Below, in pieces: positions 1-64,000 of a stretch of 64,000 nt of DNA. The notes under the pieces are model-generated. The model was not told the origin of the DNA and searched no databases. It was given only the letters and a program-made list of their open reading frames with translations. The DNA is taken from contig CAWBGT010000001.1 of NCBI GenBank assembly GCA_963788375.1, positions 7,467 through 71,466 on the forward strand. The letters are read 5' to 3'. This stretch comes from an uncultured Chloroflexia bacterium. GTDB lineage: Bacteria; Chloroflexota; Limnocylindria; Limnocylindrales; CSP1-4. Position 1 is the stretch's first letter. Every line of letters begins with the position of its first letter. A program made the position numbers and the translations under genes.

Positions 1-1048
1 GTACTTCCTCTCGACGGCCTTCCCGCCGGCGGCCCGGATGCGCGACATCCTGGCGGCGCTCGAGAAGGTGGACTCGGCGACGATCAAGGGCCTCCAGGCG
101 CAGGTGAACCTCCCGTACGGGCAGATCGAGAAGGCGCTCAAGCTGCTCGAGGTGGATGGCGCCGTGGTCCGCGAGCGCGGCCGCTTCAGCCGGACGGCGA
201 TGCCCTGGGAGCAGGATGAGGCCTGGGTGGCGGCCGTCCTGGAGGCTCGCCGGCGCGAGCTTGCGTCGATGCGGGAGTACGTGGACACGACCGAGTGCCG
301 GATGGAGTTCCTGGGCCGGCTGCTCAACGACCCGGCGGCGGCACCCTGCGGGCACTGCGCCAACGATGGCGGCGTGCGCTGGCCCAGGTCCGTGGATGCT
401 GCGATCGTCCAGGAGGCGGTCGCATACCTGCGGCGGGACGTGCGGGCGATCGACCCTCGGCGCCAGTGGCCGGAGGGTGCGCGCATCGCGAAGCCCAACG
501 AGGTGGGTCGGGCGCTGTGCATCCTGGGCGACCCGGGGTGGGGGAGGGACGTGGAGCGCGGGCTCGCCGCCGCCGCGCGGTCCGATGGCGCGGGACCCTC
601 CGGAGCTGGATCTCCCGGAGCTGGATCTTCCGGCGCCCGTTTCGAGGACCACCTGGCCGGCGCCTCGATGGAGGTGATCCGCGGTCGATGGCGCCCCAGC
701 CCGATGCCCGAGTGGGTCACCTGCGTACCGTCGGCGACCCGCCCGGGGCTGGTGGAGGCGTTCGCGGAGCGCCTGGCGTCCATGCTGGCGCTGCCGTTCG
801 TGGCCTGCGTGTCCTCGGCCGCGGGCGCCCCGCAGGCGCGGATGCAGAACAGTGCCCAGCAGGCGGCGAACGCGCGGGAGCGCCTGGCCGTCGCCTCCTC
901 GAGGGTTCGTTCCGGGCCCGTGCTGCTGGTGGACGACCTCGTGGACTCGCGCTGGACGTTGACCGTGGCGGGGTCCCTGCTGCGGGGCGCGGGGTCCGGC
1001 CCGGTGCTGCCGTTCGCACTCGCCGTGGCGACGCCCCGCGGGGAGTGA
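1..1048 (+). CDS. RecQ-family DNA helicase C-terminal region (zinc-binding/RQC-like) fused to ComF-like phosphoribosyltransferase domain; 5' end lies outside window
   Basis: ORF 38..1048 is open from the window edge. Segment CRMEFLGRLLNDPAAAPCGHC resembles the RecQ Zn-binding motif (E. coli CRRLVLLNYFGE..PCGNCDIC). C-terminus VLLVDDLVDSRWTLTVAGSLL is a PRTase/ComF-type motif. Confidence 0.5.
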   Translation, partial: YFLSTAFPPAARMRDILAALEKVDSATIKGLQAQVNLPYGQIEKALKLLEVDGAVVRERGRFSRTAMPWEQDEAWVAAVLEARRRELASMREYVDTTECRMEFLGRLLNDPAAAPCGHCANDGGVRWPRSVDAAIVQEAVAYLRRDVRAIDPRRQWPEGARIAKPNEVGRALCILGDPGWGRDVERGLAAAARSDGAGPSGAGSPGAGSSGARFEDHLAGASMEVIRGRWRPSPMPEWVTCVPSATRPGLVEAFAERLASMLALPFVACVSSAAGAPQARMQNSAQQAANARERLAVASSRVRSGPVLLVDDLVDSRWTLTVAGSLLRGAGSGPVLPFALAVATPRGE

Positions 1049-1483
1049 CGGGGGGCGATACTCGACGCCGACGACGGGCTCGCCCCGTCCGCCAGAACCA
1101 CAGGAGCACCGACTTGGCCACGATCATCCACCGGCGGACGGCCCGCCGGGCCCCAGGGTCAGACGCCGTCTCGACGGTCGTCACGACGCCGGCGGAGGCA
1201 CGGGGGCCGGGCGCATCCCTGGCGCCCCTGCGGTCGCTGACCTGGGTCGGCTGGGCGTCCGCACTGGTGGCCGCCGCCTGGCTGGTCCGCGGGTTGTGGC
1301 CCCTGGTGGAGAGCGGCCTCCCGGATTCGTCCCGCTGGGGCGACGTGGCGCTGTACGTCCTGCGGGTGGTTGGCGACGCGGCCGCTGTCGCCTTGCCGGC
1401 GGCCCTGGAGCTGGGGATGCCGGGGGCACGGCGTCGGGCACCATCGCTGATGCGCGGGGCGGTGCTGATCGCGCTGGCGCAGA

Positions 1484-2122
1484 TTGTCGGACCCGCGATC
1501 GGGTGGGTGCAGGAGGTCGTTGTCGGGGCGCTGGATCCCGCGAGCCTGCCCGGTCAACTACGAGACGCCGCTGGGCCTTGCCTTCGGCGTGCTGGCGGTG
1601 GGCAGCGGCCTGCTGTTGATCGGCGGCCTGTGGTCCCTGTCGGACGGGCTGTGGGATGCGGGCTCGCGGCCGCCACGGGCGATCCTCCTGGTGGTCGCGG
1701 CCATCGGGGCTGGTGGCACGCTCGTGGCGTTCCTGCCATTCCTGGGCTCGAACGTCGACTTGTCCAGGACCCTCGGATGGCTCAACCTCGCGAGCATCGT
1801 CCTCTCATTGGTCACGATCGCCCTGGCGCTCGTCGTCGCGACGCGACTGGTTGCGGGTCTGCCCGCCCGGCTGGTGCCGCGGCCCGCCTGGGCGCTGGGG
1901 GCGATCGCGGGCGTGGGCGTCATGGTGGAGCGTTTTGGGACCGCGGTGCTCCTGGGCACGGGCGGGGAGGTGGAGGGCCTCAACCTCGTCATCGGTGTGG
2001 CCAGCTCAGCAGCGTGGCTGATCCTTGCCGTGGCGTTCGCGGCGGGACTGGGACGCGGGGCCGAGCGCCGCAACGGGCGCCGGCCGCTGATGCACCTGTA
2101 CGTCCGAAACCCAACGGACTGA
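1484..2122 (+). CDS. hypothetical polytopic membrane protein (possibly 3' part of a frameshifted longer gene starting near 1240)
   Basis: ORF 1484..2122 has several hydrophobic helices (LAFGVLAVGSGLLLIGGLW, ILLVVAAIGAGGTLVAFLPFLG, IVLSLVTIALALVVATRLVAGL). Frame 1 upstream (about 1240-1545) also encodes helix-like segments. Confidence 0.5.
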   Translation: MSDPRSGGCRRSLSGRWIPRACPVNYETPLGLAFGVLAVGSGLLLIGGLWSLSDGLWDAGSRPPRAILLVVAAIGAGGTLVAFLPFLGSNVDLSRTLGWLNLASIVLSLVTIALALVVATRLVAGLPARLVPRPAWALGAIAGVGVMVERFGTAVLLGTGGEVEGLNLVIGVASSAAWLILAVAFAAGLGRGAERRNGRRPLMHLYVRNPTD

Positions 2123-2172
2123 CCCCGGCCCGCATCCGATGCCCGGCGATCCGGTTGCCGGCGGGCGTTCGA

Positions 2173-3510
2173 TCAGCCGATCACGAACCACGCGACGTCG
2201 ACGTCCGAGGTGGCGTTTGCAGTCAGGTGGATCGTGATCGTGTTGTCGCCGGTGTCGCGGACGACGCGCGCGACGGTCGTTGCCCCGCCGGCGTTGCCCT
2301 GGAGCGTCGCCAGCACCTTGGCGGTGTTGGTGATGTTCACGCCGGGGCTGACGACCACGCTGCTCGATCCACTCTGGATGGTCGAAACGCCCGCGGTGCT
2401 GAAGTCCGCACGACCCGTGACCCGGAGGGCGATGGCGAAGTCATCGGTCGGGACCTCGAACGACCCCGCAACGCCGTAGGCGCCCGTCGCCGTCCCGGCG
2501 ACCCCCACGCCCGTACCGTGCGTCGCCGAGCCCCACACGCCGGTTCCGTCGTCGCCTGTTGACGTTCCACGCACGCCGACGCCGGTGCTGGAGCCGTCAG
2601 TCCCCCGCACGCCCGTCCCCTGGGTGGCGCCGGCGGACACGCCGTGGACGCCGATGCCGCCGGTTGCCCGGACAGACTCCCCACGGGCCCCGGTGCCCTC
2701 GAAGGAATAGGCGGACACACCATTGCCGTCAACGTCCTGGCTGATGCCGGACACCCCGTCCCGGCCGAAGCCCCGGATCCCGATTCCGTTGGGATGGTAG
2801 GCCCGGCCGTACACCCCGAAGCCGCCGTCGCCCTCCGACTCGCCGTACACGCCGACGTTCACGGACGTGGTGCGAGATGCCCGACCCTTGACACCGATCC
2901 CGGTCTCGCTGCTCGCCGTGCCCAGAACGCCAATCGTGGAACCCGTCGTCGCAGATACATGGCCAGAGACGCCGATGCCCGCGGTACTGGCCGACTGACC
3001 GTGCACACCGCGGGCGTCACCCGTCGTCGCGGTTGCAACTCCCAGTGCGCCACGTCCGGCCGTCCCCGTGCTGGTGCCGCTCACCCCGCGCCCGGGTCCG
3101 ACGCCATAGACGCCGGCGCCGCTGGGCGCATTCGTCTGGCCCCGGACGCCCGCCGGTGTGCCGCTCGACGCGGTCGCCATGCCAACGACGCCGTTGCCGT
3201 TGGAATCGGCGGTCTCGCCCTGGATTCCGGTGGCGTTGCCCGAGTTGGTGGTGGTTCTTGCCCGGAATGCGGGCGTGTCCGACGACGAGATGAAGGTGGT
3301 GTTGGAGCCCGTGTGGGACTTGCCGACCTTGACCGCGTCACCGTTTGCGGCCGAGACGGGAAGCGGACGGCCCAGCACGCCCGCTGCAAGGCCCGCCACG
3401 CCGCCAATGGCGCCGACCAGGATCGCGCGTCGCGTGCGGGGCGATACGGATGCCTCCGGGGACGCGGCGGGAACCGGGGTCTCGTCATTCGCGGGGAGCG
3501 AAACGGACAT
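2173..3510 (-). CDS. Tat-signal secreted glycine-rich tandem-repeat protein (G-V-x-G-x-S/T repeats) with distinct C-terminal domain
   Basis: ORF 2173..3828 minus; chosen start MSVSLPANDE (codon 107) is preceded by GGGGAGG RBS. The twin-arginine motif TRRAILVGAIGGVAGLAAG follows. About 300 aa of GVxGxSxxxxG-type repeats. Confidence 0.6.
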   Translation of the reverse strand: MSVSLPANDETPVPAASPEASVSPRTRRAILVGAIGGVAGLAAGVLGRPLPVSAANGDAVKVGKSHTGSNTTFISSSDTPAFRARTTTNSGNATGIQGETADSNGNGVVGMATASSGTPAGVRGQTNAPSGAGVYGVGPGRGVSGTSTGTAGRGALGVATATTGDARGVHGQSASTAGIGVSGHVSATTGSTIGVLGTASSETGIGVKGRASRTTSVNVGVYGESEGDGGFGVYGRAYHPNGIGIRGFGRDGVSGISQDVDGNGVSAYSFEGTGARGESVRATGGIGVHGVSAGATQGTGVRGTDGSSTGVGVRGTSTGDDGTGVWGSATHGTGVGVAGTATGAYGVAGSFEVPTDDFAIALRVTGRADFSTAGVSTIQSGSSSVVVSPGVNITNTAKVLATLQGNAGGATTVARVVRDTGDNTITIHLTANATSDVDVAWFVIG

Positions 3511-3640
3511 GGGACACCTCCCCTCGACGGACGGCGCCTGGTTGCAGGCAGGAACGACACGCGCCCGCGCGAGTTCGGCGCAGCGTGCCAAATTCACGAC
3601 CCGGATGCAATACACGATCGTCGCGGCCGTGAGGGCCGCA

Positions 3641-3853
3641 TCACACGCCCTCGTCCATCTCCTCGAGGATCGCGTCGAAGTTGATGGCGGCGTCACACTC
3701 CTCGCAGATGGGAGGGTCCCAGTCGCCGGCTTCGGGCAGGTCCGTCCGGCCGCAGGTGGAGCAGGCGAACGGCAGGAGGGAGGCAGGGCCAATGACGGCG
3801 TCGACGGATGTCGTCTCGGGCTGGTCACGTCGCCGACGCCAGAAGAGGTTCAT
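3641..3853 (-). CDS. small CxxC...CxxC zinc-ribbon protein
   Basis: 70-aa ORF with CSTCGRTD...CEECDAAI, i.e. two CxxC pairs; acidic C-terminus. Sits 130 bp upstream of, and co-oriented with, the Gly-rich secreted protein gene. Confidence 0.4.
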   Translation of the reverse strand: MNLFWRRRRDQPETTSVDAVIGPASLLPFACSTCGRTDLPEAGDWDPPICEECDAAINFDAILEEMDEGV

Positions 3854-3928
3854 GCCCGCATCCTGCGCCTCGCCCGTGCCACCTGCCTGTCACGGCCGCG
3901 TGCCCGGGATCGAACATAGACTCACGCG

Positions 3929-4855
3929 ATGCAGTACATCGACATCGAGGGAATGCGGCTCTCCCGCATCGGGCTGGGCACCTGGCAGTTCGGGAGCCGC
4001 GAGTGGGGGTACGGAGCCGACTATGCGAACGAGACCGCGCCCGCGCTGATCCGGAGGTCGCTCGAGCTCGGGATCACGATGCTCGATACCGCCGAGATCT
4101 ACGGACCCGGGCGTTCGGAGACGATCATCGGTGCGACGCTCGCGCAGCTGGTGGATGGCCAGCGCAACGGCCTGGTTGTCGCGACCAAGTTCATGCCGAT
4201 CGCCCCTGCGGAGCCGATCGTTGCCTGGCAGGTCGCCGGGTCCCGACGGCGGCTGGGTATGGACACCCTCGACCTGCTGTACGTGCACCAGAAGAACCCG
4301 TTCGTCTCGGCGCGGCGCATCATGCAGGCAGTCCGCCCTCTGGTCGAGGAGGGGCTGGTCCAGCATGCGGGGGTCTCGAACTTCTCGCTGGACCATTGGC
4401 AGGAAGCAGAGCGAGCCTTGCGCGCCCCGGTCGTGGCGAACCAGGTGCAGTTCAGCCTGGTGAGCCCGGCTCCGGCCGCCGATCTCGTGCCCTTCGCCGA
4501 GTCTGCCGGCCGGGTCGTGGTGGCGTACTCGCCCCTGTGCCAGGGCCTGCTCGCCGGGCGCACCGACTGGCCGAGTGCCGGGGGGTTCCGCCGTCCCCAG
4601 GGAATGCTGGCGAGTCGGAAGCCCGGAGTGGAGCCGTTGCGGGTGACGCTTGGGGAGATCGCGGCCGCCCACGGAGCGACCTCCGCGCAGGTGGCGCTGG
4701 CCTGGGTCCTCTCGCACCCGAACACGATCGCGATCCCGGGCGCGCGGACGGTCGAGCAGCTCGAGGAGAACGCCGCTGCGGTAGACCTGGTGCTCTCCGA
4801 CGAGGAGCTGGTCCGGTTGACGACGCTCTCGGAGGCGTTCTTCGGGCGCTCGTAG
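3929..4855 (+). CDS. aldo/keto reductase family oxidoreductase
   Basis: 308-aa ORF; LGTWQFG, MLDTAEIYGPGRSE and IPGARTVEQLEEN are hallmark AKR motifs. Confidence 0.9.
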   Translation: MQYIDIEGMRLSRIGLGTWQFGSREWGYGADYANETAPALIRRSLELGITMLDTAEIYGPGRSETIIGATLAQLVDGQRNGLVVATKFMPIAPAEPIVAWQVAGSRRRLGMDTLDLLYVHQKNPFVSARRIMQAVRPLVEEGLVQHAGVSNFSLDHWQEAERALRAPVVANQVQFSLVSPAPAADLVPFAESAGRVVVAYSPLCQGLLAGRTDWPSAGGFRRPQGMLASRKPGVEPLRVTLGEIAAAHGATSAQVALAWVLSHPNTIAIPGARTVEQLEENAAAVDLVLSDEELVRLTTLSEAFFGRS

Positions 4856-4879
4856 CGCGCGAGCGTGGCGCCGGTGTCG

Positions 4880-5115
4880 CTGAGCCTGCCATGCGCGTTG
4901 AGCCTGCCATGCGCGCCGGACCGCGTCCGGCCACGTGCCGCCCGGCGGCCGGCCCTGCGCCGGACCGCGTCGGGCCACGAGGCCGGCCACGTGCCGCCCG
5001 GCGGCCGGCCCTGCGCCGCACTCGGGCCACGTGCCGGCCACGTGCCGCCCGGCGGCCGGCCCTGCGCCGCACTCGGGCCGGGGGCCGCCCGGCGGCTGTG
5101 GCCGGCCGCGTGCGC
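4880..5115. repeat. GC-rich tandem repeats (17-bp tgagcctgccatgcgcg x2, then about 45-bp units containing ccacgtgccgcccggcggccggccctgcgccg x4)
   Basis: Direct reading of sequence; the same 19-mer ccacgtgccgcccggcggc recurs at about 4931, 4988, 5029 and 5118. Confidence 0.7.
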
Positions 5116-5502
5116 GGCCACGTGCCGCCCGGCGGCTGAACGATCGGGTGCGGGCCGGTCTGCGCCGCTTTGCGGCACATCCATCGGGCGGAGCAGCCTG
5201 CGAGCCGACCATCGCGCCGCTGAGCGGTCGAGAACGGCGGCTCGAGCGACGGTTGAGCCGGTGGACGGCGCGCCGGCCCCGCGTCGGGCCACTCGGGCCA
5301 CGTGCCGCCCGGCCGCCGGCCCCGCGCCGGCCCCGCGCCGCACTCGGGCCACGTGCCGCCCGGCGGCTGAACGATCGGGTGCGGGCTGGTCTGCGCCGCT
5401 TTGCGGCACATCCATCGGGCGGAGCAGCCTGCGAGCCGACCATCGCGCCGCTGAGCGGTCGAGAACGGCGGCTCGAGCGACGGTTGAGCCGGTGGACGGC
5501 GC
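5116..5502. repeat. two near-identical about 156-bp direct repeats (5116-5272 and 5347-5502) separated by about 75 bp
   Basis: Both copies read ggccacgtgccgcccggcggctgaacgatcgggtgcggg...gctcgagcgacggttgagccggtggacggcgcg, with a single g/t difference in cgggccggtc versus cgggctggtc. Confidence 0.85.
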
Positions 5503-5717
5503 GGCAAATGCCAGCGGTGCGCTGGACCGCGTCGAGCACGCTGCACCGCGGCGCGGCGGATGCCGGCGGTCGGCTACGGCGCGCCGACCCCCACGGCGCG
5601 GCGGCCCTCGCGGCGCGGCGGCTGAGGTCGGCTACGGCGCGGCGTGCCGGCCCAGATGTCAGTCCCAGCAACGCGAGACGTAAGCCCCAGCGAACCGTCA
5701 GCGACCAGGATGGGCCG

Positions 5718-6374
5718 ATGACGGCTCGACAGCGACCAGGAGATCAAGGCGCCGCCGATGCTCGCCGTCTTGGCGCCGAGCTATGCCGCGACATCGGGGA
5801 TGCCCGGCGAGGTCTTGGGCTCAGCCAACGCCTGGTGTCCGCCCGAGCCGGGATGTCACCTTCGCAGTACGGGCGGCTCGAGCGCGGTGACCTTAGCTAT
5901 CCATCGCTCAACCAGCTCTGCCGTGCGTGTCGCGCCGTCGGGATGGAGCCGGCCCTCAGGGCCTACCCGTCAGGCGAGCCCATCCGAGATGCCGCGCAGC
6001 TCGCGCTGCTCGCTCGCTTCGAGAGCCTGCTCGTGGCGCCCCTCCGCGTGCGCCGCGAGGTCCCACTGCCGGTCGTCGGCGACCGACGAGCGTGGGACGC
6101 GCGGGTCAGCGACGGCACGGCCAACGCCTCGATCGAAGGAGAGTCGCGCATTCACGACGCTCAGGCGCTCGCCCGGCGCATCGAGCTCAAGTCGCGCGAC
6201 GACCCGAGTGCCGGTGCCGTCATCCTGGTTGTCAACGACACAGCACACAATCGGCGGATCCTCTCGGAACACCGCGAGGCCCTGCGTGGTCAGTTCCCTC
6301 TCGATGGCGCCGCCATCGCCCGGGCACTGCGCCGAGGACGGGTTCCGGATGTGAGTGGGATCATCGTGCTGTGA
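5718..6374 (+). CDS. XRE-family helix-turn-helix protein with about 150-aa C-terminal domain of unknown function (paralog of the 25877..26617 gene)
   Basis: In-frame ATG at 5718 inside ORF 4935..6374; the upstream part of that ORF runs through repeats. HTH segment LGLSQRLVSARAGMSPSQYGRLERGDLSYPSLNQLCRACRAVGMEP. Confidence 0.6.
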   Translation: MTARQRPGDQGAADARRLGAELCRDIGDARRGLGLSQRLVSARAGMSPSQYGRLERGDLSYPSLNQLCRACRAVGMEPALRAYPSGEPIRDAAQLALLARFESLLVAPLRVRREVPLPVVGDRRAWDARVSDGTANASIEGESRIHDAQALARRIELKSRDDPSAGAVILVVNDTAHNRRILSEHREALRGQFPLDGAAIARALRRGRVPDVSGIIVL

Positions 6375-6540
6375 TCTCGGTCGTTCGTCGTGTTCCGCCC
6401 GCCCTTGGAATCCGCCAGTCGGCTCAACCGTCGGATGCAGTGCGACATCCGGCGCCGGCCGGCACATCTATCGCCTAGGGGCGCCGCGCCCACCAACAGA
6501 TGTGCCGCGGACAGGATGGAATCCAACTTCGAGCGACGGT

Positions 6541-6768
6541 TGGACCCCTGGGCGGCACGGAGGTCGCAATTTGGACCCCTGGGCGGCACGGAGGTCGCAA
6601 GGGGACCCCCTGGGCGGACGCCGTCGCGCCGAACCGGGCGTACCGCGCCGGATCTCGGCACGGAGGTCGCAAGGGGGACCCCCTGGGCGGACGCCGTCGC
6701 GCCGAACCGGGCGTACCGCGCCGGATCTCGGCACGGAGGTCGCAAGGGGGACCCCCTGGGCGGCGCAG
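6541..6768. repeat. tandem repeats: 30-bp unit x2 (ggacccctgggcggcacggaggtcgcaa), then 72-bp unit x2 carrying an identical 39-bp insert, then a partial unit
   Basis: Direct reading. The inserts are identical, so this is a tandem duplication and not a spacer array. Confidence 0.8.
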
Positions 6769-6858
6769 CCAGTACCGCGAACTCCGGGCCGGTTGGCATT
6801 GTTGGTAGGGCAGCATCGGCCCCTGTCGGGCGACGATCCGGCGGCCGACACTCGCGGC

Positions 6859-7401
6859 ATGAGCTTGGATCCGCGTACCCAGGTCGAGGCACCTGTCCGG
6901 GTGGCTCTCACCGGCCTCATGGGCCGCGGCCTCGCGCTGGTGGGAGCTGTCGCGTTGCTCGCCCTGTGGCCCATGGCCGCCAAGCCCGAGGCGGCAATCT
7001 GCGACGCCATCGCGTGCCTCGCAGTCGCGGTCCTGGTGGGCTATGCCGCGGTCATCCGGGTCTCCCAGCGCATCGGCAGCCGTCCCGCGCCCGAGGCTCG
7101 TGAGCGGGCATGGGAACGGGCGAGGGAGATCGATAACGACGATGCCTCGCTGGGCCTGCTCGTGGCCGGCTGGGTGCCGGTGGGCCTGCTGCTCGCGATG
7201 GGTCTCCTGATCTGGCCGCACCTCACGGACCGGAATCCGGCCCTCGCGGCCGCCTGGGTGGTGTTCGGCCTGCCCCCGGTCCTTCTGGCCTGGATGCTGG
7301 CCACCACGACCTGGCTTGACGCCTGTCGCGACGACCTCGCCCGCGCCGAGGAGGAGTCCGACACGCGGCTCCGCCACTACTGGGCGAACGTGGGGCATTG
7401 A
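6859..7401 (+). CDS. hypothetical membrane protein (4 predicted TM helices)
   Basis: First ATG after the repeat block in ORF 6355..7401. Hydrophobic segments LALVGAVALLALWP, CLAVAVLVGYAAVI, LLVAGWVPVGLLLAMGLLIWP and AAAWVVFGLPPVLLAWMLA. Confidence 0.5.
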   Translation: MSLDPRTQVEAPVRVALTGLMGRGLALVGAVALLALWPMAAKPEAAICDAIACLAVAVLVGYAAVIRVSQRIGSRPAPEARERAWERAREIDNDDASLGLLVAGWVPVGLLLAMGLLIWPHLTDRNPALAAAWVVFGLPPVLLAWMLATTTWLDACRDDLARAEEESDTRLRHYWANVGH

Positions 7402-7481
7402 GGCCCGCCCGAGGAGACTGGCCCGGCACGATGTGACCGATGGGCACATCGCTCATAAGCCGCCCCTGTTAGCCTCATCTC

Positions 7482-9473
7482 GTGCCCTCCCTCGATCCCG
7501 CCGCCCTCCTCGCCGATCTTGACCCCGAGCAGCGCGAGGCGGTGCTCGCCACGGGCGGCCCGGTTGCGATCCTCGCGGGTGCCGGCAGCGGGAAGACACG
7601 GGTCATCAGCCGCAGAACCGCGTACGCGATCGCCACCAAGGTGGTTCCCGCGGACGAGGTGCTGGTCGTCACGTTCACGGACAAGGCCGCGAGCGAGATG
7701 GTGGGACGGCTGCGCGACCTCGGCCTGCGCGGGGTGACCGCGCGCACGTTCCACGCTCACGCCCTCAGCCAGCTGCGGTTCTACTGGCCGCTGCGCCACG
7801 ACGGCGAACCGCTGCCCGCGCTGCTGGACTCCAAGGCGCCGATCCTGGGCCGGCTGGCCCGCCAGCTCCCGGGCCACTACCGCTTCACGCCCGCCAAGGA
7901 CCTGGCCGACGAGATCGAGTGGGCGAAGTCGCGGCGCATCCTGCCGCCGGATTACGAGCGGCGAGCAGCGGACCGGGAGCCGCCCATTCCCGTCGACCTG
8001 TTCGTCGGGATCTATGGCGGCTACGAGCGCGCCAAGACCACGGCCGGCCGCATCGATTTCGACGACCTCCTGCTCGAGACCGTCGCGCTGCTCGAGACGG
8101 ACGAGGAGGCTTCGGAGACGATCCGCGCCCGCAAGCGCTGGTTCAGCGTGGACGAGTACCAGGACACGAACCCGCTCCAGGAGCGGCTCCTCGAGCTGTG
8201 GGTCGGCGACCGGCGGGACCTGTGCGTGGTTGGCGACGAGGACCAGACGATCTATGCGTTCACGGGTGCGTCGTCAGCCTTTCTCACCTCGTTTGCGGAC
8301 CGGTGGCAGGGCGCGACGGTGGTCTCGCTCGTGCGCAACTACCGCTCGACGCCCCAGGTCCTGGACCTGGCCAACCGGTTGATCGCGGCGGAGGGCCGCA
8401 CGAAGCGCCTCGTCCCGACCCGCGCCGCAGGTCCGGTCCCCATGATCTCCCGGCATCGGACGGCGGAGCTGGAGCTGGCAGCGCTGATCACGGCCATCGG
8501 CGAGCGGATCGCGGCGGGGACGGCCCCCGCGGAGGTCGCCGTCCTGGTCCGGATGAACGCCCAGCTGGCGCCGATCGAGGAGGCGCTGACCCGTGCGGGC
8601 ATCGCCTACCAGGTCCGCGGCACGCGCTTCTACGACCGGCCCGAGGTGCGCGCCGCGATCGCGAGCCTGCGGCGCCCCGCGATCGCGGCCAAGGGCCCCG
8701 ATCTCCCGGCAGCGATTCGGGCGCGCTGGACCGAGGCGGTGGGGTACGAGGAGGACGGGTCCCCGGATGGCGACGAGGCTCGCGAGCGCCAGGCTTCCCT
8801 GGAGACGCTGCTCGCGATCGTGGACGTGGTTGCCGAGGGGGACCTCGCGACTGACGCCTCGGTGGTCGTCGCCGAGCTTGAGCGTCGGGCCGCCCACGAG
8901 CGTGACGGCTCTGCCGATGGCGTCAACCTGCTCACCTACCATCGCGCCAAGGGTCTCGAATGGGACGCCGTGTTCCTGCCGTCGCTGGAAGAGGGGATTC
9001 TGCCGATCCGCCAGGCCAAGGACGACGACGCCGCGGTCGCCGAGGAGCGCCGGCTCCTCTACGTGGGGATCACGCGAGCCCGGGAGCACCTGGCCCTCTC
9101 GTGGGCCGAACGACGGGAGAACCGCGGCCGCGACGGGCGCCGTCAGCCCAGCCGGTTCCTGCTGGACCTGCGGCCGTCACCGGGGACGACGATCACGAAC
9201 CTTGCCGGGCCGCCCGCGGCCGAACGGATCCGGCGTCGCAGCGATTCGGACGATCCCGTGTTCGAGGCGCTGCGCGCCTGGCGCCTTGCCGTCGCGAGAG
9301 AGGAGGGAGTGCCGCCGTACGTCATCGCCCACGACGCGACGCTGCTGGCCATCGCCGAGACCCGGCCCCGGACGCCGGCGGGACTCCGACGGGTGAAGGG
9401 CATGGGGCCCGCCAAGCTGGACAGGTACGGCGACGGAATCCTCGCGGTCATCGAGGCGGCGCTGGCTGACTGA
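7482..9473 (+). CDS. UvrD/PcrA-family ATP-dependent DNA helicase with C-terminal HRDC domain
   Basis: 663-aa ORF. Walker A AGAGSGKTRV, motif VVTFTDKAASEM, Walker B DEYQDTN and motif LRNYRST. C-terminal DPVFEALRAWRLAVAREEGVPPYVIAHDATL is HRDC-like. Confidence 0.9.
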   Translation: MPSLDPAALLADLDPEQREAVLATGGPVAILAGAGSGKTRVISRRTAYAIATKVVPADEVLVVTFTDKAASEMVGRLRDLGLRGVTARTFHAHALSQLRFYWPLRHDGEPLPALLDSKAPILGRLARQLPGHYRFTPAKDLADEIEWAKSRRILPPDYERRAADREPPIPVDLFVGIYGGYERAKTTAGRIDFDDLLLETVALLETDEEASETIRARKRWFSVDEYQDTNPLQERLLELWVGDRRDLCVVGDEDQTIYAFTGASSAFLTSFADRWQGATVVSLVRNYRSTPQVLDLANRLIAAEGRTKRLVPTRAAGPVPMISRHRTAELELAALITAIGERIAAGTAPAEVAVLVRMNAQLAPIEEALTRAGIAYQVRGTRFYDRPEVRAAIASLRRPAIAAKGPDLPAAIRARWTEAVGYEEDGSPDGDEARERQASLETLLAIVDVVAEGDLATDASVVVAELERRAAHERDGSADGVNLLTYHRAKGLEWDAVFLPSLEEGILPIRQAKDDDAAVAEERRLLYVGITRAREHLALSWAERRENRGRDGRRQPSRFLLDLRPSPGTTITNLAGPPAAERIRRRSDSDDPVFEALRAWRLAVAREEGVPPYVIAHDATLLAIAETRPRTPAGLRRVKGMGPAKLDRYGDGILAVIEAALAD

Positions 9474-9497
9474 GGCAGCCCGGCTGATCGCAGACGC

Positions 9498-9529
9498 GAC
9501 GACGCCGCCGGCGTTGCCGGCGGCGTCGT
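9498..9529. terminator. putative bidirectional intrinsic terminator hairpin between convergent genes
   Basis: Inverted repeat acgacgccgccggc-gtt-gccggcggcgtcgt lies between the UvrD stop (9473) and the stop of the minus-strand secreted protein (9546). Confidence 0.5.
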
Positions 9530-9545
9530 TCAGGGCCCGGGGTGG

Positions 9546-11390
9546 CTACTTGAGGACGAGGAAGGCGTCGACCATGGCGCGCCGACCCGACTGGTTGTTC
9601 TTGACCCAGATCGCGTGCGACCCGGCCTTGGTCCAGTTCACAGTCTTGATGATCTGGCCCTGGTGGGTCGTCGAGGCCCGCAGGTTGCGCCGGCTCGCGC
9701 CGGCGCCGTCGATGGAGACCTTGACGTAGCCGCCCTTGGCGGTCTTGGGCGCGACGTACATGACGGCCATGCCGCTGAAGGCCAGCGAGGCCTTCTTGCC
9801 GTAGGAGGTCGTGTACTTGTAGCCGCTGCCGCTGGCCGCGTTCGTCTTGACCGACCTCCACGTGCCGGTGAACTTCACCGGCGCACCGCCCTGGTAGGCG
9901 GCGATGGAACGCGTGGCGGAGGTGACCCAGCCCGAGACGTTGGCGTTGTTGTCGGTCGCCCGGACGCGCCAGGCGAGCGAGGTGCCGAAGCCGTACGCAC
10001 GGGTGATCGAGGTGGCGGTGCCGGAGTACAGGTGGACGAAGGTGCCGCTGCCAACCCTGACCTCGACCTCGTAGGTCTTGACGCCCACGCCGGCATCGGT
10101 GGCCGACCATGCGATCCTGAGCGGGGCCGTCTGGTCGACGCGGGCCGCGGTACCGAAGCCGACCGTGGGCGTGGCGACCACCGGGGCGGCGTCGTCGACG
10201 ATGACGTGGACCGTGAGCGTGCCCGTGTCGGTCAGGGCGCCGTCACTGACGGTGTAGGTGATGACCGCGTCTCCGGTGAAGGCCGGCGCAGGCATGAACC
10301 TGATCTTGTTGGCCACGATCGTGGCAGTGCCCTGCGCCGCATCGACGTCCACGCCGGTGATCGTGAGCGCATCGCCATCACCGTCCTCGTCGTTGGCCAG
10401 GACGTCGTACTGGGCGGCAGCCGAGGCCTGGGCGACGGTCGCGCTGTCGTCCGTGGCGACCGGGGCGTCCGGAATCGAGGTCACCGTGATGTCGACGGCT
10501 GCGGTGCTGGAGTCGATGATCCCGTCGTTGACCTTGAAGGTGAACTGATCGGAGCCGTGGTAGTTCTCGTCGGGCGCGTATGTGCAGTCTGCGCCGGTGC
10601 AGTCCACGTCACCGTGGCCCGGCTGGTCGACGATCGCATACGCGAGCTCGCCGCCGTCCGCGTCCGAGCCCGTGAGCGTGATCGGGAGGGGGGTGTCCTC
10701 GTCCGTGGCGACACTGTCGGCATTGGCTACCGGGACGGCGTTGACCGTGATGGTCACCGTGGCCGTGTTCGAATCCAGGTCGCCGTCGTTGGCCCTGAAG
10801 GTGAATGAGTCCGGGCCGCGGTAGCCGTCGGCCGGGTGGTAGGTGACGCCGGGCGCGGTCCCCGTCAGGGTCCCGTGCGCGGGATCGTCAACGATCGCAA
10901 AGGACAGGGCACTGCCTTCCGCGTCGGTGGCGGCCAGGCTGATCTCCTTGGCCTCGTCCACGCTGGTGGCGACGGCCTGATCGCTCGCAACCGGCGCGTC
11001 GTTGACCGCGCTGACCGTGATCAGGATGTAGCCCAGTGCCAGGGTGCCGTTGGCGCTCGCGTGATAGGTGGTGGTGGTGTTGCCAGACCAGTTGGCCTTG
11101 GGCGTGTAGAGGTAGTCGCCATTGGTCGCGATGGTCAGCGTGCCGTACGTGCCGGCGATCGGCGTGAAGCCCGCGACCGTGAGCGTGCCGCCGTCGGACG
11201 TGTCGTTGGTGAGCACGTTGCCCGAGATCGGCGTGTCCTCGGCCGTGTCGATGTAGTCCATGCCCGGGGTGACGACGGTCGCCGCGGCGAAGACCGCCGG
11301 GCTCATGGCGCTCAGCAGCAACGAGCCCCCGAGGAGTCCGACCGCAAGCCTGCGGAGCGGCACGACGCCAGCTGGTGATCGACTGCGCAC
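9546..11390 (-). CDS. secreted protein with tandem Ig-like/cadherin-like (VCBS-type) repeats and a C-terminal putative carbohydrate-binding/lectin-like domain
   Basis: Chosen start GTG at 11390 (GAGAGGGA RBS upstream) gives signal peptide RSRSPAGVVPLRRLAVGLLGGSLLLSAMSPAVFAAA. Repeats read VNDAPVA...D..V..DED. The last about 130 aa are similar to the C-terminus of the 59314..63015 protein. Confidence 0.7.
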   Translation of the reverse strand: MRSRSPAGVVPLRRLAVGLLGGSLLLSAMSPAVFAAATVVTPGMDYIDTAEDTPISGNVLTNDTSDGGTLTVAGFTPIAGTYGTLTIATNGDYLYTPKANWSGNTTTTYHASANGTLALGYILITVSAVNDAPVASDQAVATSVDEAKEISLAATDAEGSALSFAIVDDPAHGTLTGTAPGVTYHPADGYRGPDSFTFRANDGDLDSNTATVTITVNAVPVANADSVATDEDTPLPITLTGSDADGGELAYAIVDQPGHGDVDCTGADCTYAPDENYHGSDQFTFKVNDGIIDSSTAAVDITVTSIPDAPVATDDSATVAQASAAAQYDVLANDEDGDGDALTITGVDVDAAQGTATIVANKIRFMPAPAFTGDAVITYTVSDGALTDTGTLTVHVIVDDAAPVVATPTVGFGTAARVDQTAPLRIAWSATDAGVGVKTYEVEVRVGSGTFVHLYSGTATSITRAYGFGTSLAWRVRATDNNANVSGWVTSATRSIAAYQGGAPVKFTGTWRSVKTNAASGSGYKYTTSYGKKASLAFSGMAVMYVAPKTAKGGYVKVSIDGAGASRRNLRASTTHQGQIIKTVNWTKAGSHAIWVKNNQSGRRAMVDAFLVLK

Positions 11391-11704
11391 GTGTGTATCC
11401 CTCTCGCGCCGTCGGTTGGGTGAGGGACGGATCGCCGCCGACTGGCCTCTTCCGGTCTGCCATGACCGCACGACGTGGAGCCCGGCTGAGTCGCGCTCGG
11501 CCTGTGGCCGGGCGGCGCGCGTCCTGCTGGCCTCATCGAGGGACGGACCGCCGATTCCCCTGGCTGGGCAATCGACGGCGGCGGACCGGCCGGCGCGCAC
11601 GGGCTCGCTCCATGCATCCTTGCGCGTCGGGCCCTGGTTGGCCACGAGTCGAAAGTCCCACGACGAATGGCGAACTTGCGGGGTGCCTGCTCGGGTGCGG
11701 TCCG

Positions 11705-12499
11705 TCAGGCCGCGAGATCTCGACGCCGGAATACCCACAGGGCGCCCAGCCAGCCGCCCAGGGCAACCAGGACGAACAGCGCCATGTCGGCCAGCGGGAT
11801 GGCGCCCTGATCGATCAGCTCCGTCGTGCGGAAGTGGTCCCACGCGGAAAGCGGGGCCAGCCAGGCAAGGTCCGCGCTGATCTGGGTCACGACGTAGATG
11901 AGGTACATCGCAACCAGGATCCCGGCCACGATCCCCGACGCTCGCCCGCGGCTGAGGGCAAGTACGGCCAGCAGAGATGTCACCCCGGCGATCGCACACC
12001 CGAAGAGCCAGGACAGCACGGCCGCAAGGGCGAAGCCTCCGGGGTCGAACTCGACCCCCACCAGCCTGGCCGCGAGCCACAGCCCACCTACCGTGGCCAC
12101 CGCAACGATCGCCATTGCGACGGCCTGGCCCACGATCGAGGCCGACAGGTACCCGATGCGGGAGATGGGCGTCGCCAGGGGGAGGTCGAGGAATCCGCGA
12201 TCGAGGTCTACCGCGACGCGCGTCCCGATCAGGAGGGCCACCACTGCGGCCATGATCGGCCACAGCCAGGACGAGATGTAGGTGGTGTAGAACACGCCCG
12301 GGTCGGACAGCGCGCCGGTCATGCCGAAGGCGGCCAGGAACTCCTTCGGGAAGGTCTGCATGTACTCGGTGAACAGCTTGTCGTTCTCGACCATGATCGG
12401 GTACATGACCGCCATCACGGCCCCGTAGAGCGCCATCGTCAGGCCAAGCCACAGCGTGAGCGACCGGTTGCGGCGGAGCTCCAGGCGGAACGCGGTCAT
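11705..12499 (-). CDS. ABC-2 family transporter permease
   Basis: 264-aa ORF with 6 hydrophobic helices; ATGA overlap with the upstream ATPase stop (12496-12499). Confidence 0.8.
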   Translation of the reverse strand: MTAFRLELRRNRSLTLWLGLTMALYGAVMAVMYPIMVENDKLFTEYMQTFPKEFLAAFGMTGALSDPGVFYTTYISSWLWPIMAAVVALLIGTRVAVDLDRGFLDLPLATPISRIGYLSASIVGQAVAMAIVAVATVGGLWLAARLVGVEFDPGGFALAAVLSWLFGCAIAGVTSLLAVLALSRGRASGIVAGILVAMYLIYVVTQISADLAWLAPLSAWDHFRTTELIDQGAIPLADMALFVLVALGGWLGALWVFRRRDLAA

Positions 12500-13470
12500 C
12501 CCGGGACCTCCGCGGGGGGCTCCGGCGGGGCAGGCCGAGCCTCGGGCGGTGAGACAGGCCGGGGCTCAGGCGGCAACTCAGGCGGAGACTCGGCACGGTA
12601 CTGCCTGAGGAACAGGTCCTCCACGTCGGGTGTCGTGATCGCGATGTCGGTCACCCGGTGCGTGGCGATCCGGGCCAGGAGCGGGTTGATGTCGCCGCGG
12701 ACCATGAGGTGCACCTCGCGGCCGGTGAGGGCAGCGATCTCCACGTTGGGCAGCTGGAAGTCCGATTCATGGGCCGGGTGGGCGAGGACGAGATTGATGG
12801 AGCGCCAGTGCGAGCCGAGCAGCTCTGTGACGTTGCTGATCTCCGCGATCCGGCCGTCCCGGATGATCGCCACCCGGTCGCAGGCGCGCTCCACCTCGAC
12901 CAGGTTGTGGCTGGACAGGAAGACCGTGCGTCCCTCCTCGCGCACCTCGGCCAGGAGGGCCATGAACTGGCGCTGCATGAGCGGGTCCAGCCCGCTCGTC
13001 GGCTCGTCCAGGATCAGCAGCGGCTCACGGCCCATGAACGCCGCCACGACGCCGATCTTCTGGCGGTTGCCCCGGCTGAGCTTGCGGATCCGGACGGTCG
13101 GATCGAGCTCGAGCTGCTCCGCCAGACGGGTCCAGCAGCCGCGGGAGAGGCCGCGCAGCGCCCCGAGGTAGTCCAGTTGCTCCGCGCCGGTCAGCTCGCC
13201 GAGGAACCCCGGGTCGCTGCCGAGGTAGGCGACGTTGCGGTGCAGGCGTGGGGCGGACTCGAAGGGGTCTTCCCCGAACAGTCGCGCCGAACCGCCGGTC
13301 GCGCGCAGGTAGCCCATGAGGAGCCGGATGGTGGTCGTCTTGCCGGCGCCGTTGGGGCCCAGGAACCCGAACGCCTCACCTTCCGCGACGTCGAACACGA
13401 CATCCTCCACGCCGCGCCGCGAACCGTAGAACTTGGTGAGGCCGGACGCCTCGATGACGAGGTTGGTCAT
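12496..13470 (-). CDS. ABC transporter ATP-binding protein
   Basis: Walker A GPNGAGKTTT, signature LSRGNRQK, Walker B LLILDEPTSGLD. The internal ATG at 13470 with GGGAG RBS is preferred over the ORF's first ATG at 13491. Confidence 0.85.
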   Translation of the reverse strand: MTNLVIEASGLTKFYGSRRGVEDVVFDVAEGEAFGFLGPNGAGKTTTIRLLMGYLRATGGSARLFGEDPFESAPRLHRNVAYLGSDPGFLGELTGAEQLDYLGALRGLSRGCWTRLAEQLELDPTVRIRKLSRGNRQKIGVVAAFMGREPLLILDEPTSGLDPLMQRQFMALLAEVREEGRTVFLSSHNLVEVERACDRVAIIRDGRIAEISNVTELLGSHWRSINLVLAHPAHESDFQLPNVEIAALTGREVHLMVRGDINPLLARIATHRVTDIAITTPDVEDLFLRQYRAESPPELPPEPRPVSPPEARPAPPEPPAEVPG

Positions 13471-13791
13471 GGAACTCCCGTGGCGGGTCACGACGCACGT
13501 GCGTCGTGAGCGGCCCGGCCCACGTGGGGCACCATATCGTCATGCCGGCTGCACGATTCTCGACAGGGCCGGACGTCCCGATGAAAGGTGTTGCGGGCCC
13601 GACGCTCGCGCCCGGGCCGGGCGGGCCCGGGCCGGGCCTCTGGGGCCCGGTTGCGCCCGGGTCGGGCCTGGATCCGGCGGATGAGGCCTCGTATGTGCCC
13701 GGAACGGGCCTGTCAGACACGCTCGCGATCCGAACGGCCGGGTCCGCCTCGGGTGACCCCGTACGTGCCCGATAGCGGGCCTGTCAGGCCC

Positions 13792-13926
13792 GGCCGCGTG
13801 ATGAACCGGGGGGCCGCGTGATGAACCGGGGGGCCGCGTGATGAACCCCGGGCCGCGTGATGAACCGGGGGGCCGCGTGATGAACCCCGGGCCGCGTGAT
13901 GAACCGGGGGGCCGCGTGATGAACGG
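13792..13926. repeat. tandem repeat, about 20-bp unit ggccgcgtgatgaaccgggg, about 7 copies
   Basis: Direct reading. Lies in the intergenic region between the ABC ATPase start (13470) and the ABC exporter stop (14323). Confidence 0.85.
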
Positions 13927-14077
13927 GGGCTGATTGCGCCGCCCACCGGTTCAACCGTCGGCTGAAGCCGCCAACGAGCCGCTCACCGGCACGTTGGGTG
14001 GTCCCAGGAGCCTCTGCACCCAACCGACGTGCCGCCAGGCGGCGCAAACCGGCTTGCACCCTACCGTTCCGCCGCCG

Positions 14078-14290
14078 GGCGGCGCACGCAACGGCGGCGC
14101 ACGCAACGGCGGCGCACGCAACGGCGGCGCACGCAACGGCGGCGCACGCAACGGCGGCGCACGCAACGGCGGCGCCGCAACGGCGGCGACGCGCGACGGC
14201 GGCGCACGCAACGGCGGCGCACGCAACGGCGGCGCACGCAGCGCGGGCGCACGCAACGGCGGCGCACGCAGCGCGGGCGCCCGCAACGCG
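14078..14290. repeat. tandem repeat, 15-bp unit ggcggcgcacgcaac, about 13-14 copies
   Basis: Direct reading. The copies are almost perfect, with variants ggcgccgcaac and gcgcgggcgcacgcaac. Confidence 0.85.
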
Positions 14291-14322
14291 CCCGCCCCGC
14301 CCGCCCGTCGCCGCGGGACCCG

Positions 14323-16386
14323 CTAGGCCACGGCCTCCTCGAACTGGCTGGCGTACAGCTCGTGGTAGAAGCCGTTGGCCGCGAGCAGCTCGTCGTGCGT
14401 GCCCTGCTCCACGATCGTGCCCTCGTTCATCACGAGGATCAGGTCCGCGTCGCGGATCGTGGACAGGCGGTGCGCGATCACGAACGACGTCCGACCGTGC
14501 ATCAGCCGGGACATCGCGCGCTGGATGAGCACCTCGGTCCGCGTGTCCACGGACGAGGTCGCCTCGTCGAGGATGAGGATCGGCGGGTCGGCCAGGAAGG
14601 CCCTGGCGATGGTGAGCAACTGCTTCTCCCCGGCGGAGACGTTGGTGGCGTCGTCGTCGAGCACGGTCTCGTAGCCGTCGGGCAGCGTGCGGACGAAGTG
14701 GTCCACATGGGCCGCCTCGACCGCATCGTGGAACGTGGCATCGGGAACGGGCCCATCGGCGCCGTACTCGATGTTCTCGCGAATGGTGCCGTTGAACAGC
14801 CACGCGTCCTGGAGGACCATCCCGAACGTGCGGCGCAGGTTGTCCCGCGTCAACTCGCGGGTCTCGATGCCATCCACCGTGATCCGCCCGCCATCGACAT
14901 CGTAGAAGCGCATCAGCAGGTTGACGAGCGTGGTCTTGCCGGCTCCGGTCGGACCGACGATCGCCACCGTCTGCCCGGGCTCCACGACCAGCGACAGGTC
15001 GTCGATGAGCGGCTTGTCGGGCAGGTAGCGGAACGCGATGTCGTCGAAGGTCACGCGGCCCGCGGCCGGCTCCTCGAGCACACGCGGGGTCACCGGATCG
15101 GGGATCTCCTCGGCCTCGTCGAGGAGCTCGAACACGCGCTCCGCGGAGGCCACGGCGCTCTGGAGCACGTTCATGATCGAGGCGACCTGGATGATCGGGA
15201 AGGTGAACTGGCGCGAGTACTGGATGAACGCCTGCACATCGCCCAGGCTCATCTGGCCGTTCGCGACCTGGACACCGCCGATGACGGCGATCGCCACGTA
15301 GTTGAGGTTCGAGATAAAGCTCATGGCCGGCTGGATCATCCCGGACAGGAACTGCGCCCGGTAGCTGGCCTGGTAGAGCTCCTCGTTGAGCTCGTCGAAG
15401 TTGGTGATCGCCTCCTCCTGGCGGCCGAACAGCTTCACGATGGCGTGACCGGTGTGCATCTCCTCGACGTGGCCGGTGAGGTCTCCCGTCCGCTCCCACT
15501 GGGCCGCGAACTGGACCTGGGAGCGCTTCGCGATGAGCACGGTCACCAGGATGGAGGCCGGCACCGCAAGCAGCGAGATCACGGCCAGCAGCGGGCTGAT
15601 CGTCAGCATCATGATCAGGACGCCCACCACGGTGAGCGCCGCGGTGATCAGCTGGGTCAGGCTCTGCTGCAGCGTCTGGCTGATGTTGTCGATGTCGTTG
15701 GTGACGCGCGACAGGATGTCGCCTCGCAATTCACGGTCGAAGTAGGCGAGCGGGAGGCGGCCCAGCTTGAGGTCGACCCGGGCCCGCAGGCGGTAGACGG
15801 TGCGCTGGGTGACGCCGGCCATGATCCAGGCCTGGGCCCAGGCGAAGATCGAGCTCAGTGTGTACACGAGGGTGGCCAGCAGGAGGATCTGGGCCAGGAG
15901 GGTGAAGTCCACCCCGACGCCCGGGATGACGTTCATGCTCGCCAGCATGTCCGCGAAGTTCGTCTGTCCCTGCGCCTGCAGCCCGGCGACGATCTCGTCC
16001 TTGGGCACGCCCGCAAAGCCCATCTCGCCGAGCTGCTTGCCCACGATGCCGTTGAAGATGACGTTCGTGGCCTCGCCCAGGATCTTGGGGCCGATGATCG
16101 CGAGGAAGACGCTGATGACGCCAAGGCCGACCACGATGGCGACCAGGATCCGCTCGGGAGCCAGCTCGCGCATCAGCCGCCCGAAGGAGGTGCGGAAGCT
16201 CCGGGGCTTGGCCACGGGCATCATCATTCCCATGTGGGGCGGTCCGCCCCCGGGACCGGGACCGCCAGGCCGTCCGCCCGACCCGGGGCCGCCAGGCCGT
16301 GCACCCGGTCCGCCCGGGCCCTGGCTGCCGTGCCCGCCCGGTCCGCCCGAGCCACCGCCGCCGGGCCGGCCCATCGGGCCGCTCAC
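14323..16386 (-). CDS. ABC exporter, fused permease-ATPase (type I exporter half-transporter) with Gly/Pro-rich N-terminal extension
   Basis: 687-aa ORF. Six TM helices followed by Walker A GPTGAGKTTL, LSAGEKQLL and ILILDEATSSVD. 4-bp overlap with the upstream gene (16383-16386). Confidence 0.85.
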   Translation of the reverse strand: MSGPMGRPGGGGSGGPGGHGSQGPGGPGARPGGPGSGGRPGGPGPGGGPPHMGMMMPVAKPRSFRTSFGRLMRELAPERILVAIVVGLGVISVFLAIIGPKILGEATNVIFNGIVGKQLGEMGFAGVPKDEIVAGLQAQGQTNFADMLASMNVIPGVGVDFTLLAQILLLATLVYTLSSIFAWAQAWIMAGVTQRTVYRLRARVDLKLGRLPLAYFDRELRGDILSRVTNDIDNISQTLQQSLTQLITAALTVVGVLIMMLTISPLLAVISLLAVPASILVTVLIAKRSQVQFAAQWERTGDLTGHVEEMHTGHAIVKLFGRQEEAITNFDELNEELYQASYRAQFLSGMIQPAMSFISNLNYVAIAVIGGVQVANGQMSLGDVQAFIQYSRQFTFPIIQVASIMNVLQSAVASAERVFELLDEAEEIPDPVTPRVLEEPAAGRVTFDDIAFRYLPDKPLIDDLSLVVEPGQTVAIVGPTGAGKTTLVNLLMRFYDVDGGRITVDGIETRELTRDNLRRTFGMVLQDAWLFNGTIRENIEYGADGPVPDATFHDAVEAAHVDHFVRTLPDGYETVLDDDATNVSAGEKQLLTIARAFLADPPILILDEATSSVDTRTEVLIQRAMSRLMHGRTSFVIAHRLSTIRDADLILVMNEGTIVEQGTHDELLAANGFYHELYASQFEEAVA

Positions 16387-18110
16387 GCGACCTCCTCCTC
16401 GGTGACCTGGGACAGGACGATCTCGCGATACGTCTCGCAGGTCCGCATCAGCTCGTCGTGGGTGCCGATCCCCGCGACGCTGCCGTCCTCGAGGACGACG
16501 ATCCGGTCGGCGTGGAGGATCGTCCCGACCCGCTGGGCGACGATGATCACAGTCGCGTTCGACAGCTCCCGGGCAAGCGCCGCCCTCAGGCGCGCGTCGG
16601 TGCGGAAGTCGAGCGCCGAGAAGCTGTCATCGAAGACGAAGATCTCGGGGCGCTTCGCGAGTGCCCTGGCGATGGCGAGCCGCTGCCGCTGGCCGCCCGA
16701 CACGTTGGTGCCACCCTGGGTGATCGGCGCCTCGAGTCCCTCCGGGATCTCCTCCACGAACGCGCGGCCCTGGGCGATGTCCAGGTATCGCCACATCTCG
16801 TCGTCGCTGGCGTCGTCGTGGCCGTAGCGCAGGTTGCTGGCGATGGTTCCGCCGAACAGGAACGCGCGCTGCGGGACCATGCCGATGCGCTTCCACAGGT
16901 CCTGGCGGTCCATCGTCCGGACGTCGACACCGTCGACGATCACCGAACCCCCGGTCGCGTCGTAGAACCGTGGCAGCAGGTTGATCAGGGTGGACTTGCC
17001 GCTACCCGTGGACCCGACGATGGCCACCGTCTCACCGGGGCTCGCGGTGAAGGAGATCCCTCGGAGGACCGGCTCGTCCGCCCCCGGGTAGCCGAAGGTG
17101 ACGTCGCGGAACTCGACCTGGCCGCCGCGAGCCGGCGAGACGGGCGCCTCCGGGTCCCAGATGGAGGGCACCGTATCGAGCACCTCGGCGATGCGGCCGC
17201 CGGAGACCGCGGCCCGCGGGACCATCACGAACATGATCACCGCGGTCATCATCGAGAACAGGATCAGGGAGATGTACTGGAGGAACGCGGTCAGGTTGCC
17301 GATCGGCATCTCGCCGCTGTCCACGCGGTAGGCGCCCAGCCACAGGACCGCGACCGTGCTCAGGTTCATGATCAGCATCAGGGCGGGCATCGTGATCGCG
17401 AACAGCCGGTTCACCCGCAGCCCGGTGTCCATGAGGTCGCGACTGGCGACGTCGAACCGCTCTTCCTCGTGCCGCGTTCGAACGAAGGCGCGGATCACGC
17501 GCACGCCGGCGAGGGTCTCCCGCATCACCAGGTTGATCCGGTCGATCTTCTTCTGCATGGCCTGGAACAGCGGGATGGCCCGCCGCATCACGACGGCGAT
17601 GAGCGTGACCATGATCGGGATGATGACCAGCAGGATTGCCGTCAGCGGGGGATCCTGGCGGAAGGCCATGATCACGCCTCCGACCATCATGATCGGCGCG
17701 ATGATCATCATGTTGAGCGCCATCAGCACCAGCGTCTGGACCTGCTGGACGTCGTTGGTGTTGCGGGTGATCAGGCTCGCGGCGCCGAACTGGTTGACCT
17801 CGACCAGGCTGAAGGTCTCGACCTTGCGGAAGATCGCGGACCGGACGTCGCGACCGAAGCCCATCGAGATCCGGGCGCTCCAGTAGACGGCGACGATGGC
17901 GGCGATCATGAGCGCGAACGTCACGACCAGCATCAGGCCGCCGGTCTGGATGATGTAGTCCGTGTCGCCCTTCGCCACGCCGTTGTTGATGATGTCGGCG
18001 TTGAGCTCCGGCAGGTACAGGTTCGCGATCGCCTGGATGAACAGCAGGACGATCACGAAGGCGATCGGCGTGCTGTACGGCCGCAGGTACTTGCGAAGGA
18101 TGGGGATCAT
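16383..18110 (-). CDS. ABC exporter, fused permease-ATPase (partner half-transporter)
   Basis: 575-aa ORF. TM domain followed by GSTGSGKSTL, VSGGQRQRLAIARAL and IFVFDDSFSALD. 4-bp overlap with the MarR gene (18107-18110). Confidence 0.85.
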   Translation of the reverse strand: MIPILRKYLRPYSTPIAFVIVLLFIQAIANLYLPELNADIINNGVAKGDTDYIIQTGGLMLVVTFALMIAAIVAVYWSARISMGFGRDVRSAIFRKVETFSLVEVNQFGAASLITRNTNDVQQVQTLVLMALNMMIIAPIMMVGGVIMAFRQDPPLTAILLVIIPIMVTLIAVVMRRAIPLFQAMQKKIDRINLVMRETLAGVRVIRAFVRTRHEEERFDVASRDLMDTGLRVNRLFAITMPALMLIMNLSTVAVLWLGAYRVDSGEMPIGNLTAFLQYISLILFSMMTAVIMFVMVPRAAVSGGRIAEVLDTVPSIWDPEAPVSPARGGQVEFRDVTFGYPGADEPVLRGISFTASPGETVAIVGSTGSGKSTLINLLPRFYDATGGSVIVDGVDVRTMDRQDLWKRIGMVPQRAFLFGGTIASNLRYGHDDASDDEMWRYLDIAQGRAFVEEIPEGLEAPITQGGTNVSGGQRQRLAIARALAKRPEIFVFDDSFSALDFRTDARLRAALARELSNATVIIVAQRVGTILHADRIVVLEDGSVAGIGTHDELMRTCETYREIVLSQVTEEEVA

Positions 18111-18616
18111 CGGGCCGTCTCGGCTGGCTCGAGGCTGGCGTGCCAGCGCTCTCGGGCGCGACGCATGGCCCGGGCGCCGAGGAGGAAGCCCTCGAGCTCC
18201 TCGTCGGTCAGCTGCGTGAGGAACTCCGCGAGGTGCTCGCGGCGCTCGGCGGCCATCCCGGCGATCAGGCGCCTGCCCTCGGCAGTGATGGCGACGCGGA
18301 TCACCCGCCGGTCCTCGTCGTCACGCTGGCGCTCCACCAGGTCCCGCTGCTCCATGCGATCGACGATGCCGGTCGCGCTGGCCTGGCTGACGTCCATCGC
18401 CTCCGCCAGTGCGCGCATCGCCATGGCGCCGTCGTGCTCCAGGAGGAACAGGATGTTCAGGTGGACGAGGGACAGCCGCCCGGCCGGCCAGTGACGCATG
18501 TTGTGCATGGCCGCGGCGGGCGAGTGAGCGGAGAGCTCGTCAAGCAGCTCGGCGAGCAGGGTCTCACGGGTCACGGGTGGGGTATGGCGGTTTCCCGGCG
18601 GCGTCTGGCGGCTCAC
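18107..18616 (-). CDS. MarR-family transcriptional regulator
   Basis: Winged-helix segment LSLVHLNILFLLEHDGAMAMRALAEAMDVSQASATGIVDRMEQRDLVERQRDDEDRRVIRVAITAEGRRL. First gene of the marR-ABC-ABC operon. Confidence 0.8.
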   Translation of the reverse strand: MSRQTPPGNRHTPPVTRETLLAELLDELSAHSPAAAMHNMRHWPAGRLSLVHLNILFLLEHDGAMAMRALAEAMDVSQASATGIVDRMEQRDLVERQRDDEDRRVIRVAITAEGRRLIAGMAAERREHLAEFLTQLTDEELEGFLLGARAMRRARERWHASLEPAETAR

Positions 18617-18706
18617 TGGCAGCGTCGGACCCTTAGTTGCAGGTAGATGGTCAATGCGGCACGAAGCATATTCGGTGTTCCGCGGCGGCGCAAGTGGCGC
18701 GGCGCG

Positions 18707-19882
18707 CTACTCGACGATCGCCTTGCGGAACCGCCAGGCTGCCAGGCCCATGAGCCCCACGGCGAACCCGGCAAGAACGACGAGGTTTGTCGCAACTGAC
18801 TCGATGCCGCCCCCGTCACGCACGAGCGATTGCAGGCCGAGCAGGGCCCAGGAGTGGGGGATCAGCTTCGAAAATGCCTGCATGGATTCGGGCATGAACT
18901 GGATGGGGATCATGCAGCCGCCCAATGCCGCCAGCGCGAGCCCCACGAAGACACCCAGGGACGAAGCCTGGTCCGCGTTCCGCGACCACGCCCCGATGAG
19001 CATCGCCGCCCCCGCCGCCACGAGGCCAAATACGGCGATGAGGGCCCCGGCCGCCAGCGGGTCACCCCACGACACGCCGAACAGGATGGACGTGAACGCA
19101 ACGATGACGACCGCCTGGAGCAGCGCCACAAAGTAGCGCCCCAGCGCCTCGCCGGTGACGATCGTCCAGGGCGAGGTTGGCGTTGAGACCATCCGCCGCG
19201 ACAGGCCCAGGAGCTTGGTCTGGACGAGCCGCCCGGCCGCCGTCAGCGAGGTGAGGAACATGAACAGCACGAGCTGCGTGGACGCGCCGAAGGTGAACTG
19301 GCCGAAACCTGCGAAGGCGCTGGCATCACCGACCTTGGTCACCGCCACCACGATGCCCGGCACCGTCGCGTAGCCCGACTCGGCTGCGGCCGCGGCCTCG
19401 TCCGGGGTTCCCAGGCCCTCCGCCACCGAGATGCGCGCTGCGGTGGTGATCGCCCCCAGCCGGGCGACGGCGGCGTCGATGGGGGCGCGGAGGCCGCTCG
19501 TGAGGGCGTCGGTGGTCCCGAGGTACCGGAGCTCGACCTTGCCCGGCCAGCCGAGCGACGTCGAGAACCCGTCCGGGATCACGAGCCCGGCCTCCAGCAG
19601 GCCGCGCTCAACCTGGCCGCGCAGCGTGTCCAGGTCCCCGACGCGCCGGATCTCGAACCGCGTGGAGTCCTCGGCGAGGATGGTGACCAGGGCCTCGGCA
19701 GCCGTGTCGCCGGCTGGAGCGACGACACCCAGTCGCGCCCGGGACACCCCGCCGAACTGCAGCCCGAGGGCCATGATGATGATGCCCGGGAGGACGAACA
19801 CGAAGAACAGGTCGCCGCGATCCCGCAGCTGGCGGACAAGGTTGATCCGCCCGATTGCGGCGACCTTGCGGGGCTGGATCAT
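18707..19882 (-). CDS. ABC-2 type transporter permease
   Basis: Internal start MIQPRKVAAIGRINLV inside ORF 18707..21229; ATGA overlap with the stop of the preceding permease (19879-19882). Six hydrophobic helices. Confidence 0.7.
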   Translation of the reverse strand: MIQPRKVAAIGRINLVRQLRDRGDLFFVFVLPGIIIMALGLQFGGVSRARLGVVAPAGDTAAEALVTILAEDSTRFEIRRVGDLDTLRGQVERGLLEAGLVIPDGFSTSLGWPGKVELRYLGTTDALTSGLRAPIDAAVARLGAITTAARISVAEGLGTPDEAAAAAESGYATVPGIVVAVTKVGDASAFAGFGQFTFGASTQLVLFMFLTSLTAAGRLVQTKLLGLSRRMVSTPTSPWTIVTGEALGRYFVALLQAVVIVAFTSILFGVSWGDPLAAGALIAVFGLVAAGAAMLIGAWSRNADQASSLGVFVGLALAALGGCMIPIQFMPESMQAFSKLIPHSWALLGLQSLVRDGGGIESVATNLVVLAGFAVGLMGLAAWRFRKAIVE

Positions 19883-21066
19883 CGGATGCGCACCAGTCGG
19901 CGGGCTCGGGCAAGACCGATCGACCCGCAGACGAGGCCCATGACGAGCAGCACGCCGACGGCCGACAGGCCGTCCGTCACCGACCCGGCCGGACCCGCCA
20001 TCTCCGCGAGGCCGTGCATGAACCAGCCATGCGGTGTGGCCAGGGCCACGGTCGCCATCACTTCCGGGGCGGTGGCCGTGGGCGAGAAGGAGCCGCCCAG
20101 GATGGCGAGGGTGATGGCAACCGCCGAGCTGGCGGCGCCCGCGGCCTCGGCGCTCCGGGTGAACGAGATCACCAGGGTGGAGATCCCGACCGCAGCGATC
20201 ACGGCGGCGACGAGCATGAGGGCGACGCCCAGCGGCGGACCCCAGTCCGCCCTGACCAGGACCGTCGTCGCGATCACCAGCACGGTCATCGAGAGGACGC
20301 CCAGGACGAAGCTCCCGAGGGTCTTGCCGGCGAGCACGGTCCACGGGCGGACGGGCCCGGCCAGCACGCGTGCGAGCGTCCCCTGGCGGCGCTCCTCGAA
20401 CAGGGTGACCAGCCCGATCTGGGCCGCGAAGAACAGGAACATGATCGCCATCGACGCCGAGAAGTAGGCCGGCAGGGTCAGCTGGCGGAGGTCCGCGGTC
20501 TCGTCCACGAGCACGACCGGCTGGCTCGCGCTCGACACCGCCCCTACGATCCGTGCCTGGAGCGCAGGATCCGGGGTGAGCGGACCACGGAGGTCGAGCG
20601 CGGTCGCGACCGCCAGCTGGACGGTGACCACCCCGTCGCCGAAGCGCTGGGCGACGGCTCGCGCGATCTCGGTCGCAAGGCCTGCGTCCTGGGCACCCAC
20701 CACCTCGAGCGTGGCGGCCTGACCGGCCTGGATCGCCATGGTGAACCCGGCTGGCACCAGGAACGCGGCATCGGCCGAGCCGTCCTCGACGGCGGCACGC
20801 GCCGCAGCCTCTGTCGGAGCATCCGTGATGTCGGCGACGCCGCCGTTCTCGAGCGAGCCGATGACGTCCTGGCGGAGGACCCGTCCCAGCTCGCCGCCGT
20901 CCATGTCCGCGACGACATAGCGCGCATGGAAGTCGGTCGTGCCGGCCAGGAGCTGGCTGAAGATGACCGCGAGGCCCAGCGGCGCAGCGATCGAGACGAG
21001 GAGCGCAGTGCGATCCCGGAATCGCTGGCGCAGGTCCTTGATCGCGATCAGGAATGCGACGCGCAT
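19879..21066 (-). CDS. ABC-2 type transporter permease
   Basis: 395-aa ORF. N-terminal MRVAFLIAIKDLRQRFRDRTALL is typical of ABC-2 permeases, followed by a long periplasmic loop and 5 helices. Confidence 0.7.
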   Translation of the reverse strand: MRVAFLIAIKDLRQRFRDRTALLVSIAAPLGLAVIFSQLLAGTTDFHARYVVADMDGGELGRVLRQDVIGSLENGGVADITDAPTEAAARAAVEDGSADAAFLVPAGFTMAIQAGQAATLEVVGAQDAGLATEIARAVAQRFGDGVVTVQLAVATALDLRGPLTPDPALQARIVGAVSSASQPVVLVDETADLRQLTLPAYFSASMAIMFLFFAAQIGLVTLFEERRQGTLARVLAGPVRPWTVLAGKTLGSFVLGVLSMTVLVIATTVLVRADWGPPLGVALMLVAAVIAAVGISTLVISFTRSAEAAGAASSAVAITLAILGGSFSPTATAPEVMATVALATPHGWFMHGLAEMAGPAGSVTDGLSAVGVLLVMGLVCGSIGLARARRLVRIR

Positions 21067-21081
21067 CTGCTGTCGCCCAGG

Positions 21082-22110
21082 CTACTCGGCGTCGCGGAGG
21101 GCGCGGCCGGTCACGTGCAGGAAGACGGCCTCGAGGTCCGGCTGGATGATCTCGACGCCACGCACATGGGCTCCCGCTCCTTCGACCGCGTCCAGGAGCC
21201 GTGGCAGCACGCGACCGGCATCGGTGCACAGGACCTCCAGCCCGTCCCCGGTGGCCGACACCGCGGCGGAGGCCACGCCGCGGATCGAGCTCGCGGCATG
21301 GGCGGCGGCGTTGAGATCGCCGGTCAGCGCCATCCGGACCTCGTCCCGCTGTCCGATCAGGGCGACCAGTTCGCGCTGGGTGCCCTCCGCCCGGATCTCG
21401 CCGCCGTCGATGATCGCGATCCGGTCGCAGAGGCGTTCGGCCTCCTCCATGTAGTGGGTGGTGTACAGGATGGCCATGCCGTGCTCGCCCAGGGTGGCGA
21501 TGGATTCGAGGATCGCATTGCGGCTTTGCGGATCCACGCCCACGGTCGGCTCGTCGAGCAGGAGCAGCCTCGGCTGGTGGAGCAGTCCGATGCCGATGTT
21601 GAGCCGGCGCTGCATGCCGCCGCTGTACTTGTCCGTGCGGTCGCTGCCGCGCTCGGTGAGGCCGATGAGCTCGAGGACTTCCTCCACGCGAGCTTTGAGC
21701 GGCGCCCCGCCGAGACCATACAGGCGGCCGAAGAAGGCGAGGTTCTCGCGCGCGGTGAGGTCCGGGTAGATCGCCAGCTCCTGGGGCACGTAGCCGATGC
21801 CGGACTTGGCGGCCACCGCTCCCACGTCGATGGGCTGCCCGTCCAGGGTCACAGTGCCGGCGTCGCGGGCCAGGAGGCCGCAGATCATCGAGATGGTCGT
21901 GGTCTTGCCCGCGCCGTTGGGCCCCAGGAGACCGTACGTCTCGCCGGCGTGGATCTCGAACGAGACGCCCTTGACGGCCTCGATCTTGTCGTAGCTCTTG
22001 CGCAGGTCACCAACGGCCAGCACGACCGGGCCCGCCGGCGTGCGGTTGTCCGCGGGAGCCCCGTCGAGCCCTTCGCCGGGAGCGGCGTCCGTCTCGGGCC
22101 CTGTCTCCAT
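21082..22110 (-). CDS. ABC transporter ATP-binding protein
   Basis: GPNGAGKTTT, YSGGMQRRLNIGIGL and LLLLDEPTVGVD. Confidence 0.85.
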   Translation of the reverse strand: METGPETDAAPGEGLDGAPADNRTPAGPVVLAVGDLRKSYDKIEAVKGVSFEIHAGETYGLLGPNGAGKTTTISMICGLLARDAGTVTLDGQPIDVGAVAAKSGIGYVPQELAIYPDLTARENLAFFGRLYGLGGAPLKARVEEVLELIGLTERGSDRTDKYSGGMQRRLNIGIGLLHQPRLLLLDEPTVGVDPQSRNAILESIATLGEHGMAILYTTHYMEEAERLCDRIAIIDGGEIRAEGTQRELVALIGQRDEVRMALTGDLNAAAHAASSIRGVASAAVSATGDGLEVLCTDAGRVLPRLLDAVEGAGAHVRGVEIIQPDLEAVFLHVTGRALRDAE

Positions 22111-22195
22111 GGAACCTCCGCGATGCGGTTGGCGATCCGGTAATGGTGCCCGCTCGCACCCTCAGGCCGCAAGTCTGTACGGGCCGCGGCCCGTC

Positions 22196-22993
22196 TCAGC
22201 CGCGCTTGCGCACCTTCCAGACCTCCTCGACCGGCCAGGTCCGCGCCCAGTCGTAGGGCGCCCATTCGTACGTCGTGGTGCTGCCCTCGGGGATCCTGGG
22301 CTCCACGAGCGCCTCGATGTCGAAACCGCACCGGCGGAACAGGTCGACCCAGTCCGCGTGCGAGAGATGGAACTCGACCGACGTCTCACCCTCCCACGTG
22401 ATCCGGTGCAGACCGAACGACGTCCGCAGCAGGCGGTCCGTGAGCGGTGCGTCCGGGTCCTCGGGCGCGGTGAGCATGGCGAGCACGCCGTTGGTCAGGA
22501 CATGCAGGCGGCCACCGGGCCGCAGGAGCCTCGCAGCCTCCGGAACCCAGGCATACGGGTCTGCCCACAGGACGGCACCGTACTCGCTGATCGCGAAGTC
22601 GAACGAGGCGTCGGGGTAGGGGACCCGTTCCGCATTGCCAAGGAGGAGTGGGAAGTCCAGGCCGTGCTCGCCCTGGAGGCGGGTGGCCGTCTCCAGCTGC
22701 TTCGGCGAGTTGTCGATGCCGACCACGCGGGCTCCCCTGCGGGCCATCCAGGCCGAGACGTACGCGGTGCCGCACCCGAGCTCGATGGCGTCCAGCCCCA
22801 CCAGGTCGTCCGGGAGCATCCCGAGCTGCGTCTCCGGAATGCCGAAGATGCCCCATGTCTCCTCGCCGGGTTCGAGCCGCCATGAGCGCTCGCCCGCCCC
22901 GACGTACTCGTGCGCGAACCCGTCCCACGCTTCACGATTCTGGGCCACGTGCTCCGGCAGGATCCCCTCGTCGTCCGTCGCCATGTCAGGCAC
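22196..22993 (-). CDS. class I SAM-dependent methyltransferase
   Basis: Motif I LGCGTAYVS and LLRPGGRL within a Rossmann-like fold. Confidence 0.8.
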   Translation of the reverse strand: MPDMATDDEGILPEHVAQNREAWDGFAHEYVGAGERSWRLEPGEETWGIFGIPETQLGMLPDDLVGLDAIELGCGTAYVSAWMARRGARVVGIDNSPKQLETATRLQGEHGLDFPLLLGNAERVPYPDASFDFAISEYGAVLWADPYAWVPEAARLLRPGGRLHVLTNGVLAMLTAPEDPDAPLTDRLLRTSFGLHRITWEGETSVEFHLSHADWVDLFRRCGFDIEALVEPRIPEGSTTTYEWAPYDWARTWPVEEVWKVRKRG

Positions 22994-23897
22994 CGCCTAT
23001 ATGGAGCGCCCGGGCCTCGAGCAGGATCTCGACCATCCTCTCGTCGGCCGGCCGCATGTCGACCTGGACGTGGCCCACCCCGAGCTCACGCCAGGCATCG
23101 AGGGCCCGGGCGATGGCAGCGGGGTCGGAGGGCAGGAACGCCGGTGCTCCGGGCCGTCCGCCGGCCGCGGCCTCCGAGTCGATGGTCAGGCCGACCGTGA
23201 TCTCGAGCGTCGCCGGGTCGCGTCCCTCCGCCTCGCAGGCGGTGGCGAGGTCCGCCAGGCGGCCCGCGGATCGATCATCCGGAAAGCCGAACCAGGCCAT
23301 GTTCCAGGCGTCGGCGTGCCGGGCGACCATGCGCAGCACCCGCTCGCCCTTCGCAGCGACAAGAACGGGGATCCGGCCGGGCAGCCGGGAGGGCCGCGGC
23401 GGCGGCGGGATCAGGACCGCGTCATCGACGTCATGCCAGCGCCCGTGGAACGTGACCCGCTCCCCCCGCAGGAGGGGAGTGATGATGCCCAGTGCCTCCT
23501 CGAACCGGCCGGCGCGGTGGTCGAACGGGTAGCCGAAGGCCGCATATTCGGGCTCGTGCCAGCCCGTGCCCAGGCCCAGGATCAGGCGGCCGTCCGCCAC
23601 CTCGTCCAGGGTCGCGGCCATCTTCGCGGTCAGCGCGGGGGGCCGGAAGCCCGTGCCCAGCACGATGGTGCCAAGCTCCGCCCGCTCGGTCACCGCCGCC
23701 AGCGCGGCGAGGAGGGTCCAGGCCTCGTGGATGCCGTCCTCGCTCTCGCCGGCCATCCGGAAGATGAGGTGGTCGTAGACCCACAGGCTGTCGATGCCGC
23801 CCGCCTCGGCGAGCAGCGCGAGCCGGCGGATCGAATTCCAGGCGCCGGCACCCGGGCCGTCCGCCTCGTTCATCGGGAGCACGATTCCGATCTTCAT
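22986..23897 (-). CDS. LLM-class (luciferase-like) F420-dependent oxidoreductase
   Basis: Internal start MKIGIVLP at codon 169 of ORF 22986..24401. DSLWVYDHL, LGLGTGW and a TIM-barrel LLM pattern. Confidence 0.8.
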   Translation of the reverse strand: MKIGIVLPMNEADGPGAGAWNSIRRLALLAEAGGIDSLWVYDHLIFRMAGESEDGIHEAWTLLAALAAVTERAELGTIVLGTGFRPPALTAKMAATLDEVADGRLILGLGTGWHEPEYAAFGYPFDHRAGRFEEALGIITPLLRGERVTFHGRWHDVDDAVLIPPPPRPSRLPGRIPVLVAAKGERVLRMVARHADAWNMAWFGFPDDRSAGRLADLATACEAEGRDPATLEITVGLTIDSEAAAGGRPGAPAFLPSDPAAIARALDAWRELGVGHVQVDMRPADERMVEILLEARALHIGGA

Positions 23898-23985
23898 CGG
23901 GCGATGGTAGCGACCCGGTGCCAGCGACCCAGTGCCAGCGGCCCAGGCCTGCGATGGTAGCGACCCGGTGCTGGCCGGCCAGGCG

Positions 23986-24414
23986 CTAGCGGGCGAGGCC
24001 TGCGATGGCGGCGATGATGGCGTCAGCCGCCTCGTCCACTGTGGCGAGCGGCAGCTCGATGTGGACGTCCGCGGCGCCGACCAGCATCGCGTTGTAGGGC
24101 ATGTCGGCCGAGTCGCCCGTCCCGCGGAAGTCCCCTCGGAACAGGACGACGGGCTTGCCGCGGCCGTAGGCGTAGCCGCACTCCCAGCTGGTGCCCGAGT
24201 CCGGGTCCGCGCCGTCCATGATCGCGACGACGCCGTCCGCCCAGTCCACGCCCTCGAGATCCTTGCGGAAGATGGCGGCCGCGGTGCGCTCGCCGGCCGG
24301 GTGCAGGTGGGGCACGTAGACCTCGTGGCCGGCGGCCTCGAGGCGAGCGGCGAGGGCTTCGTTCCACAGCCGCTCGGGAGTCGTGAACAGGGGACCGGCA
24401 AGGTAGACCTTCAT
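23986..24414 (-). CDS. nucleoside 2-deoxyribosyltransferase-like protein
   Basis: MKVYLAGPLF with a Rossmann-like fold typical of the NDT family; 142 aa. Confidence 0.65.
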   Translation of the reverse strand: MKVYLAGPLFTTPERLWNEALAARLEAAGHEVYVPHLHPAGERTAAAIFRKDLEGVDWADGVVAIMDGADPDSGTSWECGYAYGRGKPVVLFRGDFRGTGDSADMPYNAMLVGAADVHIELPLATVDEAADAIIAAIAGLAR

Positions 24415-24500
24415 GCCCTGAGCATGCCCGATGTGCGATCTCGCCGCGCGTGCATCCGCGACCGCGCCTGCATCCGCGACAATGTGGCGCGCGTGGCTTG

Positions 24501-25409
24501 ATGCCCGCCCAGTCGCCTGCCCCAGCCGGAGACCCTTTGACCCGCGCCTTCGACCGCCGCAACCCGCGCCATCTGGCCGGGCTCGTGGTTGCCATCGCGA
24601 TGTGGACGCTGGTGGTCGTGGGCTCGGACCCCAGCGTGGACGTCACGGACCCGCTGAGTGGACGGGTCGTGACCGCGCAGGACGCCCGGTCCTACTACGG
24701 TCTGGACCTGGGTGACCTGTACGCGGGCCGGACCGAGTGGAACACCATTGGCGCGTACCCGTACTCGCCGGTGTTTGCCCAGCTGGTCTCCCCGCTGGAC
24801 CTGCTGCCGTGGCCGGCGTTCGTGGCTGTATGGACGGCAATGCTCATCGGGGCGACCTACCTGATCACCGGCCCCGACCTGTTCCTGCTGGGGCTTGCCG
24901 TCGGGGCGATGGAGATCGCAGGCGGCAATATCTCGCTGATGCTGACGCTTGCGATTGTCGAGGGCTTCCGGCGGCCGTGGACATGGGCGTTCGTGCTGCT
25001 GACCAAGATCACGCCCGGCGTCGGGCTGTTGTGGTTCGCCCTCCGGCGGGAGTGGCGGGCGCTCGCGGTCGCCCTGGGCGCCACGGTCGCCGTGGTCGGC
25101 GTCTCGTTCGCGCTGATCCCGGGGGCCTGGGGGGACTGGATCTCGCTGCTGGCGGCGAACACGGGCAAGGGCGGCACCTGGGCGGCGGTGCCCATCCCGC
25201 TCATCATCCGCGGCCCCATCGGCGTCGCCCTGATCACCTGGGGTGCGTTCCGCAACCAGCGCTGGGTGGTGCCGGTAGGGACGATGCTCTGCCTGCCGGC
25301 GCTGTGGTACGGCTCGTTGTCGATGCTGCTGGGCGTCATCCCGCTGACGACGCCCGAGGAGCGCTCGCTCGCATGGGCGCGCGCCGTGGCGGTGGTCCGG
25401 CGAGCCTGA
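24501..25409 (+). CDS. hypothetical polytopic membrane protein (DUF2029/GT87-like?)
   Basis: In-frame ATG at 24501 in ORF 24450..25409; 8-9 hydrophobic helices. Confidence 0.5.
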   Translation: MPAQSPAPAGDPLTRAFDRRNPRHLAGLVVAIAMWTLVVVGSDPSVDVTDPLSGRVVTAQDARSYYGLDLGDLYAGRTEWNTIGAYPYSPVFAQLVSPLDLLPWPAFVAVWTAMLIGATYLITGPDLFLLGLAVGAMEIAGGNISLMLTLAIVEGFRRPWTWAFVLLTKITPGVGLLWFALRREWRALAVALGATVAVVGVSFALIPGAWGDWISLLAANTGKGGTWAAVPIPLIIRGPIGVALITWGAFRNQRWVVPVGTMLCLPALWYGSLSMLLGVIPLTTPEERSLAWARAVAVVRRA

Positions 25410-25410
25410 A

Positions 25411-25607
25411 CCCGGTTGGGCGCCCGTGGGGCCTCGCGCGCATGCCACGCGGCGGTTGGGCGCCCGTGGGGCCTCGCGCGCATGCCGCTCGGCGGTTGGG
25501 CGCCCGGGGGCCTCGCGCATGCCGCTCGGCGGTTGGGCGCCCGTGGGGCCTCGCGCGCATGCCGCTCGGCGGTTGGACGCCCGTGGGGCCTCGCGCGCAT
25601 GCCACGC
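25411..25607. repeat. tandem repeat, about 40-bp unit ggcggttgggcgcccgtggggcctcgcgcgcatgccgctc, about 5 copies
   Basis: Direct reading. Lies immediately upstream of the second HTH paralog. Confidence 0.85.
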
Positions 25608-25876
25608 AAGGAACCGTGAGCACCGCGTCGCGGACGTGAGCGGCGTGCACGGCCGGAGCACGAATGGCTGCGGAATCGGTCCCTCGCCCGCCGGGCCCTT
25701 GCTCGCGACGCACGAGCGTTGCGGGAGCGCTCGAAGACCTTGCGGCGTACGCACGGCCGCCAAGTTTCGGGCGGGCGCCTGGTCGCCGGGTCCCGGGCGG
25801 GCGCGTCCCGGGCGCACGGCTGCCGGGTCCCGGGCGGGCAAAGTCTGGGCGAACTGACGCCTGTCACGCTGGCCGC

Positions 25877-26617
25877 ATGGCCAGGACCAACCTCCAGATC
25901 CTTGCAGACGAGCATGCCGCCGAACTCCGGCGCGTCCTCGCACAGGACCTCCGACGCATGCGGGAGGACGCGGGCTGCACGCGGGTGGCCGTCGCGTCCC
26001 TTGCCGGCGTGGATCCGTCTCTGATCACGAGACTCGAGGCCCGGGACGTCCACCCGACACTCGAGACATACGCGCGCGTCGCAGCGGCACTGGGCGCCAA
26101 CCTCGCGACGAGGGTGTACCCGGCCACCGGGCCAAGCGTGCGGGACCGCCACCAGGTCCGCACCGCCGAGTGTCTCCTGGCGTCGCTTCACCCGCGCTGG
26201 CACGCGACGCCCGAGGCGGCCGTCCGTCATCCGGTCCGCGGCTGGGTGGATGTCGCCCTGCACGACCCGGCGGCCGCGCTGGTGGTTGCCACGGAGATCG
26301 AGTCGCTCCTCCGCCGGCTCGAGCAACTGCTCAGGTGGAGCCAGGAGAAGGCGGCGGCGCTGCCGTCCTCGGTGGCGTGGCCCTCGTGGTCGGCAGCGGG
26401 GCGACCGGCCATCTCCAGGCTCCTGGTCGTACGTTGGACGCGCCAGAACCGGGAGGTTGCCGGCGACGCCCGCAGGCTGCTGGCAGCCGCCTATCCAGCG
26501 GACCCGAGAGATGCACTCGATGCGATCACTGGAACGATGGCATGGCCAGGCCCGGCGCCGCTCTGGATGCGCCACGAGCGGTCCGGCGCCGGCGCCCTGC
26601 ATCCGTGGCGTCCGTGA
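25877..26617 (+). CDS. XRE-family helix-turn-helix protein with C-terminal domain of unknown function (paralog of 5718..6374)
   Basis: In-frame ATG at 25877 in ORF 25664..26617. HTH segment CTRVAVASLAGVDPSLITRLEARDVHPTLETYARVAAALGANL. The C-terminal region aligns loosely with the first paralog. Confidence 0.6.
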   Translation: MARTNLQILADEHAAELRRVLAQDLRRMREDAGCTRVAVASLAGVDPSLITRLEARDVHPTLETYARVAAALGANLATRVYPATGPSVRDRHQVRTAECLLASLHPRWHATPEAAVRHPVRGWVDVALHDPAAALVVATEIESLLRRLEQLLRWSQEKAAALPSSVAWPSWSAAGRPAISRLLVVRWTRQNREVAGDARRLLAAAYPADPRDALDAITGTMAWPGPAPLWMRHERSGAGALHPWRP

Positions 26618-26618
26618 T

Positions 26619-26693
26619 GCGACTGCCCCCTGGCGGCGACTGCCCCGTGGCGGCGACTGCCCCCTGGCGGCGACTGCCCCCTGGCGGCGACGG
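26619..26693. repeat. tandem repeat, 18-bp unit gcgactgccccctggcgg, about 4 copies
   Basis: Direct reading. Begins at the stop of the HTH gene. Confidence 0.75.
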
Positions 26694-26800
26694 CGTCACC
26701 AGGCGTTGCACGATCGGGTGCGTCCCGGTCGCGCCGCCCGCGTCATGCCCCCCGGCGCGACGCGCCCCGGCGCCACGCGCCTCGCGCCACCCGCGCCCGG

Positions 26801-28015
26801 CTACGAGGTGGCGAGCACCTCGGCGAGCGCATCCGCGAACGGATCCAGGTTCGCCGCCGTGAAGCCCGCGACGTTGATCCTGCCCTTGCCCACGACGTAG
26901 ACCCCGTGCTCGTCCTTGAGGCGGGCCACCTGGCCCAGCGTGAGGCCCAGGAGCGCGAACATGCCGCGCTGCGTGGCGATGGCGCCCCAGTCCCCAGGGA
27001 TGCTGCGTGCCTGGAGCGCGGCGACCAGCGCCCGGCGGTTGTCGTTGATCCGGTCACGCATCCCGGCCAGCTCCACCTCCCAGCGCACCCGGAGGTCGGG
27101 GTCAGCAAGGATGGTCCGGACGATGTCCGCGCCGTGGGCGGGCGGGTTCGAGTAGTTCACCCGGATGGCGATCTTCACGTGGCTCTGGGCTGCCGCGGCA
27201 TCCGCGGCGGAGCCGGCGATCACGATCAGGGCTCCAACGCGCTCCGCGTACAGCGAGAAGGTCTTCGAGAACGACGTCGCTACCAGGAGCTCGGCCCCTG
27301 GCCGGACGAGCTCGCGCAGGCCGGCAGCATCCTCGTCCAGGCCATTGCCGAAGCCCTGGTAGGCGAGGTCCACCAGCGGCAGCAGCCGCCGCCGATCGAC
27401 CAGATCGCCGATCTGCTTCCACAGGGCCGGCGAGGGGTCCACGCCGGTGGGGTTGTGGCAGGCGCCGTGAAGCAGGACGACGTCGCCAGGCGACGCTCCT
27501 TCCAGGGCCGCGAGCATCGCCGCCTCGTCGATCCGGCGGCCCGTCGCATCTGTGTAGGGGTAGGTCCGGAGCTTGAAACCCGCCGCGAGGAACAGCTGGG
27601 GGTGGTTGGGCCAGGTCGGCTCGCTCATCCACAGGGTCTCGCCCGACCCTGTCTGCCGGAGCAGGTCCGCGGCGACCCGCAGCCCGCCGGTGCCACCCGG
27701 CGTCTGGGTTGCCAGGGCGCGTCCCGAGGTGACGGCTTCGTGGTCGGATCCCAGGGCGAGGGCGCGCACCCGCTCGCGGTAGGCGACCTCGCCGTCGATG
27801 GGCCGGTAGAGCTTGCTGCCCGCCGCCTCCGCGAGGCGGCGCTCAGCCTCGATCACCGTGGGCAGGACGGGCGTCCTGCCGGTGGCGTCGACGAACACGC
27901 CGGAGCTGAGGTTGATCTTGCCCTCGCGCGGGTCTGCCTTGAAGGCCTCGGCGAGGCCGAGGATGGCGTCGGGCGGGGCAGGGATGCGGGAGAGTGACGG
28001 GAGCGACACGGGCAT
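26801..28015 (-). CDS. aspartate/aromatic amino acid aminotransferase (class I PLP-dependent)
   Basis: Internal start MPVSLPSL at codon 25 of ORF 26801..28087. Motifs TSFSKTFSLYAERVGAL (PLP-lysine region) and HNPTGVDP. Confidence 0.85.
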   Translation of the reverse strand: MPVSLPSLSRIPAPPDAILGLAEAFKADPREGKINLSSGVFVDATGRTPVLPTVIEAERRLAEAAGSKLYRPIDGEVAYRERVRALALGSDHEAVTSGRALATQTPGGTGGLRVAADLLRQTGSGETLWMSEPTWPNHPQLFLAAGFKLRTYPYTDATGRRIDEAAMLAALEGASPGDVVLLHGACHNPTGVDPSPALWKQIGDLVDRRRLLPLVDLAYQGFGNGLDEDAAGLRELVRPGAELLVATSFSKTFSLYAERVGALIVIAGSAADAAAAQSHVKIAIRVNYSNPPAHGADIVRTILADPDLRVRWEVELAGMRDRINDNRRALVAALQARSIPGDWGAIATQRGMFALLGLTLGQVARLKDEHGVYVVGKGRINVAGFTAANLDPFADALAEVLATS

Positions 28016-28187
28016 GACCTCGACGGGCTGGGGAACGGGGCGCCGAGGCGACTCTACACGCCCGCACAGGTTGCGGGCCGGTGACACCGGAAATCCCGAT
28101 GCAGCGAGGGCCCGGAACCGAGTGGGGGACTGGGGCGGTAGGCTTCGCAGGACCCATCACCGGCGAACCGCGAGGAGGTGCACCTGC

Positions 28188-29180
28188 ATGGAGGCCGAGC
28201 CCGCCGACCAGGCTCCCACCCGGACTGCCGACGTGGTCAGCGCCGGGCGCCGCCTGTGGCACGACCTGCGCAGCTCGGTCGCCTCGGCGGTCGTGGGCGC
28301 CGACGAGGCCCTGCGGCTGATCACGATCGCCCTCCTCGCCGACGGCCACGTGCTGCTGGAGGACGTGCCGGGCACCGGCAAGACGCTCCTCGCCCGCGCG
28401 GTCGCCCGCTCGCTGGACCTGCAGATGGCCCGCATCCAGGGCACGCCGGACCTCCTGCCATCCGACGTGACCGGCGCCAGCCTGTTCGAGCCAGGCGGCC
28501 TCCGATTCGTGCCCGGTCCGGTGTTCACCAACCTCTTGCTCGTCGACGAAGTCAACCGGGCCACGCCGCGCACGCAGTCGGCGCTGCTGGAGGCCATGCA
28601 GGAGCGCCAGGTGTCCATCGAGGGTGAGACCCGCGTCCTGCCGGACCCGTTCCTGGTGCTCGCCACGGAGAACCCTGTCGAATTCGAAGGGACGTTCGCG
28701 CTGCCACAGGCACAGCTCGACCGGTTCCTCCTCCGGGCCCGGATCGGATACCCGGACCACGCGGGCGAGCGCAGGATCGCCAGTCGCTACCAGGCCTCGG
28801 CGGAGCCGCTGGACGCCATCGGGGCGGTGGTCACGCGCGAACGCCTGCTGGACCTGCGGGAGCAGGTTCGGAACGTTCGCGTCGCCGACGAGGTGGAGGA
28901 CTACCTCGTTGCGGTCGTGCGGGCCACGCGCGAGCACACGGACCTGGATCTCGGCGCCAGCCCTCGAGCGAGCGTCGCCCTGTACCGCGCCGCCCAAGCG
29001 GCGGCGATCCTCGATGGACGACCCTTCGTGACGCCCGACGACGTGAAGGGCGTCGCCCCGTCGGTCCTGGTCCACCGGCTCCTCGTGGACCTCGACCGGA
29101 GCCTCCACGGGGCGACCGCAGAGGGGATCGTGGCCGAGATCCTGGCGTCCGTGCCCGCGCCGCCGGTGACCGGGGGCTGA
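28188..29180 (+). CDS. MoxR-family AAA+ ATPase
   Basis: ATG at 28188 with GAGGAGGTG RBS. Walker A GTGKTLLARAV, Walker B LLVDEVNRA and ATENP. Confidence 0.85.
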   Translation: MEAEPADQAPTRTADVVSAGRRLWHDLRSSVASAVVGADEALRLITIALLADGHVLLEDVPGTGKTLLARAVARSLDLQMARIQGTPDLLPSDVTGASLFEPGGLRFVPGPVFTNLLLVDEVNRATPRTQSALLEAMQERQVSIEGETRVLPDPFLVLATENPVEFEGTFALPQAQLDRFLLRARIGYPDHAGERRIASRYQASAEPLDAIGAVVTRERLLDLREQVRNVRVADEVEDYLVAVVRATREHTDLDLGASPRASVALYRAAQAAAILDGRPFVTPDDVKGVAPSVLVHRLLVDLDRSLHGATAEGIVAEILASVPAPPVTGG

Positions 29181-29182
29181 TC

Positions 29183-30415
29183 GTGGCGGCACGCGTGATG
29201 GCGGCCATCGTCCTGATCGTCCTCGGCAGCGCCCTGGACGTCCCGATCGCGATGCTGCTGGGGGTCGTGACGCTGCTGCTCGACGTGGTGCAGGCGGTCT
29301 GGGCGCGCAACGGGCTCCAGGGGATCCGCTACACGCGCCGTCTCGGTGCCCGGCGGACGCCGTTCGGCGAGGCGATCCCGCTCGAGATCGAGGTCTGGAA
29401 CCGGCGTCGGCTGCCGGTCGCATGGCTGCGCGCGGACGACGAGGCCGCCGCGGGCGTCGAGGTGCGCGAGCGCGACCTGGATGACGGCGAGGAACCGGGC
29501 ACCGCGGTGCTCCGCAACGCCTGGACCCTGCGCCCGTGGGAGCGGGTCCGGCGCAGGTTCCACGTCTTCGCGGAGCAGCGAGGGGTGTTCGCCCTGGGTC
29601 CGGTGGAGCTCGCGGTGGGCGACCCGTTCGCACGCCGGGCGGCCACCGAGATTCGACCCGAGACCGACACGTTCCTGGTCTGGCCGCGGACCATCCCTGC
29701 GACCGAGCTCGAGCCACCGGACCGCTGGGGCGATCGTGAGCGGGCGCGGGGTGGCCTGGAGGAGGATCCCGCCCGGTTCGCGGGTGTGCGGCCCTACGCC
29801 CCGGGCGACCCGTTGCGGCGGATCCACGCGCGGGCCAGTGCCCGGACCGGGCAGCCCGTCACGAAGCGCTTCGAGCCCTCCCGCGACCGGGAGGTGCTGA
29901 TCGCGCTCGACGTGCAGACCGCAGACGGTCCGGCCTGGGAGTCCGGCTGGGCCGACGACGACGTCGAGTCCCTGTACGTGGTGGCGGCATCGATTGCGCG
30001 CTCGCTCGCGGTCCGCCGGGTCTCGTTCGGGATGCTCGCCGCGGGCTACACGGGCGCGGAGACGCGCATCGCGTCCGTCCCGGTCTCCGTGGCGCCCGGG
30101 CAGGCGGAGCGGGTCCTCGATCTGCTCGCCCGGCTGTCCGGACACGCGTCGATGCCCTTCGAACGCCTCCTGATCGTGGCGGCCCGGACCGTCCGGACCG
30201 GGACCACGGTGCTGGTGGTGACCGCGCGCGACCCGCGCCCGTTCACGCCCGCGCTGCGGCGGTTGGAGCGCGCAGGCGGCGACGTCGTCATCGTGGCAGC
30301 CGGACGGCAGGCAGCCCACGACGCACAGCGCGCCCGCCAGGCCGGCTTCGCGGCACGGCGGGCGATCATGGACGATCACTGGCGGAAGGCCGAGCGGCTG
30401 GTGATCGCCCGATGA
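29183..30415 (+). CDS. DUF58-domain protein (MoxR-associated, vWA-like)
   Basis: Immediately follows moxR; FAGVRPYAPGDPLRRIHARASAR is the DUF58 signature. Confidence 0.8.
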   Translation: MAARVMAAIVLIVLGSALDVPIAMLLGVVTLLLDVVQAVWARNGLQGIRYTRRLGARRTPFGEAIPLEIEVWNRRRLPVAWLRADDEAAAGVEVRERDLDDGEEPGTAVLRNAWTLRPWERVRRRFHVFAEQRGVFALGPVELAVGDPFARRAATEIRPETDTFLVWPRTIPATELEPPDRWGDRERARGGLEEDPARFAGVRPYAPGDPLRRIHARASARTGQPVTKRFEPSRDREVLIALDVQTADGPAWESGWADDDVESLYVVAASIARSLAVRRVSFGMLAAGYTGAETRIASVPVSVAPGQAERVLDLLARLSGHASMPFERLLIVAARTVRTGTTVLVVTARDPRPFTPALRRLERAGGDVVIVAAGRQAAHDAQRARQAGFAARRAIMDDHWRKAERLVIAR

Positions 30416-30422
30416 TCATCCA

Positions 30423-31958
30423 GTGGCCATGTCCATGAGCCTCCTCGTCCTCGTGCCGGCGGGCCTCGTGCTGGTCGCCGAGGCGGCTTGGATCGCGGTG
30501 TTCGCCGCCCTGCTGGATGCGTTCGCGTTGCACGCGCCGGTGACGGGCGTGCCCCTGCTGCTGCTGGCGGCTGCTGGCGGGATGGCTGCCTCGAGGACGC
30601 TGGGATCCCGGCTCGAGTCGGCGTGGCCCCTGGCGGCCGTCGGCCTGACGGTCCTGGCCGGTGCGCTCGGCTGGCTCGCCTCGCCCGAGGTGCGCGACAT
30701 CCTCGCCACCGGTGGCGCGGGCTCGGCCGGATCCGCGTTCGCGGCCAACCCGGGCGGCTGGCTCGCCTCGCTCGCCGTCGTTCGCGGAATGGCCCATGCC
30801 CGCCTGCCGGTGGACCCGCAGCGGGTGGGGACGATGCTCGCCGCGGTGGTGCCGGGTCTGGCGCTCGCCGCGATCCTCGGTGGGATGGTCGCCGAACCGT
30901 GGCGAGGACTGTTCCTGGCCGCGGCCCAGCTCCAGGTGCTGCTGTTCCTCGCGACCGGCATCCTGGCCCTCGCCCTGTCGCGGCTGGCGCAGGTGGATGC
31001 CTTCGACCTGCGGGCCGACTGGCGGCGCAACCCGGCGTGGGTGGCACTCGTGGCCGTCCTGGTCCTGGCGACGGCCGCTGCGGCCCTGGTGGTCTCGGTG
31101 GTGGTGGGACGCGGGATCGCCCTGACCCTGTGGGCGCTGCTGGTGCCCGCCCTCCTGGTCGGGTTCATCGTCGGGTTCGACCGGCGGAGCCTCCGGATCG
31201 TGCTGCTCAGCGTCGCGCTCGCGGCGGTGCTGACGACGATCCTGCGCCTCCTGGGCAGCGCTGAGAGCAGCGCGCTGCCGGTCACGGCGCCGCCGGTCGC
31301 CGGGAATGGGCAGCCCGAAGCCGGGAACGAGGTCGCCCTGGGCATCGTGGTGATCGTGCTGGCCGTTGGCGTCGTGGGTGTCCTGGTGCTGGCGAGGCTG
31401 TGGGTGCGGCGGAGCCCGGCGGGCGTCGCAGCCGACGACGAGGTGCGGGTCATCGACCATGGCGGCGCCCTCGACGGGCCTGCTCGTCCGCGACGTGCCA
31501 CGCGTTTCCGGCGCCGCGCGAAGCCCCTGGACGCAGTGGCTGCGTACCGTGCGCTCATCGACGACCTGCAGGGGCGGCCGCCGGTGGCCCGCGGACCCTC
31601 CGAGACACCGGCCGAACATGCGGCCAGGCTTCGGGCCGACGGTCACGGGAGCCTGGCCCTGGATCTGCTGGCGGCCGACTACGGGCTGGCACGGTTCGGT
31701 GGCGGCGACCTCACCGCCGTTGAGCACCGGCGCGCGGTCGGGCGAGCCGGGAAGCTCCGGCGGGCGCTCCACCGGGTCCCGGCCCGGGTACCGCTGGACC
31801 AGGCCCGCGAGGCAGGGGCAGCGCAGGGCGGGGAGGACGGCGCGCCGCGTGGCGTACGCGGTGGCCATCGCGGTACAGGACCCGGAGCGGACATGCCGGG
31901 CGCGGACCAGCCAGGGGCGCTGGGCTCGATCCTGACCCGCATCCGGCGTGGCCCCTGA
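30423..31958 (+). CDS. membrane protein with C-terminal DUF4129-like domain (MoxR/DUF58-associated)
   Basis: About 10 TM helices, then DAVAAYRALIDDLQGRPPVARGPSETPAEHAARL. Third gene of the moxR operon. Confidence 0.6.
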   Translation: MAMSMSLLVLVPAGLVLVAEAAWIAVFAALLDAFALHAPVTGVPLLLLAAAGGMAASRTLGSRLESAWPLAAVGLTVLAGALGWLASPEVRDILATGGAGSAGSAFAANPGGWLASLAVVRGMAHARLPVDPQRVGTMLAAVVPGLALAAILGGMVAEPWRGLFLAAAQLQVLLFLATGILALALSRLAQVDAFDLRADWRRNPAWVALVAVLVLATAAAALVVSVVVGRGIALTLWALLVPALLVGFIVGFDRRSLRIVLLSVALAAVLTTILRLLGSAESSALPVTAPPVAGNGQPEAGNEVALGIVVIVLAVGVVGVLVLARLWVRRSPAGVAADDEVRVIDHGGALDGPARPRRATRFRRRAKPLDAVAAYRALIDDLQGRPPVARGPSETPAEHAARLRADGHGSLALDLLAADYGLARFGGGDLTAVEHRRAVGRAGKLRRALHRVPARVPLDQAREAGAAQGGEDGAPRGVRGGHRGTGPGADMPGADQPGALGSILTRIRRGP

Positions 31959-32028
31959 GGACCAGGTCCAGGCCCAGGACCCAGGCTCGATCCTCGCCCG
32001 TCGCGGCGGCTTCGGGTAGGGTGACGGC

Positions 32029-33006
32029 ATGACAGCGTCCCCCGTCATCGACCCCCTTGCGCCCGCCCATCCAACCCGCGTCGCCATCGTGGGCGCTGGG
32101 GCGGTCGGGTCCACCTTCGCCTTCGGGCTCCTCCTGTCGGGTCTCGCGTCCGAGATCGTCCTGTCCGACGCCAACGAGCGGAAGGCCGAGGGCGAGGCGA
32201 TGGACCTCATGCACGCCGTCCCGTTTGCCCGCACCGCCCGCGTCTGGTCCGGTCCCGTCTCGGACTGCCGTGGCGCCGCGATCACGGTGATCGCCGCCGG
32301 TGCCGCCCAGCGGCCCGGGGAGACCCGCCGAGACCTGGTCCAGAAGAACGCCGCGATCTTCCGCGAGCTCGTGCCGCAGATCGCGGATGCCAACCCGGAC
32401 GGGATCATCCTCGTCGCCACCAACCCGGTGGACGTCCTGGCCTACCTCACCTATCGGATCGCGGGCCTGCCCGCGGAACGCGTCATCGGCTCGGGCACGA
32501 TCCTGGACACGGCCCGCTTCCGGATGCTCCTCGCCGAGCACTACGGCGTGGATCCCCGGTCGGTCCACGCCCACATCGCCGGCGAGCACGGCGACTCCGA
32601 GGTCCCGGTCTGGTCCTCGGCGAACATCGCCGGCATGCCGTTGGGCGACTTTGCGGCCTCGGCCGGCATGGACCACGACGACGACGCTCTGCGCGAGATC
32701 TTCGAGGGCACCCGCGATGCCGCCTACCGGATCATCGAACGCAAGGGCGCCACTTACTACGCGGTGGCCGCCGGTCTGGTGCGGATCGTCCAGGCCATCC
32801 TGCGCGACCAGCACACGGTGCTCTCGGTGAGCTCCTTGATCGGCGACTACTACGGAATCGACGACATCTACCTGTCCCTGCCTGCCGTGGTCGGCCGGCG
32901 TGGCGTGGAGCGGACGCTGCGGCTGGGCCTCTCGGCGGAGGAGGCATCCGGCTTGCGGCGGTCCGCGGGCCTCCTGCGCGAGCTCAACGGCGCCCTGGGC
33001 CTGTAG
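32029..33006 (+). CDS. ldh: L-lactate dehydrogenase
   Basis: VAIVGAGAVGSTFAF, IVLSDANERKAEGEAMDL, catalytic region HIAGEHGDSEVPVWS and IIERKGATYYA. Confidence 0.9.
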   Translation: MTASPVIDPLAPAHPTRVAIVGAGAVGSTFAFGLLLSGLASEIVLSDANERKAEGEAMDLMHAVPFARTARVWSGPVSDCRGAAITVIAAGAAQRPGETRRDLVQKNAAIFRELVPQIADANPDGIILVATNPVDVLAYLTYRIAGLPAERVIGSGTILDTARFRMLLAEHYGVDPRSVHAHIAGEHGDSEVPVWSSANIAGMPLGDFAASAGMDHDDDALREIFEGTRDAAYRIIERKGATYYAVAAGLVRIVQAILRDQHTVLSVSSLIGDYYGIDDIYLSLPAVVGRRGVERTLRLGLSAEEASGLRRSAGLLRELNGALGL

Positions 33007-33010
33007 GACT

Positions 33011-33050
33011 CCTCTCTGGCGGGAGCCGGGGGGGCGCCGGAGAGGAGGGC
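33011..33050 (+). terminator. putative intrinsic terminator hairpin after ldh
   Basis: Imperfect inverted repeat cctctctggcg...cgccggagagg directly after the stop codon. Confidence 0.3.
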
Positions 33051-33113
33051 GCGCACATGGATTCGGTCCGCTCGGCCCGGCACGGACCACGCCGCCTGTC
33101 CGACAATCGCCCT

Positions 33114-33380
33114 ATGCCCGACCCCGCCGCGCTCCCCATTGCCGACATCGTGACGGTCTACGGCGCCGACTGGTGCGGCGACTGCCGCCGGACCAAGCGA
33201 TGGCTCAACGCGTCCGGTGTCGAGTGGGTCTATGTCGATCGTGACGCGGACCCGGCGATCCGGGCCATGCTGGCCGATGCGGGCCACCTGGCGATCCCGG
33301 TGGTCGTCCTGCCCGGCGGCACCGTGCTCGTGGAGCCCTCGGACGAGACGCTCGCCGCGGCCGTTGCGGTGGTCGCCTGA
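33114..33380 (+). CDS. glutaredoxin-like / mycoredoxin (NrdH-like) thiol-disulfide protein
   Basis: IVTVYGADWCGDCRRTKRWLNASGVEWVYVD contains a CxxC active site in a thioredoxin fold. Internal ATG at 33114 chosen from ORF 33057..33380. Confidence 0.6.
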   Translation: MPDPAALPIADIVTVYGADWCGDCRRTKRWLNASGVEWVYVDRDADPAIRAMLADAGHLAIPVVVLPGGTVLVEPSDETLAAAVAVVA

Positions 33381-33518
33381 GTCCGTCCCCGGGAGCCCCC
33401 GCCCCGGGTCGCATACACTTCAGGCGACCGGACGCTCGCTATGCAGCCGGCATGTTGAGGTGTATGTGACGCAGACAGCACGAGCAGGGCGCCCTTCGCG
33501 CGCCCGACGGGACCGCTA

Positions 33519-33809
33519 GTGGGCACGCGCAAGCGCAAGGTCTTCATTCCGCCCAAGAAGACAAACCCGCGGCCGACAACCGGCATCGGTGCCCCGCCCA
33601 CCGGCGTATCGATCAACACGGCCGCCCTCGACGGACGGCAGGGGCTGGAGATCGGCCACCGGGTCCGGATCCTGGGAACGGGCCTGTACGCGGGTGAGAC
33701 CGCGGTCATCGAGAAGATGGCAGGCGGAGTCGTCCCTGCCGCCGTGGTGCGGACCGAGGCCGGGCGGTCGCGGACCGTGCGGACGGTGGACCTGGAGCCC
33801 GTCGTCTAG
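33519..33809 (+). CDS. hypothetical small basic protein
   Basis: 96-aa ORF with lysine-rich N-terminus KRKVFIPPKK; no recognisable motif. Confidence 0.3.
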   Translation: MGTRKRKVFIPPKKTNPRPTTGIGAPPTGVSINTAALDGRQGLEIGHRVRILGTGLYAGETAVIEKMAGGVVPAAVVRTEAGRSRTVRTVDLEPVV

Positions 33810-33875
33810 CAGGCCCGTGCCGGGCGGGTTCCCTCGACCGGCGCCGGACCGCCCAGGACCGGCACCGCGCCCTGC

Positions 33876-34232
33876 CTACTCGATTCCGAGGGCATCCAGC
33901 TCGTTGAGCAGCGCGTAGGCCTCGTCGCCCAGGAAGTCGCGAGCTTCGGCCTCGGCATCGGCCGTTGCATCCTCACCTGCCTCGTCCTCGACGTCCACGC
34001 CGGCCAGGACCGACAGGGCGCGCGCCGGGCTGGGCTCGACGATCCACTCGTCGCCGGTGTCGGGATCGACGTCGAAGAACGCGACCGACTCGATCTCGTA
34101 CGTGCGCCCGTCGGGCCGGGTCAGGGTGCAGGCCCAGGCGTCCTCTTCCTCGTCGCCCGCAGCAGCACGGATCGTGAGCGTCAAGCCCAGCGAGCGGAAC
34201 AGCTCGCCGACGGTGGTCGGGGTGGCGGTCAT
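33876..34232 (-). CDS. hypothetical acidic protein
   Basis: Internal start MTATPTTVGELF at codon 45 of ORF 33876..34364; highly acidic C-terminus. Confidence 0.4.
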   Translation of the reverse strand: MTATPTTVGELFRSLGLTLTIRAAAGDEEEDAWACTLTRPDGRTYEIESVAFFDVDPDTGDEWIVEPSPARALSVLAGVDVEDEAGEDATADAEAEARDFLGDEAYALLNELDALGIE

Positions 34233-34405
34233 GGGGCAACCTCGGCGGCTCGGGTGGTGGACCACAACCGTACCGCCCGCAGCGGTAACGCGCCCGCGGG
34301 CCGCCTGAGTGGCCCTTCCAGCCCGCCCCGGCCACGGCCTGCGGCCGCGTTGTCCCGCCCGCAACGGCGCGGCATTCGCACCGCGGACGCGGGTACCATC
34401 CGCCC

Positions 34406-35797
34406 GTGACCGACCACGTCGACGTGTCCTACTGGCTCGAGACCTCCGGTGATGACCTCACGCCGCGTCCGGGCCTTGACGGCTCGCTGGAGGCGGACGT
34501 CGCGATCCTGGGAGCCGGTATGACCGGCCTGTGGACCGCCTTCTACCTCAAGCGGCGTGACCCCAGCCTGGATGTCGTCATCGTCGAGCGCGAGATCGCC
34601 GGTTTCGGGGCCTCCGGCCGCAACGGCGCGTGGTGCGCGCCGGACCTCAACATCTCCATGGAGCGGCTTGCCCGGCTGCACGGCGAGGACGCGGCACGAC
34701 GAACCCAGCAGGCAACCTATGACGCGGTCGACGAGGTGGGCCGGGCCTGCGCGGAGACGGCGATCGATGCCGGCTTCCACAAGGGCGGCGAGATCATCGT
34801 CGCCCGCGGCCCGCAGGGCGTCCCGTCGCTCGAGGCATCGCTCCGGGAGTACGAGCGCTTCGGGTTCGGCGACCGCTACCGGCTGGTCGACCGCACGGAG
34901 CTCGGGGATCGCATCAGAATCGCCGGGGCGGTCCGCGGGCTCGTCTCGGACGACGCCGCGGTGATCCATCCCGGTCGCCTGGTCCGGGGCCTCGCTCGCT
35001 TCGTCGAGCGTCTCGGCGTGCGGATCTTCGAGCAGACGGCGGTGACGGACTTCCGGCCCCGCGACGCATCGGGCCGCGCGGCACTGGTGACGGCGCGAGG
35101 CGAGGTCAGGGCCCCGATCGTAGTGCTCGCGGGCGAGGCGTACCTGTCGGAGATCCCGCGCCTGCATCGCCAGCTGGTCCCGCTGTGGTCGCTGATCGTC
35201 CTGACCGAGCCGGTCAGCGACGGCCAGTGGGCCGAGATCGGCTGGCGGAACCGGGAGGTCGTCGCGTCGACGCGGCTGTCCATCGACTACCTGTCGCGGA
35301 CCGAGGATGGCCGGATCCTGTTCGGCGGGCGCGGCGCGCCATACCGTCTCGGCTCGCCGATCCGGCCGGAGTACGACCGCCACGGTCCCACGCACGAGCG
35401 GCTCAAGGCCTTCGTGCGCGAGTGGTTCCCGGTGCTGCGCGACGTGCGCTTCACGCACGAGTGGGGTGGGCCGCTGGGGATGCCGCGCGACTGGCATCCG
35501 ACGATGTCGTTCGACCCTGCGAGCGGCATTGCGACGGCCCGCGGGTACGTGGGTCACGGGGTGTCCACGACGAACCTGGCGGGGCGCGTGCTCACCGACC
35601 TCGTCACCGGGACCGACAGCCCCCTCACGTCGCTGCCGCTGGTCAACCACCGTTCCAGGAACTGGGAGATCGAGCCGTTCCGGTACGCCGGTATCCGGTA
35701 TGCGCAGTGGGCGCTGGGGCGCCTGGACGAGCAGACCGCCCGGACGGGCACGCCGCCGAGCGGACGGAGCCTCGCGGAGCGAATCGCCTCGAGCTGA
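34406..35797 (+). CDS. FAD-dependent oxidoreductase (DAO/glycine oxidase-like)
   Basis: Dinucleotide-binding motif VAILGAGMTGLWTAFYL; 463 aa. Confidence 0.85.
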   Translation: MTDHVDVSYWLETSGDDLTPRPGLDGSLEADVAILGAGMTGLWTAFYLKRRDPSLDVVIVEREIAGFGASGRNGAWCAPDLNISMERLARLHGEDAARRTQQATYDAVDEVGRACAETAIDAGFHKGGEIIVARGPQGVPSLEASLREYERFGFGDRYRLVDRTELGDRIRIAGAVRGLVSDDAAVIHPGRLVRGLARFVERLGVRIFEQTAVTDFRPRDASGRAALVTARGEVRAPIVVLAGEAYLSEIPRLHRQLVPLWSLIVLTEPVSDGQWAEIGWRNREVVASTRLSIDYLSRTEDGRILFGGRGAPYRLGSPIRPEYDRHGPTHERLKAFVREWFPVLRDVRFTHEWGGPLGMPRDWHPTMSFDPASGIATARGYVGHGVSTTNLAGRVLTDLVTGTDSPLTSLPLVNHRSRNWEIEPFRYAGIRYAQWALGRLDEQTARTGTPPSGRSLAERIASS

Positions 35798-35903
35798 CGG
35801 ACTGGCGGGTCGACGCGCGGTTGCCCGTGCCGCGAGCGACGCCCGCGTCGTCGGTCGCGACGGGTCGTCGGTCGCTAGGGGTCGCCGGCCGGTCGTGGAG
35901 TCG

Positions 35904-36491
35904 CTAGCGGGCGAGCTCCGCCATCAGGCGTGCATCGGCCCGGCGGACGACGGAATCGCCCGACTCGCCAGGCGTCGGGCTGGCCCAGCCGAAGAGGAAG
36001 CGGAGGCCATCCGTGCCACGGGGCATCGACCGGGGTCCCATCTCGCGGACGCGCTCGACGAAGTTGATCGCGGCGATCTCGTTGGTCTCGGTCAGGACGA
36101 CGCCGAAGCGTGCGGGACCGACTCGCGTGAGGTAGTCGCTCGTGCGCGACGTCCGCCGGAGGCACTGTGCGGCCTCACGAACGGCATGCCGGGCGACGTC
36201 GACGCCCCAGGACTCCACCAGGTCATCGACACCGTCCAGGTCGCAGATCACGACGGTCAGGTCCCGTCCGTACCGGGCGCTCCGGGCCACCTCCGCGACG
36301 AGCGCTCGGCGCCAGAAATCGGGCCCTTCGAGGCCGGTCAGCGGGTCCTCCCAGCCGAACGGCTCCGGAATGGCGGTCGCATCCACGCGGTCAGACTCCC
36401 TCGCGACGTGCGCACAGGCCCCGATCCACAGGGGTCGGGGCGCAGGTTCCTGCTGTCCGCCATCGTCGGCCGCGGTGCGCCCACGCGCCAC
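35904..36491 (-). CDS. GGDEF-domain protein with degenerate active-site motif
   Basis: DPLTGL and ICDLDGVDDLV match the GGDEF fold, but the GG(D/E)EF position reads RVGPARFGVV. Confidence 0.5.
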   Translation of the reverse strand: MARGRTAADDGGQQEPAPRPLWIGACAHVARESDRVDATAIPEPFGWEDPLTGLEGPDFWRRALVAEVARSARYGRDLTVVICDLDGVDDLVESWGVDVARHAVREAAQCLRRTSRTSDYLTRVGPARFGVVLTETNEIAAINFVERVREMGPRSMPRGTDGLRFLFGWASPTPGESGDSVVRRADARLMAELAR

Positions 36492-36685
36492 GGGACCGTC
36501 GTATGGGCTGGCACGCCGATGGTCCCGGTGGGATCATGGACAATCAGGACGCCGGACTCGTGCCTGCCCGGGCGATCGACCCGCGCCAGGCGCATTCGAC
36601 GTCGTGGAGCAATGGTCGCGTCCCGGCGGCAGCAGCCCCGGCCGCCAGAATCAGCCGCTTGGCGCGGCCAGGGAGGTTCTCACGA

Positions 36686-37489
36686 ATGGCATCCGCAAAG
36701 TCCAAGGCGCTCACAACCGAGGCCATCGACGAGGTCGCATCCGAGGACGTCGCAGCGGGCAACGAGCTGCTCGAAGCCGCCGCCGAAACCGCCCGTGAGG
36801 CCGTGGCCGACGTGGCGGCGGGCGCCGTGGACCTCGCCCAGGGCGTGGACGAGCTGGGTGCCGCCGAGACGATGGAGGGGCTGAGCGAGGTCGCCGCCGA
36901 CCTGGGGGTCCGGGACGCCGCCCGCGGCGCCGAGACCCTCGACGTGTCCGGCGACGTCGCCGCGCTCGGGGAGCTGTTCACGGCGGTGGGCGCCGACAAC
37001 CTGGATCGGGGCATGCTGATGGCCTCGATCTCCGGGCAGCTGGGCGTCGCCGGTGAGGTCGCAAGCCTGATGCAGATGCCCGTGTTCGCGGCGTTCCTCG
37101 ACGGCAAGGGCCGGCAGCTCCATGGGCTTGCCGTCAACGAGATCGGGCGGGCGATGGCTGCCGCGGCGCTGGCCAACGGCATGGAGGCCATGAGCGACCG
37201 GCTGGCGGCGCTCGGCCTCGATGAGCTGGCCGAAGGGGTGCGCGAGCTGCAGGCCGCCGATGCGCTCCTCGACGCGCGTGACGATGCGGCCTCCGATGGC
37301 CTGCGCCGGACGGCTGCCGGCGTCGCGGACCTGTCCGCAGCAGCCGGCGAGGCCCAGGCCACCCGCCAGCTTGCCACCGCGGGCACGGTGATGGTGGAGC
37401 AGGGTGCCCGGGAGGCGGGCATCGCCGAGGGCCTGGAGGCCGCGGGCCAGTCGAAGCGCAAGAAGCCCCGCAAGACCACGAAGAAGTAG
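36686..37489 (+). CDS. hypothetical alanine-rich protein with lysine-rich C-terminal tail
   Basis: ATG at 36686 with GGGAGG RBS inside ORF 36167..37489. Low-complexity Ala/Glu/Gly-rich sequence ending KRKKPRKTTKK. Confidence 0.45.
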   Translation: MASAKSKALTTEAIDEVASEDVAAGNELLEAAAETAREAVADVAAGAVDLAQGVDELGAAETMEGLSEVAADLGVRDAARGAETLDVSGDVAALGELFTAVGADNLDRGMLMASISGQLGVAGEVASLMQMPVFAAFLDGKGRQLHGLAVNEIGRAMAAAALANGMEAMSDRLAALGLDELAEGVRELQAADALLDARDDAASDGLRRTAAGVADLSAAAGEAQATRQLATAGTVMVEQGAREAGIAEGLEAAGQSKRKKPRKTTKK

Positions 37490-37561
37490 CCCGAGCGGGT
37501 CCCGGCGATCGGCCGGCGGGGCCCTACCCGGCGATTGGCGGGCGGGACCAGCGGTGGGTGG

Positions 37562-38476
37562 CTACGCGAACAGCTGGTCCACTGACAGGTACCGCTCGCC
37601 GGTGTCGTACGTGAACGCGAGGATCCGGGCCCCGTCGGCGACCTGCGGCAGGAGCTGGGCGACGGCGGCCAGGGATGCACCCGAGGACACGCCGACCAGC
37701 AGCCCCTCCTCGCTCGCCGCCCGCCGGGCGTAGGCCATCGCGTCCGCGGCCTCCACCTGGAGGATCCCGTCGAGCAGGTCGGGTCGCATCACGCCCGGGA
37801 TGAAGCCCGCGCCGATGCCCTGGATCGGATGGGGAGCATGGGACCCTCCCGACAGCACGGGTGACAGCGTTGGCTCCACCGCCATGACCTTGAGCGACGG
37901 CCAGCGCGGCTTGAGGGCCTCGGCGACGCCGGTGATGTGGCCGCCCGTGCCGACGCCCGTGACGATGTAGTCCAGGCCCTCGGGGAAGTCCCGGGCGATC
38001 TCCTCGGCCGTCGTCCGGCGGTGGACGGCGGGATTGGCCGGATTCTCGAACTGCATCGGGATCCACGCCCCGGGTGTCTGGCCGGCGATCTCGTTGGCGC
38101 GGGCGATGGCTCCCTTCATGCCCAGCTCGCGCGGCGTGAGGTCCAGCTCCGCACCGTAGAGCTGCATCACCTTGCGGCGTTCGACCGACATCGATTCGGG
38201 CATGACCAGGATCACCCGGTAGCCCTTGACCGCGCCCACGAGGGCGAGGCCGATGCCCGTGTTGCCGGACGTGGGTTCGACGATCACGGATCCCGGCCGG
38301 AGGGCTCCGCTGGCCTCGGCGTCCTCGATCATCGCGAGGGCGATCCGGTCCTTGATGCTGCCCCCGGGATTCTGGCGTTCCAGCTTGGCCCAGACGATCA
38401 CGCGTGGGTCGTAGAGACGGTTGATGCGGACGTGCGGCGTGTCGCCGATCGCTTCGAGGACGCTGTTGAAGTTCAC
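37562..38476 (-). CDS. cysK: cysteine synthase A (O-acetylserine sulfhydrylase)
   Basis: PLP-lysine motif [11 protein letters not shown] and glycine loop [11 protein letters not shown] start at 38476 preceded by AGGAGG. Confidence 0.9.
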
Positions 38477-38489
38477 TGGGGCCTCCTGC

Positions 38490-39377
38490 TCAGATGACGA
38501 AGTCGGTGGGGTCCGCGACCTCGGCCACGGACCGGACGCGGACCTGGCTCTGGTGGTACACGAGCGAGTTGGCGGGGACCGAGTGGGTGAGCCAGACATT
38601 GCCGCCGATGACGGTGTCCGAGCCCACGATGGTGTCGCCACCGAGAACCGTCGCGTTGGCGTAGATGACGACGCGATCCTCGATGGTGGGATGGCGCTTG
38701 GTTCCTGATGCCGCCTTGGACACCGAAAGCGCTCCGAGCGTCACGCCCTGGTAGAGCTTGACGTCGTCGCCGATCACCGCCGTCTCGCCGATGACGACGC
38801 CGGTCCCGTGGTCGATGCAGCAGGCGCGGCCGATGCGCGCAGCCGGATGGATGTCCACCCCCGTCCGGCCGTGGGCGATCTCCGAGATCATGCGCGGCAC
38901 GAGCGGGATGCCCAGCAGGTGGAGGGCATTGGCGATGCGATAGAACGCGAGCGCCTGGAAGCCGGGGTAGGCGAGGACCACCTCCGCGGTCCCGTGGGCG
39001 GCCGGGTCGCCCGCCTCGATCGCCTCCGCGTCCAGCGTCAGCTGCTCGTGGATGGCGGGCAGGCCGGCATGGAACGCGCGGGCGAGCTCATCGGGTGAGG
39101 CGGGGAGCTTGTCGCCGAGCGGCAGGAGGACGGGAAGGAGCGCCTTGCAGCGCGCGTCGAGCTCGGCGTGGATCCCGGCCGGGGTGCGGGGCGCATCCCG
39201 GCCGTCGGGGAAGAGGAGCGTGACCACCCCGTCGGCGAACGCCGCGACGAGATCACGGTCCGGGAGCCTGCGGTAGATCGAGGCCTCGTCCTCGGCGATG
39301 TGTGCGGCGAGCGTGACGAGGTCCATCGGGTGGGACTGGATCCCGGAATCGACCTGGGGTGGGCGGCGTGACGACAT
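38490..39377 (-). CDS. cysE: serine O-acetyltransferase
   Basis: Left-handed beta-helix hexapeptide repeats ([36 protein letters not shown]) and an N-terminal SAT helical domain. The start is uncertain: 39377 or 39326. Confidence 0.8.
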
Positions 39378-39644
39378 GGGTGGCACCGGGGTTCTCTGGG
39401 GCGGGCCCGGCAATCCGGGTCGCGGGGGAAGGACGAGGGAGGCGCCGCCGCCGCCCATTCGCGGGACCCGATCGGGAGGCCCGGTGCGTGACCGGGCGGG
39501 GCCTCGGGGTCGGGGAACGCTCGAGCGCGGACGTCGCGGGGCGTGCCTGGGATGGGCGGCGTTAGCGCCGCCGTGGACACGCGCAGGAGAACCCGAAGGA
39601 CGCCATGGCTCAACGATGCCGCTGATGGGGCCGCGCGTCAACCG

Positions 39645-40115
39645 TCAGGGCAGGATCGAGAGGAACCCGGAGGCGATGACGCGATTGCTCGAATTGACGA
39701 ACGACACGATCCAGGTGCCTGGCCCGAGGTTGTCGGATGTGAGGTCCGCGACCATGAACGTGGCGTTGGCGGGGTTGTCCATGGCCGTGGGCGGGCGCAA
39801 TGGCTTCGCCGCCCCGCTCGTCTCGAGCCGGACCTGCACGGTGCTGCCGTCAACCGGTGCCAGCGCCCTGCCGACGGCGACGACCGGTTCGCCGGCCTTG
39901 ATCCGCGCCGAGCGGTCCGCCACGGCGAACGAGGACGGGTCGAAGGCGCTGCCGAAGAAGACGGAGCTGCCCGGCGGGACCTCGCCGTTGGTCACCGTGG
40001 CCGCCCCCGGGACGCTCGCCGCCGCGTCGCCACCAGCGCTCGAGCCGCCGCCGCACGCAGCCACCCCGAGTGCCAGGACCAGGATCAGGACCGAGAGCGC
40101 CGGGAATCGCAGCAT
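39645..40115 (-). CDS. hypothetical lipoprotein
   Basis: Internal start MLRFPALSVLILVLALGVAACGGGSS gives a signal peptide with a lipobox Cys. Confidence 0.5.
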   Translation of the reverse strand: MLRFPALSVLILVLALGVAACGGGSSAGGDAAASVPGAATVTNGEVPPGSSVFFGSAFDPSSFAVADRSARIKAGEPVVAVGRALAPVDGSTVQVRLETSGAAKPLRPPTAMDNPANATFMVADLTSDNLGPGTWIVSFVNSSNRVIASGFLSILP

Positions 40116-40233
40116 CGATGCCTCCGTGGACGCGCGCCGGTTCCTCCGGTGGGTGGTCGACCATCCAGCCCACTCCGGCGCGTTGTTGCGGGGAGCGTCC
40201 ACGATGTCCGGGCCCACGTCAAGTCGGGGGACC

Positions 40234-40605
40234 TCAGGCCAGCACGACCACCATTGCCCGCCACGGCTTGTCGCCCACGACCCGCGTCCGGTGGCCGGCC
40301 CCGTGCGTGTCCTCCAGGAGCACCGCCGCGCCGGGCTCGAACCGGCGGACCTCGCCATCGGTCGTCACCGCCTCCACCGTGCCGGTCATCATCACCACCC
40401 ACTGGCGCGCGGGTGCCGGGTGGGGAGGGGAGTCCCAGCCTGCCGGGGCGCCGATGAACCGGACCTCGCGGGCGCCGGCGATCACGGACATGCCGAGCGG
40501 TGGAGCCGGAGGCGCGAAGTCGCCGTCCTTGAGGTCGGCCGACGCATCGACGAACCGGCTGCCCGCGTCGGGCGTGGCGATGATGCGCACGAACGGCACC
40601 CGCAT
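40234..40605 (-). CDS. cupin-domain protein
   Basis: 123-aa ORF immediately downstream of the GMC oxidoreductase gene, in the same orientation; beta-barrel-like sequence. Confidence 0.45.
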   Translation of the reverse strand: MRVPFVRIIATPDAGSRFVDASADLKDGDFAPPAPPLGMSVIAGAREVRFIGAPAGWDSPPHPAPARQWVVMMTGTVEAVTTDGEVRRFEPGAAVLLEDTHGAGHRTRVVGDKPWRAMVVVLA

Positions 40606-42495
40606 CTAGGTGGCCGCCGCCATCCGGGTCGCCGTCCGGCGGGCCAGGGCCATCAGCGACAGCACCGGATTCACCCCGGTGGCGGTGGGCATGGCGCTGG
40701 CGTCGGTCACGAACAGCCCACGGACCCCGTGCACCTGTCCGTCCGGATCCGCGACGCTGCTCCGGGGGCTGTGCCCGATCCGGCACGAGGACATCTGATG
40801 CGCCGTGAACAGCAGGACGCGATTCGCCTCGATCGAGCGCGCCTCCAGGCGCCGGAGGTATGACCCGAACGGCTGCCCGGTCCGCCACTCCAGGGGGGGC
40901 GTCACCAGCGGGACGATCCGCTCGGCCCCGGCCGCCTGGTGCAGCCTGGCCATCTCGAGCGACGCGCGGCGCATGAGGTCCAGCTCCTGGGCACCGGGGG
41001 CATAGCGCACGGTGACCGCTCCGTCGCGGCCGACGTCCACGCGCCCGGTGCCCCGGTCGCGGACGATGGCCAGGAAGGCAGCCGTCCGGTCACACTGGGC
41101 CATGATCTCGCGGTGACCGGCGCTGTCCCACCACGGGAACCCGCTGGCGATCAGCCCGGGGTGCGTCGGCGCCGCCTCGAGCCGGAAGCCCCACGTCCCG
41201 GCCAGCTCGGCGTAGGCGTCGCTCATCACGCTCTGCGGGACGCCCGACCAGGGAGACATGGGCTCCGGGTACACGCCCGCAAGCGCGATGACCGGGTGGA
41301 TGTGCAGGGTCCGGCCGGCCGTCCCCGCGGCGATCCCGGAGCGCTGCAGCACGACGGGGGACAGGATCGACCCGCCCGCCAGCGCGACCATCGGTGCGCG
41401 CACGGTGATCTGGCCACCGGGCACGCGCGCCGTGACGCCGGCCGCGCGCCCGTGCTCCACCAGCACCCGCAGGACCTCCGTGCGATCGAGCACCTCGGCA
41501 CCGCGCTCGCAGGCGGAGGCCAGCGAGCGCCGCAGCACGGACTGCTTGGCACCGCTCCGGCAGCCGACCGCGCAGGGACCACAGTCTCCGCAGTCGCGCA
41601 CGTTGCGCGGGATCACCTGGTGTGGGAGGCCGAGCGCGTCGAGGCCGGCGGCCAGCCTGCCGTTGGGGCCGTTGTGGGCGCTCTCGGCCGTGGTGACGTG
41701 GATGTCCTCCTCGATCGCCGCGTAGTGGATGTCGAGGTCGTCGCCGACGCCGGCTGCCCGCCACTCGTCGCGAACCGCCGCCGGTGCCCGGAGCGAGGAC
41801 GCCCAGTTGACGACTGACCCGCCACCCACCGCGCTCCCGGCGCGGATGGAGATCCAGCGGTCGCTCGTCGCGGCGAGTCCCCGGTCCAGGAACAGGGCCC
41901 CGAGGCCGTCGAGCTCCGGTCCGCCGAACCTGTCCTCGGTGACCATGGTGGCCCGCTCGAGGACGAGGACACGCCTGCCGGCGCCGGCCATGACCGCGGC
42001 CGTGACGCCGCCGCCCGGCCCGGACCCGATGACGACCACGTCCGCCTCGAGGGTCTCGCCCGGCTGCGGGGTTCGCACGCTGACGCGACTGAGGCTGGGG
42101 GCATCCGGGACGGGCGCCACGTACCCTGTCCGGGCCCGCCATGGCGAGTCCTCGATCCCATAGGCGAGCAGCAGCGTGAGGCGCTTGAGGTCCTGGAACG
42201 CGGTGCGCTTGAGCGGGACGGAGCTGCCGCCGAGGCGCCGCATGAATGCCTCGCGGCCCTCCTGGTCGAGGTCCGCGATCCTGCCCGGGCGGCCGCCCAC
42301 GGCGAGCGTGCCGATGCGCGAGCCCATCGCCCACAGGAGCATGTCCAGCTGGCGCCGCAGCGCCGGCTTGCCCAGCGCGTCCACCTCGGCGAGGAGTCGG
42401 TGGTGGATGCCGAGCTCGCTCGCCGACGGCAGTCCCTCAGCGGCGGGGACGAATGCGTCGACGACGGCGGCCAGGGTTCGATCGCGCGCGGTCAT
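40606..42495 (-). CDS. GMC-family FAD-dependent oxidoreductase
   Basis: Internal start MTARDR at codon 75 of ORF 40606..42717. ADVVVIGSGPGGGV FAD motif; C-terminal GMC motifs (HQMSSCRIG, GLFVTDASAMPTATGVNP). Confidence 0.85.
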   Translation of the reverse strand: MTARDRTLAAVVDAFVPAAEGLPSASELGIHHRLLAEVDALGKPALRRQLDMLLWAMGSRIGTLAVGGRPGRIADLDQEGREAFMRRLGGSSVPLKRTAFQDLKRLTLLLAYGIEDSPWRARTGYVAPVPDAPSLSRVSVRTPQPGETLEADVVVIGSGPGGGVTAAVMAGAGRRVLVLERATMVTEDRFGGPELDGLGALFLDRGLAATSDRWISIRAGSAVGGGSVVNWASSLRAPAAVRDEWRAAGVGDDLDIHYAAIEEDIHVTTAESAHNGPNGRLAAGLDALGLPHQVIPRNVRDCGDCGPCAVGCRSGAKQSVLRRSLASACERGAEVLDRTEVLRVLVEHGRAAGVTARVPGGQITVRAPMVALAGGSILSPVVLQRSGIAAGTAGRTLHIHPVIALAGVYPEPMSPWSGVPQSVMSDAYAELAGTWGFRLEAAPTHPGLIASGFPWWDSAGHREIMAQCDRTAAFLAIVRDRGTGRVDVGRDGAVTVRYAPGAQELDLMRRASLEMARLHQAAGAERIVPLVTPPLEWRTGQPFGSYLRRLEARSIEANRVLLFTAHQMSSCRIGHSPRSSVADPDGQVHGVRGLFVTDASAMPTATGVNPVLSLMALARRTATRMAAAT

Positions 42496-42605
42496 GGCGG
42501 CGAGACTAGCGTGCCGTGATGGCCGCCGTTGCCGTTTCGCGTCGCCGTCCTCCCGGCGTCCCCGTGGTTCCCGCTCACGGTCGGGACCACGTATGCTCCG
42601 GGCAC

Positions 42606-43130
42606 ATGGCTGCCTCCCGCCCGAAACCCGACGCGGACCCGGAGCAACCCACCGGTCCCTCCGGCGCGTCCGCCGTGGAGGCGGCCCACGGTGCGCCGGC
42701 CGCCGAGCCCGCCGCAACCCTCGGCATCGCCTCGGCCTTCGATGTCCACGGCGCCCCGGTCCATCGTGGCTGGGCCCAGGTCGGCGCGCATCATCGCTGG
42801 ATGGAGCCGTTCGTGCTCGCGCTGCTCACCAGCGGCTCGGTCCACGGCTACGCGATCGTGGGCGACCTGGCCCAGCTGGGGATCACCAACGGGGCCGTGG
42901 ATGTCGGCCAGGTCTACCGGACGCTGCGCGACCTGGAGAAGGCCGGCCAGGTGCGGTCGGCGTGGACGACCGGGTCTGGGCCTGCCCGACGCGAGTACGA
43001 GCTGACCGAGGCCGGCTGGGCCGCGCTGGACGAGTGGGCCGCCGTGATGAAGGAGCGGACCCGCCTGGTGGCGGAGTTCGATGCGCTCTATCTCGAGTGG
43101 GTGGCCCGGCCACGGCCGTCCGCCACGTAG
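42606..43130 (+). CDS. PadR-family transcriptional regulator
   Basis: FVLALLTSGSVHGYAIVGDL...YRTLRDLEKAGQVRS...REYELTEAG is the PadR winged helix. Confidence 0.75.
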   Translation: MAASRPKPDADPEQPTGPSGASAVEAAHGAPAAEPAATLGIASAFDVHGAPVHRGWAQVGAHHRWMEPFVLALLTSGSVHGYAIVGDLAQLGITNGAVDVGQVYRTLRDLEKAGQVRSAWTTGSGPARREYELTEAGWAALDEWAAVMKERTRLVAEFDALYLEWVARPRPSAT

Positions 43131-43154
43131 CACACAAAGGGAGACACCCTGCCG

Positions 43155-44105
43155 ATGGTGGGTCAGGAACCGGGAGACGAGTCGGGCTGGGAGGCGTTCG
43201 AGGTACGCCTTGCGGCCGCGCTGGAGCGCATGCTGCCAGAGACGTTCCTCATCGTCATCCTGCCGCCGCGGACGCGCCAGGGCACGGGTCCGTACGTCCA
43301 GTACGCCCACAGCGGCCGCCAGGGGTTCCGCGCCGAAGCGTCCGCCAACCAGCACCTGGCGCCGGCCCACGCGCTGACGCCGGAGTCCGAGGAGCGCCTG
43401 GGTGAGCTCGGCTGGCAGTGGCCCGAGATGTCCGGGACCGGCGGCGACCGCAACTTCCACCGCGAGTGGCCCAACCCCGCGCCGTGGCGCGAGGTGGCAG
43501 CCCTGACGGTCAGGACCTTGCGCGACGTGTTCGGGGTGCCGTCGCCCGCGCTCCTCCGCTACCTCCATCGAGGATTCCCCGGGTTCGAGGGCCGCCTGCC
43601 GGTCCTTGGGCTGGGCATCCGTGCGGAGCGCCTCCCGAAGACCCGCGGCGAAGCCGAGCCCGAGGGCCCGATGCCCGCGCTCGCCGGCCTCAACCGGCGG
43701 CTGGAGGATGCGCTCAAGGCATTCCTGGGGCTACCCGAGCTCATCAGGGATCGTGATGGCGACATCCCGGTGCGGGTCGGAAGTGCGCTCATGTACGTGC
43801 GCGCGGTGGCAGGGACGCCGCCGCTCGTGCAGCTGTTCGCGACCGTGCTCGACGAGGTGGACCTCACCCTGCCGCTGCTGGAGGCGCTCAACGACATCAA
43901 CCGCCGGATCCTGTTCGGGCGGATCTTCTGGGGCCATCGCGGCCTAACGGTTGCCATGGAGATCACCGGGGTGGGCCTGAGCCCCGAGCAGGTCGCATTC
44001 GCGTGCGTGCAGCTGGGCAACCTCGCCGACCACCTGGACACCGAGCTGCGCCAGCGGTTCGGACCACCCGACGGCGACGGACCGAAGCGCCCGCTGGTCA
44101 ACTGA
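43155..44105 (+). CDS. YbjN-domain (T3SS-chaperone-like putative sensory transduction regulator) protein, two-domain
   Basis: 316-aa ORF. The C-terminal half (IPVRVGSALMYVRAVAGTPPLVQLFATVLDEVDLTLPLLEALNDIN) resembles the YbjN family. Confidence 0.45.
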   Translation: MVGQEPGDESGWEAFEVRLAAALERMLPETFLIVILPPRTRQGTGPYVQYAHSGRQGFRAEASANQHLAPAHALTPESEERLGELGWQWPEMSGTGGDRNFHREWPNPAPWREVAALTVRTLRDVFGVPSPALLRYLHRGFPGFEGRLPVLGLGIRAERLPKTRGEAEPEGPMPALAGLNRRLEDALKAFLGLPELIRDRDGDIPVRVGSALMYVRAVAGTPPLVQLFATVLDEVDLTLPLLEALNDINRRILFGRIFWGHRGLTVAMEITGVGLSPEQVAFACVQLGNLADHLDTELRQRFGPPDGDGPKRPLVN

Positions 44106-44106
44106 G

Positions 44107-44784
44107 GTGGGCGACATGGACCAGGCGCCGGACTCCACCGCGTCCGACGGGACGACGGCGTCCCACCGGACCGCGTCCGGCCCTTCGCGGCGCGAGCTGT
44201 GGGACGCCCGGCACGCCTCGCGGGCTCCCATCGAGGCGCATGAGGCTGACCCCACGCTGGTCGCGATCGCCGCGGACCTGCCGCCCGGGCGCGCCCTGGA
44301 CCTGGGCACCGGTGATGGGAGGAACGCCATCCACCTGGCCGCGAGCGGGTGGCGAGTGACGGCCGCGGACTTCTCGCAGGTCGCGCTCGAGCGTGCCTCC
44401 GCCTCCGCCGCCACGGCGGGCGTGGACGTCGGCTGGCGGCTGGAGGACCTCCTCACCTTTGAACCGGAGCGGGGCGGCTTCGACCTCGTGCTCCTGGTGT
44501 TCATCCACCTGCCCGGTCACGAGCGTCGTGCAGTCTATGCACGGGCCGCGGCAGCAGTGGCCCGGGGCGGGATTCTCCTGGTGGTCGGGCATGACCGGCT
44601 CAACCTGACTGGCGGCGTCGGTGGGCCGCAGGACCCGGACGTCCTGTTCGTGCCGACCGAGGTCGTCGCGGACCTGCCGGAGGGGTTTGTGGTGGTCCGT
44701 GCCGAAACGGTGCGCCGCGAAGCGGGCGGTGCGGGCGGTGCGGTCCCGATCGATGCCGTCGTGGTCGCGCGCCGGACGGTCTGA
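44107..44784 (+). CDS. class I SAM-dependent methyltransferase
   Basis: Motif I LDLGTGDGRNAIHLA and LLVVGHD within a Rossmann fold. Confidence 0.75.
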   Translation: MGDMDQAPDSTASDGTTASHRTASGPSRRELWDARHASRAPIEAHEADPTLVAIAADLPPGRALDLGTGDGRNAIHLAASGWRVTAADFSQVALERASASAATAGVDVGWRLEDLLTFEPERGGFDLVLLVFIHLPGHERRAVYARAAAAVARGGILLVVGHDRLNLTGGVGGPQDPDVLFVPTEVVADLPEGFVVVRAETVRREAGGAGGAVPIDAVVVARRTV

Positions 44785-44926
44785 CCCGGGCTGGGACCGC
44801 CACGGTCCTCCGTCGATCCTCCACGGACCCTTCACCGGGACTCCACGCGCAGCAACGAGGATTGTCAGCGGCACCGAGACTCGGGCCGCCGCCAGCCGGC
44901 ACCTGAACCTGCGGAACAAGACCATC

Positions 44927-45619
44927 ATGAGGCGTCTCGCCATCTCCCTGTCCGTCGCCGCCCTTACCGCCCTCGGGACGGTCGCGGCCGTCTCGGCCGC
45001 GGATCCGACGGCCGCTCCGACACCCGCGGCGACCGCGACCCCGGCGGCAACCCCGGCCACGGATCCGGCCCCGGCCACGGATCCGGCCCCGGCCACGGAT
45101 CCGGCCCCGGCCACGGATCCGGCCCCGGTGGTCAACGGTCCGGCGACCGGCACCATCTCGGGGATCCTCGGCCTCAGCCAGGCCGAGATCCAGCAGCTCC
45201 GTCTCGAGGGCAAGACGCTGGCCCAGATGGCGGCGGACAAGGGGATCGACCCGCAGCGCCTGGTCGATGCGCTCGCCGCACGATGGGGCGCACGAATCGA
45301 CGCTCGACTCGCTGCCGGTGCCATCACGGTCGACGAGGCCGCTGCGCTCAAGGCAAACGTGTCGGTCCAGGCCAAGGCCATGGTCAACCAGGCGGCCGCC
45401 GGCGGCATGCGCGGCGGTGCCGTGGGTGCCGGCCCGGGTGCCATGGGTGGCCACGGGGCGATGAATGGACAGGGGGCGATGAACGGGCGGGGCCAGAGTC
45501 GTGACGGCACGGCAGGCGGTGGCATGGGCGGCAGCATGGGCCGGCACGGCGCCCGTGCCGGCTCCGCAGCAGGGTCGGGGACCTGCCCACTGACCGCCAC
45601 GTCCGCGACGCACTCCTGA
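44927..45619 (+). CDS. secreted protein with (P-A-T-D-P-A) x4 repeat and Gly/Met/His-rich C-terminal tail
   Basis: ATG at 44927 gives signal peptide MRRLAISLSVAALTALGTVAAVSAA. 18-bp DNA repeat ggatccggccccggccac x4 at 45060-45130. Tail contains GGHGAMNGQGAMNG and GGMGGSMGRHG. Confidence 0.55.
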   Translation: MRRLAISLSVAALTALGTVAAVSAADPTAAPTPAATATPAATPATDPAPATDPAPATDPAPATDPAPVVNGPATGTISGILGLSQAEIQQLRLEGKTLAQMAADKGIDPQRLVDALAARWGARIDARLAAGAITVDEAAALKANVSVQAKAMVNQAAAGGMRGGAVGAGPGAMGGHGAMNGQGAMNGRGQSRDGTAGGGMGGSMGRHGARAGSAAGSGTCPLTATSATHS

Positions 45620-45684
45620 TCGATCCCCACCGGGGCGTCGCCGGTCCATTTGACGTGCCGGTGGCGTCCCCGGATGCTCGTCCC

Positions 45685-46431
45685 ATGTCACGCATCCTCG
45701 TCGTGGACGACGAGCCCCACATCCTCGAGGTCGTCCGGGCCTATCTCGCCCGGGACGGCCACGACGTGCTCACGACGGCTGACGGGACAACCGCCCTCGA
45801 GCTTGCCCTGGGAGCGTCGCCCGACCTGGTGGTCCTGGACGTCATGCTGCCCGGCCGGTCCGGCTTCGACGTCCTGCGCGAGCTCCGCCGCTCGGGGAGC
45901 GCCGTGCCGGTGATCCTGCTCACGGCCCGGGACGACGTGATCGATCGGGTGGCCGGCCTCGAGATCGGGGCCGACGACTACGTCACCAAGCCATTCGAGC
46001 CGCGCGAGCTCGTCGCACGCGTCAGCGCGGTCCTGCGGCGGACCCAGGCGGTCGGCGACGCAAGCTCAGGCTCTGCGGCCGCGGGAGACCGCGCCGCCAC
46101 CCCGGCCGCACCCGCGTGGGACCCTCCGAAGGTCACGACCTGGTTCGACCTCGAGATCGATCCTGCCGCCCGCGACGTCCGGCGGGACGCCGCCGCGTTG
46201 CCACTCACCCGCGCCGAGTTCGATCTGCTCCTCGCGTTCGCCGGGCGCCCGGGCGTCGCCCTCACCCGCGAACAGCTCGGCGAGCACGTCTTCGGCGAGG
46301 CGTTCGACGCCTTCGACCGGACGATCGACAGCCACGTCAAGAACCTCCGCCACAAGCTGGGCAGCCGGCCGGGCGGCGAGGCCTACATCGAGACGGTCCG
46401 CGGTGTTGGCTATCGCGGAGCTCGGCCGTGA
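45685..46431 (+). CDS. OmpR-family response regulator
   Basis: Receiver ILVVDDEP and VVLDVMLPGRSG; winged-helix C-terminus TVRGVGYR. Confidence 0.9.
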   Translation: MSRILVVDDEPHILEVVRAYLARDGHDVLTTADGTTALELALGASPDLVVLDVMLPGRSGFDVLRELRRSGSAVPVILLTARDDVIDRVAGLEIGADDYVTKPFEPRELVARVSAVLRRTQAVGDASSGSAAAGDRAATPAAPAWDPPKVTTWFDLEIDPAARDVRRDAAALPLTRAEFDLLLAFAGRPGVALTREQLGEHVFGEAFDAFDRTIDSHVKNLRHKLGSRPGGEAYIETVRGVGYRGARP

Positions 46432-47573
46432 GCCTGCGGGCGCGCCTGGCGTTCGTGATGGCACTCGTGGCGTTGCTGACCGCGGCGGCGGTTGCCGTCG
46501 CAGCCCCGACCATCGTTGGCCGGGGGTTTGCCGCCGCGCTCGGTGATGACTCCGCCATCCGCCCAGGCGGTCCGGGCCCCGGCGGCGGCATGGGCAACGG
46601 GGCTGGCGCGGGAGCAGGCCTGGGCCAGGGCGTCATGCACTGGCAACAGGTCCAGCAGGACACGATCGTCACCCTGATCGCGGTCGCGGTTCTCGCGGCC
46701 GTGGTGGCCTCGCTCGTGGGCCTGTTCCTGGCCACGCGCACGGTGCGGCCGCTCGGACGGCTCGAGGCGGCTGCCGCGGCCGTGGCCAGGGGCGATCTCG
46801 AAGCCAGGTCAGGGTTGGCGGACCGGACCGACGAGATCGGGTCACTGGCGCGCTCGTTCGACGGGATGGCGGCGGGCCTCCAGGCGACAGAGGTCTCGCG
46901 CCGCCGCTTCTTCGCCGACGCAGCCCACGAGCTCAAGACCCCGATCGCCGTCATCGACGCCACGACGTCGGCGGTCATCGATCGCGTGTACACGCACGAC
47001 GACCGTCACCTCGAGACCATCAGGGAGCAGGCGCGGCTCCTCGGCCGCATCGTCGACGATCTGCGCACCGTGTCCCTGGCCGAGGCCGGGTCGCTGCCGT
47101 TGCGGATCGAGGCCGTCCCGCTGGCACCAGTGCTGGATGCGGTAGCCCGCGGCGCGGCGGCGCGGTCGTCACCTGGGGGACCGCGCGTCGAGGCCATCGA
47201 CCCTGGCGCGCTCGCTGTCCGCGCCGACTCCGACCGGTTGCGCCAGGTCCTCAACGCGTTGACCGACAACGCCCTGCGCCACGCCGCGGCCGGCGGATGG
47301 GTGCGGATCTCGGCGACCGGCGTGCCGCCGGCCCCGCCAGGCCAGGTCCGGATCACCGTCGTCGACTCCGGCCCCGGGATCGCCCCCAACGACCTGCCGC
47401 ATGTCTTCGATCGCTTCTACCAGGCCGACCCATCCCGCGACCGATCGACCGGGACGAGCGGTCTCGGCCTCGCGATCGTGCGCGCGATCGTCGAGGCGCT
47501 CCACGGTTCGGTGACGGCTGCCAACGAACCCGGGGCCGGGGCCCGATTCGACGTGGATCTGCCCTCAGCCTGA
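46428..47573 (+). CDS. sensor histidine kinase (HAMP + HisKA + HATPase_c)
   Basis: GTG start overlapping the response-regulator stop (GTGA). Two TM segments, H-box FFADAAHELKTPIA, and N/G boxes DNALRHA and DSGPGI...GLGLAIV. Confidence 0.85.
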   Translation: MSLRARLAFVMALVALLTAAAVAVAAPTIVGRGFAAALGDDSAIRPGGPGPGGGMGNGAGAGAGLGQGVMHWQQVQQDTIVTLIAVAVLAAVVASLVGLFLATRTVRPLGRLEAAAAAVARGDLEARSGLADRTDEIGSLARSFDGMAAGLQATEVSRRRFFADAAHELKTPIAVIDATTSAVIDRVYTHDDRHLETIREQARLLGRIVDDLRTVSLAEAGSLPLRIEAVPLAPVLDAVARGAAARSSPGGPRVEAIDPGALAVRADSDRLRQVLNALTDNALRHAAAGGWVRISATGVPPAPPGQVRITVVDSGPGIAPNDLPHVFDRFYQADPSRDRSTGTSGLGLAIVRAIVEALHGSVTAANEPGAGARFDVDLPSA

Positions 47574-47775
47574 CGGGTCATCGGGCGCCGCGCCGGCCGT
47601 TCGGCCTCCCCGCGGGCACACCCGGCCAGGTCCCCGCCGCGCCGCCCCCGACGCCCCGTTGCCCACGGTTCCTCGTGCCTGCGTTCACGTATCGCCTGCC
47701 CCGGCGCCGAGTGGCCCCCGCCCGGCGCGACGCGCCCGCCGACGGCCCGGGCCGCCCGTCCCGTGACGCTGTGAC

Positions 47776-47832
47776 CAACGGCTCACACCTTATATATGTA
47801 GATAGCATATAGATAGGCAGGACATCTACTTC
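47776..47832. promoter_or_regulatory. AT-rich imperfect palindrome upstream of arsR (candidate operator/promoter)
   Basis: The segment ccttatatatgtagatagcatatagataggcag is strongly AT-rich in a genome of about 72 percent GC. Half-sites TATATGTAGATA and TATAGATAGG; lies 20-70 bp upstream of the GTG start. Confidence 0.3.
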
Positions 47833-47850
47833 CACGCAGCAGGAGGCGAC

Positions 47851-48234
47851 GTGTACGACCCCGTTGGTGAGATCGATCTGATCCAGATCGGCCTCATCCG
47901 GGCGCTCGCCGGGACGCACCGCCTGCGGATCGTCCACCTCCTGGGCCGCGGATCCCTCGAGGTGCGCGAGCTCGCCCGCGAGCTCGACCTTCCCCAGGCC
48001 ACGGTCTCCCAGAACCTGGCTGCCATGCGGGCGGCAGGTCTCGTGGATGCGACGCGAGAGGGCCGCGCGGTCCGCTACCGCCTCGCCGATCCGGAGATTC
48101 TCGCCGCCTGCGACCTCATGCGGAACGTGATCGTCCGCCGCCTTTCAGCGCTCGGCAACCTCGCCGCCGCAGCCGGTGACGGGCAGCCGGCGATCTCCAG
48201 GAACCAACTTCCGGCACAGGTGACCAATCGATGA
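47851..48234 (+). CDS. ArsR/SmtB-family transcriptional regulator
   Basis: GTG start with AGGAGG RBS. HTH segment LRIVHLLGRGSLEVRELARELDLPQATVSQNLAAMRAAGLV. Confidence 0.8.
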   Translation: MYDPVGEIDLIQIGLIRALAGTHRLRIVHLLGRGSLEVRELARELDLPQATVSQNLAAMRAAGLVDATREGRAVRYRLADPEILAACDLMRNVIVRRLSALGNLAAAAGDGQPAISRNQLPAQVTNR

Positions 48235-48638
48235 GCGACAGCCTCAATCTCGTCATGTTCTCCGGCACGGCCGACAAGCTGCACGCAGCGGCGACGCTGG
48301 CCGCCGGGGCGGCCGCGATGGACCGGCCGGTGAACGTCCTGCTCCAGTACTGGGCGCTGGACGCGTTCCGGTCTGATCGGCTGGACGTGAACCACGGCCT
48401 CGCCTGGGACGCCATGGCCGACGGCGCGAGCCGCCCGGTCAAGGGCACGGCGGCCATTCCCTGGCTGGACACCTTCCGGATGGCCAAGGAGCTCGGATCG
48501 GTCTCGATCCTGGCCTGCTCCGGGTCGCTGGATGTCCTGGGCATCGACGTCACCGCCCTCGATCCGATCGTCGATTCGTCGGGCGGGATCGCCGTCTTCC
48601 TGCTGGCCGCCGAAGACGGCCAGCTCGTCTTCATCTAG
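48231..48638 (+). CDS. DsrE/DsrF-like sulfur-relay family protein (lacks obvious active-site Cys context)
   Basis: ATGA overlap with arsR. 135 aa with a DsrE-like fold; single Cys in LACSGSLD. Confidence 0.6.
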   Translation: MSDSLNLVMFSGTADKLHAAATLAAGAAAMDRPVNVLLQYWALDAFRSDRLDVNHGLAWDAMADGASRPVKGTAAIPWLDTFRMAKELGSVSILACSGSLDVLGIDVTALDPIVDSSGGIAVFLLAAEDGQLVFI

Positions 48639-48666
48639 CCGCCTCAAGGAGGGCACGGAGAACCCG

Positions 48667-49035
48667 ATGGCCGATCACGAGAAGCTCGTATTCATGGTGA
48701 CGCACGGGCCCGACCATCCCGAGCACGCCACCCTTCCCTTCGTGATGGCCGCCGCCGCGCTGGCATCGGATGTCGCCGTGACGATGGGCTTTCAGGCCGA
48801 TGCCGTGAGGCTCATGACGACCGGGGTGGCCGAAACGGTCGCCGCACCCGGCTTCCCGCCCCTGGCCAAGCTCGTCGCCGACGTCCGCGAGCTGGGCGGC
48901 CTGCTCCTCGTCTGCAACCCGTGCCTCAAGAGTCGGGACATCGCGCCCGACGACCTCGTCGCCGGTGCCGAGGTGGTCGCCGCAGGCCGCTTCGTCGCCG
49001 AGATCACGTCCGCCACCAACTCTCTCGTGTACTAG
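48667..49035 (+). CDS. DsrE-family sulfurtransferase-like protein
   Basis: AAGGAGG RBS. VFMVTHGPDHPEHATLPFVMAAAA and LLVCNPCLKSR, with Cys in the position of the DsrE sulfur-carrier cysteine. Confidence 0.7.
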   Translation: MADHEKLVFMVTHGPDHPEHATLPFVMAAAALASDVAVTMGFQADAVRLMTTGVAETVAAPGFPPLAKLVADVRELGGLLLVCNPCLKSRDIAPDDLVAGAEVVAAGRFVAEITSATNSLVY

Positions 49036-49047
49036 GAGACCGCTGAA

Positions 49048-49308
49048 ATGACCGCAACCGTTGCCGAGCTCGAGGCCATCGAGGCCGCCGAGATCATCGA
49101 TGCCCGCGGCGCAGCCTGCCCGGGCCCGCTGCTCGAGGCCAAGAAGGGCATGTCCGGGGTCCCCGTGGGCTCCGTGATCGAGATCTGGTCCACCGACCCG
49201 GGCACCAAGAGCGACATCTCGGCCTGGTCCGGCAAGGTCGGCCACGACTTCATGGGCACGCTCGAGGCCGACGGCTACGACCGCGTGTTCGTCACCCGCC
49301 GCAAGTAG
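49048..49308 (+). CDS. tusA: TusA-like sulfur carrier protein
   Basis: IDARGAACPGPLLEAKKGM carries the CPxP motif of the TusA/SirA family; 86 aa. Confidence 0.8.
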   Translation: MTATVAELEAIEAAEIIDARGAACPGPLLEAKKGMSGVPVGSVIEIWSTDPGTKSDISAWSGKVGHDFMGTLEADGYDRVFVTRRK

Positions 49309-49386
49309 CACCCGATCGCTGATGTCGTCTCGACCCGCTTCAACCGGCGTCGCGGCGACACCCCGGCCTGCAGGAGCACCGCGTCC

Positions 49387-49836
49387 ATGACCGCACCCAT
49401 CGCGACCGAACCGCATGCACCGGGCGAATCCTTCGTCCCGCGGATCCTCGTGTTCTCCACGAACAACATCTCCGATCCCGGCATCGACCTCGCCGGCAGC
49501 GCCCACATGCACTACTCGCCGGGCGTGAACGTCATCGGCCTGCCGTGCACAAGCGGCATCCGGCCGTCATGGATCCTGCACGCGCTGGAGTCCGGCTTCG
49601 ACGGGGTGTTCGTGGCATCCGACGGGGACGAGTGCGCCTACCTGCCAGACTGCGCCAAGCGCTCCAGCCGGATCATGGCGGAGGCGCAGAAGCAGCTCAA
49701 GGAGAAGGGCCTCACGGCCAACCGGCTGCGCATGGCCGCGATCTGCTCGGTCTGCTCGGAGCCGTTCACCAAGCATGTCCAGGGGTTCTCGGAAGCGTTG
49801 CGCGCGATGGGCCCGGCGAAGGCGGAATCACGATGA
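49387..49836 (+). CDS. MvhD/FlpD-like hydrogenase iron-sulfur (2Fe-2S) subunit homolog
   Basis: ILVFSTNN...VIGLPCTSGIRPSWILHALESGFDGVFVASDGDECAYLPDC matches the MvhD family. ATGA overlap with the next gene. Confidence 0.7.
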   Translation: MTAPIATEPHAPGESFVPRILVFSTNNISDPGIDLAGSAHMHYSPGVNVIGLPCTSGIRPSWILHALESGFDGVFVASDGDECAYLPDCAKRSSRIMAEAQKQLKEKGLTANRLRMAAICSVCSEPFTKHVQGFSEALRAMGPAKAESR

Positions 49837-52601
49837 CCGACAGCTGCGCCACCCGCGACGAGGCCCCGGCCGCCACGGACTACGACGTCCTGGTCGTGGG
49901 TTCGGGCATCGGCGGCATGGAGTCCGCCCTCAAGCTCGGCGACATGGGCTACAAGGTCCTGCTGGTCGAGAAGGAGGCCAGTGTCGGCGGCAAGATGATC
50001 CTGCTGTCGAAGGTCTTCCCGACGCTCGACTGCGCGTCCTGCATCTCGACGCCCAAGATGGCGTCGACGATCCACCACCCCAACATCACGGCCATGACCT
50101 ACGGCCGGGTGGACCAGATCCGGACCGCGGCCGACGGCACCTTCAAGGCCAAGGTCACCCAGAAGGCCCGATTCGTCGACATCGACTCCTGCACCGGCTG
50201 CCAGAAGTGCGAGACCGCGTGCACGGTCGCGGTGCCGGACCAGTTCAACGCGGATCTGGTGGCCCGCCGGGCGGCCCACATCACGTTCCCCCAGGCCGTG
50301 CCCAAGAAGGCGGTCATCGACCGCGCCGGAAGCTCGCCCTGCTCGTTCGCATGCCCGGCCGGGATCCAGGCCCACGGCTACGTCAGCCTGATCCGCAGCG
50401 GCCTCGACGAGGAGGCCTACCGGCTGGTGCTGGACGCCACCCCGTTCGTGGGCACGCTCGGGCGCGCCTGCTACGCCCCGTGCGAGGTCGACTGCACCCG
50501 CGGCTCGCTGGAGGGCACGCTCCCGATCCGGCGCCTCAAGCGCTACGCCTCCGACGTGCACGACGCCAGCGGCGCGGACAACGGCATCGAGCGGCCGCAG
50601 GCCAACGGCCGGCGTGTTGCCATCGTGGGCTCCGGGCCCACCGGGCTCACCGCCGCCTGGCAGCTGGGCCGCCTGGGCTACGCGGTCAAGGTGTTCGAGG
50701 CGGCCCCGGTCGCCGGCGGCTTCCTGCGCCTGGGCATCCCGTCCTACCGGCTGCCCGAGGCCGTGGTGGAGCGCGACATCGAGAACGTCACCGCGCTCGG
50801 CGTGGAGATCGTGACCGGCTCGCCGGTCGCCGACCCCGCGGCGCTCAAGGACAACGGCTTCGACGCCGTGCTGGTCGCCATCGGCACCCATCGCTCGACC
50901 TCCCTGGGCGTCCCGGGCGAGGACCGGCTGGGCGTCCTGGGCGGAACCGACTTCCTTCGCCGGGTGAAGCTCGATGAGGCACCCGCGCTCGCAGGCAAGC
51001 GCGTGATCGTCGTGGGTGGCGGCAACGTGGCGATGGACGCCGCGCGCACGGCCCGGCGCCTGGGCGCGGAGTCGGTCACCGTGGCCTACCGCCGGAGCCG
51101 CGACGAGATGCCGGCCCACCACGTCGAAGCCGCGGATGCGGAGAGGGAGGGCGTCGCCTTCCGGCTCCTGGTCGCCCCGGCAGAGGTCCTGGGCGATGCG
51201 AACGGGGCGGTCTCCGGCCTGCGCTGCCAGGAGATGCGCCTGGGCGCGCCGGACGCGTCCGGCCGCCGCTCGGCCGAGCCCGTCCCGGGCTCCGACACGA
51301 CCATCCCGGCCGACGTGATCATTGCCGCTATCGGCATGCGCCCGGACACGAGCGCGTTCGGCGACCGGGTCGCGGTCCATCCCAACGGCCGGCTGGTCAG
51401 CGACAAGGCCTCCTGCCAGACCGCGACGCCGCACGTGTTCGCCGCCGGCGACGCGGTGCACGGACCCACCGACATCACGCGGGCGGTGGGGGAGGGCCGC
51501 AAGGCCGCCCACCAGATCGACGCCTGGCTCTCGGGCCGCGAGTTCGATGACTGGGACACGCGCCTCCCCGTCGTGGACAAGGAGCAGGTGCTGGCCCGCC
51601 AGAAGGCATACACGGTCTCGGCGCCCACGCCCGAGGGCTCCGAACTCGTGGCGGCCCCCGCGGACTTCCGGGAGGTGGAGGCCGGGCTCACGCAGCAGGA
51701 GGCCCGCCGGGCCGCCGGCCGGTGCATCGACTGCGCGGTGTGCTCCGAGTGCAACGAGTGCGTCTCGGCCTGTCCCGTCGATGGCTGCATCGACCTGCGG
51801 GCCCGCGACGAGGAGAGGGAGATCAAGGTCGGCGCCGTCGTGGTCTCGACCGGCTTCAAGCTGTTCCCCGCGGACCTCAAGCCCGAGTACGGGTACGGCC
51901 TGTACAAGAACGTCATCACCGGCATGCAGATGGACCGGCTCCTCGCTCCGACGCGGCCGTTCAACACGATCCTGCGCCCGGGCGACGGCAAGGTCCCCGA
52001 GCGGATCGCGTACATCCTGTGCACCGGGTCCCGCGACGAGACCGTGGGCAATCCCCTCTGCTCCCGGTTCTGCTGCATGTACTCCATCAAGCAGAACCAG
52101 CTCCTGATGGGCGCCCTGCCCCTGGCCGACATCACCGTCCACTACATGGACATCCGCGCGCCGGGCAAACGCTACGACGAGTTCTACGAGCAGGCGAAGG
52201 GCATGGGCGCGACCTACGTCAAGGGCCGGGTTGCGGACGTGACCGAGACGCCCGACGGGGACCTGATCCTCAAGTACGAGGACATCGAGAACGGTGGCGC
52301 CATCACCGAGGCCGAGTACGACCTGGTGGTGCTGGCGGTGGGCGTGCTGCCCAATCGCGACGCCGAGCGGCTGTTCGAGGTGGGCGAGCTCGCCCTGGAT
52401 GAATGGCAGTATGTGGCCGAGCCGGAGGAAGACGTGAACCCGGGCCAGACGAACATCCCCGGGGTCTACGTGGCCGGTGCCGCGTCGGGTGCCAAGGACA
52501 TCGCGGACTCCATCCTCCACGCAGGCGCCGCCGTGGCCCAGGTCGCGGCCCACCTCGAGCGGACGAAGCCCGTGCCGCAGATCGAGCTGGTGCCGGCATG
52601 A
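49833..52601 (+). CDS. HdrA-like flavoprotein with inserted GltD/NfnB-like NAD(P)H-binding Fe-S domain (HdrL-type fusion)
   Basis: 922 aa. N-terminal FAD motif DVLVVGSGIGGMESA; 4Fe-4S motif CTGCQKCETAC; inserted GltD-like block with CSFACPAGIQ, ACYAPCEVDC, VAIVGSGPTGLTAA and VIVVGGGNVAMD; ferredoxin CIDCAVCSECNECVSACP; HdrA motifs CTGSRDE...CSRFCCMYS and GVYVAGAASG. Confidence 0.8.
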   Translation: MTDSCATRDEAPAATDYDVLVVGSGIGGMESALKLGDMGYKVLLVEKEASVGGKMILLSKVFPTLDCASCISTPKMASTIHHPNITAMTYGRVDQIRTAADGTFKAKVTQKARFVDIDSCTGCQKCETACTVAVPDQFNADLVARRAAHITFPQAVPKKAVIDRAGSSPCSFACPAGIQAHGYVSLIRSGLDEEAYRLVLDATPFVGTLGRACYAPCEVDCTRGSLEGTLPIRRLKRYASDVHDASGADNGIERPQANGRRVAIVGSGPTGLTAAWQLGRLGYAVKVFEAAPVAGGFLRLGIPSYRLPEAVVERDIENVTALGVEIVTGSPVADPAALKDNGFDAVLVAIGTHRSTSLGVPGEDRLGVLGGTDFLRRVKLDEAPALAGKRVIVVGGGNVAMDAARTARRLGAESVTVAYRRSRDEMPAHHVEAADAEREGVAFRLLVAPAEVLGDANGAVSGLRCQEMRLGAPDASGRRSAEPVPGSDTTIPADVIIAAIGMRPDTSAFGDRVAVHPNGRLVSDKASCQTATPHVFAAGDAVHGPTDITRAVGEGRKAAHQIDAWLSGREFDDWDTRLPVVDKEQVLARQKAYTVSAPTPEGSELVAAPADFREVEAGLTQQEARRAAGRCIDCAVCSECNECVSACPVDGCIDLRARDEEREIKVGAVVVSTGFKLFPADLKPEYGYGLYKNVITGMQMDRLLAPTRPFNTILRPGDGKVPERIAYILCTGSRDETVGNPLCSRFCCMYSIKQNQLLMGALPLADITVHYMDIRAPGKRYDEFYEQAKGMGATYVKGRVADVTETPDGDLILKYEDIENGGAITEAEYDLVVLAVGVLPNRDAERLFEVGELALDEWQYVAEPEEDVNPGQTNIPGVYVAGAASGAKDIADSILHAGAAVAQVAAHLERTKPVPQIELVPA

Positions 52602-54376
52602 GCGAGCAGACCCAGGACCTTGCCATGGGCCAGCCAGCCCCCGAGGCCGAGTCCGGCCGCCGGATCGGCGTGTATGTCTGCCACTGCGGCGGCAACATCT
52701 CCGACTACGTCGACGTCGAGAAGGTCATCGACGACATCAAGGACAACGGTGACGTCGTGGTCGCCAAGACCGCGATGTTCACCTGCTCGGACGCCACCCA
52801 GTCCGAGATCGTCGCGGACATCCAGGCCAACGAGCTCGATGGCCTCGTGGTGGCCTCCTGCTCGCCCAAGCTGCACACCTACACCTTCCGGGGCGTGGCC
52901 CAGCGGGCCGGCCTCAACCCGTACGAGTACACCCAGGTCAACATCCGGGAGCAGTGCTCCTGGGTCCACACGGACGACCACGACGGAGCGACCGCCAAGG
53001 CCACCGCGCTCGTGGAGGCCGGCATCGGACGGACGCGCCACACGGTGCCCCTGGAGCCGATGGTCGTGGAGACCCTCCCCCACACGCTCATCATCGGCGG
53101 CGGGATCGCCGGTCTCCGGGCGGCCGTCGGGCTGGCCGACATCGGCCTCAAGGTGACGCTCGTCGAGCGTGAGCTGGAGCTGGGTGGACGCGTCGGCCGG
53201 CTGGGGGCGATGTACCCCCACAACCGGAAGGGCTCGGAGCTGATCGCCCACCTGGTGGCCGAGGTGCGCAAGCGCCCGGCGATCACGGTCCTCACGGGCG
53301 CGGAGCTGGTCGCCAAGGCCGGCAGCTTTGGCAACTACCGGGTGAGCCTCCAGATCGGCGGGGAGGGTGCCGGCACCATTGAGGTGGCCGTGGGCTCCAT
53401 CGTCGTGGCCACGGGCTTCGACGACTACCGCCCCGAGGAGGGCGAGCTGGGCTACGGCATCGAAGGTGTCGTCACCCTGACCGAGTTCAAGGAGGTCGTG
53501 GATGGCTCAACCGACGGGCTTGCCTGGAACGGCCGGCCGGTTCGCAGCGTGGCCTACGTGTACTGCGTCGGCAGCCGCAACACGGCCGGATGCGCCAACG
53601 CGTACTGCTCGCGGTACTGCTGCGCCGCCACCGTCCAGACGGCCGTCGAGGTCTCGGGCCTCGACCCGTCCATCCGCCAGTTCCACCTGTACCGGGACAT
53701 GCGGACGTACGGCAAGTTCGAGCCGCTGTACACGGAGGCGCGCAAGTCCGGCTCGGTCTTCCTCAAGTTCGACAACGAGGAGCCGCCTGCGGTCGCGAAG
53801 GGCCCCGACGGAACGCTGACGGTCACCGTCCGCGACGTGCTCACCGAGCGCATCGAGATGGCGATCCCGGTGGACCTCGTGGTCCTGGTCACGGCCATGG
53901 TCCCGCGGGCCAACCAGGGCCTCGTGGACGTCCTCAAGCTCCCGGCCGGCAGCGATGGGTTCTTCAACGAGATCCATCCCAAGCTGCGACCCGTGGAGAC
54001 GGTGGTGGATGGGGTGCTGATCGCCGGCGCCTGCCAGGGTCCCAAGACGTCGGGCGAGAGCGTCATGTCCGGCCTGGCCGCCGTGACCCAGAGCGCCGCG
54101 GTCCTCAAGAAGGGTTACACGGAGCTCGACCCGCTGGTCGCGATCGTGGAGCCGGAGGCATGCACCGCCTGCGGCGACTGCCTCACAGCGTGCCCCTATG
54201 ACGCGATCTCCATGGCCGAGGAGGCTGACCGGCACTTCGCGGTCATCAGCCCCACCGGCTGCAAGGGCTGCGGCGGCTGCGTGCCGATCTGTCCGGAGAA
54301 CGCGATCGACCTGCTCGGCTATACCGACGCCCAGATCACGTCGATGATCGAAAGCCTCGTGGAGGTTCCTGTCTGA
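52598..54376 (+). CDS. hdrA: heterodisulfide reductase subunit A-like flavoprotein
   Basis: 592 aa. N-terminal cluster IGVYVCHCGGNI; FAD motif LIIGGGIAGLRAA; VYCVGSRN...CSRYCC; C-terminal 2x[4Fe-4S] CTACGDCLTACP and CKGCGGCVPICP. ATGA overlap upstream, TGATG overlap downstream. Confidence 0.85.
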   Translation: MSEQTQDLAMGQPAPEAESGRRIGVYVCHCGGNISDYVDVEKVIDDIKDNGDVVVAKTAMFTCSDATQSEIVADIQANELDGLVVASCSPKLHTYTFRGVAQRAGLNPYEYTQVNIREQCSWVHTDDHDGATAKATALVEAGIGRTRHTVPLEPMVVETLPHTLIIGGGIAGLRAAVGLADIGLKVTLVERELELGGRVGRLGAMYPHNRKGSELIAHLVAEVRKRPAITVLTGAELVAKAGSFGNYRVSLQIGGEGAGTIEVAVGSIVVATGFDDYRPEEGELGYGIEGVVTLTEFKEVVDGSTDGLAWNGRPVRSVAYVYCVGSRNTAGCANAYCSRYCCAATVQTAVEVSGLDPSIRQFHLYRDMRTYGKFEPLYTEARKSGSVFLKFDNEEPPAVAKGPDGTLTVTVRDVLTERIEMAIPVDLVVLVTAMVPRANQGLVDVLKLPAGSDGFFNEIHPKLRPVETVVDGVLIAGACQGPKTSGESVMSGLAAVTQSAAVLKKGYTELDPLVAIVEPEACTACGDCLTACPYDAISMAEEADRHFAVISPTGCKGCGGCVPICPENAIDLLGYTDAQITSMIESLVEVPV

Positions 54377-54621
54377 TGCCTGACCTGTCCCGGGACCCGC
54401 GCGAGGTCATGCGGGAGGAGCCCGTGATGCGGCCCCGCATCCTCGCCGCCCTCCAGGCCGGTCCCCTCACCGTTCCCGAGATTGCCACGGCCGTTGGCTC
54501 GCCCACTCACGAGGTCCTGTTCTGGGTCATGGGCATGCGCCGCTACGGGTGGCTCGAGGAGATCAAGGGCAACGCCCCCGACGGCTACTTCCAGTACCAG
54601 CCCACCGGGCGGGAGTCCTGA
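54376..54621 (+). CDS. small winged-helix-like protein embedded in the hdr operon
   Basis: 81-aa ORF overlapping both neighbours by 1 bp; ILAALQAGPLTVPEIATAVGSPTHEVLFWVMGMRRYGWLEE is wHTH-like. Confidence 0.4.
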   Translation: MPDLSRDPREVMREEPVMRPRILAALQAGPLTVPEIATAVGSPTHEVLFWVMGMRRYGWLEEIKGNAPDGYFQYQPTGRES

Positions 54622-55844
54622 TGACCGCCACCACCGCTCCTGCCGACGCCGCGCCGGCCGTCGCCACGCCCGCCCGCCTGGACCTGGGCCTCTACCCGGA
54701 TCTCCAGCGGTTTGGCGCCACCGACATCAGCGCCTGCTTCTCGTGCGGCACCTGCTCCGCGACCTGCCCCATGTCCCAGACCGACGGAACCTTCCCCAGG
54801 CGGATCATCCGCTATGCCCAGCTGGGCATGAAGGACGCGCTGCTCGGGTCCAAGGAGCTGTGGGCGTGCTACCAGTGTGGTGAGTGTGCCGAGACGTGTC
54901 CCACCCAGGCCGATCCGTCCGAGTTCATGGCGGCGACCCGACGCTATGCCATCGCCTCCTACGACCGGACGCGGCTGGCCCGGACCCTCTACACGAACCC
55001 GGTCATGGCGACCGTGATCGCCGTCCTCGTGGCCGTGCTGTTCGCCGCCTTCATGTACTCGGCCCGCGGCCCGATGAGCACAGAGACCCTGGCGATCTTC
55101 GAGTGGATCCCGTCGGAGCTGATCCACGACACCGGGATCGTCGTGATGATCGTGGTCGTGCTCGCGGGCGTGCTGGGCATCGCGACCATGGCCCGGGATG
55201 TCGGACGCCGTGAGGGCGAGAGTCCGCGGAGCGTGTTCGGGTCCAGGGCCGCACTCGGCCGGACCGGGCGTGCATTGTGGAGCGCCATCGGCCGCGAGTC
55301 GCTGGGCCAGGTCCGGTTCCGCGAGGAGTGCGAGGCGGACGACGTCGCCATGGCCGTCCCCTGGTACCGCCGCCGCTGGCTGGTCCACGCGCTCGTCGTC
55401 TGGGGCTTCCTCGGCCTGCTGGCGGCAACCGGGCTGGACTACGGCCTGGCGCTGCTCGGCATCAAGGAGACCGGGGCGCCGGTGCCGATCTGGTACCCGG
55501 TCAGGCTGCTGGGCACCGTGGCCGGGGCCGTCCTCGTCTATGGGGCCACCGTCCTGATCATCGACCGCCGCAACGCCGCCAGCCGCAGCGTCAGGACCTC
55601 GACGACGGCCGACTGGATGCTCCTGGGCCTGCTGTGGGTGACGGCCGTCACCGGTTTCGCCATCGAGCTCGCGCTGTACCTGCCGAGCGCCCCCGCCTGG
55701 GGCTACTGGCTGTTCCTCGTCCACGTCGCCGTCGCCATGGAGCTCGTGCTCCTCGCGCCGTTCACCAAGCTCGCCCACGCGGTCTACCGGCCGGTGGCGA
55801 TGTTCTTCGTCGCTCTATCGCGCCAGCCAACGGAAGGAGCCTGA
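54621..55844 (+). CDS. HdrC-like 2x[4Fe-4S] ferredoxin domain fused to a NarI/HdrE-like polytopic membrane (putative b-type cytochrome) domain
   Basis: CFSCGTCSATCP and CYQCGECAETCP about 45 aa apart, then 5-6 TM helices containing conserved His (WLVHALVVWGF, LFLVHVAVAMEL, KLAHAVY). Confidence 0.7.
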   Translation: MTATTAPADAAPAVATPARLDLGLYPDLQRFGATDISACFSCGTCSATCPMSQTDGTFPRRIIRYAQLGMKDALLGSKELWACYQCGECAETCPTQADPSEFMAATRRYAIASYDRTRLARTLYTNPVMATVIAVLVAVLFAAFMYSARGPMSTETLAIFEWIPSELIHDTGIVVMIVVVLAGVLGIATMARDVGRREGESPRSVFGSRAALGRTGRALWSAIGRESLGQVRFREECEADDVAMAVPWYRRRWLVHALVVWGFLGLLAATGLDYGLALLGIKETGAPVPIWYPVRLLGTVAGAVLVYGATVLIIDRRNAASRSVRTSTTADWMLLGLLWVTAVTGFAIELALYLPSAPAWGYWLFLVHVAVAMELVLLAPFTKLAHAVYRPVAMFFVALSRQPTEGA

Positions 55845-55847
55845 GCC

Positions 55848-56339
55848 ATGACCAGCCCCACGCTGCCGCAGACGGCCCATGTCCACCACGAGCGCCTGCT
55901 CGAGCGGGTGAACCGCATCCCCGACATCGCGGATGCGCTGCTCACGACCTCGCCCGACGTTGCCCAGGCCAGCCTCCGCGACCTGCGCGGGTTCCTCGAG
56001 GGGACGCTGCTCCCGCACATGGAGGCCGCCGAGCGGGCCCTCTACCCGGAGCTGGAGCGCATGTTCCAGAACCGGCATTCCATGGCACCCATGCGCCGCG
56101 AGCACGCCCGCATCCGGGAGCTGATCACGGAGTTCGGTGCGCTCGTGGACGAGGGTGAGGGTCACGTGACCCTGGCCCGCACCCTCTCGATCCGGCGCGT
56201 GCTGTTCCACCTGTACGCGCTGCTCAAGGTGCACCTGGCCGAGGAGGATGCCTACCTCCGGATCATCGAGCACGGCGTCACCGACGACGTCGCGGACGCG
56301 GTCAAGGCGGCGCTCGAGCACCCGGTCGCGGGCGTCTAG
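55848..56339 (+). CDS. hemerythrin-like HHE cation-binding domain protein
   Basis: H/E residues spaced in a four-helix pattern (HHERL...HMEAAERALYPEL...MRREHARI...LKVHLAEED). Confidence 0.65.
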   Translation: MTSPTLPQTAHVHHERLLERVNRIPDIADALLTTSPDVAQASLRDLRGFLEGTLLPHMEAAERALYPELERMFQNRHSMAPMRREHARIRELITEFGALVDEGEGHVTLARTLSIRRVLFHLYALLKVHLAEEDAYLRIIEHGVTDDVADAVKAALEHPVAGV

Positions 56340-56354
56340 GGCTAGCATGGGCGG

Positions 56355-56879
56355 GTGAACATCCAGCACCCGGACCCGGAGACCGTCCCCGTCTCGTTGC
56401 GGGCGACCGGCGACGTCCACCATGCCCGGCTGATGCCCCACGTGGACCGGCTGCTGACGCTCGCCGAGATGGTCGGGCGGGTGGAATGCGCGGCCCTCCA
56501 TGCGCTCTACAACGACGAGTACGCATTCATCGCGGGCCAGCTGATCCCGCACCTGGAGGTGGTCGAAGCCACGCTCTATGACCGTCTCGAGACGCTCATG
56601 GGCCCCCGCCACACCATGGCCCCCATGCGCGAGGAGCACGACACCGTGCGCCGGCTCGTGGCTGAGCTGGGCACGTACCAGGTCCACGAGAACGAGTGCA
56701 CGTGGAACGAGATGGAGGGTCTCGCCCTCCGGCGATCGCTCTACCGGCTGCACGCCCTGCTCAAGGTCCACCTTGCGGAGGAGGAGCAGTACCTGGCGGT
56801 CCTGGACCGGAGCCTGACGGAGGACGAGAAGGAAGGGCTGGCGCGCGGCCTCGAACACGCCATGGCAGAGGGCGAGTAG
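56355..56879 (+). CDS. hemerythrin-like HHE cation-binding domain protein (paralog of 55848..56339)
   Basis: Aligns with the preceding gene: HLEVVEATLYDRLE...MREEHDTVRRL...LLKVHLAEEEQYL. Confidence 0.65.
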   Translation: MNIQHPDPETVPVSLRATGDVHHARLMPHVDRLLTLAEMVGRVECAALHALYNDEYAFIAGQLIPHLEVVEATLYDRLETLMGPRHTMAPMREEHDTVRRLVAELGTYQVHENECTWNEMEGLALRRSLYRLHALLKVHLAEEEQYLAVLDRSLTEDEKEGLARGLEHAMAEGE

Positions 56880-56902
56880 CCTCCCCAACGGAGGATTTCC
56901 GC

Positions 56903-57193
56903 ATGGCCCGCTACCGCGTCCTCGCATGGCGCGAGATCCCCACCCAGGTCCAGGCCACCGACGAGGCCGGCACCACCGCCAAGCGGACCATGGCCCGCTG
57001 GTTCATGCAGGAGATCAGCCGGATCACCATGCGCGAGGGCCTGGCTGGGACAGACGACTACCTTGAGGAGTTCGAGTGGTCGGCGTGGTCCGATCGCGAG
57101 GGCGGTGCCGACGACGTGGCCGACGCGGTTGTCGCGGAGCTCTCCGCCCGGTTCGGTCGACGCGTGGATGGCCACACCCTGCGCGAGGCCTGA
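56903..57193 (+). CDS. hypothetical small protein, last gene of hdr-like operon
   Basis: ATG at 56903 with GGAGGA RBS; 96 aa; no known motif. Confidence 0.4.
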   Translation: MARYRVLAWREIPTQVQATDEAGTTAKRTMARWFMQEISRITMREGLAGTDDYLEEFEWSAWSDREGGADDVADAVVAELSARFGRRVDGHTLREA

Positions 57194-57219
57194 GGCGGCC
57201 CGTGAACCTCGCCGCTCCG

Positions 57220-57555
57220 TCAGCCGGCTTCGCGGAGCAGGGTGAGGATCATGACGAGCGGCGTGGTCGCGCGGATCGCATGGCGCATGCCGGGCGGCAT
57301 GGCGATCCAGGCGCCCGCAGCGGCCGACATCGCCTCTTCGCCAAGCACCAGGTCGGCCGTTCCCTCCAGGATCTGGATCTGGGCGGCGAAGGCCGAAGTG
57401 TGCTCGCTCAGCTCCTCGCCCGCGTCGAAGGCGAAGATCACCAGCGACACCCGTTCGTCCTCGTACAGAGTTCGGCTGAGGATCCCGCCGGACGGGATCT
57501 GGACCTCGGATCGGAGATCCCCGACGTACCCGTAGTCAGTCACGTGACGCTCCAT
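57220..57555 (-). CDS. cupin-domain protein
   Basis: 111 aa. EHTSAFAAQIQILEGTADLVLGEE...AGAWIAMPPGMRHAIRA is cupin-like. Confidence 0.6.
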   Translation of the reverse strand: MERHVTDYGYVGDLRSEVQIPSGGILSRTLYEDERVSLVIFAFDAGEELSEHTSAFAAQIQILEGTADLVLGEEAMSAAAGAWIAMPPGMRHAIRATTPLVMILTLLREAG

Positions 57556-57716
57556 TCGACGCGGTGGTGGTGGGTTGGTCCCGGGTTCCGGCCCCTGCTG
57601 GCGGGTTCTCGCTTCCGGTGCCGCCGATCACACTCGCAATCCGGCGTCTCGTACAGCACAATGGGGGCTCACATCGGAGGGAAGTCTTCTCCGTGTCGAG
57701 GGTTAGGGTGAGGTAG

Positions 57717-58076
57717 ATGAACTTTACTGAATGGATCATGGCGATGATCGTCTTCTTCTTCTGGGTGATGGCGATCTGGATCTTCATCTCCATCTTCATG
57801 GACATCTTCCGCCGGAACGACATGAAGGGCGGCATGAAGGCGCTGTGGATCCTGGTGATCTTTATCATCCCGTTCCTGGGCTGCCTGATCTACATCATCG
57901 CCCGGCCCAAGGTCACGGCCCAGGACGTCCAGATGATGACGCAGGCCGAGGCCGCCGCCGGTGCGGCGTCGCAGGTGTCCACCGCGGACGAGCTCGCGAA
58001 GCTCGGCCAGCTGAAGGACTCCGGCGCCATCACCGTCCCCGAGTACGAGGCCCTCAAGGCCAAGCTGATGGCCTGA
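57717..58076 (+). CDS. PLDc_N (cardiolipin synthase N-terminal-like) membrane domain + SHOCT domain protein
   Basis: Two TM helices (IMAMIVFFFWVMAIWIFISIF, LWILVIFIIPFLGCLIYIIARP), then DELAKLGQLKDSGAITVPEYEALKAKL, which is a SHOCT motif. Lower GC than the surroundings. Confidence 0.75.
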   Translation: MNFTEWIMAMIVFFFWVMAIWIFISIFMDIFRRNDMKGGMKALWILVIFIIPFLGCLIYIIARPKVTAQDVQMMTQAEAAAGAASQVSTADELAKLGQLKDSGAITVPEYEALKAKLMA

Positions 58077-58104
58077 TCGCGAGCCCATCGCGATCCGCGA
58101 GGCC

Positions 58105-58140
58105 GGTCCCCGACGTGGGGGCCGGCCTTCTTCGTTGGGC
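58105..58140. terminator. putative intrinsic terminator hairpin followed by T-rich tract
   Basis: aggccggtcccc-gacgtg-ggggccggcct followed by tcttcgtt; lies between convergent genes. Confidence 0.4.
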
Positions 58141-58160
58141 CCAGTGCGTCCCGGTACGGG

Positions 58161-59066
58161 TCAGGGGTGGCGCTGTCCTGGCACGCGCCCCTCGGCCGCC
58201 GCGACCAGCTGGGCCAGGTGCGATGCCTCGTGGCGGGCGAAGTACGCCGCCTGGGACAGCACCGTCACGCGACCCCACTCCGGGTGGCAACCAGCTCGGC
58301 CCCAGTCCGCGTCGTCGAGGGCGGCGAGGCGATCGACGGCGGCATGCCGGAGCTCCCGGATCCTGTGGGCGAGGGCCGTGGCCGCCTCTCCGGTCGCCGT
58401 CGTCCCCTCGTCGGACGCGGGTGTGTCGGCCCAGACGGCCGCCGCAGCGAGATCGGGCTCCGTCTCGGTGAGGAGGCGGTGGATCCGCATGGCCAGGAGC
58501 TCCTCGGTGAACAGCAAGTGCTCCAGGGTCTGGGTGGCGGACCAGGCGCCGGCGACCGGCGCACGGCGGAGCTCGGCATCCGCACGATCCGCGAGTGCCG
58601 CGTCGAGGTGACGCGGACCGGCGGCGAGGGCGGCGAGGATCGCGCCACGGTCGGCAGGCTCCAGGTACCAGACGGGCAGCTCCTCGTGGAAGGAGATCGC
58701 CGGAGCCTCGCACGTCGGGCAGGCGGGTGGCACGGCATCGCCGACGAAGACGTCGCCGCACACACGACAGACGCGTGCCCGCGGAGCGTCGTCGAGCGAG
58801 ATCGTCCGGCCCGCCCTGACGGCCGGCCCAACCTCCCGCAGGTAGGGGATGGTCGCGGGCGGGAGGTCTCCACCAAGATCCTCGACGAGCGACTCGACGG
58901 CCGCAGCCGCCGCTTCGCCGCCGGCCGGTGACTCCTCCTCCGCGAAGCGGACCAGCTCGCGCTGGAGCGCGACCCGTACCAGCTTCGCGCCGTTGTAGGC
59001 GCCCTCGCGCTCCAGTCCCCGGGCCACCGCGGCCAGCCGGCCGATCCGTTCCAGCCGTGCGTCCAT
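58161..59066 (-). CDS. rubredoxin-like zinc-ribbon + DinB_2 (DinB/YfiT-like) domain protein
   Basis: Internal start MDARLERIG at codon 133 of ORF 58161..59462, with AGGAGG RBS. CRVCGDVF...CPTCEAP zinc ribbon. The C-terminal half has the DinB-like four-helix pattern with His (WSATQTLEHLLFTEELLAMRIHRLL...ARHEASHLAQL). Confidence 0.55.
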   Translation of the reverse strand: MDARLERIGRLAAVARGLEREGAYNGAKLVRVALQRELVRFAEEESPAGGEAAAAAVESLVEDLGGDLPPATIPYLREVGPAVRAGRTISLDDAPRARVCRVCGDVFVGDAVPPACPTCEAPAISFHEELPVWYLEPADRGAILAALAAGPRHLDAALADRADAELRRAPVAGAWSATQTLEHLLFTEELLAMRIHRLLTETEPDLAAAAVWADTPASDEGTTATGEAATALAHRIRELRHAAVDRLAALDDADWGRAGCHPEWGRVTVLSQAAYFARHEASHLAQLVAAAEGRVPGQRHP

Positions 59067-59313
59067 CCCATGCCTCCTGCCCGCACCTGATCGCCTCGCC
59101 GGCGCCCGCCCTGTGGTTGTTCCGGTCACCGCCCAGTGTGCGCCACCGGCAGGCCTCCCACCCGCCGCGCCGCGAGTTGCCGGGCCGATCCTCGCCACGG
59201 TTGGGCCGGCCTGCAGGAGAACGCCTGGTTCACGGCTTGTGATTCGCGACGCTCGCGCCATGACGGCAGCGCGGAGTAATGTTGAGGCTGCGTCCGGCCC
59301 GGGAGGATCCGCC

Positions 59314-62300
59314 ATGGCTGCGCCGCGTGCCCCGCGCTCCCCGTCTGCTGTATCGGCGCTCGTCTCGATGCTTGTCGTGCTGGTGCTGCTCGCGCCGGGC
59401 ACCGCGTCGGCAGCCGTGCCGGCCGGCGACGCCCCGGTGATCACGGGGCCGGCGGACGGCACTCCGGTGATCGTGGAGCCGCAGCTCTCCTGGCTGCCCG
59501 TTGCCGGCGCTGGCCACTACGCGGTCCAGGTCGCGGCCGATGCCACGTTTGCCGACCCGGTGTACGACGTCGTCACCGACGCCACGGCCGCGACGCCGGA
59601 GGTCGACCTCGAGCCCGGGACGTGGCACTGGCGCGTGGCCGTCGACGAGGGCACGGTTCGAGGGCCGTGGGCGGCATCCACGTTCGTCAATGCGGCATCC
59701 CTCGTCGCCCCGATCCAGCTGGCACCGGCCGATGGAGCGGCCTTCGAGCACCCCGCGGTTCCGGTCCTCGCCTGGACGCCCGTGGACGGGGCGGCCTCAT
59801 ACGAGGTGCAGCTCGCCGACAACCCTGCCCTCGCCGATCCGTTCCCCGCGGTGACCCGAACCACGTCCCTGGTCGCCGCCTTCGCGGCGCCGGGCGTGTC
59901 GTATGCCTGGCGGGTGCGGGCCGTGGCCCGCAACGGCACGACGGCTGGCCCCTGGTCCGCCGTCCGCTCCTTCACCGCGACGTGGGCCGGCGTGCCGACC
60001 GGTCTCGAGCCCGCGAACGGTGCCGCGGTGCGCGACATCGAGCTCGGGTGGGACCCGATGCCCGGGGCAGCCGGTTATGACGTCCAGGTGACGCCGGGCC
60101 AGGACCCGGACTGGGCGGCCGCGGCCACCCGCTCGTACGCCACGATCGCCACCCGCTTCCTCGTCGAGGACCCCGTGGTCCCGGCCGCTTCGACCCTTGT
60201 CTGGCGCGTTCGCGCCGTGACCGGGGACCCGGCGGATCCCCCCGGGCCATGGACCGCGCCTCGCCTCGTGACCCGGGCGATGAGCTCTCCGCCCGTGCCG
60301 CTCGCGCCCGCCAGCGGGTCGGTGACGGGCGAGGTGGTGACCCTGGTATGGACTCCCGCCGTCCGCGCCTCACACTACGAGGTGCAGGTCGCCCCGGACC
60401 CCGACTTCGCGACCGGCGTGGCCACCTACACCACCACGGAGCCCGGTCTGGACGTTACGACAGGCGAGCAGTTCGCCCCGTACGTGCTGGTCAAGGGGGC
60501 CACGTACCACTGGCGCGTCCGCGGAGTCGACACCGACACCGTCCACCTGCCGGGCCTGCCCGCCAGTGGCTGGTCGACGGTGCGGAGCTTCACCTGGGAT
60601 CCGCCGGTCACGGCGCTGCTGGCCCCTGCCGACGGGGAGACCATTCCCGTGCCCACGCTCGCGTGGGAGCCGGGCGCCGCCCGAGTCGTCCGGGTGACCG
60701 TCGAGGACGCGGCAGGCGGCATCGTGGCCCGGAGGGTCACCTGGGCCACCACGTTCACGCCCGAGGCTGCTCTCGACCCGGCCGACGGCCCGTTCACCTG
60801 GTACGTCGAGCGAGTCGCCCTGCCGGGTGGTGCTTCCGATACCGTCGCCTGGCGGTCGGCGGAGCGTTCGTTCTCCCTTTCGCCGGTCGCTGCCACGGCG
60901 TCCGCGCCCGACCCGGTCGGCCCAGCCGACGGCAGCCACTCCATCGGGACGCCGACGCTCTCCTGGACCCCGGTGGCCGGCGCAGACCACTACCGCGTCT
61001 ACCGCGGGCTGCCGGCCGAGCTGCCGGATCCGCTCCCAAGCGCCTGGAGCCCGGACCTCGCCTTCCCCGCGTGGACGTATCCGAACGGTGACCTGGACGC
61101 GCACCTGCACTCGTGGGTGGTCCTCGCATTCGACGCCGCGGACCAGGTGATCGCACGCGGCGCGTCCTCGACCTTCGTCCTCGACCGGCTGCCCGCCCCC
61201 CTGGTCACGTCGCCCGTCGACTGCGTGGACGCCGGCTGCGCGGTCTACGCCGACACGCCACGCCTGGCCTGGGATCCCGTTCCCGGCGCGACCGGCTACG
61301 CGGTGGACTACCGGGGAACGGGTGGCGCCAGCCTGGGCATCGGGACCACGAGCACCAGCGTCCTGCCGACCGTCGACATCCTGGGCCCCGTGTCCGGCGA
61401 GCCCGAGGGATCGGCCGAATGGGGTGTCGCTGCGTGCGTCGAGCAGCGCTGCAGCATCGGTGCCCCGCACCGCTTCCTGCTCTCCCTGCCGGCCCCCGTG
61501 ATGATCGCCCCCGCCGCCGGCGCGGTCGTGGACGGGCCGCAGGTGACCCTGGACTGGCAGGATCTCCTCCAGGCGCCGGCCGGGCCGGGCACGATCGGCA
61601 CGCCCCAGACCGAGGCCTTCGCCTACAACCCGGCCCTGATCGGCTCGCCCGAGAACGGGACCGCCAGCCAGCTCGGGGGTGCCCCGACTCGCACCTGGGT
61701 GCTGCCTCCCGGCACGTGGATCTGGGAGCTCTGGGGTCATGCCGGGAGCGGGCGACAGACCGCCCACGCCTTCCGATCCATGGCCATCGACTGGGCAGGA
61801 CCTGCTCCGCTCGCGCCCGCCGCCGGCACCATCGTCGCCCGCGCGCCGCTGCTCGCCTGGGCGCCGGCCGCCTTCGCCGATCTGTACGAGGTCGAGGTCT
61901 TCTCCGGGACCACCACCGGCCCCGCGGCACGGGTGGTTCAGGCGACCACGGGCGAGGCGGCGTGCGCCCCGTTCGAGGAGCTTGCGGCGGGCGCCTACAC
62001 CTGGCGCGTGCGGTCGACGCTCAAGGGCATCGCATCCTCGTGGGGCGCTCCGGCCACGTTCACGATCGCGCCGCTGACGTCGCCGGTGCTGCTGGAGCCG
62101 GCCCCCGAGGAGGCCTCCGCCACCGGGCTCCTGCGGTTTGCATGGGAGCCAGTTGCCCGCGCGACCGCCTACCGCCTGCTGGTGGACGATGACGCGTCGT
62201 TCCGCAGTCCGCGGGAGTCCGTGGTCACGGGCCAGCCCCGGTGGGTGCCGCTCGCGGCATATCCGTCCGGCTCCTGGTCGTGGCGCGTGCAGGCGCTGGG

Positions 62301-63015
62301 GCCGTCCGGCGCTGTGCTTGCCACCTCGTCCGCGCGGCGGGTGGTGGTGGATCTGGTCGTGCCCGTCGTGACCGCACCAGTGGAGTCGATTGCCCGGGCC
62401 CGTGCCTCGGCCACTGCCGCCGTGCCGGTCGACCTCCTCTGGGAGGGCAGCGACACGCAGGCCGGCGAGGTGCGCTACGACGTGCGCCGCTCGGTGGACG
62501 GCGGGCCGTTCGCGGCCTGGGCCACCGGCGTCACGCGGCCGGCGGCACGCTCGACCCTTCCGTCCGGGCACAGCTTCCGGTTTGCCGTCCAGGCCGTCGA
62601 TGCCGCCGGCCACCGCTCGGCGTGGGCCTACGGCCGCACGTTCCGTGTCCGGGCCCACGGGGACGGCGCGTCCGTGGTGACGTACCGCGGCATCTGGCGT
62701 ATCGCGCGGGGCAGCCGCTTCATCGGCGGATCCGCCCACTGGTCAACGGCGGCCGGCACACGCGCCACGTTCAAGTTCTCGGGTCGGGGGGTGGCCTGGA
62801 TCGCCGCCGTTGGACCCGGGCGAGGCAAGGCGCGGGTGTACCTGGACGGCCGGCTCGCAACGACGGTCGACCTGCACGCCGCCGCCTCGGGGACGCGCCG
62901 GATCGTGTTCACGCGGTCCTGGGCTGCGGCCGGCAGCCACTCGATCCGCGTCGAGGTCGTCGGCACGCCCAAGCATGCCCGCGTGGACGTCGACGGGTTC
63001 GTCACGATCCGCTGA
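59314..63015 (+). CDS. giant secreted protein with about 10 FN3/Ig-like about 100-aa repeats and a C-terminal putative carbohydrate-binding domain shared with the 9546..11390 protein
   Basis: ATG at 59314 with GGGAGGA RBS. Signal peptide MAAPRAPRSPSAVSALVSMLVVLVLLAPGTASA. Repeat pattern P.DG......L.W.PV.GA..Y.VQ......F. The C-terminal 120 aa are similar to the other secreted giant. Confidence 0.75.
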   Translation: MAAPRAPRSPSAVSALVSMLVVLVLLAPGTASAAVPAGDAPVITGPADGTPVIVEPQLSWLPVAGAGHYAVQVAADATFADPVYDVVTDATAATPEVDLEPGTWHWRVAVDEGTVRGPWAASTFVNAASLVAPIQLAPADGAAFEHPAVPVLAWTPVDGAASYEVQLADNPALADPFPAVTRTTSLVAAFAAPGVSYAWRVRAVARNGTTAGPWSAVRSFTATWAGVPTGLEPANGAAVRDIELGWDPMPGAAGYDVQVTPGQDPDWAAAATRSYATIATRFLVEDPVVPAASTLVWRVRAVTGDPADPPGPWTAPRLVTRAMSSPPVPLAPASGSVTGEVVTLVWTPAVRASHYEVQVAPDPDFATGVATYTTTEPGLDVTTGEQFAPYVLVKGATYHWRVRGVDTDTVHLPGLPASGWSTVRSFTWDPPVTALLAPADGETIPVPTLAWEPGAARVVRVTVEDAAGGIVARRVTWATTFTPEAALDPADGPFTWYVERVALPGGASDTVAWRSAERSFSLSPVAATASAPDPVGPADGSHSIGTPTLSWTPVAGADHYRVYRGLPAELPDPLPSAWSPDLAFPAWTYPNGDLDAHLHSWVVLAFDAADQVIARGASSTFVLDRLPAPLVTSPVDCVDAGCAVYADTPRLAWDPVPGATGYAVDYRGTGGASLGIGTTSTSVLPTVDILGPVSGEPEGSAEWGVAACVEQRCSIGAPHRFLLSLPAPVMIAPAAGAVVDGPQVTLDWQDLLQAPAGPGTIGTPQTEAFAYNPALIGSPENGTASQLGGAPTRTWVLPPGTWIWELWGHAGSGRQTAHAFRSMAIDWAGPAPLAPAAGTIVARAPLLAWAPAAFADLYEVEVFSGTTTGPAARVVQATTGEAACAPFEELAAGAYTWRVRSTLKGIASSWGAPATFTIAPLTSPVLLEPAPEEASATGLLRFAWEPVARATAYRLLVDDDASFRSPRESVVTGQPRWVPLAAYPSGSWSWRVQALGPSGAVLATSSARRVVVDLVVPVVTAPVESIARARASATAAVPVDLLWEGSDTQAGEVRYDVRRSVDGGPFAAWATGVTRPAARSTLPSGHSFRFAVQAVDAAGHRSAWAYGRTFRVRAHGDGASVVTYRGIWRIARGSRFIGGSAHWSTAAGTRATFKFSGRGVAWIAAVGPGRGKARVYLDGRLATTVDLHAAASGTRRIVFTRSWAAAGSHSIRVEVVGTPKHARVDVDGFVTIR

Positions 63016-63052
63016 GCCGCGCCCGCCGCGGCGCCCGTACCCGCCCGCGCGG

Positions 63053-63076
63053 CACTTGACACGGATTCTTGTCAAG
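63053..63076 (+). terminator. putative terminator hairpin
   Basis: cttgaca-cggattc-ttgtcaag inverted repeat 40 bp after the stop. Confidence 0.3.
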
Positions 63077-63196
63077 CCCCCTGACCGGGGGTAAATCTTG
63101 CCGACGGCGGAAACTGTCCCGGCGTGCTCAGAATGCGATCGCCTGCGCATTGCGACTGATCAAGCTCTTGAGCCCGGACCGCGACGCCGAAGCCTC

Positions 63197-63778
63197 TCAG
63201 CCGCCCGTCGCTCCTGACGGGATGGTCGTCCGGGCGGGGGTGCTGCCGGCGAGATCGCCATCGGAATGGAGCTGCATCGCAGCAACGAAGTCTCGGGCAA
63301 GCTGGTCGGCGTCAGGATCAACAGCCAACTCGCCGTCCTCGATGTACACGAGGACTGACGACGGGTCAGCGGCGACTTGCCCGATCCCGATCGCGCGCTT
63401 CGCGCGGTGGTAGCGGCGCGTCGCCGCCACATAGGTCGCGAGCTTCACGTGGTCCAGCTCCTCGCTCGCCATGTACGCGAGCAGTTCTTCGCCCATCAGG
63501 AACCGACCCATCGACTCCGTCACCGCCCCGGAGAGAACGCGTTCGCGGCGGGTGAGGACCGTCTCGGCGAGGTTCTCCATCGCCTCACTCGACCCCTCGA
63601 GGACGAGCCGCGTGGCCTCGATCCAGCCAGGTGGTCCGAGAGTCGCAAGGGCGTTGATCAGCTCCCGGATGGGTTCTGGCAGTGCCATCCGAGGCGGCGG
63701 CGCTCCGCCCTCAAAGTGTGCGTCCAGGCCCTCCGTCCACGAGCCGATGGATGCCATGTCGGGCCGGTCGCGGCGCAC
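63197..63778 (-). CDS. hypothetical protein (possibly 3' part of a frameshifted gene continuing to the window edge)
   Basis: 193-aa ORF with protein-like composition. A different frame upstream (63790-64000, minus strand) also reads protein-like and is open to the window end. Confidence 0.3.
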   Translation of the reverse strand: MRRDRPDMASIGSWTEGLDAHFEGGAPPPRMALPEPIRELINALATLGPPGWIEATRLVLEGSSEAMENLAETVLTRRERVLSGAVTESMGRFLMGEELLAYMASEELDHVKLATYVAATRRYHRAKRAIGIGQVAADPSSVLVYIEDGELAVDPDADQLARDFVAAMQLHSDGDLAGSTPARTTIPSGATGG

Positions 63779-64000
63779 CTCTGCGAGATAGAGCCCCCGG
63801 TCCAGGTAGTGACCGAAGAGATCGAGCCTCCTCCGCGGCGAGCACGTTCAGGCCTTCGAGATCCTGTCGCCGCTGAAGGAAATGGACGAGCTGGCCGGCG
63901 GACTCCACCGTCTCGACGATGGCTCGGAGATCGGTGACGCTGACCGACCAGATCCAGGGCTTTGCCGTCGCGACGCCGACCTTCTCGAGTTCGTCCCATC

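Follow-up and report, generated by a model that had tools for sequence, protein, structure and literature searches.

A split HdrL in a TusA/DsrE-linked operon of an uncultured Chloroflexia bacterium, likely part of a Qmo-like flavin complex

An operon within the 64,000-nt stretch of DNA analysed here (the window) comprises arsR, dsrE2B-like, dsrE3A-like, tusA, mvhD, hdrAL, hdrA2, p81 (an 81-aa winged-helix protein), QmoC-like and hemerythrin genes, and likely encodes a flavin complex of Qmo-like type with three redox terminals, which would connect NADP(H) and quinone with a putative sulfur reaction dependent on TusA/DsrE. Judged by sequence, HdrAL is the predicted NADP(H)-binding first half of a split HdrL, and HdrA2 is the remainder. 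From arsR to hemerythrin the genes are separated by three 4-nt ATGA overlaps, two 1-nt overlaps (TGATG) and gaps of 3–78 nt, while the membership of a second hemerythrin-like gene is uncertain.

47851–48234, + strand: ArsR/SmtB-family regulator, 127 aa (Pfam HTH_5, 6.6e-13)
48231–48638, + strand: DsrE2B-like sulfurtransferase, 135 aa (Pfam DrsE_2, 3.4e-10)
48667–49035, + strand: DsrE3A-like sulfurtransferase, 122 aa (Pfam DsrE, 4.4e-13)
49048–49308, + strand: TusA sulfur carrier, 86 aa (Pfam TusA, 2.5e-17)
49387–49836, + strand: MvhD-like [2Fe-2S] electron-transfer subunit, 149 aa (Pfam FlpD, 5.5e-28)
49833–52601, + strand: HdrAL, 922 aa, thioredoxin-reductase-like FAD core of HdrA whose inserted ferredoxin domain houses an NfnB/GltD-like module
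50325–51725, + strand: inserted NfnB/GltD-like block of HdrAL, aa 165–631 (PDB alignments to StnC-type chains and NfnB)
51723–51776, + strand: six-Cys seam of HdrAL, C631-x2-C634-x2-C637-x2-C640-x2-C643-x3-C647
52598–54376, + strand: HdrA2, 592 aa (NCBIfam HdrA2, 470 bits; PDB alignments)
54376–54621, + strand: p81, Cys-free 81-aa winged-helix protein (AF2 model, pLDDT 86.9)
54621–55844, + strand: QmoC-like membrane subunit, 407 aa (Pfam Fer4_8 and Nitrate_red_gam; NCBIfam qmoC NF038018)
55848–56339, + strand: hemerythrin-like protein, 163 aa, separated from the QmoC-like gene by 3 nt (Pfam Hemerythrin, 3.6e-12)
56355–56879, + strand: another hemerythrin-like protein, 174 aa, with a weaker match (Pfam Hemerythrin, 2.8e-5, slightly short of the gathering score)

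HdrAL carries an NfnB-type module inside the inserted ferredoxin domain

The hdrAL reading frame runs through 922 codons to a TGA without a break, making it a single intact gene and not two ORFs, and its product is identical to a called protein in public records, as are the products of the neighbouring operon genes. The hdrAL ATG at 49833 overlaps the mvhD stop (49834–49836) in an ATGA, which bears out the translational coupling proposed in the first-pass annotation, and a second ATGA couples hdrAL to hdrA2 (start 52598). Homologues at E ≤ 0.001 number 6790, and the best 120 of these 6790 are full-length with at least 77% identity. An antisense ORF of 971 aa (49638–52553, − strand) is a high-GC artefact without a family match.

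Read directly from the translation, HdrAL has an HdrA-type GxGxxG FAD motif (G23–G28), a CxxCxxCxxxC motif (C120/123/126/130), the Cys-rich motif C743-SRF-C747-C748 together with C730, and GVYVAGA at aa 877–883; C67 and C70 align as the equivalents of HdrA Cys194 and Cys197. The motifs named earlier are present, but to call them the full set of HdrA hallmarks goes too far, as HdrAL has neither the N-terminal cluster domain nor the C-terminal ferredoxin domain of HdrA. Residues 19–164 and 632–910 align with residues 146–290 and 288–567 of HdrA (5ODC). Between them lie Pfam matches to Fer4_20 (167–246, 1.4e-14) and Pyr_redox_2 (261–555, 1.4e-44), and NCBIfam places GltD/NfnB-type families over 143–665 (PRK12771, 486 bits) and HdrA families over 630–909. 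In the PDB, aa 167–643 align with the NfnB-like part of StnC-type chains (8OH5_C, 9BOV_A) and aa 166–574 with Thermotoga maritima NfnB (4YLF_B). Pfam, NCBIfam and PDB alignments agree that the middle region is GltD/NfnB-like, and this NADP(H) module (aa 165–631) splits the HdrA inserted ferredoxin domain at the position of HdrA residue 290. Such an HdrA is of the HdrL type as defined in PMC2702500; the earlier assignment to this type stands for the 922-aa protein as the first part only, the rest being encoded by hdrA2.

The block contains Cys 170/174/213/217/221, an FAD Rossmann motif (G266–G271), an NADP(H) Rossmann motif (G395–A400) and Y419-R420-R421, the counterpart of NfnB Y310-R311-R312 (ligand numbering and role of the YRR motif in PMC7596348). 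Both Rossmann motifs and the YRR motif are shared with the NfnB/GltD/DsrL/StnC family (4YLF, 5JCA, 8OH5), and from the YRR motif the cofactor is predicted to be NADP(H), not NAD(H). The two NfnB clusters have seven Cys ligands, of which HdrAL keeps five in register. The module is not free-standing and has no NfnA or GltB partner. The block had been described as complete, which holds for the Rossmann motifs but not for the first ~42 residues of NfnB, missing N-terminally with ligands Cys39 and Cys42. Their place is probably taken by C631 and C634, in 'EARRAAGRCIDC', at the start of a seam whose Cys (C631–C647) are invariant or near-invariant across 37–93% identity; C637–C647 align to HdrA C293–C303, and the last four seam Cys make up HdrA's second ferredoxin motif. 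Modelled with AlphaFold, HdrAL gives a structure (mean pLDDT 60, pTM 0.43) that is too poor for cofactor geometry.

HdrA2 and the other operon proteins

HdrA2 consists of the HdrA N-terminal cluster domain, an FAD core with a CSRYCC cluster and a C-terminal 2x[4Fe-4S] ferredoxin domain, with aa 16–252 aligning to HdrA 7–243 and aa 260–591 to HdrA 324–656. It lacks the inserted ferredoxin domain and Cys194/197, 'FPTLDCxxC' being replaced by 'YPHNRKGSE', and holds exactly the N- and C-terminal HdrA domains missing from HdrAL. Elsewhere the two occur fused: single ORFs of ~1490–1530 aa at 10 loci, and the protein P0124, are HdrAL-like and then HdrA2-like, with 37% identity over 572 aa in the HdrA2-like part of the long fused HdrLs.

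The ArsR-family protein matches NCBIfam HTH_metalloreg (78.9 bits) and, more weakly, BigR; the arsR stop overlaps the start of the dsrE2B-like gene. The DsrE2B-like protein has a conserved Cys in 'ILACSGS' and matches PDB 2QS7, Sulfolobus solfataricus DsrE2B (PMC4175335), over its full length (E 1.4e-14), while the DsrE3A-like protein carries 'VCNPC' and matches 3MC3, DsrE3A (E 1.9e-5). The TusA active-site motif is DARGAAC-PGP, and the MvhD-like protein matches MvhD chains 8RVU_F (E 4e-15) and 5ODC_D (E 3e-14). With Foldseek, the p81 model finds only generic ArsR/MarR-type wHTH folds; p81 has 696 homologues, is present in the clade loci that reach that far and is fused to the HdrA2 C terminus in one locus (L014). 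It is probably a subunit of the HdrAL complex.

The QmoC-like protein combines an HdrC-like 2x[4Fe-4S] domain with a membrane domain that resembles NarI/HdrE and has ~6 TM helices, and its invariant residues are 8 Cys, four His (H169/H256/H368/H386) and C237. It scores 211.6 bits over profile positions 2–360 of 360 of NF038018, below the NCBI equivalog cut-off of 300, a point against our preferred explanation, and TcuB families in NCBIfam also match it. HdrB is found in neither operon nor window. With a QmoC-like membrane subunit encoded at its end and HdrB missing, the operon points to a Qmo-like assembly. Both features had been overlooked in the first-pass annotation. A catalytic site for sulfur chemistry is not recognisable in the window, which holds no HdrB/CCG domain, lipoate-binding protein, Dsr or Apr gene.

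Distribution of the TusA-linked clade

We compared 82 related HdrL loci, 17 from the clade of the present operon and 65 others. An HMM built from clade TusA found tusA in 17/17 clade loci and 0/65 other HdrL-type loci, dsrE was found in 8 versus 0 and dsrE2 in 10 versus 0. HdrAL identity is at least 49% within the clade and at most 42% outside, and in an NJ tree computed without support values the clade members fall together in one group. All members keep the TusA Cys motif and many have an ArsR gene upstream of tusA. The hemerythrin after the cluster is conserved only in Limnocylindria and Chloroflexia loci, and the DsrE3A-like gene is missing from the closest relative (L001, 93% identical), which also counts against our explanation. 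Host lineages named so far are Limnocylindrales, Gaiellales and Thermoleophilia. In six deeper members (L006, L007, L010, L015, L073, L082), HdrC and an HdrB-like protein with a single CCG motif take the place of QmoC, a swap that mirrors the known alternation between qmoABC and qmoAB-hdrCB (PMC10504309). TusA is kept with either third module and is therefore not simply an HdrB substrate.

The HdrA–NfnB fusion itself is already known (HdrL in 2009, ANME-1 HdrA-NfnB in 2022) and widespread; the DsrE/TusA context, remarked on earlier as new for HdrL, is indeed unusual, with no description found in the literature searched. HdrL of Desulfobacterium autotrophicum and Syntrophobacter fumaroxidans is an HdrA/glutamate-synthase fusion beside mvhD (PMC2702500, PMC5947623). 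Classical HdrL and HdrAL share the HdrA core, the GltD/NfnB-type NAD(P)H module and an adjacent mvhD, and HdrAL aligns end-to-end with many HdrL-type proteins at 35–42% identity. Among the loci examined, however, classical HdrLs are single ~1500-aa chains whose mvhD lies downstream and whose loci lack tusA, dsrE and p81, while here the protein is split (922 + 592 aa), mvhD lies upstream, selenocysteine is absent and the partner module is QmoC-like. In ANME-1 HdrA9/10/11 the inserted ferredoxin domain is interrupted by ~500 aa of NfnB-like sequence, an insertion that matches HdrAL in both site and kind of module, and ANME-1 HdrA paralogues are proposed, as here, to form heterodimers with complementary domains (PMC9012536). 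Those proteins are archaeal, belong to methane metabolism and have HdrBC or Fdh neighbours, with no TusA/DsrE link or quinone anchor reported.

Proposed complex and alternative explanations

We infer the subunit contacts and electron path as follows. HdrAL and HdrA2 would form an obligate pseudo-dimer resembling the HdrA homodimer or QmoA/QmoB, in which HdrAL would supply the FAD core, the CSRFCC [4Fe-4S] cluster and the inserted ferredoxin domain, and its C70 would complete the cluster of the HdrA2 N-terminal domain as the equivalent of Cys197, whose role is summarised with the three branches of HdrA in PMC9012536. The NfnB-type module in that ferredoxin domain would bring two [4Fe-4S] clusters, FAD and an NADP(H) site. 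Addition of MvhD, p81 and the QmoC-like di-haem subunit would give a membrane-anchored complex with a predicted 3 FAD, ~11 [4Fe-4S], 1 [2Fe-2S] and 2 haem b. The NADP(H) terminal would sit on the branch through which methanogen HdrA reduces ferredoxin. The second would be the quinone pool, reached via QmoC; in deeper relatives its place would be taken by HdrC and the one-CCG HdrB, with a thiol/disulfide or persulfide site. The third would lie on the MvhD side, its partner not being encoded as a hydrogenase or formate dehydrogenase. We consider this composition and three-terminal wiring slightly more probable than not. As in MvhADG-HdrABC (5ODC, 8RVU), all four HdrA domains and the Cys ligands including Cys197 are provided, and MvhD is homologous; in contrast, the HdrA domains are spread over two polypeptides, hydrogenase and HdrB are absent from the window, and the NADP(H) module at the ferredoxin branch and the membrane anchor are additions.

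The first-pass annotation had NAD(P)H feed the bifurcating HdrA flavin directly. A model along these lines is a soluble bifurcating enzyme of the HdrL type, with NAD(P)H as mid-potential donor to the HdrA flavin. Electrons would then be split between ferredoxin (low-potential, out via MvhD) and a high-potential acceptor, which would be quinone by way of QmoC here and a disulfide in relatives, and TusA/DsrE would only be co-regulated. Every cofactor motif this needs is present, HdrL is usually assumed to take electrons from NAD(P)H (PMC2702500, PMC5947623), and the thermodynamics have a parallel in EtfABCX, which passes electrons from NADH to ferredoxin and menaquinone (PMC10734219). The word 'directly' does not hold: a chain of about four [4Fe-4S] clusters would connect the NfnB module to the flavin, on the branch leading out to ferredoxin in methanogen HdrA (PMC9012536). 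With no ferredoxin gene in the operon and the strict clade-specific tusA, dsrE and arsR linkage unexplained, we regard this model as rather unlikely. We give only a slim chance to a simple NADPH:quinone oxidoreductase that does not bifurcate, or to a persulfide/polysulfide reductase driven by NADPH, with the HdrA parts as mere wiring. The NfnB-like YRR motif would suit either, QmoC/TcuB-type anchors do hand electrons from cytoplasmic flavoproteins to quinone, and the persulfide/polysulfide variant would reduce its substrate at the flavin of the NfnB-type module, in the way that P. furiosus NfnI ('sulfide dehydrogenase') does in vitro. That NfnI activity, as polysulfide reductase, was reportedly described by Ma and Adams in 1994. 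Two HdrA-type flavin cores, MvhD and ~11 clusters are nevertheless too much for a simple dehydrogenase, and the layout of bifurcating HdrA is reproduced in full by the heterodimer with its complementary domains.

SoxR and sHdrR are ArsR-type repressors. These dedicated repressors likewise control sHdr systems, and the operon resembles sHdr-LbpA clusters in having a small repressor gene and DsrE2B-like, DsrE3A-like and TusA proteins beside Hdr-like genes, a carrier trio that accompanies sulfur-oxidising Hdr-like systems (PMC4175335, PMC11094781). Cytoplasmic sulfur oxidation of this kind, with TusA/DsrE delivering sulfane sulfur and electrons passing to NADP+ and quinone, would fit the HdrC and HdrB of relatives and the occurrence of sHdr type II in Chloroflexota and Actinobacteriota. 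It is improbable all the same: the defining sHdrB1/B2 or B3, sHdrC1 and LbpA are missing, the HdrA proteins are of the methanogen type with sHdrA (6TJR) only a distant match, relatives have an HdrB-like protein with just one CCG motif, and an oxygen-inserting or sulfite-forming enzyme is absent. Least of all do we expect a type II Qmo complex serving an AprAB encoded elsewhere in the genome, to oxidise sulfite or reduce sulfate. The QmoABC complex of green sulfur bacteria and sulfate reducers shares the complementary pair of HdrA-like flavoproteins, the MvhD module, the HdrC–cytochrome b fusion as anchor and the QmoC/HdrCB alternation among relatives, and 'Type II' Qmo proteins are closer to HdrA and occur in hosts with or without Apr/Dsr (PMC10504309). 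Against this, known QmoA has no NfnB insertion, whereas its counterpart here carries ferredoxin clusters and the NfnB module; MvhD is separate and not fused to QmoB, p81 would be an extra subunit, the qmoC score is sub-equivalog, and aprAB/sat were not found in the gene lists of L001–L003, the annotated flanks of other clade loci or the window genes given to Pfam. None of the three host lineages is known to contain Apr.

Returning to the Qmo-like complex with three terminals, it would couple NADP(H) and quinone/quinol, by flavin-based bifurcation or confurcation and under an ArsR-type regulator, to a reaction on sulfur borne by TusA/DsrE (sulfane sulfur or thiosulfonate). That this sulfur is the redox substrate we put forward tentatively, as somewhat short of an even chance, and the identity and direction of its reaction are speculative; the role of TusA could instead be regulatory or indirect. 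The cluster is an uncharacterised operon conserved in soil and freshwater Chloroflexota and Actinomycetota.

The hdrAL gene and its operon

The window has a G+C content of ~72%, so long ORFs occur in many frames. The hdrAL ORF runs on the plus strand from ATG 49833 to TGA 52599–52601 and encodes 922 aa without interruption. The exact sequence is also a called protein in public records, which upholds the single intact gene (49833–52601) proposed in the first-pass annotation. A protein search returned 6790 homologues at E ≤ 0.001; the best 120 of these 6790 are full-length with at least 77% identity, and the sources named among those 120 are Chloroflexota or 'Candidatus Limnocylindrales' MAGs. 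An upstream start at GTG 49545 (1018-aa ORF) was rejected, as it crosses mvhD in another frame and the called protein has 922 aa. Also rejected was a 971-aa antisense ORF (49638–52553, minus strand) across nearly the whole of hdrAL, which lacks family hits and is a typical high-GC artefact; other antisense ORFs over the region gave zero family hits.

The gene sits within an operon (47851–56339) of ten genes in series, which overlap or are separated by at most 78 nt.

Genes of the operon, in order
47851–48234, arsR, regulator
dsrE2B-like, sulfur carrier (PDB 2QS7, E 1.4e-14)
dsrE3A-like, sulfur carrier (PDB 3MC3, E 1.9e-5)
tusA, sulfur carrier with active-site motif CPGP
49387–49836, mvhD-like, directly 5′ of hdrAL (Pfam FlpD, 5.5e-28)
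49833–52601, plus strand, hdrAL, 922 aa
52598–54376, hdrA2, 592 aa
54376–54621, p81, Cys-free winged-helix protein of 81 aa (predicted structure, pLDDT 87)
54621–55844, QmoC-like membrane protein
55848–56339, hemerythrin-like

The mvhD stop and the hdrAL start share an ATGA overlap, in keeping with the translational coupling proposed earlier, and a further ATGA joins hdrAL to hdrA2. Scanning 47300–57300 for promoters and terminators found no promoter-like site and a single terminator-like one, where 1.7 would be expected by chance.

The QmoC-like protein combines an HdrC-like 2×[4Fe-4S] domain (8 Cys) with ~6 transmembrane helices and 4 invariant His, an architecture that corresponds to QmoC, in which an HdrC-like domain is fused to a di-haem b membrane domain. 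An invariant C237 ('FREECEAD') lies in a cytoplasmic loop, outside both ferredoxin motifs. The structure of p81 was predicted from a shallow alignment, and a Foldseek search of the PDB returned generic winged-helix regulators only (E ~1e-3), with no DsrD-like fold match and no specific functional lead. In L014, a related HdrL-type locus, the p81 winged-helix domain is fused to the C terminus of HdrA2 (10682–12799, 705 aa), so p81 is probably a subunit of the complex and does not act as a separate regulator.

Behind the QmoC-like gene come two hemerythrin-like genes, one after a 3-nt gap and the other, a weaker match, at 56355–56879. Hemerythrins are conserved after the cluster in Limnocylindria and Chloroflexia loci only, and may serve aerobes as O2 sensors or as protection for an Fe-S-rich complex. 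Further 3′ lie two plus-strand ORFs that match no Pfam family (57076–57711, 211 aa; 57731–58471, 246 aa), at whose position L001, a 93%-identical relative, has different small genes. Directly 5′ of the operon, 45655–47573 encodes an OmpR-type response regulator and a HAMP/HisKA histidine kinase; the pair is syntenic in L001 but not in L002, and is probably unrelated to the cluster for this reason. Two very large proteins elsewhere in the window are probably surface-associated, one of 1016 aa with Big_9 and cadherin-like repeats (9546–12596, minus strand) and one of 1300 aa with weak fn3/Ig matches (59113–63015, plus strand).

Domain layout of HdrAL and HdrA2

Pfam and NCBIfam matches show HdrA-like ends and a GltD/NfnB-like middle in HdrAL, and together with PDB alignments they agree with the earlier assignment as an HdrL-type HdrA carrying a GltD/NfnB-like insert.

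Segments and cofactor ligands of HdrAL and HdrA2
HdrAL aa 19–164, HdrA-like part 1, matching residues 146–290 of methanogen HdrA (5ODC; PDB alignment)
HdrAL aa 632–910, HdrA-like part 2, matching 5ODC residues 288–567 (PDB alignment)
HdrAL aa 167–643, NfnB-like block aligned to the StnC-type chains 8OH5_C and 9BOV_A (PDB alignment)
HdrAL aa 166–574, NfnB-like block aligned to T. maritima NfnB (PDB alignment)
HdrAL G23–G28, GxGxxG of the HdrA-type, thioredoxin-reductase-like FAD domain
HdrAL C67/C70, equivalents of HdrA Cys194/197
HdrAL C120/123/126/130 and C637/640/643/647, the two ferredoxin motifs
HdrAL C170, C174, C213, C217 and C221, NfnB-type ligands
HdrAL C730, C743, C747 and C748, core [4Fe-4S] cluster ligands in the HdrA-type FAD domain (C...CxxxCC motif)
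HdrA2 aa 16–252, matching HdrA residues 7–243
HdrA2 aa 260–591, matching HdrA residues 324–656

Both CxxCxxCxxxC motifs of the inserted ferredoxin domain are present, with a 467-aa insert between them. By alignment to solved structures, this NfnB-type block (~467 aa) is spliced into HdrA at residue ~290, between the two Cys motifs. The expected ligands are invariant or near-invariant (C637 and C747 at ≥90%) across homologues of 37–93% identity. NCBIfam HdrA models score HdrAL at 310–448 bits against cut-offs of 1100–1400, and the alignment spans HdrA residues 146 to 567, leaving out both terminal domains (the N-terminal cluster and the C-terminal 2×[4Fe-4S] ferredoxin).

The ligands of the two N-terminal [4Fe-4S] clusters of NfnB are C39, C42, C47 and C100 for one, and C51, C90, C96 and E117 for the other (PMC7596348). 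In that numbering, C170/C174/C213/C217/C221 of HdrAL correspond to C47/C51/C90/C96/C100, while counterparts of C39/C42 are missing N-terminally of the block. Two further invariant cysteines, C631 and C634 (in 'EARRAAGRCIDC'), immediately precede the second ferredoxin motif and probably replace C39/C42. The six seam cysteines form one unbroken series, from which the distal cluster of NfnB is predicted to adjoin a ferredoxin cluster of HdrA. As far as sequence allows, this speaks to the question in the first-pass annotation whether the inserted module sits near the HdrA 4Fe-4S chain. An AlphaFold2 model of HdrAL, built from a 27-sequence alignment, was set aside as unusable for cofactor geometry (mean pLDDT 60, pTM 0.43, all Fe-S regions <50).

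The NfnB/GltD-like region, aligned to the NfnB-family chains 4YLF_B and 5JCA_L, retains Rossmann motifs for FAD (G266–G271) and NAD(P)H (G395–A400) and a YRR motif at Y419-R420-R421. This motif binds the 2′-phosphate in NfnB and marks the NADP(H)-specific DsrL-2 (PMC7596348), making NADP(H) the likely cofactor of HdrAL.

HdrA2 supplies exactly the N-terminal cluster and C-terminal ferredoxin domains that HdrAL lacks. It has no inserted ferredoxin domain, and carries 'YPHNRKGSE' in place of the Cys194/197 motif. In the methanogen enzyme, the N-terminal-domain cluster of one HdrA is completed by Cys197 of the other (PMC9012536). Here the Cys197 equivalent occurs in HdrAL only and the N-terminal cluster domain in HdrA2 only, a complementarity that favours an obligate heterodimer, as with QmoA/QmoB. 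The pairing is independently supported by fusions: single ORFs of ~1490–1530 aa, in which an HdrA2-like part (37% identity over 572 aa) comes after the HdrAL-like one, occur in 10 other loci and in P0124, a representative long HdrL. These ORFs are the classical 'large' HdrL, and HdrAL, judged by its domain content, is one half of a split HdrL.

HdrL itself is an HdrA fused to a glutamate-synthase-small-subunit-like NAD(P)H-binding module (Strittmatter et al. 2009; PMC2702500), a fusion that HdrAL shares. While the classical form is one ~1500-aa polypeptide with mvhD downstream, here the second HdrA-like part is a separate gene (52598–54376) and the adjacent mvhD lies upstream. An NfnB-type insertion at the same site as in HdrAL is known from ANME-1 HdrA9–11 (PMC9012536, 2022), and HdrAL can be aligned over its whole length with dozens of representatives of 50%-identity clusters. 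The HdrA::NfnB fusion is abundant, already known and ordinary for specialists.

The tusA-linked clade and its terminal modules

Scanning one genome per species yielded 80 loci with the HdrA::NfnB architecture from many phyla, to which three from close relatives were added. Using tblastn and HMM searches with the window's proteins and a neighbour-joining tree without support values, we separated a tusA-linked clade (at least 49% identity to HdrAL) from the other loci (35–42%). A tusA match accompanies 17 of the 17 clade loci with upstream sequence and none of the 65 others; dsrE and dsrE2 matches occur in 8 and 10 clade loci, respectively, and in no other locus. p81 is present in the clade loci that extend far enough, and elsewhere yields a single weak match in L064. 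An ArsR gene is often upstream. Clade hosts comprise Limnocylindria, Chloroflexia, Gaiellales, Thermoleophilia and other Actinomycetota, together with Ignavibacteriales, Aminicenantes, Bacteroidales, Zixibacteria, Acidobacteriota, Deferrimicrobium and a Thermoplasmata archaeon. The other 65 loci belong to Desulfobacterota, Smithella, Bacillota, Anaerolineae and others, and have mvhD mostly downstream.

The carrier genes vary within the clade. L001 (8743–9470, against 48231–49308 in the window) has no DsrE3A-like gene between dsrE2 and tusA, so this carrier is dispensable, and in L005 and L008 a dsrE2-like gene is placed between mvhD and hdrAL. The window's ArsR has one Cys, in 'AACDLMR'; homologues in L006, L010 and L015 add another close to the N terminus, giving the two-Cys pattern described for the repressor SoxR.

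Two modules alternate after p81. The window, L001–L005, L008 and L014 have the QmoC-like gene, while L006, L007, L010, L015, L073 and L082 encode a ~100-aa HdrC followed by a one-CCG HdrB-like protein of ~322–343 aa, with a dsrE gene directly 3′ of the pair in L010 and L015. Canonical HdrB has two CCG domains. The one-CCG form (L006, 13315–14283; L073, 12991–13959; L015, 13072–14103; also L007 and L082) has a Cys-free N-terminal half and the pattern C-x~50-CCGGP-x~40-CPxC. In the neighbour-joining tree, which carries no support values, QmoC-type loci group as one subclade, with HdrCB-type lineages around it. This nesting suggests that Chloroflexota and Actinomycetota exchanged a soluble module, one that reduces a disulfide or persulfide, for a quinone-linked module. 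qmoABC and qmoAB-hdrCB are known to alternate in the same way (PMC10504309). L014, from a low-GC genome, has a QmoC-like protein only 28% identical to that of the window, and its membrane anchor may have been recruited independently.

In the literature searched, outside subscription journals, we found papers on HdrL, ANME HdrA-NfnB, Qmo type II and sHdr, and no description of a tusA-mvhD-hdrL-hdrA-p81 cluster. We could not find described a split-HdrL clade that has a winged-helix subunit of its own and a strict linkage to tusA, dsrE and arsR, nor its pairing with either HdrCB or a QmoC-like anchor and its prominence in Limnocylindria, Chloroflexia, Gaiellales and Thermoleophilia.

Predicted electron paths and significance

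By domain layout, HdrAL and HdrA2 seem to share the division of labour of QmoA and QmoB. QmoA lacks the terminal domains and QmoB has a ferredoxin domain and an MvhD domain, whereas the operon here encodes MvhD on its own and has the NfnB insert in its QmoA counterpart. The NCBIfam qmoC profile is covered whole by the QmoC-like protein at 211.6 bits, and on this score, below the cut-off of 300, we rejected a canonical Qmo; aprAB was found neither among the annotated window genes nor in the annotated flanks of related loci. The sHdr core consists of shdrC1B1AHC2B2 (or B3-etfAB-emo) with lbpA. This assignment was rejected too, since Pfam finds no LbpA, Etf or CCG-domain genes in the operon; sHdrA (6TJR) gives only a weak, partial match to HdrAL and HdrA2. 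No further sulfur genes turned up among the other window genes that were annotated. Methanogen HdrA is encoded with HdrB and HdrC, whereas here no HdrB or CCG protein was found in the operon or in the flanking window genes submitted to Pfam, a subset of the ORFs, and the only HdrC-like domain in the window is the N terminus of the QmoC-like protein.

We regard the system as a three-terminal, Qmo-like complex that would link NADP(H), quinone and, at MvhD, a third partner, on the basis of mapping its branches onto the methanogen HdrA template. The high-potential exit, which in methanogens leads from the core cluster to HdrC/HdrB, would here lead to QmoC and quinone. The low-potential exit, which passes from the N-domain cluster by way of the inserted ferredoxin domain and on to ferredoxin, would here run through the NfnB clusters and FAD to NADP(H). 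Sulfur species on TusA/DsrE may be the third partner at MvhD, or its source, as suggested by the strict tusA linkage, the DsrE2B- and DsrE3A-like carriers and the ArsR regulator. In Metallosphaera, these DsrE/TusA carriers bind and transfer thiosulfonate (PMC4175335), and in other systems TusA carries sulfane sulfur (PMC11094781). However, TusA is kept in the clade with either HdrCB or QmoC, L001, the closest relative, has no DsrE3A-like gene, and no sulfur-reactive catalytic site can be named in the system.

By standard potentials, three electron flows through such a complex are thermodynamically sensible: from sulfur by bifurcation to NADP+ and quinone, from NADPH by bifurcation to quinone and to sulfur in a low-potential acceptor (thiosulfonate, for example), and from NADPH by bifurcation to quinone and ferredoxin, in line with the first-pass annotation, in which NAD(P)H feeds the HdrA flavin. 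Following the first of these, it is conceivable, if rather improbable, that the tusA-mvhD-hdrAL-hdrA2-p81 module is an unrecognised flavin-based bifurcating sulfur oxidoreductase. Reduced sulfur borne by TusA/DsrE (roughly −200 to −270 mV) would then donate electrons at the MvhD side, to be split uphill to NADP+ via the NfnB module and downhill to menaquinone via QmoC; anaerobic relatives would instead use a disulfide or persulfide at HdrCB as their downhill acceptor. The flow could also run in reverse, with NADPH bifurcation reducing quinone and driving the low-potential reduction of TusA thiosulfonate (−402 mV). The earlier interpretation was largely right on architecture and context, but missed that the HdrL is split and that a Qmo-like subunit links it to the membrane, and its mechanism is unproven.

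Flavin-based electron bifurcation has its best-known model in HdrA-type enzymes, which mostly come up in connection with strict anaerobes, among them methanogens, sulfate reducers and syntrophs. In the present system the complete layout of HdrA, distributed over two proteins and equipped with an NADP(H) module, is plugged into the quinone pool. It is conserved at ≥77% identity in more than a hundred sequence clusters, those with names being from Chloroflexota/Candidatus Limnocylindrales, and every clade locus with upstream sequence links it to TusA. It is found as well in Gaiellales, Thermoleophilia and Chloroflexia, which are common in oxic soils and lakes. If the sulfur carriers are coupled to NADP(H) and quinone, the system would be a new enzyme in the cytoplasmic sulfur cycle of abundant, poorly studied bacteria and, with HdrCB giving way to QmoC, a new example of bifurcating modules re-plumbed on the move to quinone-based respiration. 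With p81 as a clade marker and tusA strictly linked, the system can readily be found and tested, and this TusA-linked, quinone-coupled clade offers a lead that was unexpected and is open to direct tests. Were it a bifurcating sulfur oxidoreductase, aerobic soil and freshwater Chloroflexota and Actinomycetota would make NADPH from sulfur compounds without reverse electron transport.

Follow-up and report, generated by a model that had tools for sequence, protein, structure and literature searches.

At positions 54621–55844 of the window (the whole stretch of 64,000 nucleotides that was analysed) lies a gene of a soil Chloroflexota bacterium whose product is probably the QmoC-type membrane subunit in a complex of the Qmo kind, and not the canonical QmoC linked to APS reductase. 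It would serve as an anchor that wires an HdrA/HdrL/MvhD module to the quinone pool. The fusion that the gene encodes is itself the known QmoC design; its modest value lies in its context, that of a little-studied Qmo-like variant. The gene and the relevant parts of its product are as follows.

54621–55844, plus strand: QmoC-like gene, 407 aa; an HdrC-like 2x[4Fe-4S] domain precedes, in one chain, a NarI/HdrE-like cytochrome b domain with six TM helices
54690–54965, plus strand: ferredoxin-like (HdrC-like) domain, aa 24–115, predicted to be cytoplasmic
54735–54770, plus strand: cluster motif 1, C39-x2-C42-x2-C45-x3-C49-P50
54867–54902, plus strand: cluster motif 2, C83-x2-C86-x2-C89-x3-C93-P94
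54999–55823, plus strand: membrane domain, aa 127–401; six TM helices, a cytoplasmic insert and a C-terminal amphipathic helix
aa 202–245, plus strand: cytoplasmic helical insert with the conserved C237 (55329–55331)
55125–55127, plus strand: codon of H169, where TM2 begins on the periplasmic side; possible fourth ligand of heme, or a residue of the quinol site
55386–55388, plus strand: codon of H256, which is predicted to ligate the proximal heme b, on the cytoplasmic side, axially; aligns to EtfD His78
55566–55568, plus strand: codon of R316, predicted heme-propionate partner; invariant in the membrane-domain alignment; aligns to EtfD Arg137
55722–55724, plus strand: codon of H368, equivalent of NarI H187 (distal-heme ligand); aligns to NarI H187 and EtfD H223
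55776–55778, plus strand: codon of H386, predicted to be the other axial ligand of the heme b that H256 would bind; aligns to NarI H205 and EtfD His241

The ATG at 54621 shares one base with the TGA of the preceding gene (TGATG) and is preceded by GGGAG about 10 nt upstream; the stop codon lies at 55842–55844 and GC3 is 0.86. Homologs of 400–410 aa cover 95–100% of the protein in alignment, which supports the start at 54621. The open reading frame is confirmed as a real gene at the position that the sequence-only reading had assigned to it. Two genes joined by an assembly or frameshift error were ruled out, as full-length alignments were obtained with over 1,600 homologs of some 400 aa, which come from independent assemblies.

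Two CxxCxxCxxxCP motifs spaced as in HdrC had been proposed; they are read directly in the translation, and matches to HdrC by both sequence and fold bear the proposal out. Pfam Fer4_8/Fer4_17 match aa 36–97, the best solved-structure matches of the N-terminal domain are the HdrC chains 8rvv_C and 5odc_C (E 3e-13 to 6e-13), and Foldseek aligns this domain to HdrC with a probability of 1.0. All eight motif cysteines are invariant in the conservation set of 55 full-length homologs sharing 24–51% identity (55/55). The protein is not an HdrC proper: the HdrC family model was matched at positions 2–77 of 144 only, with 63.8 bits against a cutoff of 160, and no protein of the operon contains a CCG domain (the HdrB partner). 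The description of the TM helices as standing in place of CCG domains was misframed, since CCG domains are absent from HdrC too.

The AF2 model of the QmoC-like protein (pLDDT 91.2, pTM 0.90) shows six TM helices (aa 127–147, 165–198, 252–278, 293–317, 329–351 and 358–377) and a C-terminal helix (aa 383–401), with which the Kyte–Doolittle hydropathy profile is consistent. Lysines and arginines number 14 in the inner loops and 2 in the outer ones, and no Tat motif was found in the protein. By the positive-inside rule, this predicted topology puts the Fe-S domain on the cytoplasmic side of the membrane, and not in the periplasm, the location that the sequence-only reading had asked topology prediction to check. 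The membrane domain passes the threshold of the NarI family in Pfam (Nitrate_red_gam, PF02665; 27.4 bits against a cutoff of 22.9). A profile search with the QmoC-like family retrieved NarI and EtfD (E 1.4e-3 to 3.6e-3; NarI at E 2e-3), hhalign aligned the membrane domain to NarI (probability 83%, E 9e-6), and Foldseek matched NarI over 206 columns and EtfD over 273 columns, both with a probability of 1.0. EtfD is the best solved-structure match of the membrane-domain profile. The NarI/HdrE-like domain of five or six helices with conserved histidines that had been anticipated is therefore present, with six helices and three invariant histidines.

These histidines, H256, H368 and H386, are found in 55/55 homologs; K383, R390 and D331 are also invariant in the homolog alignment. 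The conservation of the motif cysteines and of the histidines is far beyond chance. H368 and H386 are 18 residues apart, a spacing identical to that of the H187–H205 pair of NarI. A single histidine, H256, is present on the helix equivalent to TM2 of NarI, which carries the pair H56 and H66 (1y5l being the H66Y mutant). The position equivalent to NarI H66, ten residues after H256, is Leu266 (Leu in 41/55 and Met in 7/55 homologs), which leaves a gap among the ligands of a distal heme. As none of the phmmer, hmmsearch and hhalign alignments reached the TM2 helix of NarI (H56/H66), the assignment of H256 as a ligand rests on the alignment with EtfD. In the cryo-EM structure of EtfD, His78 and His241 ligate a single heme b located 7 Å from a [4Fe-4S] cluster and 4–5 Å from menaquinone, and Arg137 contacts the heme carboxylates (PMC13083937). 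Because EtfD keeps the histidine equivalent to H368 and yet binds one heme, the QmoC-like protein may, but need not, bind a second. Judged from these alignments, one predicted heme site (H256/H386/R316) is strongly supported and a second (H368) partly. The suggestion that the TM histidines align with known heme ligands thus holds for three of the four NarI-like positions, H256, H368 and H386 aligning with EtfD/NarI, and fails at the one occupied by Leu266.

Position 169 is His in 36/55 homologs, Glu in 11, Asp in 4 and Gln in 2, and it is Glu or Gln in 3/4 canonical QmoC representatives, the alignment being ambiguous in the fourth. A role of H169 as a universal fourth heme ligand was rejected in view of the 17/55 homologs with Glu, Asp or Gln and of these canonical proteins; H169 could instead be a ligand in this clade only, or form part of the quinol site. 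At position 227 the protein has Gln, whereas canonical QmoC has His (4/4).

HdrF/HdrED/DsrMK-type modules wire a NarI-like heme b membrane domain to cubane [4Fe-4S] clusters, but what is fused here is divided between two subunits in HdrED and DsrMK. EtfD (Rv0338c family; PDB 9ojn) shares this wiring, and its heme ligands and propionate Arg align; however, its order is reversed, the membrane domain coming first, and it carries CCG domains, with clusters of noncubane or linear form, that have no counterpart here. With NarI (1q16_C) the protein shares the fold over about 206 columns, the PF(T/S)(K/R)LxH motif, the H187...H205 pair and equivalents of D126 and R112. It differs from NarI by an extra N-terminal TM helix, by the cytoplasmic insert of about 50 residues, by having no H66 equivalent and by the fusion of its Fe-S domain, the NarI partner NarH being a separate protein; NarGH is absent here.

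The fusion of an HdrC-like to an HdrE-like part is what defines QmoC (Pires 2003; Ramos 2012). Consistent with this design, the NCBIfam qmoC model (NF038018) is the best family match of the protein and is matched end to end (positions 2–360/360; 211.6 bits, E 2.2e-62), and it is also matched by 55/55 family representatives. The score nevertheless falls below the curated equivalog cutoff of 300 bits, and scores for the model are bimodal, with 186–219 bits in the TusA-linked clade and 318–409 bits in canonical members. Identity to canonical QmoC representatives is about 25–28% in the multiple alignment and 28–30% in the phmmer table. Because its score lies below 300 bits and aprBA and sat are absent nearby, the protein is, on sequence grounds, not a canonical QmoC but a member of a sister clade. 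Source annotations of this clade read "4Fe-4S dicluster domain-containing protein" or "ferredoxin". Homologs form 3,095 clusters at 50% identity, 190 of them at E<=1e-30. The fusion had been called unusual, which is wrong in view of this number, of the end-to-end match and of the same architecture in TcuB and in QmoC, an HdrE-like cytochrome b fused to an HdrC-like Fe-S domain, which purifies with QmoAB and whose hemes are reduced by quinols (PMC3333476).

The QmoC-like gene lies in the following cluster.

47851–48234, plus strand: ArsR-family regulator, first cluster gene (Pfam HTH_5, E 6.6e-13); single conserved Cys87 (24/24)
48231–48638, plus strand: DsrE_2-like protein (Pfam DrsE_2, E 3.4e-10); C96 kept in 41/42
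48667–49035, plus strand: DsrE-family protein with a conserved CxxC (Pfam DsrE, E 1.7e-13); C84 in 32/33, C87 in 30/33
49048–49308, plus strand: TusA sulfur carrier (Pfam TusA, E 2.5e-17); C24 kept in 56/56
49387–49836, plus strand: MvhD/FlpD-like [2Fe-2S] protein with conserved Cys (Pfam FlpD, E 5.5e-28)
49833–52601, plus strand: HdrL, 922 aa, HdrA-like flavoprotein with an inserted NfnB/GltD-like NAD(P)H module (start codon, Pfam, NCBIfam)
52598–54376, plus strand: HdrA-like flavoprotein, 592 aa (NCBIfam HdrA2, E 9e-141)
54376–54621, plus strand: 81-aa Cys-free winged-helix protein (AF2 pLDDT 89), overlapping each neighbour by one base
55848–56339 and 56355–56879, plus strand: two hemerythrin HHE-domain genes, directly downstream of the QmoC-like gene

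The mvhD, hdrL and hdrA genes and those of the 81-aa and QmoC-like proteins are translationally coupled, with start/stop overlaps of one or four bases. Between 47.4 and 57.4 kb, a scan for promoters and terminators was uninformative, with no promoter-like site and one terminator-like site, located inside the ORF and fewer than the shuffle expectation. HdrL, a protein type defined in PMC2702500, matches NfnA- and NfnB-type chains over aa 163–639 and HdrA over aa 628–905 among solved structures. The cluster HdrA aligns to residues 7–243 and 324–656 of Methanothermobacter marburgensis HdrA and has no counterpart of the inserted ferredoxin domain of the methanogen protein. The 81-aa protein matched no Pfam family above cutoff, and Foldseek returned only generic winged-helix matches (SmtB, MarR, Z-alpha). 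It was rejected as a DsrD-like or DsrC-like factor, as it has neither a DsrD/DsrC Pfam match nor any Cys. No catalytic site for sulfur or disulfide is encoded in the cluster, which has no HdrB/CCG domain, AprAB or DsrAB.

In order to evaluate the conservation of this arrangement, 51 related loci with enough flank, down to 31% identity, were compared. In 51/51 of them the qmoC-like gene lies downstream of tusA, mvhD and hdrA, in the order tusA-mvhD-(hdrL or qmoA-like)-hdrA. The gene of the 81-aa protein is present in 48/51 loci and DsrE-type genes in 42/51; the constancy of TusA and the frequency of the DsrE type argue for a functional link. HdrL was found in only 3/12 loci at 30–50% identity, the distant clusters being without the NAD(P)H module; the core substrate is therefore something other than NAD(P)H. 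The loci belong to MAGs of Chloroflexota, Actinomycetota and Bacillota. The only representatives of the host lineage in the searched data are MAGs of Limnocylindrales and Chloroflexia, and the cluster look-up returned MAG or metagenome members and no cultured host.

Canonical QmoC ("type I"; Desulfovibrio, Archaeoglobus, Chlorobaculum) has the same two-domain order, HdrC-like then HdrE/NarI-like with six TM helices, and its gene likewise follows two genes of HdrA-like flavoproteins, its complex including an MvhD module (PMC3333476). Here the two HdrA-like partners are found in modified form, mvhD, hdrL and hdrA lying directly upstream. MvhD, which is the C-terminus of QmoB in canonical Qmo, is a separate protein; HdrL stands in the place of QmoA; and the cluster has the additional winged-helix gene and the TusA/DsrE genes. 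The partner flavoproteins best match HdrA/HdrA2 models, a trait that, as far as descriptions can be compared, recalls type II QmoABC of Ammonifex degensii and Ca. Vulcanisaeta moutnovskia (Neukirchen et al. 2023, PMC10504309). The A and B subunits of that type are described as nearer to HdrA, and it is reported also from organisms without Dsr/Apr. The passages of that paper and of its supplements considered here make no mention of TusA adjoining type II Qmo.

Taken together, these data point to a membrane subunit of QmoC type, and the synteny, from which we infer complex formation, suggests HdrA, HdrL and MvhD as its partners. Homology supports the earlier proposal that the soluble HdrA/HdrL proteins are wired to the quinone pool, the role proposed for QmoC (PMC3333476). 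The cytoplasmic N-terminal domain would hold two [4Fe-4S] clusters and the membrane domain a heme b near the cytoplasmic face, with H256 and H386 as ligands and R316 on a propionate; a second, distal heme may be bound at H368. Electrons would pass from NAD(P)H to the FAD and Fe-S centres of HdrL/HdrA, then to the [4Fe-4S] clusters and the heme b of the QmoC-like protein and finally to menaquinone. As HdrL adds an NAD(P)H site, flow from NAD(P)H to menaquinone is the most likely direction in the host. This flow might be coupled, by bifurcation or confurcation, to the redox chemistry of sulfur on the co-encoded TusA/DsrE carriers. The conserved TusA and DsrE genes suggest protein-bound sulfur as a substrate. 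We tentatively extend this to the whole clade: the tusA-mvhD-(hdrL or qmoA-like)-hdrA-81aa-qmoC(-dsrE) set could possibly encode a Qmo-like enzyme of the membrane that has protein-bound sulfur as its client in place of APS reductase, the candidate substrates being a TusA/DsrE persulfide or a di- or trisulfide on the CxxC of DsrE.

An alternative, which we regard as improbable, is a one-way unit of the TcuB kind, in which HdrL/HdrA would oxidise NAD(P)H and pass the electrons to quinone with no bifurcation and no sulfur substrate, TusA and DsrE serving cofactor sulfur or regulation. The cluster HdrA would fit such a unit, since it lacks the ferredoxin domain that is reported to form the low-potential branch in HdrA of methanogens (Wagner et al. 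2017). A TcuB model aligns with nearly the whole protein (aa 83–401 to positions 69–378/389, E 1e-16), 35/55 family members match TcuB models, and the membrane part of some homologs bears the name CitB in newer Pfam (PF27541). TcuB (CitB) has the same order of a 2x[4Fe-4S] and a NarI-like membrane domain, links a cytoplasmic flavoprotein to quinone and is annotated as an FADH2:quinone oxidoreductase (PMC10468695), but its partner proteins differ. The protein is not placed in TcuB/CitB: it scores far below the cutoffs, with 60.9 bits for one TcuB model (cutoff 524) and 53.9 bits for the other (cutoff 246.6), and neither tcuA nor tcuC is found in the cluster. Moreover, two HdrA-type flavoproteins together with MvhD exceed the needs of a simple dehydrogenase, and the conserved presence of TusA and DsrE-type genes speaks for a functional link.

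It is very unlikely that the protein is a genuine QmoC that exchanges electrons of menaquinol with AprAB, whether for dissimilatory sulfate reduction or for sulfur oxidation in reverse, the aprBA and sat genes then lying elsewhere in the genome. In favour of this, qmoC is its best family match over the full length, and type II QmoABC is found in true sulfate-reducing organisms, Ammonifex degensii among them (PMC10504309). Against it stand the sub-cutoff, bimodal scores, the upstream neighbours, which are tusA, mvhD and hdrA and not aprBA in all 51 loci, and the annotation of the ORFs between 35.9 and 64 kb, which yielded no family of the Apr, Sat or Dsr kind. The Limnocylindrales/Chloroflexia group is not known to contain sulfate reducers. 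It is hardly credible that the membrane domain is a mere anchor, or a transmembrane conduit to a periplasmic partner, and not a quinone-reactive cytochrome b: quinone-site residues could not be assigned with confidence and the distal-heme ligands are incomplete, but the cluster encodes no periplasmic redox partner, the closest solved relatives of the domain, NarI and EtfD, both react with quinol or quinone (PMC13083937), and quinols reduce the hemes of QmoC (PMC3333476).

The QmoC-type subunit proposed here belongs to a clade that curated models leave unnamed and that is tightly and widely tied to TusA/DsrE carriers and HdrA-type flavoproteins, in organisms that are not noted for a dissimilatory metabolism of sulfur, with the NAD(P)H-binding HdrL added in the host. 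No description of a TusA-linked qmoC-like cluster was found in the non-subscription literature searched. The annotation of several thousand proteins would be corrected, and a defined soluble donor, NAD(P)H, together with the small purifiable candidates TusA and DsrE could ease tests of how HdrA modules couple to the quinone pool. If the client is indeed protein-bound sulfur, sulfane-sulfur turnover would be linked to the quinone pool and, in the host lineage, to NAD(P)H, possibly through flavin-based bifurcation or confurcation at the membrane, in non-sulfate-reducing soil and freshwater Chloroflexota, Actinomycetota, Bacillota and possibly some Archaea.

The first of the two downstream hemerythrin genes begins after a gap of 3 nt from the qmoC-like stop codon. 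Its product matches Pfam Hemerythrin with E 3.6e-12, and that of the second gene scores 25.0 bits, slightly below the cutoff of 25.3. Hemerythrin genes are present in 25/25 loci of at least 70% identity.

The QmoC-like gene encodes a complete ORF of 407 aa and is the ninth in a tightly packed, same-strand cluster of eleven genes, which is headed by an ArsR-family regulator:

47851-48234, + strand, ArsR-family regulator
48231-48638, + strand, DsrE_2-like protein
48667-49035, + strand, DsrE with a CxxC motif
49048-49308, + strand, TusA
49387-49836, + strand, MvhD/FlpD
49833-52601, + strand, HdrL
52598-54376, + strand, HdrA
54376-54621, + strand, 81-aa winged-helix protein
54621-55844, + strand, QmoC-like protein
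55848-56339, + strand, hemerythrin HHE protein 1, after a 3-nt gap
56355-56879, + strand, hemerythrin HHE protein 2, just below the Pfam cutoff

Start and stop codons overlap by 1 or 4 bases at five of the junctions. For HdrL, a longer GTG ORF starting at 49545 was set aside in favor of 49833, where the start codon overlaps the stop codon of mvhD (ATGA). HdrL is an HdrA-like flavoprotein carrying an NfnB/GltD-type NAD(P)H module, which appears to be inserted within the "inserted ferredoxin" region of HdrA; the definition of this HdrL type comes from work on Desulfobacterium autotrophicum (PMC2702500). The HdrA of the cluster aligns to residues 7-243 and 324-656 of methanogen HdrA, and the gap indicates that it is devoid of the inserted ferredoxin domain. 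An OmpR-type response regulator and a HAMP histidine kinase (45655-47573, + strand) adjoin the ArsR gene upstream, and the same pair is found upstream in two related loci (L001 and L002).

The ATG of the QmoC-like ORF overlaps the TGA that ends the 81-aa ORF before it by a single base (TGATG), and it lies about 10 nt downstream of a GGGAG sequence. Its GC3 of 0.86 is typical of genes in the window (about 70% GC), and alignments with database homologs of 400-410 aa cover 95-100% of the protein. Together, these data show that the start is correct and rule out an assembly artefact as the origin of the two-domain protein. As the sequence-only reading had proposed, the N-terminal part is HdrC-like. 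It contains two exact CxxCxxCxxxCP motifs (C39-P50 and C83-P94) whose eight cysteines are invariant in 55 full-length homologs (24-51% identity to the query). Pfam dicluster families match residues 36-97, solved HdrC chains match the same part of the protein with E values of 3e-13 to 6e-13, and Foldseek against the PDB pairs this domain with HdrC (5odc_C and 8rvu_c) with a probability of 1.0.

Hydropathy and a confident AlphaFold2 model (pLDDT 91.2, pTM 0.90) place six hydrophobic helices after the Fe-S domain, where five or six had been expected. In the model these are TM1 (127-147), TM2 (165-198), TM3 (252-278), TM4 (293-317), TM5 (329-351) and TM6 (358-377), with a helical cytoplasmic insert at 202-245 and a C-terminal helix at 383-401. 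The proposed NarI/HdrE-like nature of this domain was borne out by Foldseek, which aligned it to NarI (1y5i_C) over 206 columns with a probability of 1.0 and to mycobacterial EtfD (9ojn) over 273 columns. The Pfam Nitrate_red_gam model also scored above its gathering threshold (27.4 vs 22.9). A search with a profile built from just the membrane domain recovered EtfD (E 1.4e-3) and NarI (E 2.4e-3 to 3.6e-3) and no other meaningful solved relatives. With hhalign, the protein matched NarI residues 77-213 (probability 83%, E 9e-6), the NarI sequence used having been reconstructed, in part from printed alignments. Lys and Arg residues are concentrated in the loops predicted to be cytoplasmic (9+2+3, vs 1+1+0 in the outward ones), a distribution with which family averages concur. 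This distribution, together with the lack of a twin-arginine motif in the protein, indicates that the Fe-S domain is cytoplasmic and not in the periplasm, the location that would have refuted the sequence-only reading. The cytoplasmic insert, which NarI lacks, holds C237 (codon 55329-55331) in a QxRFxxC motif; this residue is Cys in 51 of 55 homologs.

The protein matched the NCBIfam QmoC model end to end (positions 2-360 of 360, E 2.2e-62), and all 55 family representatives also matched it (best E 3.5e-126). An exhaustive search returned 3,095 homolog clusters (50% identity) at E≤1e-3 and 190 at E≤1e-30, mostly full length. The HdrC-like/NarI-like fusion, initially held to be unusual, is thus a long-known and widespread architecture, and other fused or split versions include TcuB, HdrF (PMC2702500), EtfD, HdrED and DsrMK. 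The function proposed in the sequence-only reading, wiring an HdrA/HdrL module to the quinone pool, is in essence what QmoC is accepted to do. The canonical protein is described in PMC3333476 (citing Pires et al. 2003) as containing two quinol-reducible hemes b and as purifying with the HdrA-like QmoA and QmoB.

In spite of its end-to-end match, the protein is not a canonical QmoC: it scores 211.6 bits, under the curated cutoff of 300. Proteins scanned one by one separated into two score ranges: 186-219 bits for the query, for five metagenome-locus relatives and for the family representative P0187, and 318-409 bits for four more distant representatives (P0225, P0235, P0255 and P0269; 28-30% identical). 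Canonical representatives have Glu or Gln at position 169 (3/4) and His at 227 (4/4), in contrast to H169 and Q227 in the query clade. Annotation of the ORFs from 35.9 to 64 kb of the window revealed no AprA, AprB, Sat or Dsr family. Taken together, a true APS-reductase-linked QmoC is highly improbable. Neukirchen et al. 2023 (PMC10504309) describe a canonical type I Qmo, linked to Sat-AprAB, and a type II, in which subunits A and B resemble HdrA more closely and which was already noted there in organisms without Dsr or Apr. The QmoC-like protein fits that description of type II and is a candidate member.

Three histidines, H256, H368 and H386, are invariant in the 55-homolog alignment. In printed alignments H368 and H386 fall on NarI H187 and H205, with a common 18-residue spacing and a common PF(T/S)(K/R)LxH motif. 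In the EtfD alignment, H256, H386 and R316 correspond to His78, His241 and Arg137. In the cryo-EM structure of EtfD (PMC13083937), a single heme b is ligated by His78 and His241, and Arg137 binds a propionate; this heme is separated by about 7 Å from a cubane [4Fe-4S] cluster and by 4-5 Å from menaquinone. These correspondences give good support to a predicted heme b site on the proximal, cytoplasmic side. The expected correspondence with the diheme pattern of NarI held for three of the four ligands and failed at NarI H66, whose equivalent is Leu266 (Leu in 41/55 and Met in 7/55 homologs). Because of this substitution, and because EtfD keeps the equivalent of H368 yet binds only one heme, a distal heme is less certain than the proximal one. 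H169, at the periplasmic start of TM2 (His in 36/55 homologs; Glu, Asp or Gln in 17/55), could be the missing distal-heme ligand in the query clade, but a role at a quinol site is equally possible.

To evaluate conservation of the cluster, we compared 38 loci in genomes of GTDB species and a further 80 in metagenomes, and counted context in the 51 non-redundant loci whose flank upstream of the QmoC-like gene reaches 6.5 kb or more. Genes for TusA, MvhD and HdrA were upstream in all 51, the 81-aa gene was present in 48 and a DsrE-type gene lay within 7 kb in 42. HdrL was found in 39 loci, comprising 24/25 at ≥70% identity and only 3/12 at 30-50% identity; in the one distant locus examined in detail (L088), a 425-aa QmoA-like flavoprotein with two ferredoxin motifs takes its place. 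The two hemerythrin genes follow only in close relatives (25/25 at ≥70% identity) and are absent from distant versions, which may point to a connection with O2, NO or iron in this lineage. Carrier cysteines are conserved in TusA (C24, 56/56), DsrE (C84, 32/33; C87, 30/33) and the DsrE_2-like protein (C96, 41/42). Host MAGs belong to Chloroflexota (Limnocylindrales and "uncultured Chloroflexia"), one Nanopelagicales and Bacillota/Clostridia, with no cultured host among those compared; the window is 93% identical to OY970218.1 at the protein level. The annotated source of one family member (P0135, 39% identity) is a "Candidatus Kariarchaeaceae archaeon" MAG, so the clade may extend to Archaea.

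We consider that the protein probably serves a Qmo-like complex as its membrane anchor and its electron wire. Such a wire would connect a quinone site, by way of the heme(s) b and the two [4Fe-4S] clusters, with the Fe-S and FAD centres of HdrA/HdrL; MvhD would act as an internal [2Fe-2S] connector, and HdrL would provide the NAD(P)H site in this lineage. Because menaquinone reduction by NAD(P)H is a strongly exergonic step, we regard electron movement toward the quinone pool as the more likely direction, possibly coupled to a second reaction. Architecture, ligands, topology, homology and synteny are shown by the analysis, and complex formation, the number of hemes, quinone reactivity, the direction of flow and the substrate are inferred from it. 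The presence of TusA in every locus and of DsrE in most points to protein-bound sulfur as a putative third partner; we only infer this, as the cluster has no CCG (HdrB-type) domain, AprAB or DsrAB as an obvious sulfur-redox site. The CxxC of DsrE could give rise to a di- or trisulfide that serves as a DsrC-like substrate. A TcuB-like unit for one-way flavoprotein:quinone re-oxidation, without a sulfur substrate, is unlikely; TcuB models do align over nearly the whole protein. A mere anchor or transmembrane conduit is highly improbable. The point of remaining interest is the Qmo-like cluster itself, conserved, unnamed and linked to TusA/DsrE, of which we found no description in the searchable literature, together with the NAD(P)H-binding HdrL of this lineage.

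The 81-aa ORF, Cys-free and overlapping both hdrA and the QmoC-like gene by one base, has 696 homologs, misnamed "DprA/Smf" or "MarR" by their sources, and matches no Pfam family; its product could be a new subunit or a regulator of the complex. The ArsR-family regulator has a single conserved cysteine (C87, 24/24), whereas the persulfide sensors SqrR and BigR carry a pair; it may nonetheless be a sensor of sulfur or redox state.

The minus strand carries, at 37562-39644 and thus some 9 kb before the cluster, genes for a PALP enzyme (cysteine-synthase-like) and a hexapeptide transferase (serine-acetyltransferase-like), which may be connected with sulfur assimilation. Downstream, a small PLDc_N and SHOCT membrane protein (57717-58076, + strand) has a codon-position composition atypical for the genome (GC1 0.50, GC2 0.37, GC3 0.95). 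In a 433-aa protein (58161-59462, - strand), a rubredoxin-like zinc ribbon (RUBY_RBDX) is joined to a DinB_2 domain at the C terminus. A 1300-aa ORF (59113-63015, + strand) without a Pfam match at E≤1e-5 has a signal-like N-terminus and a motif of about 90 aa (W.PV.GA..Y.VQV) that recurs many times, and is probably a large secreted repeat protein.
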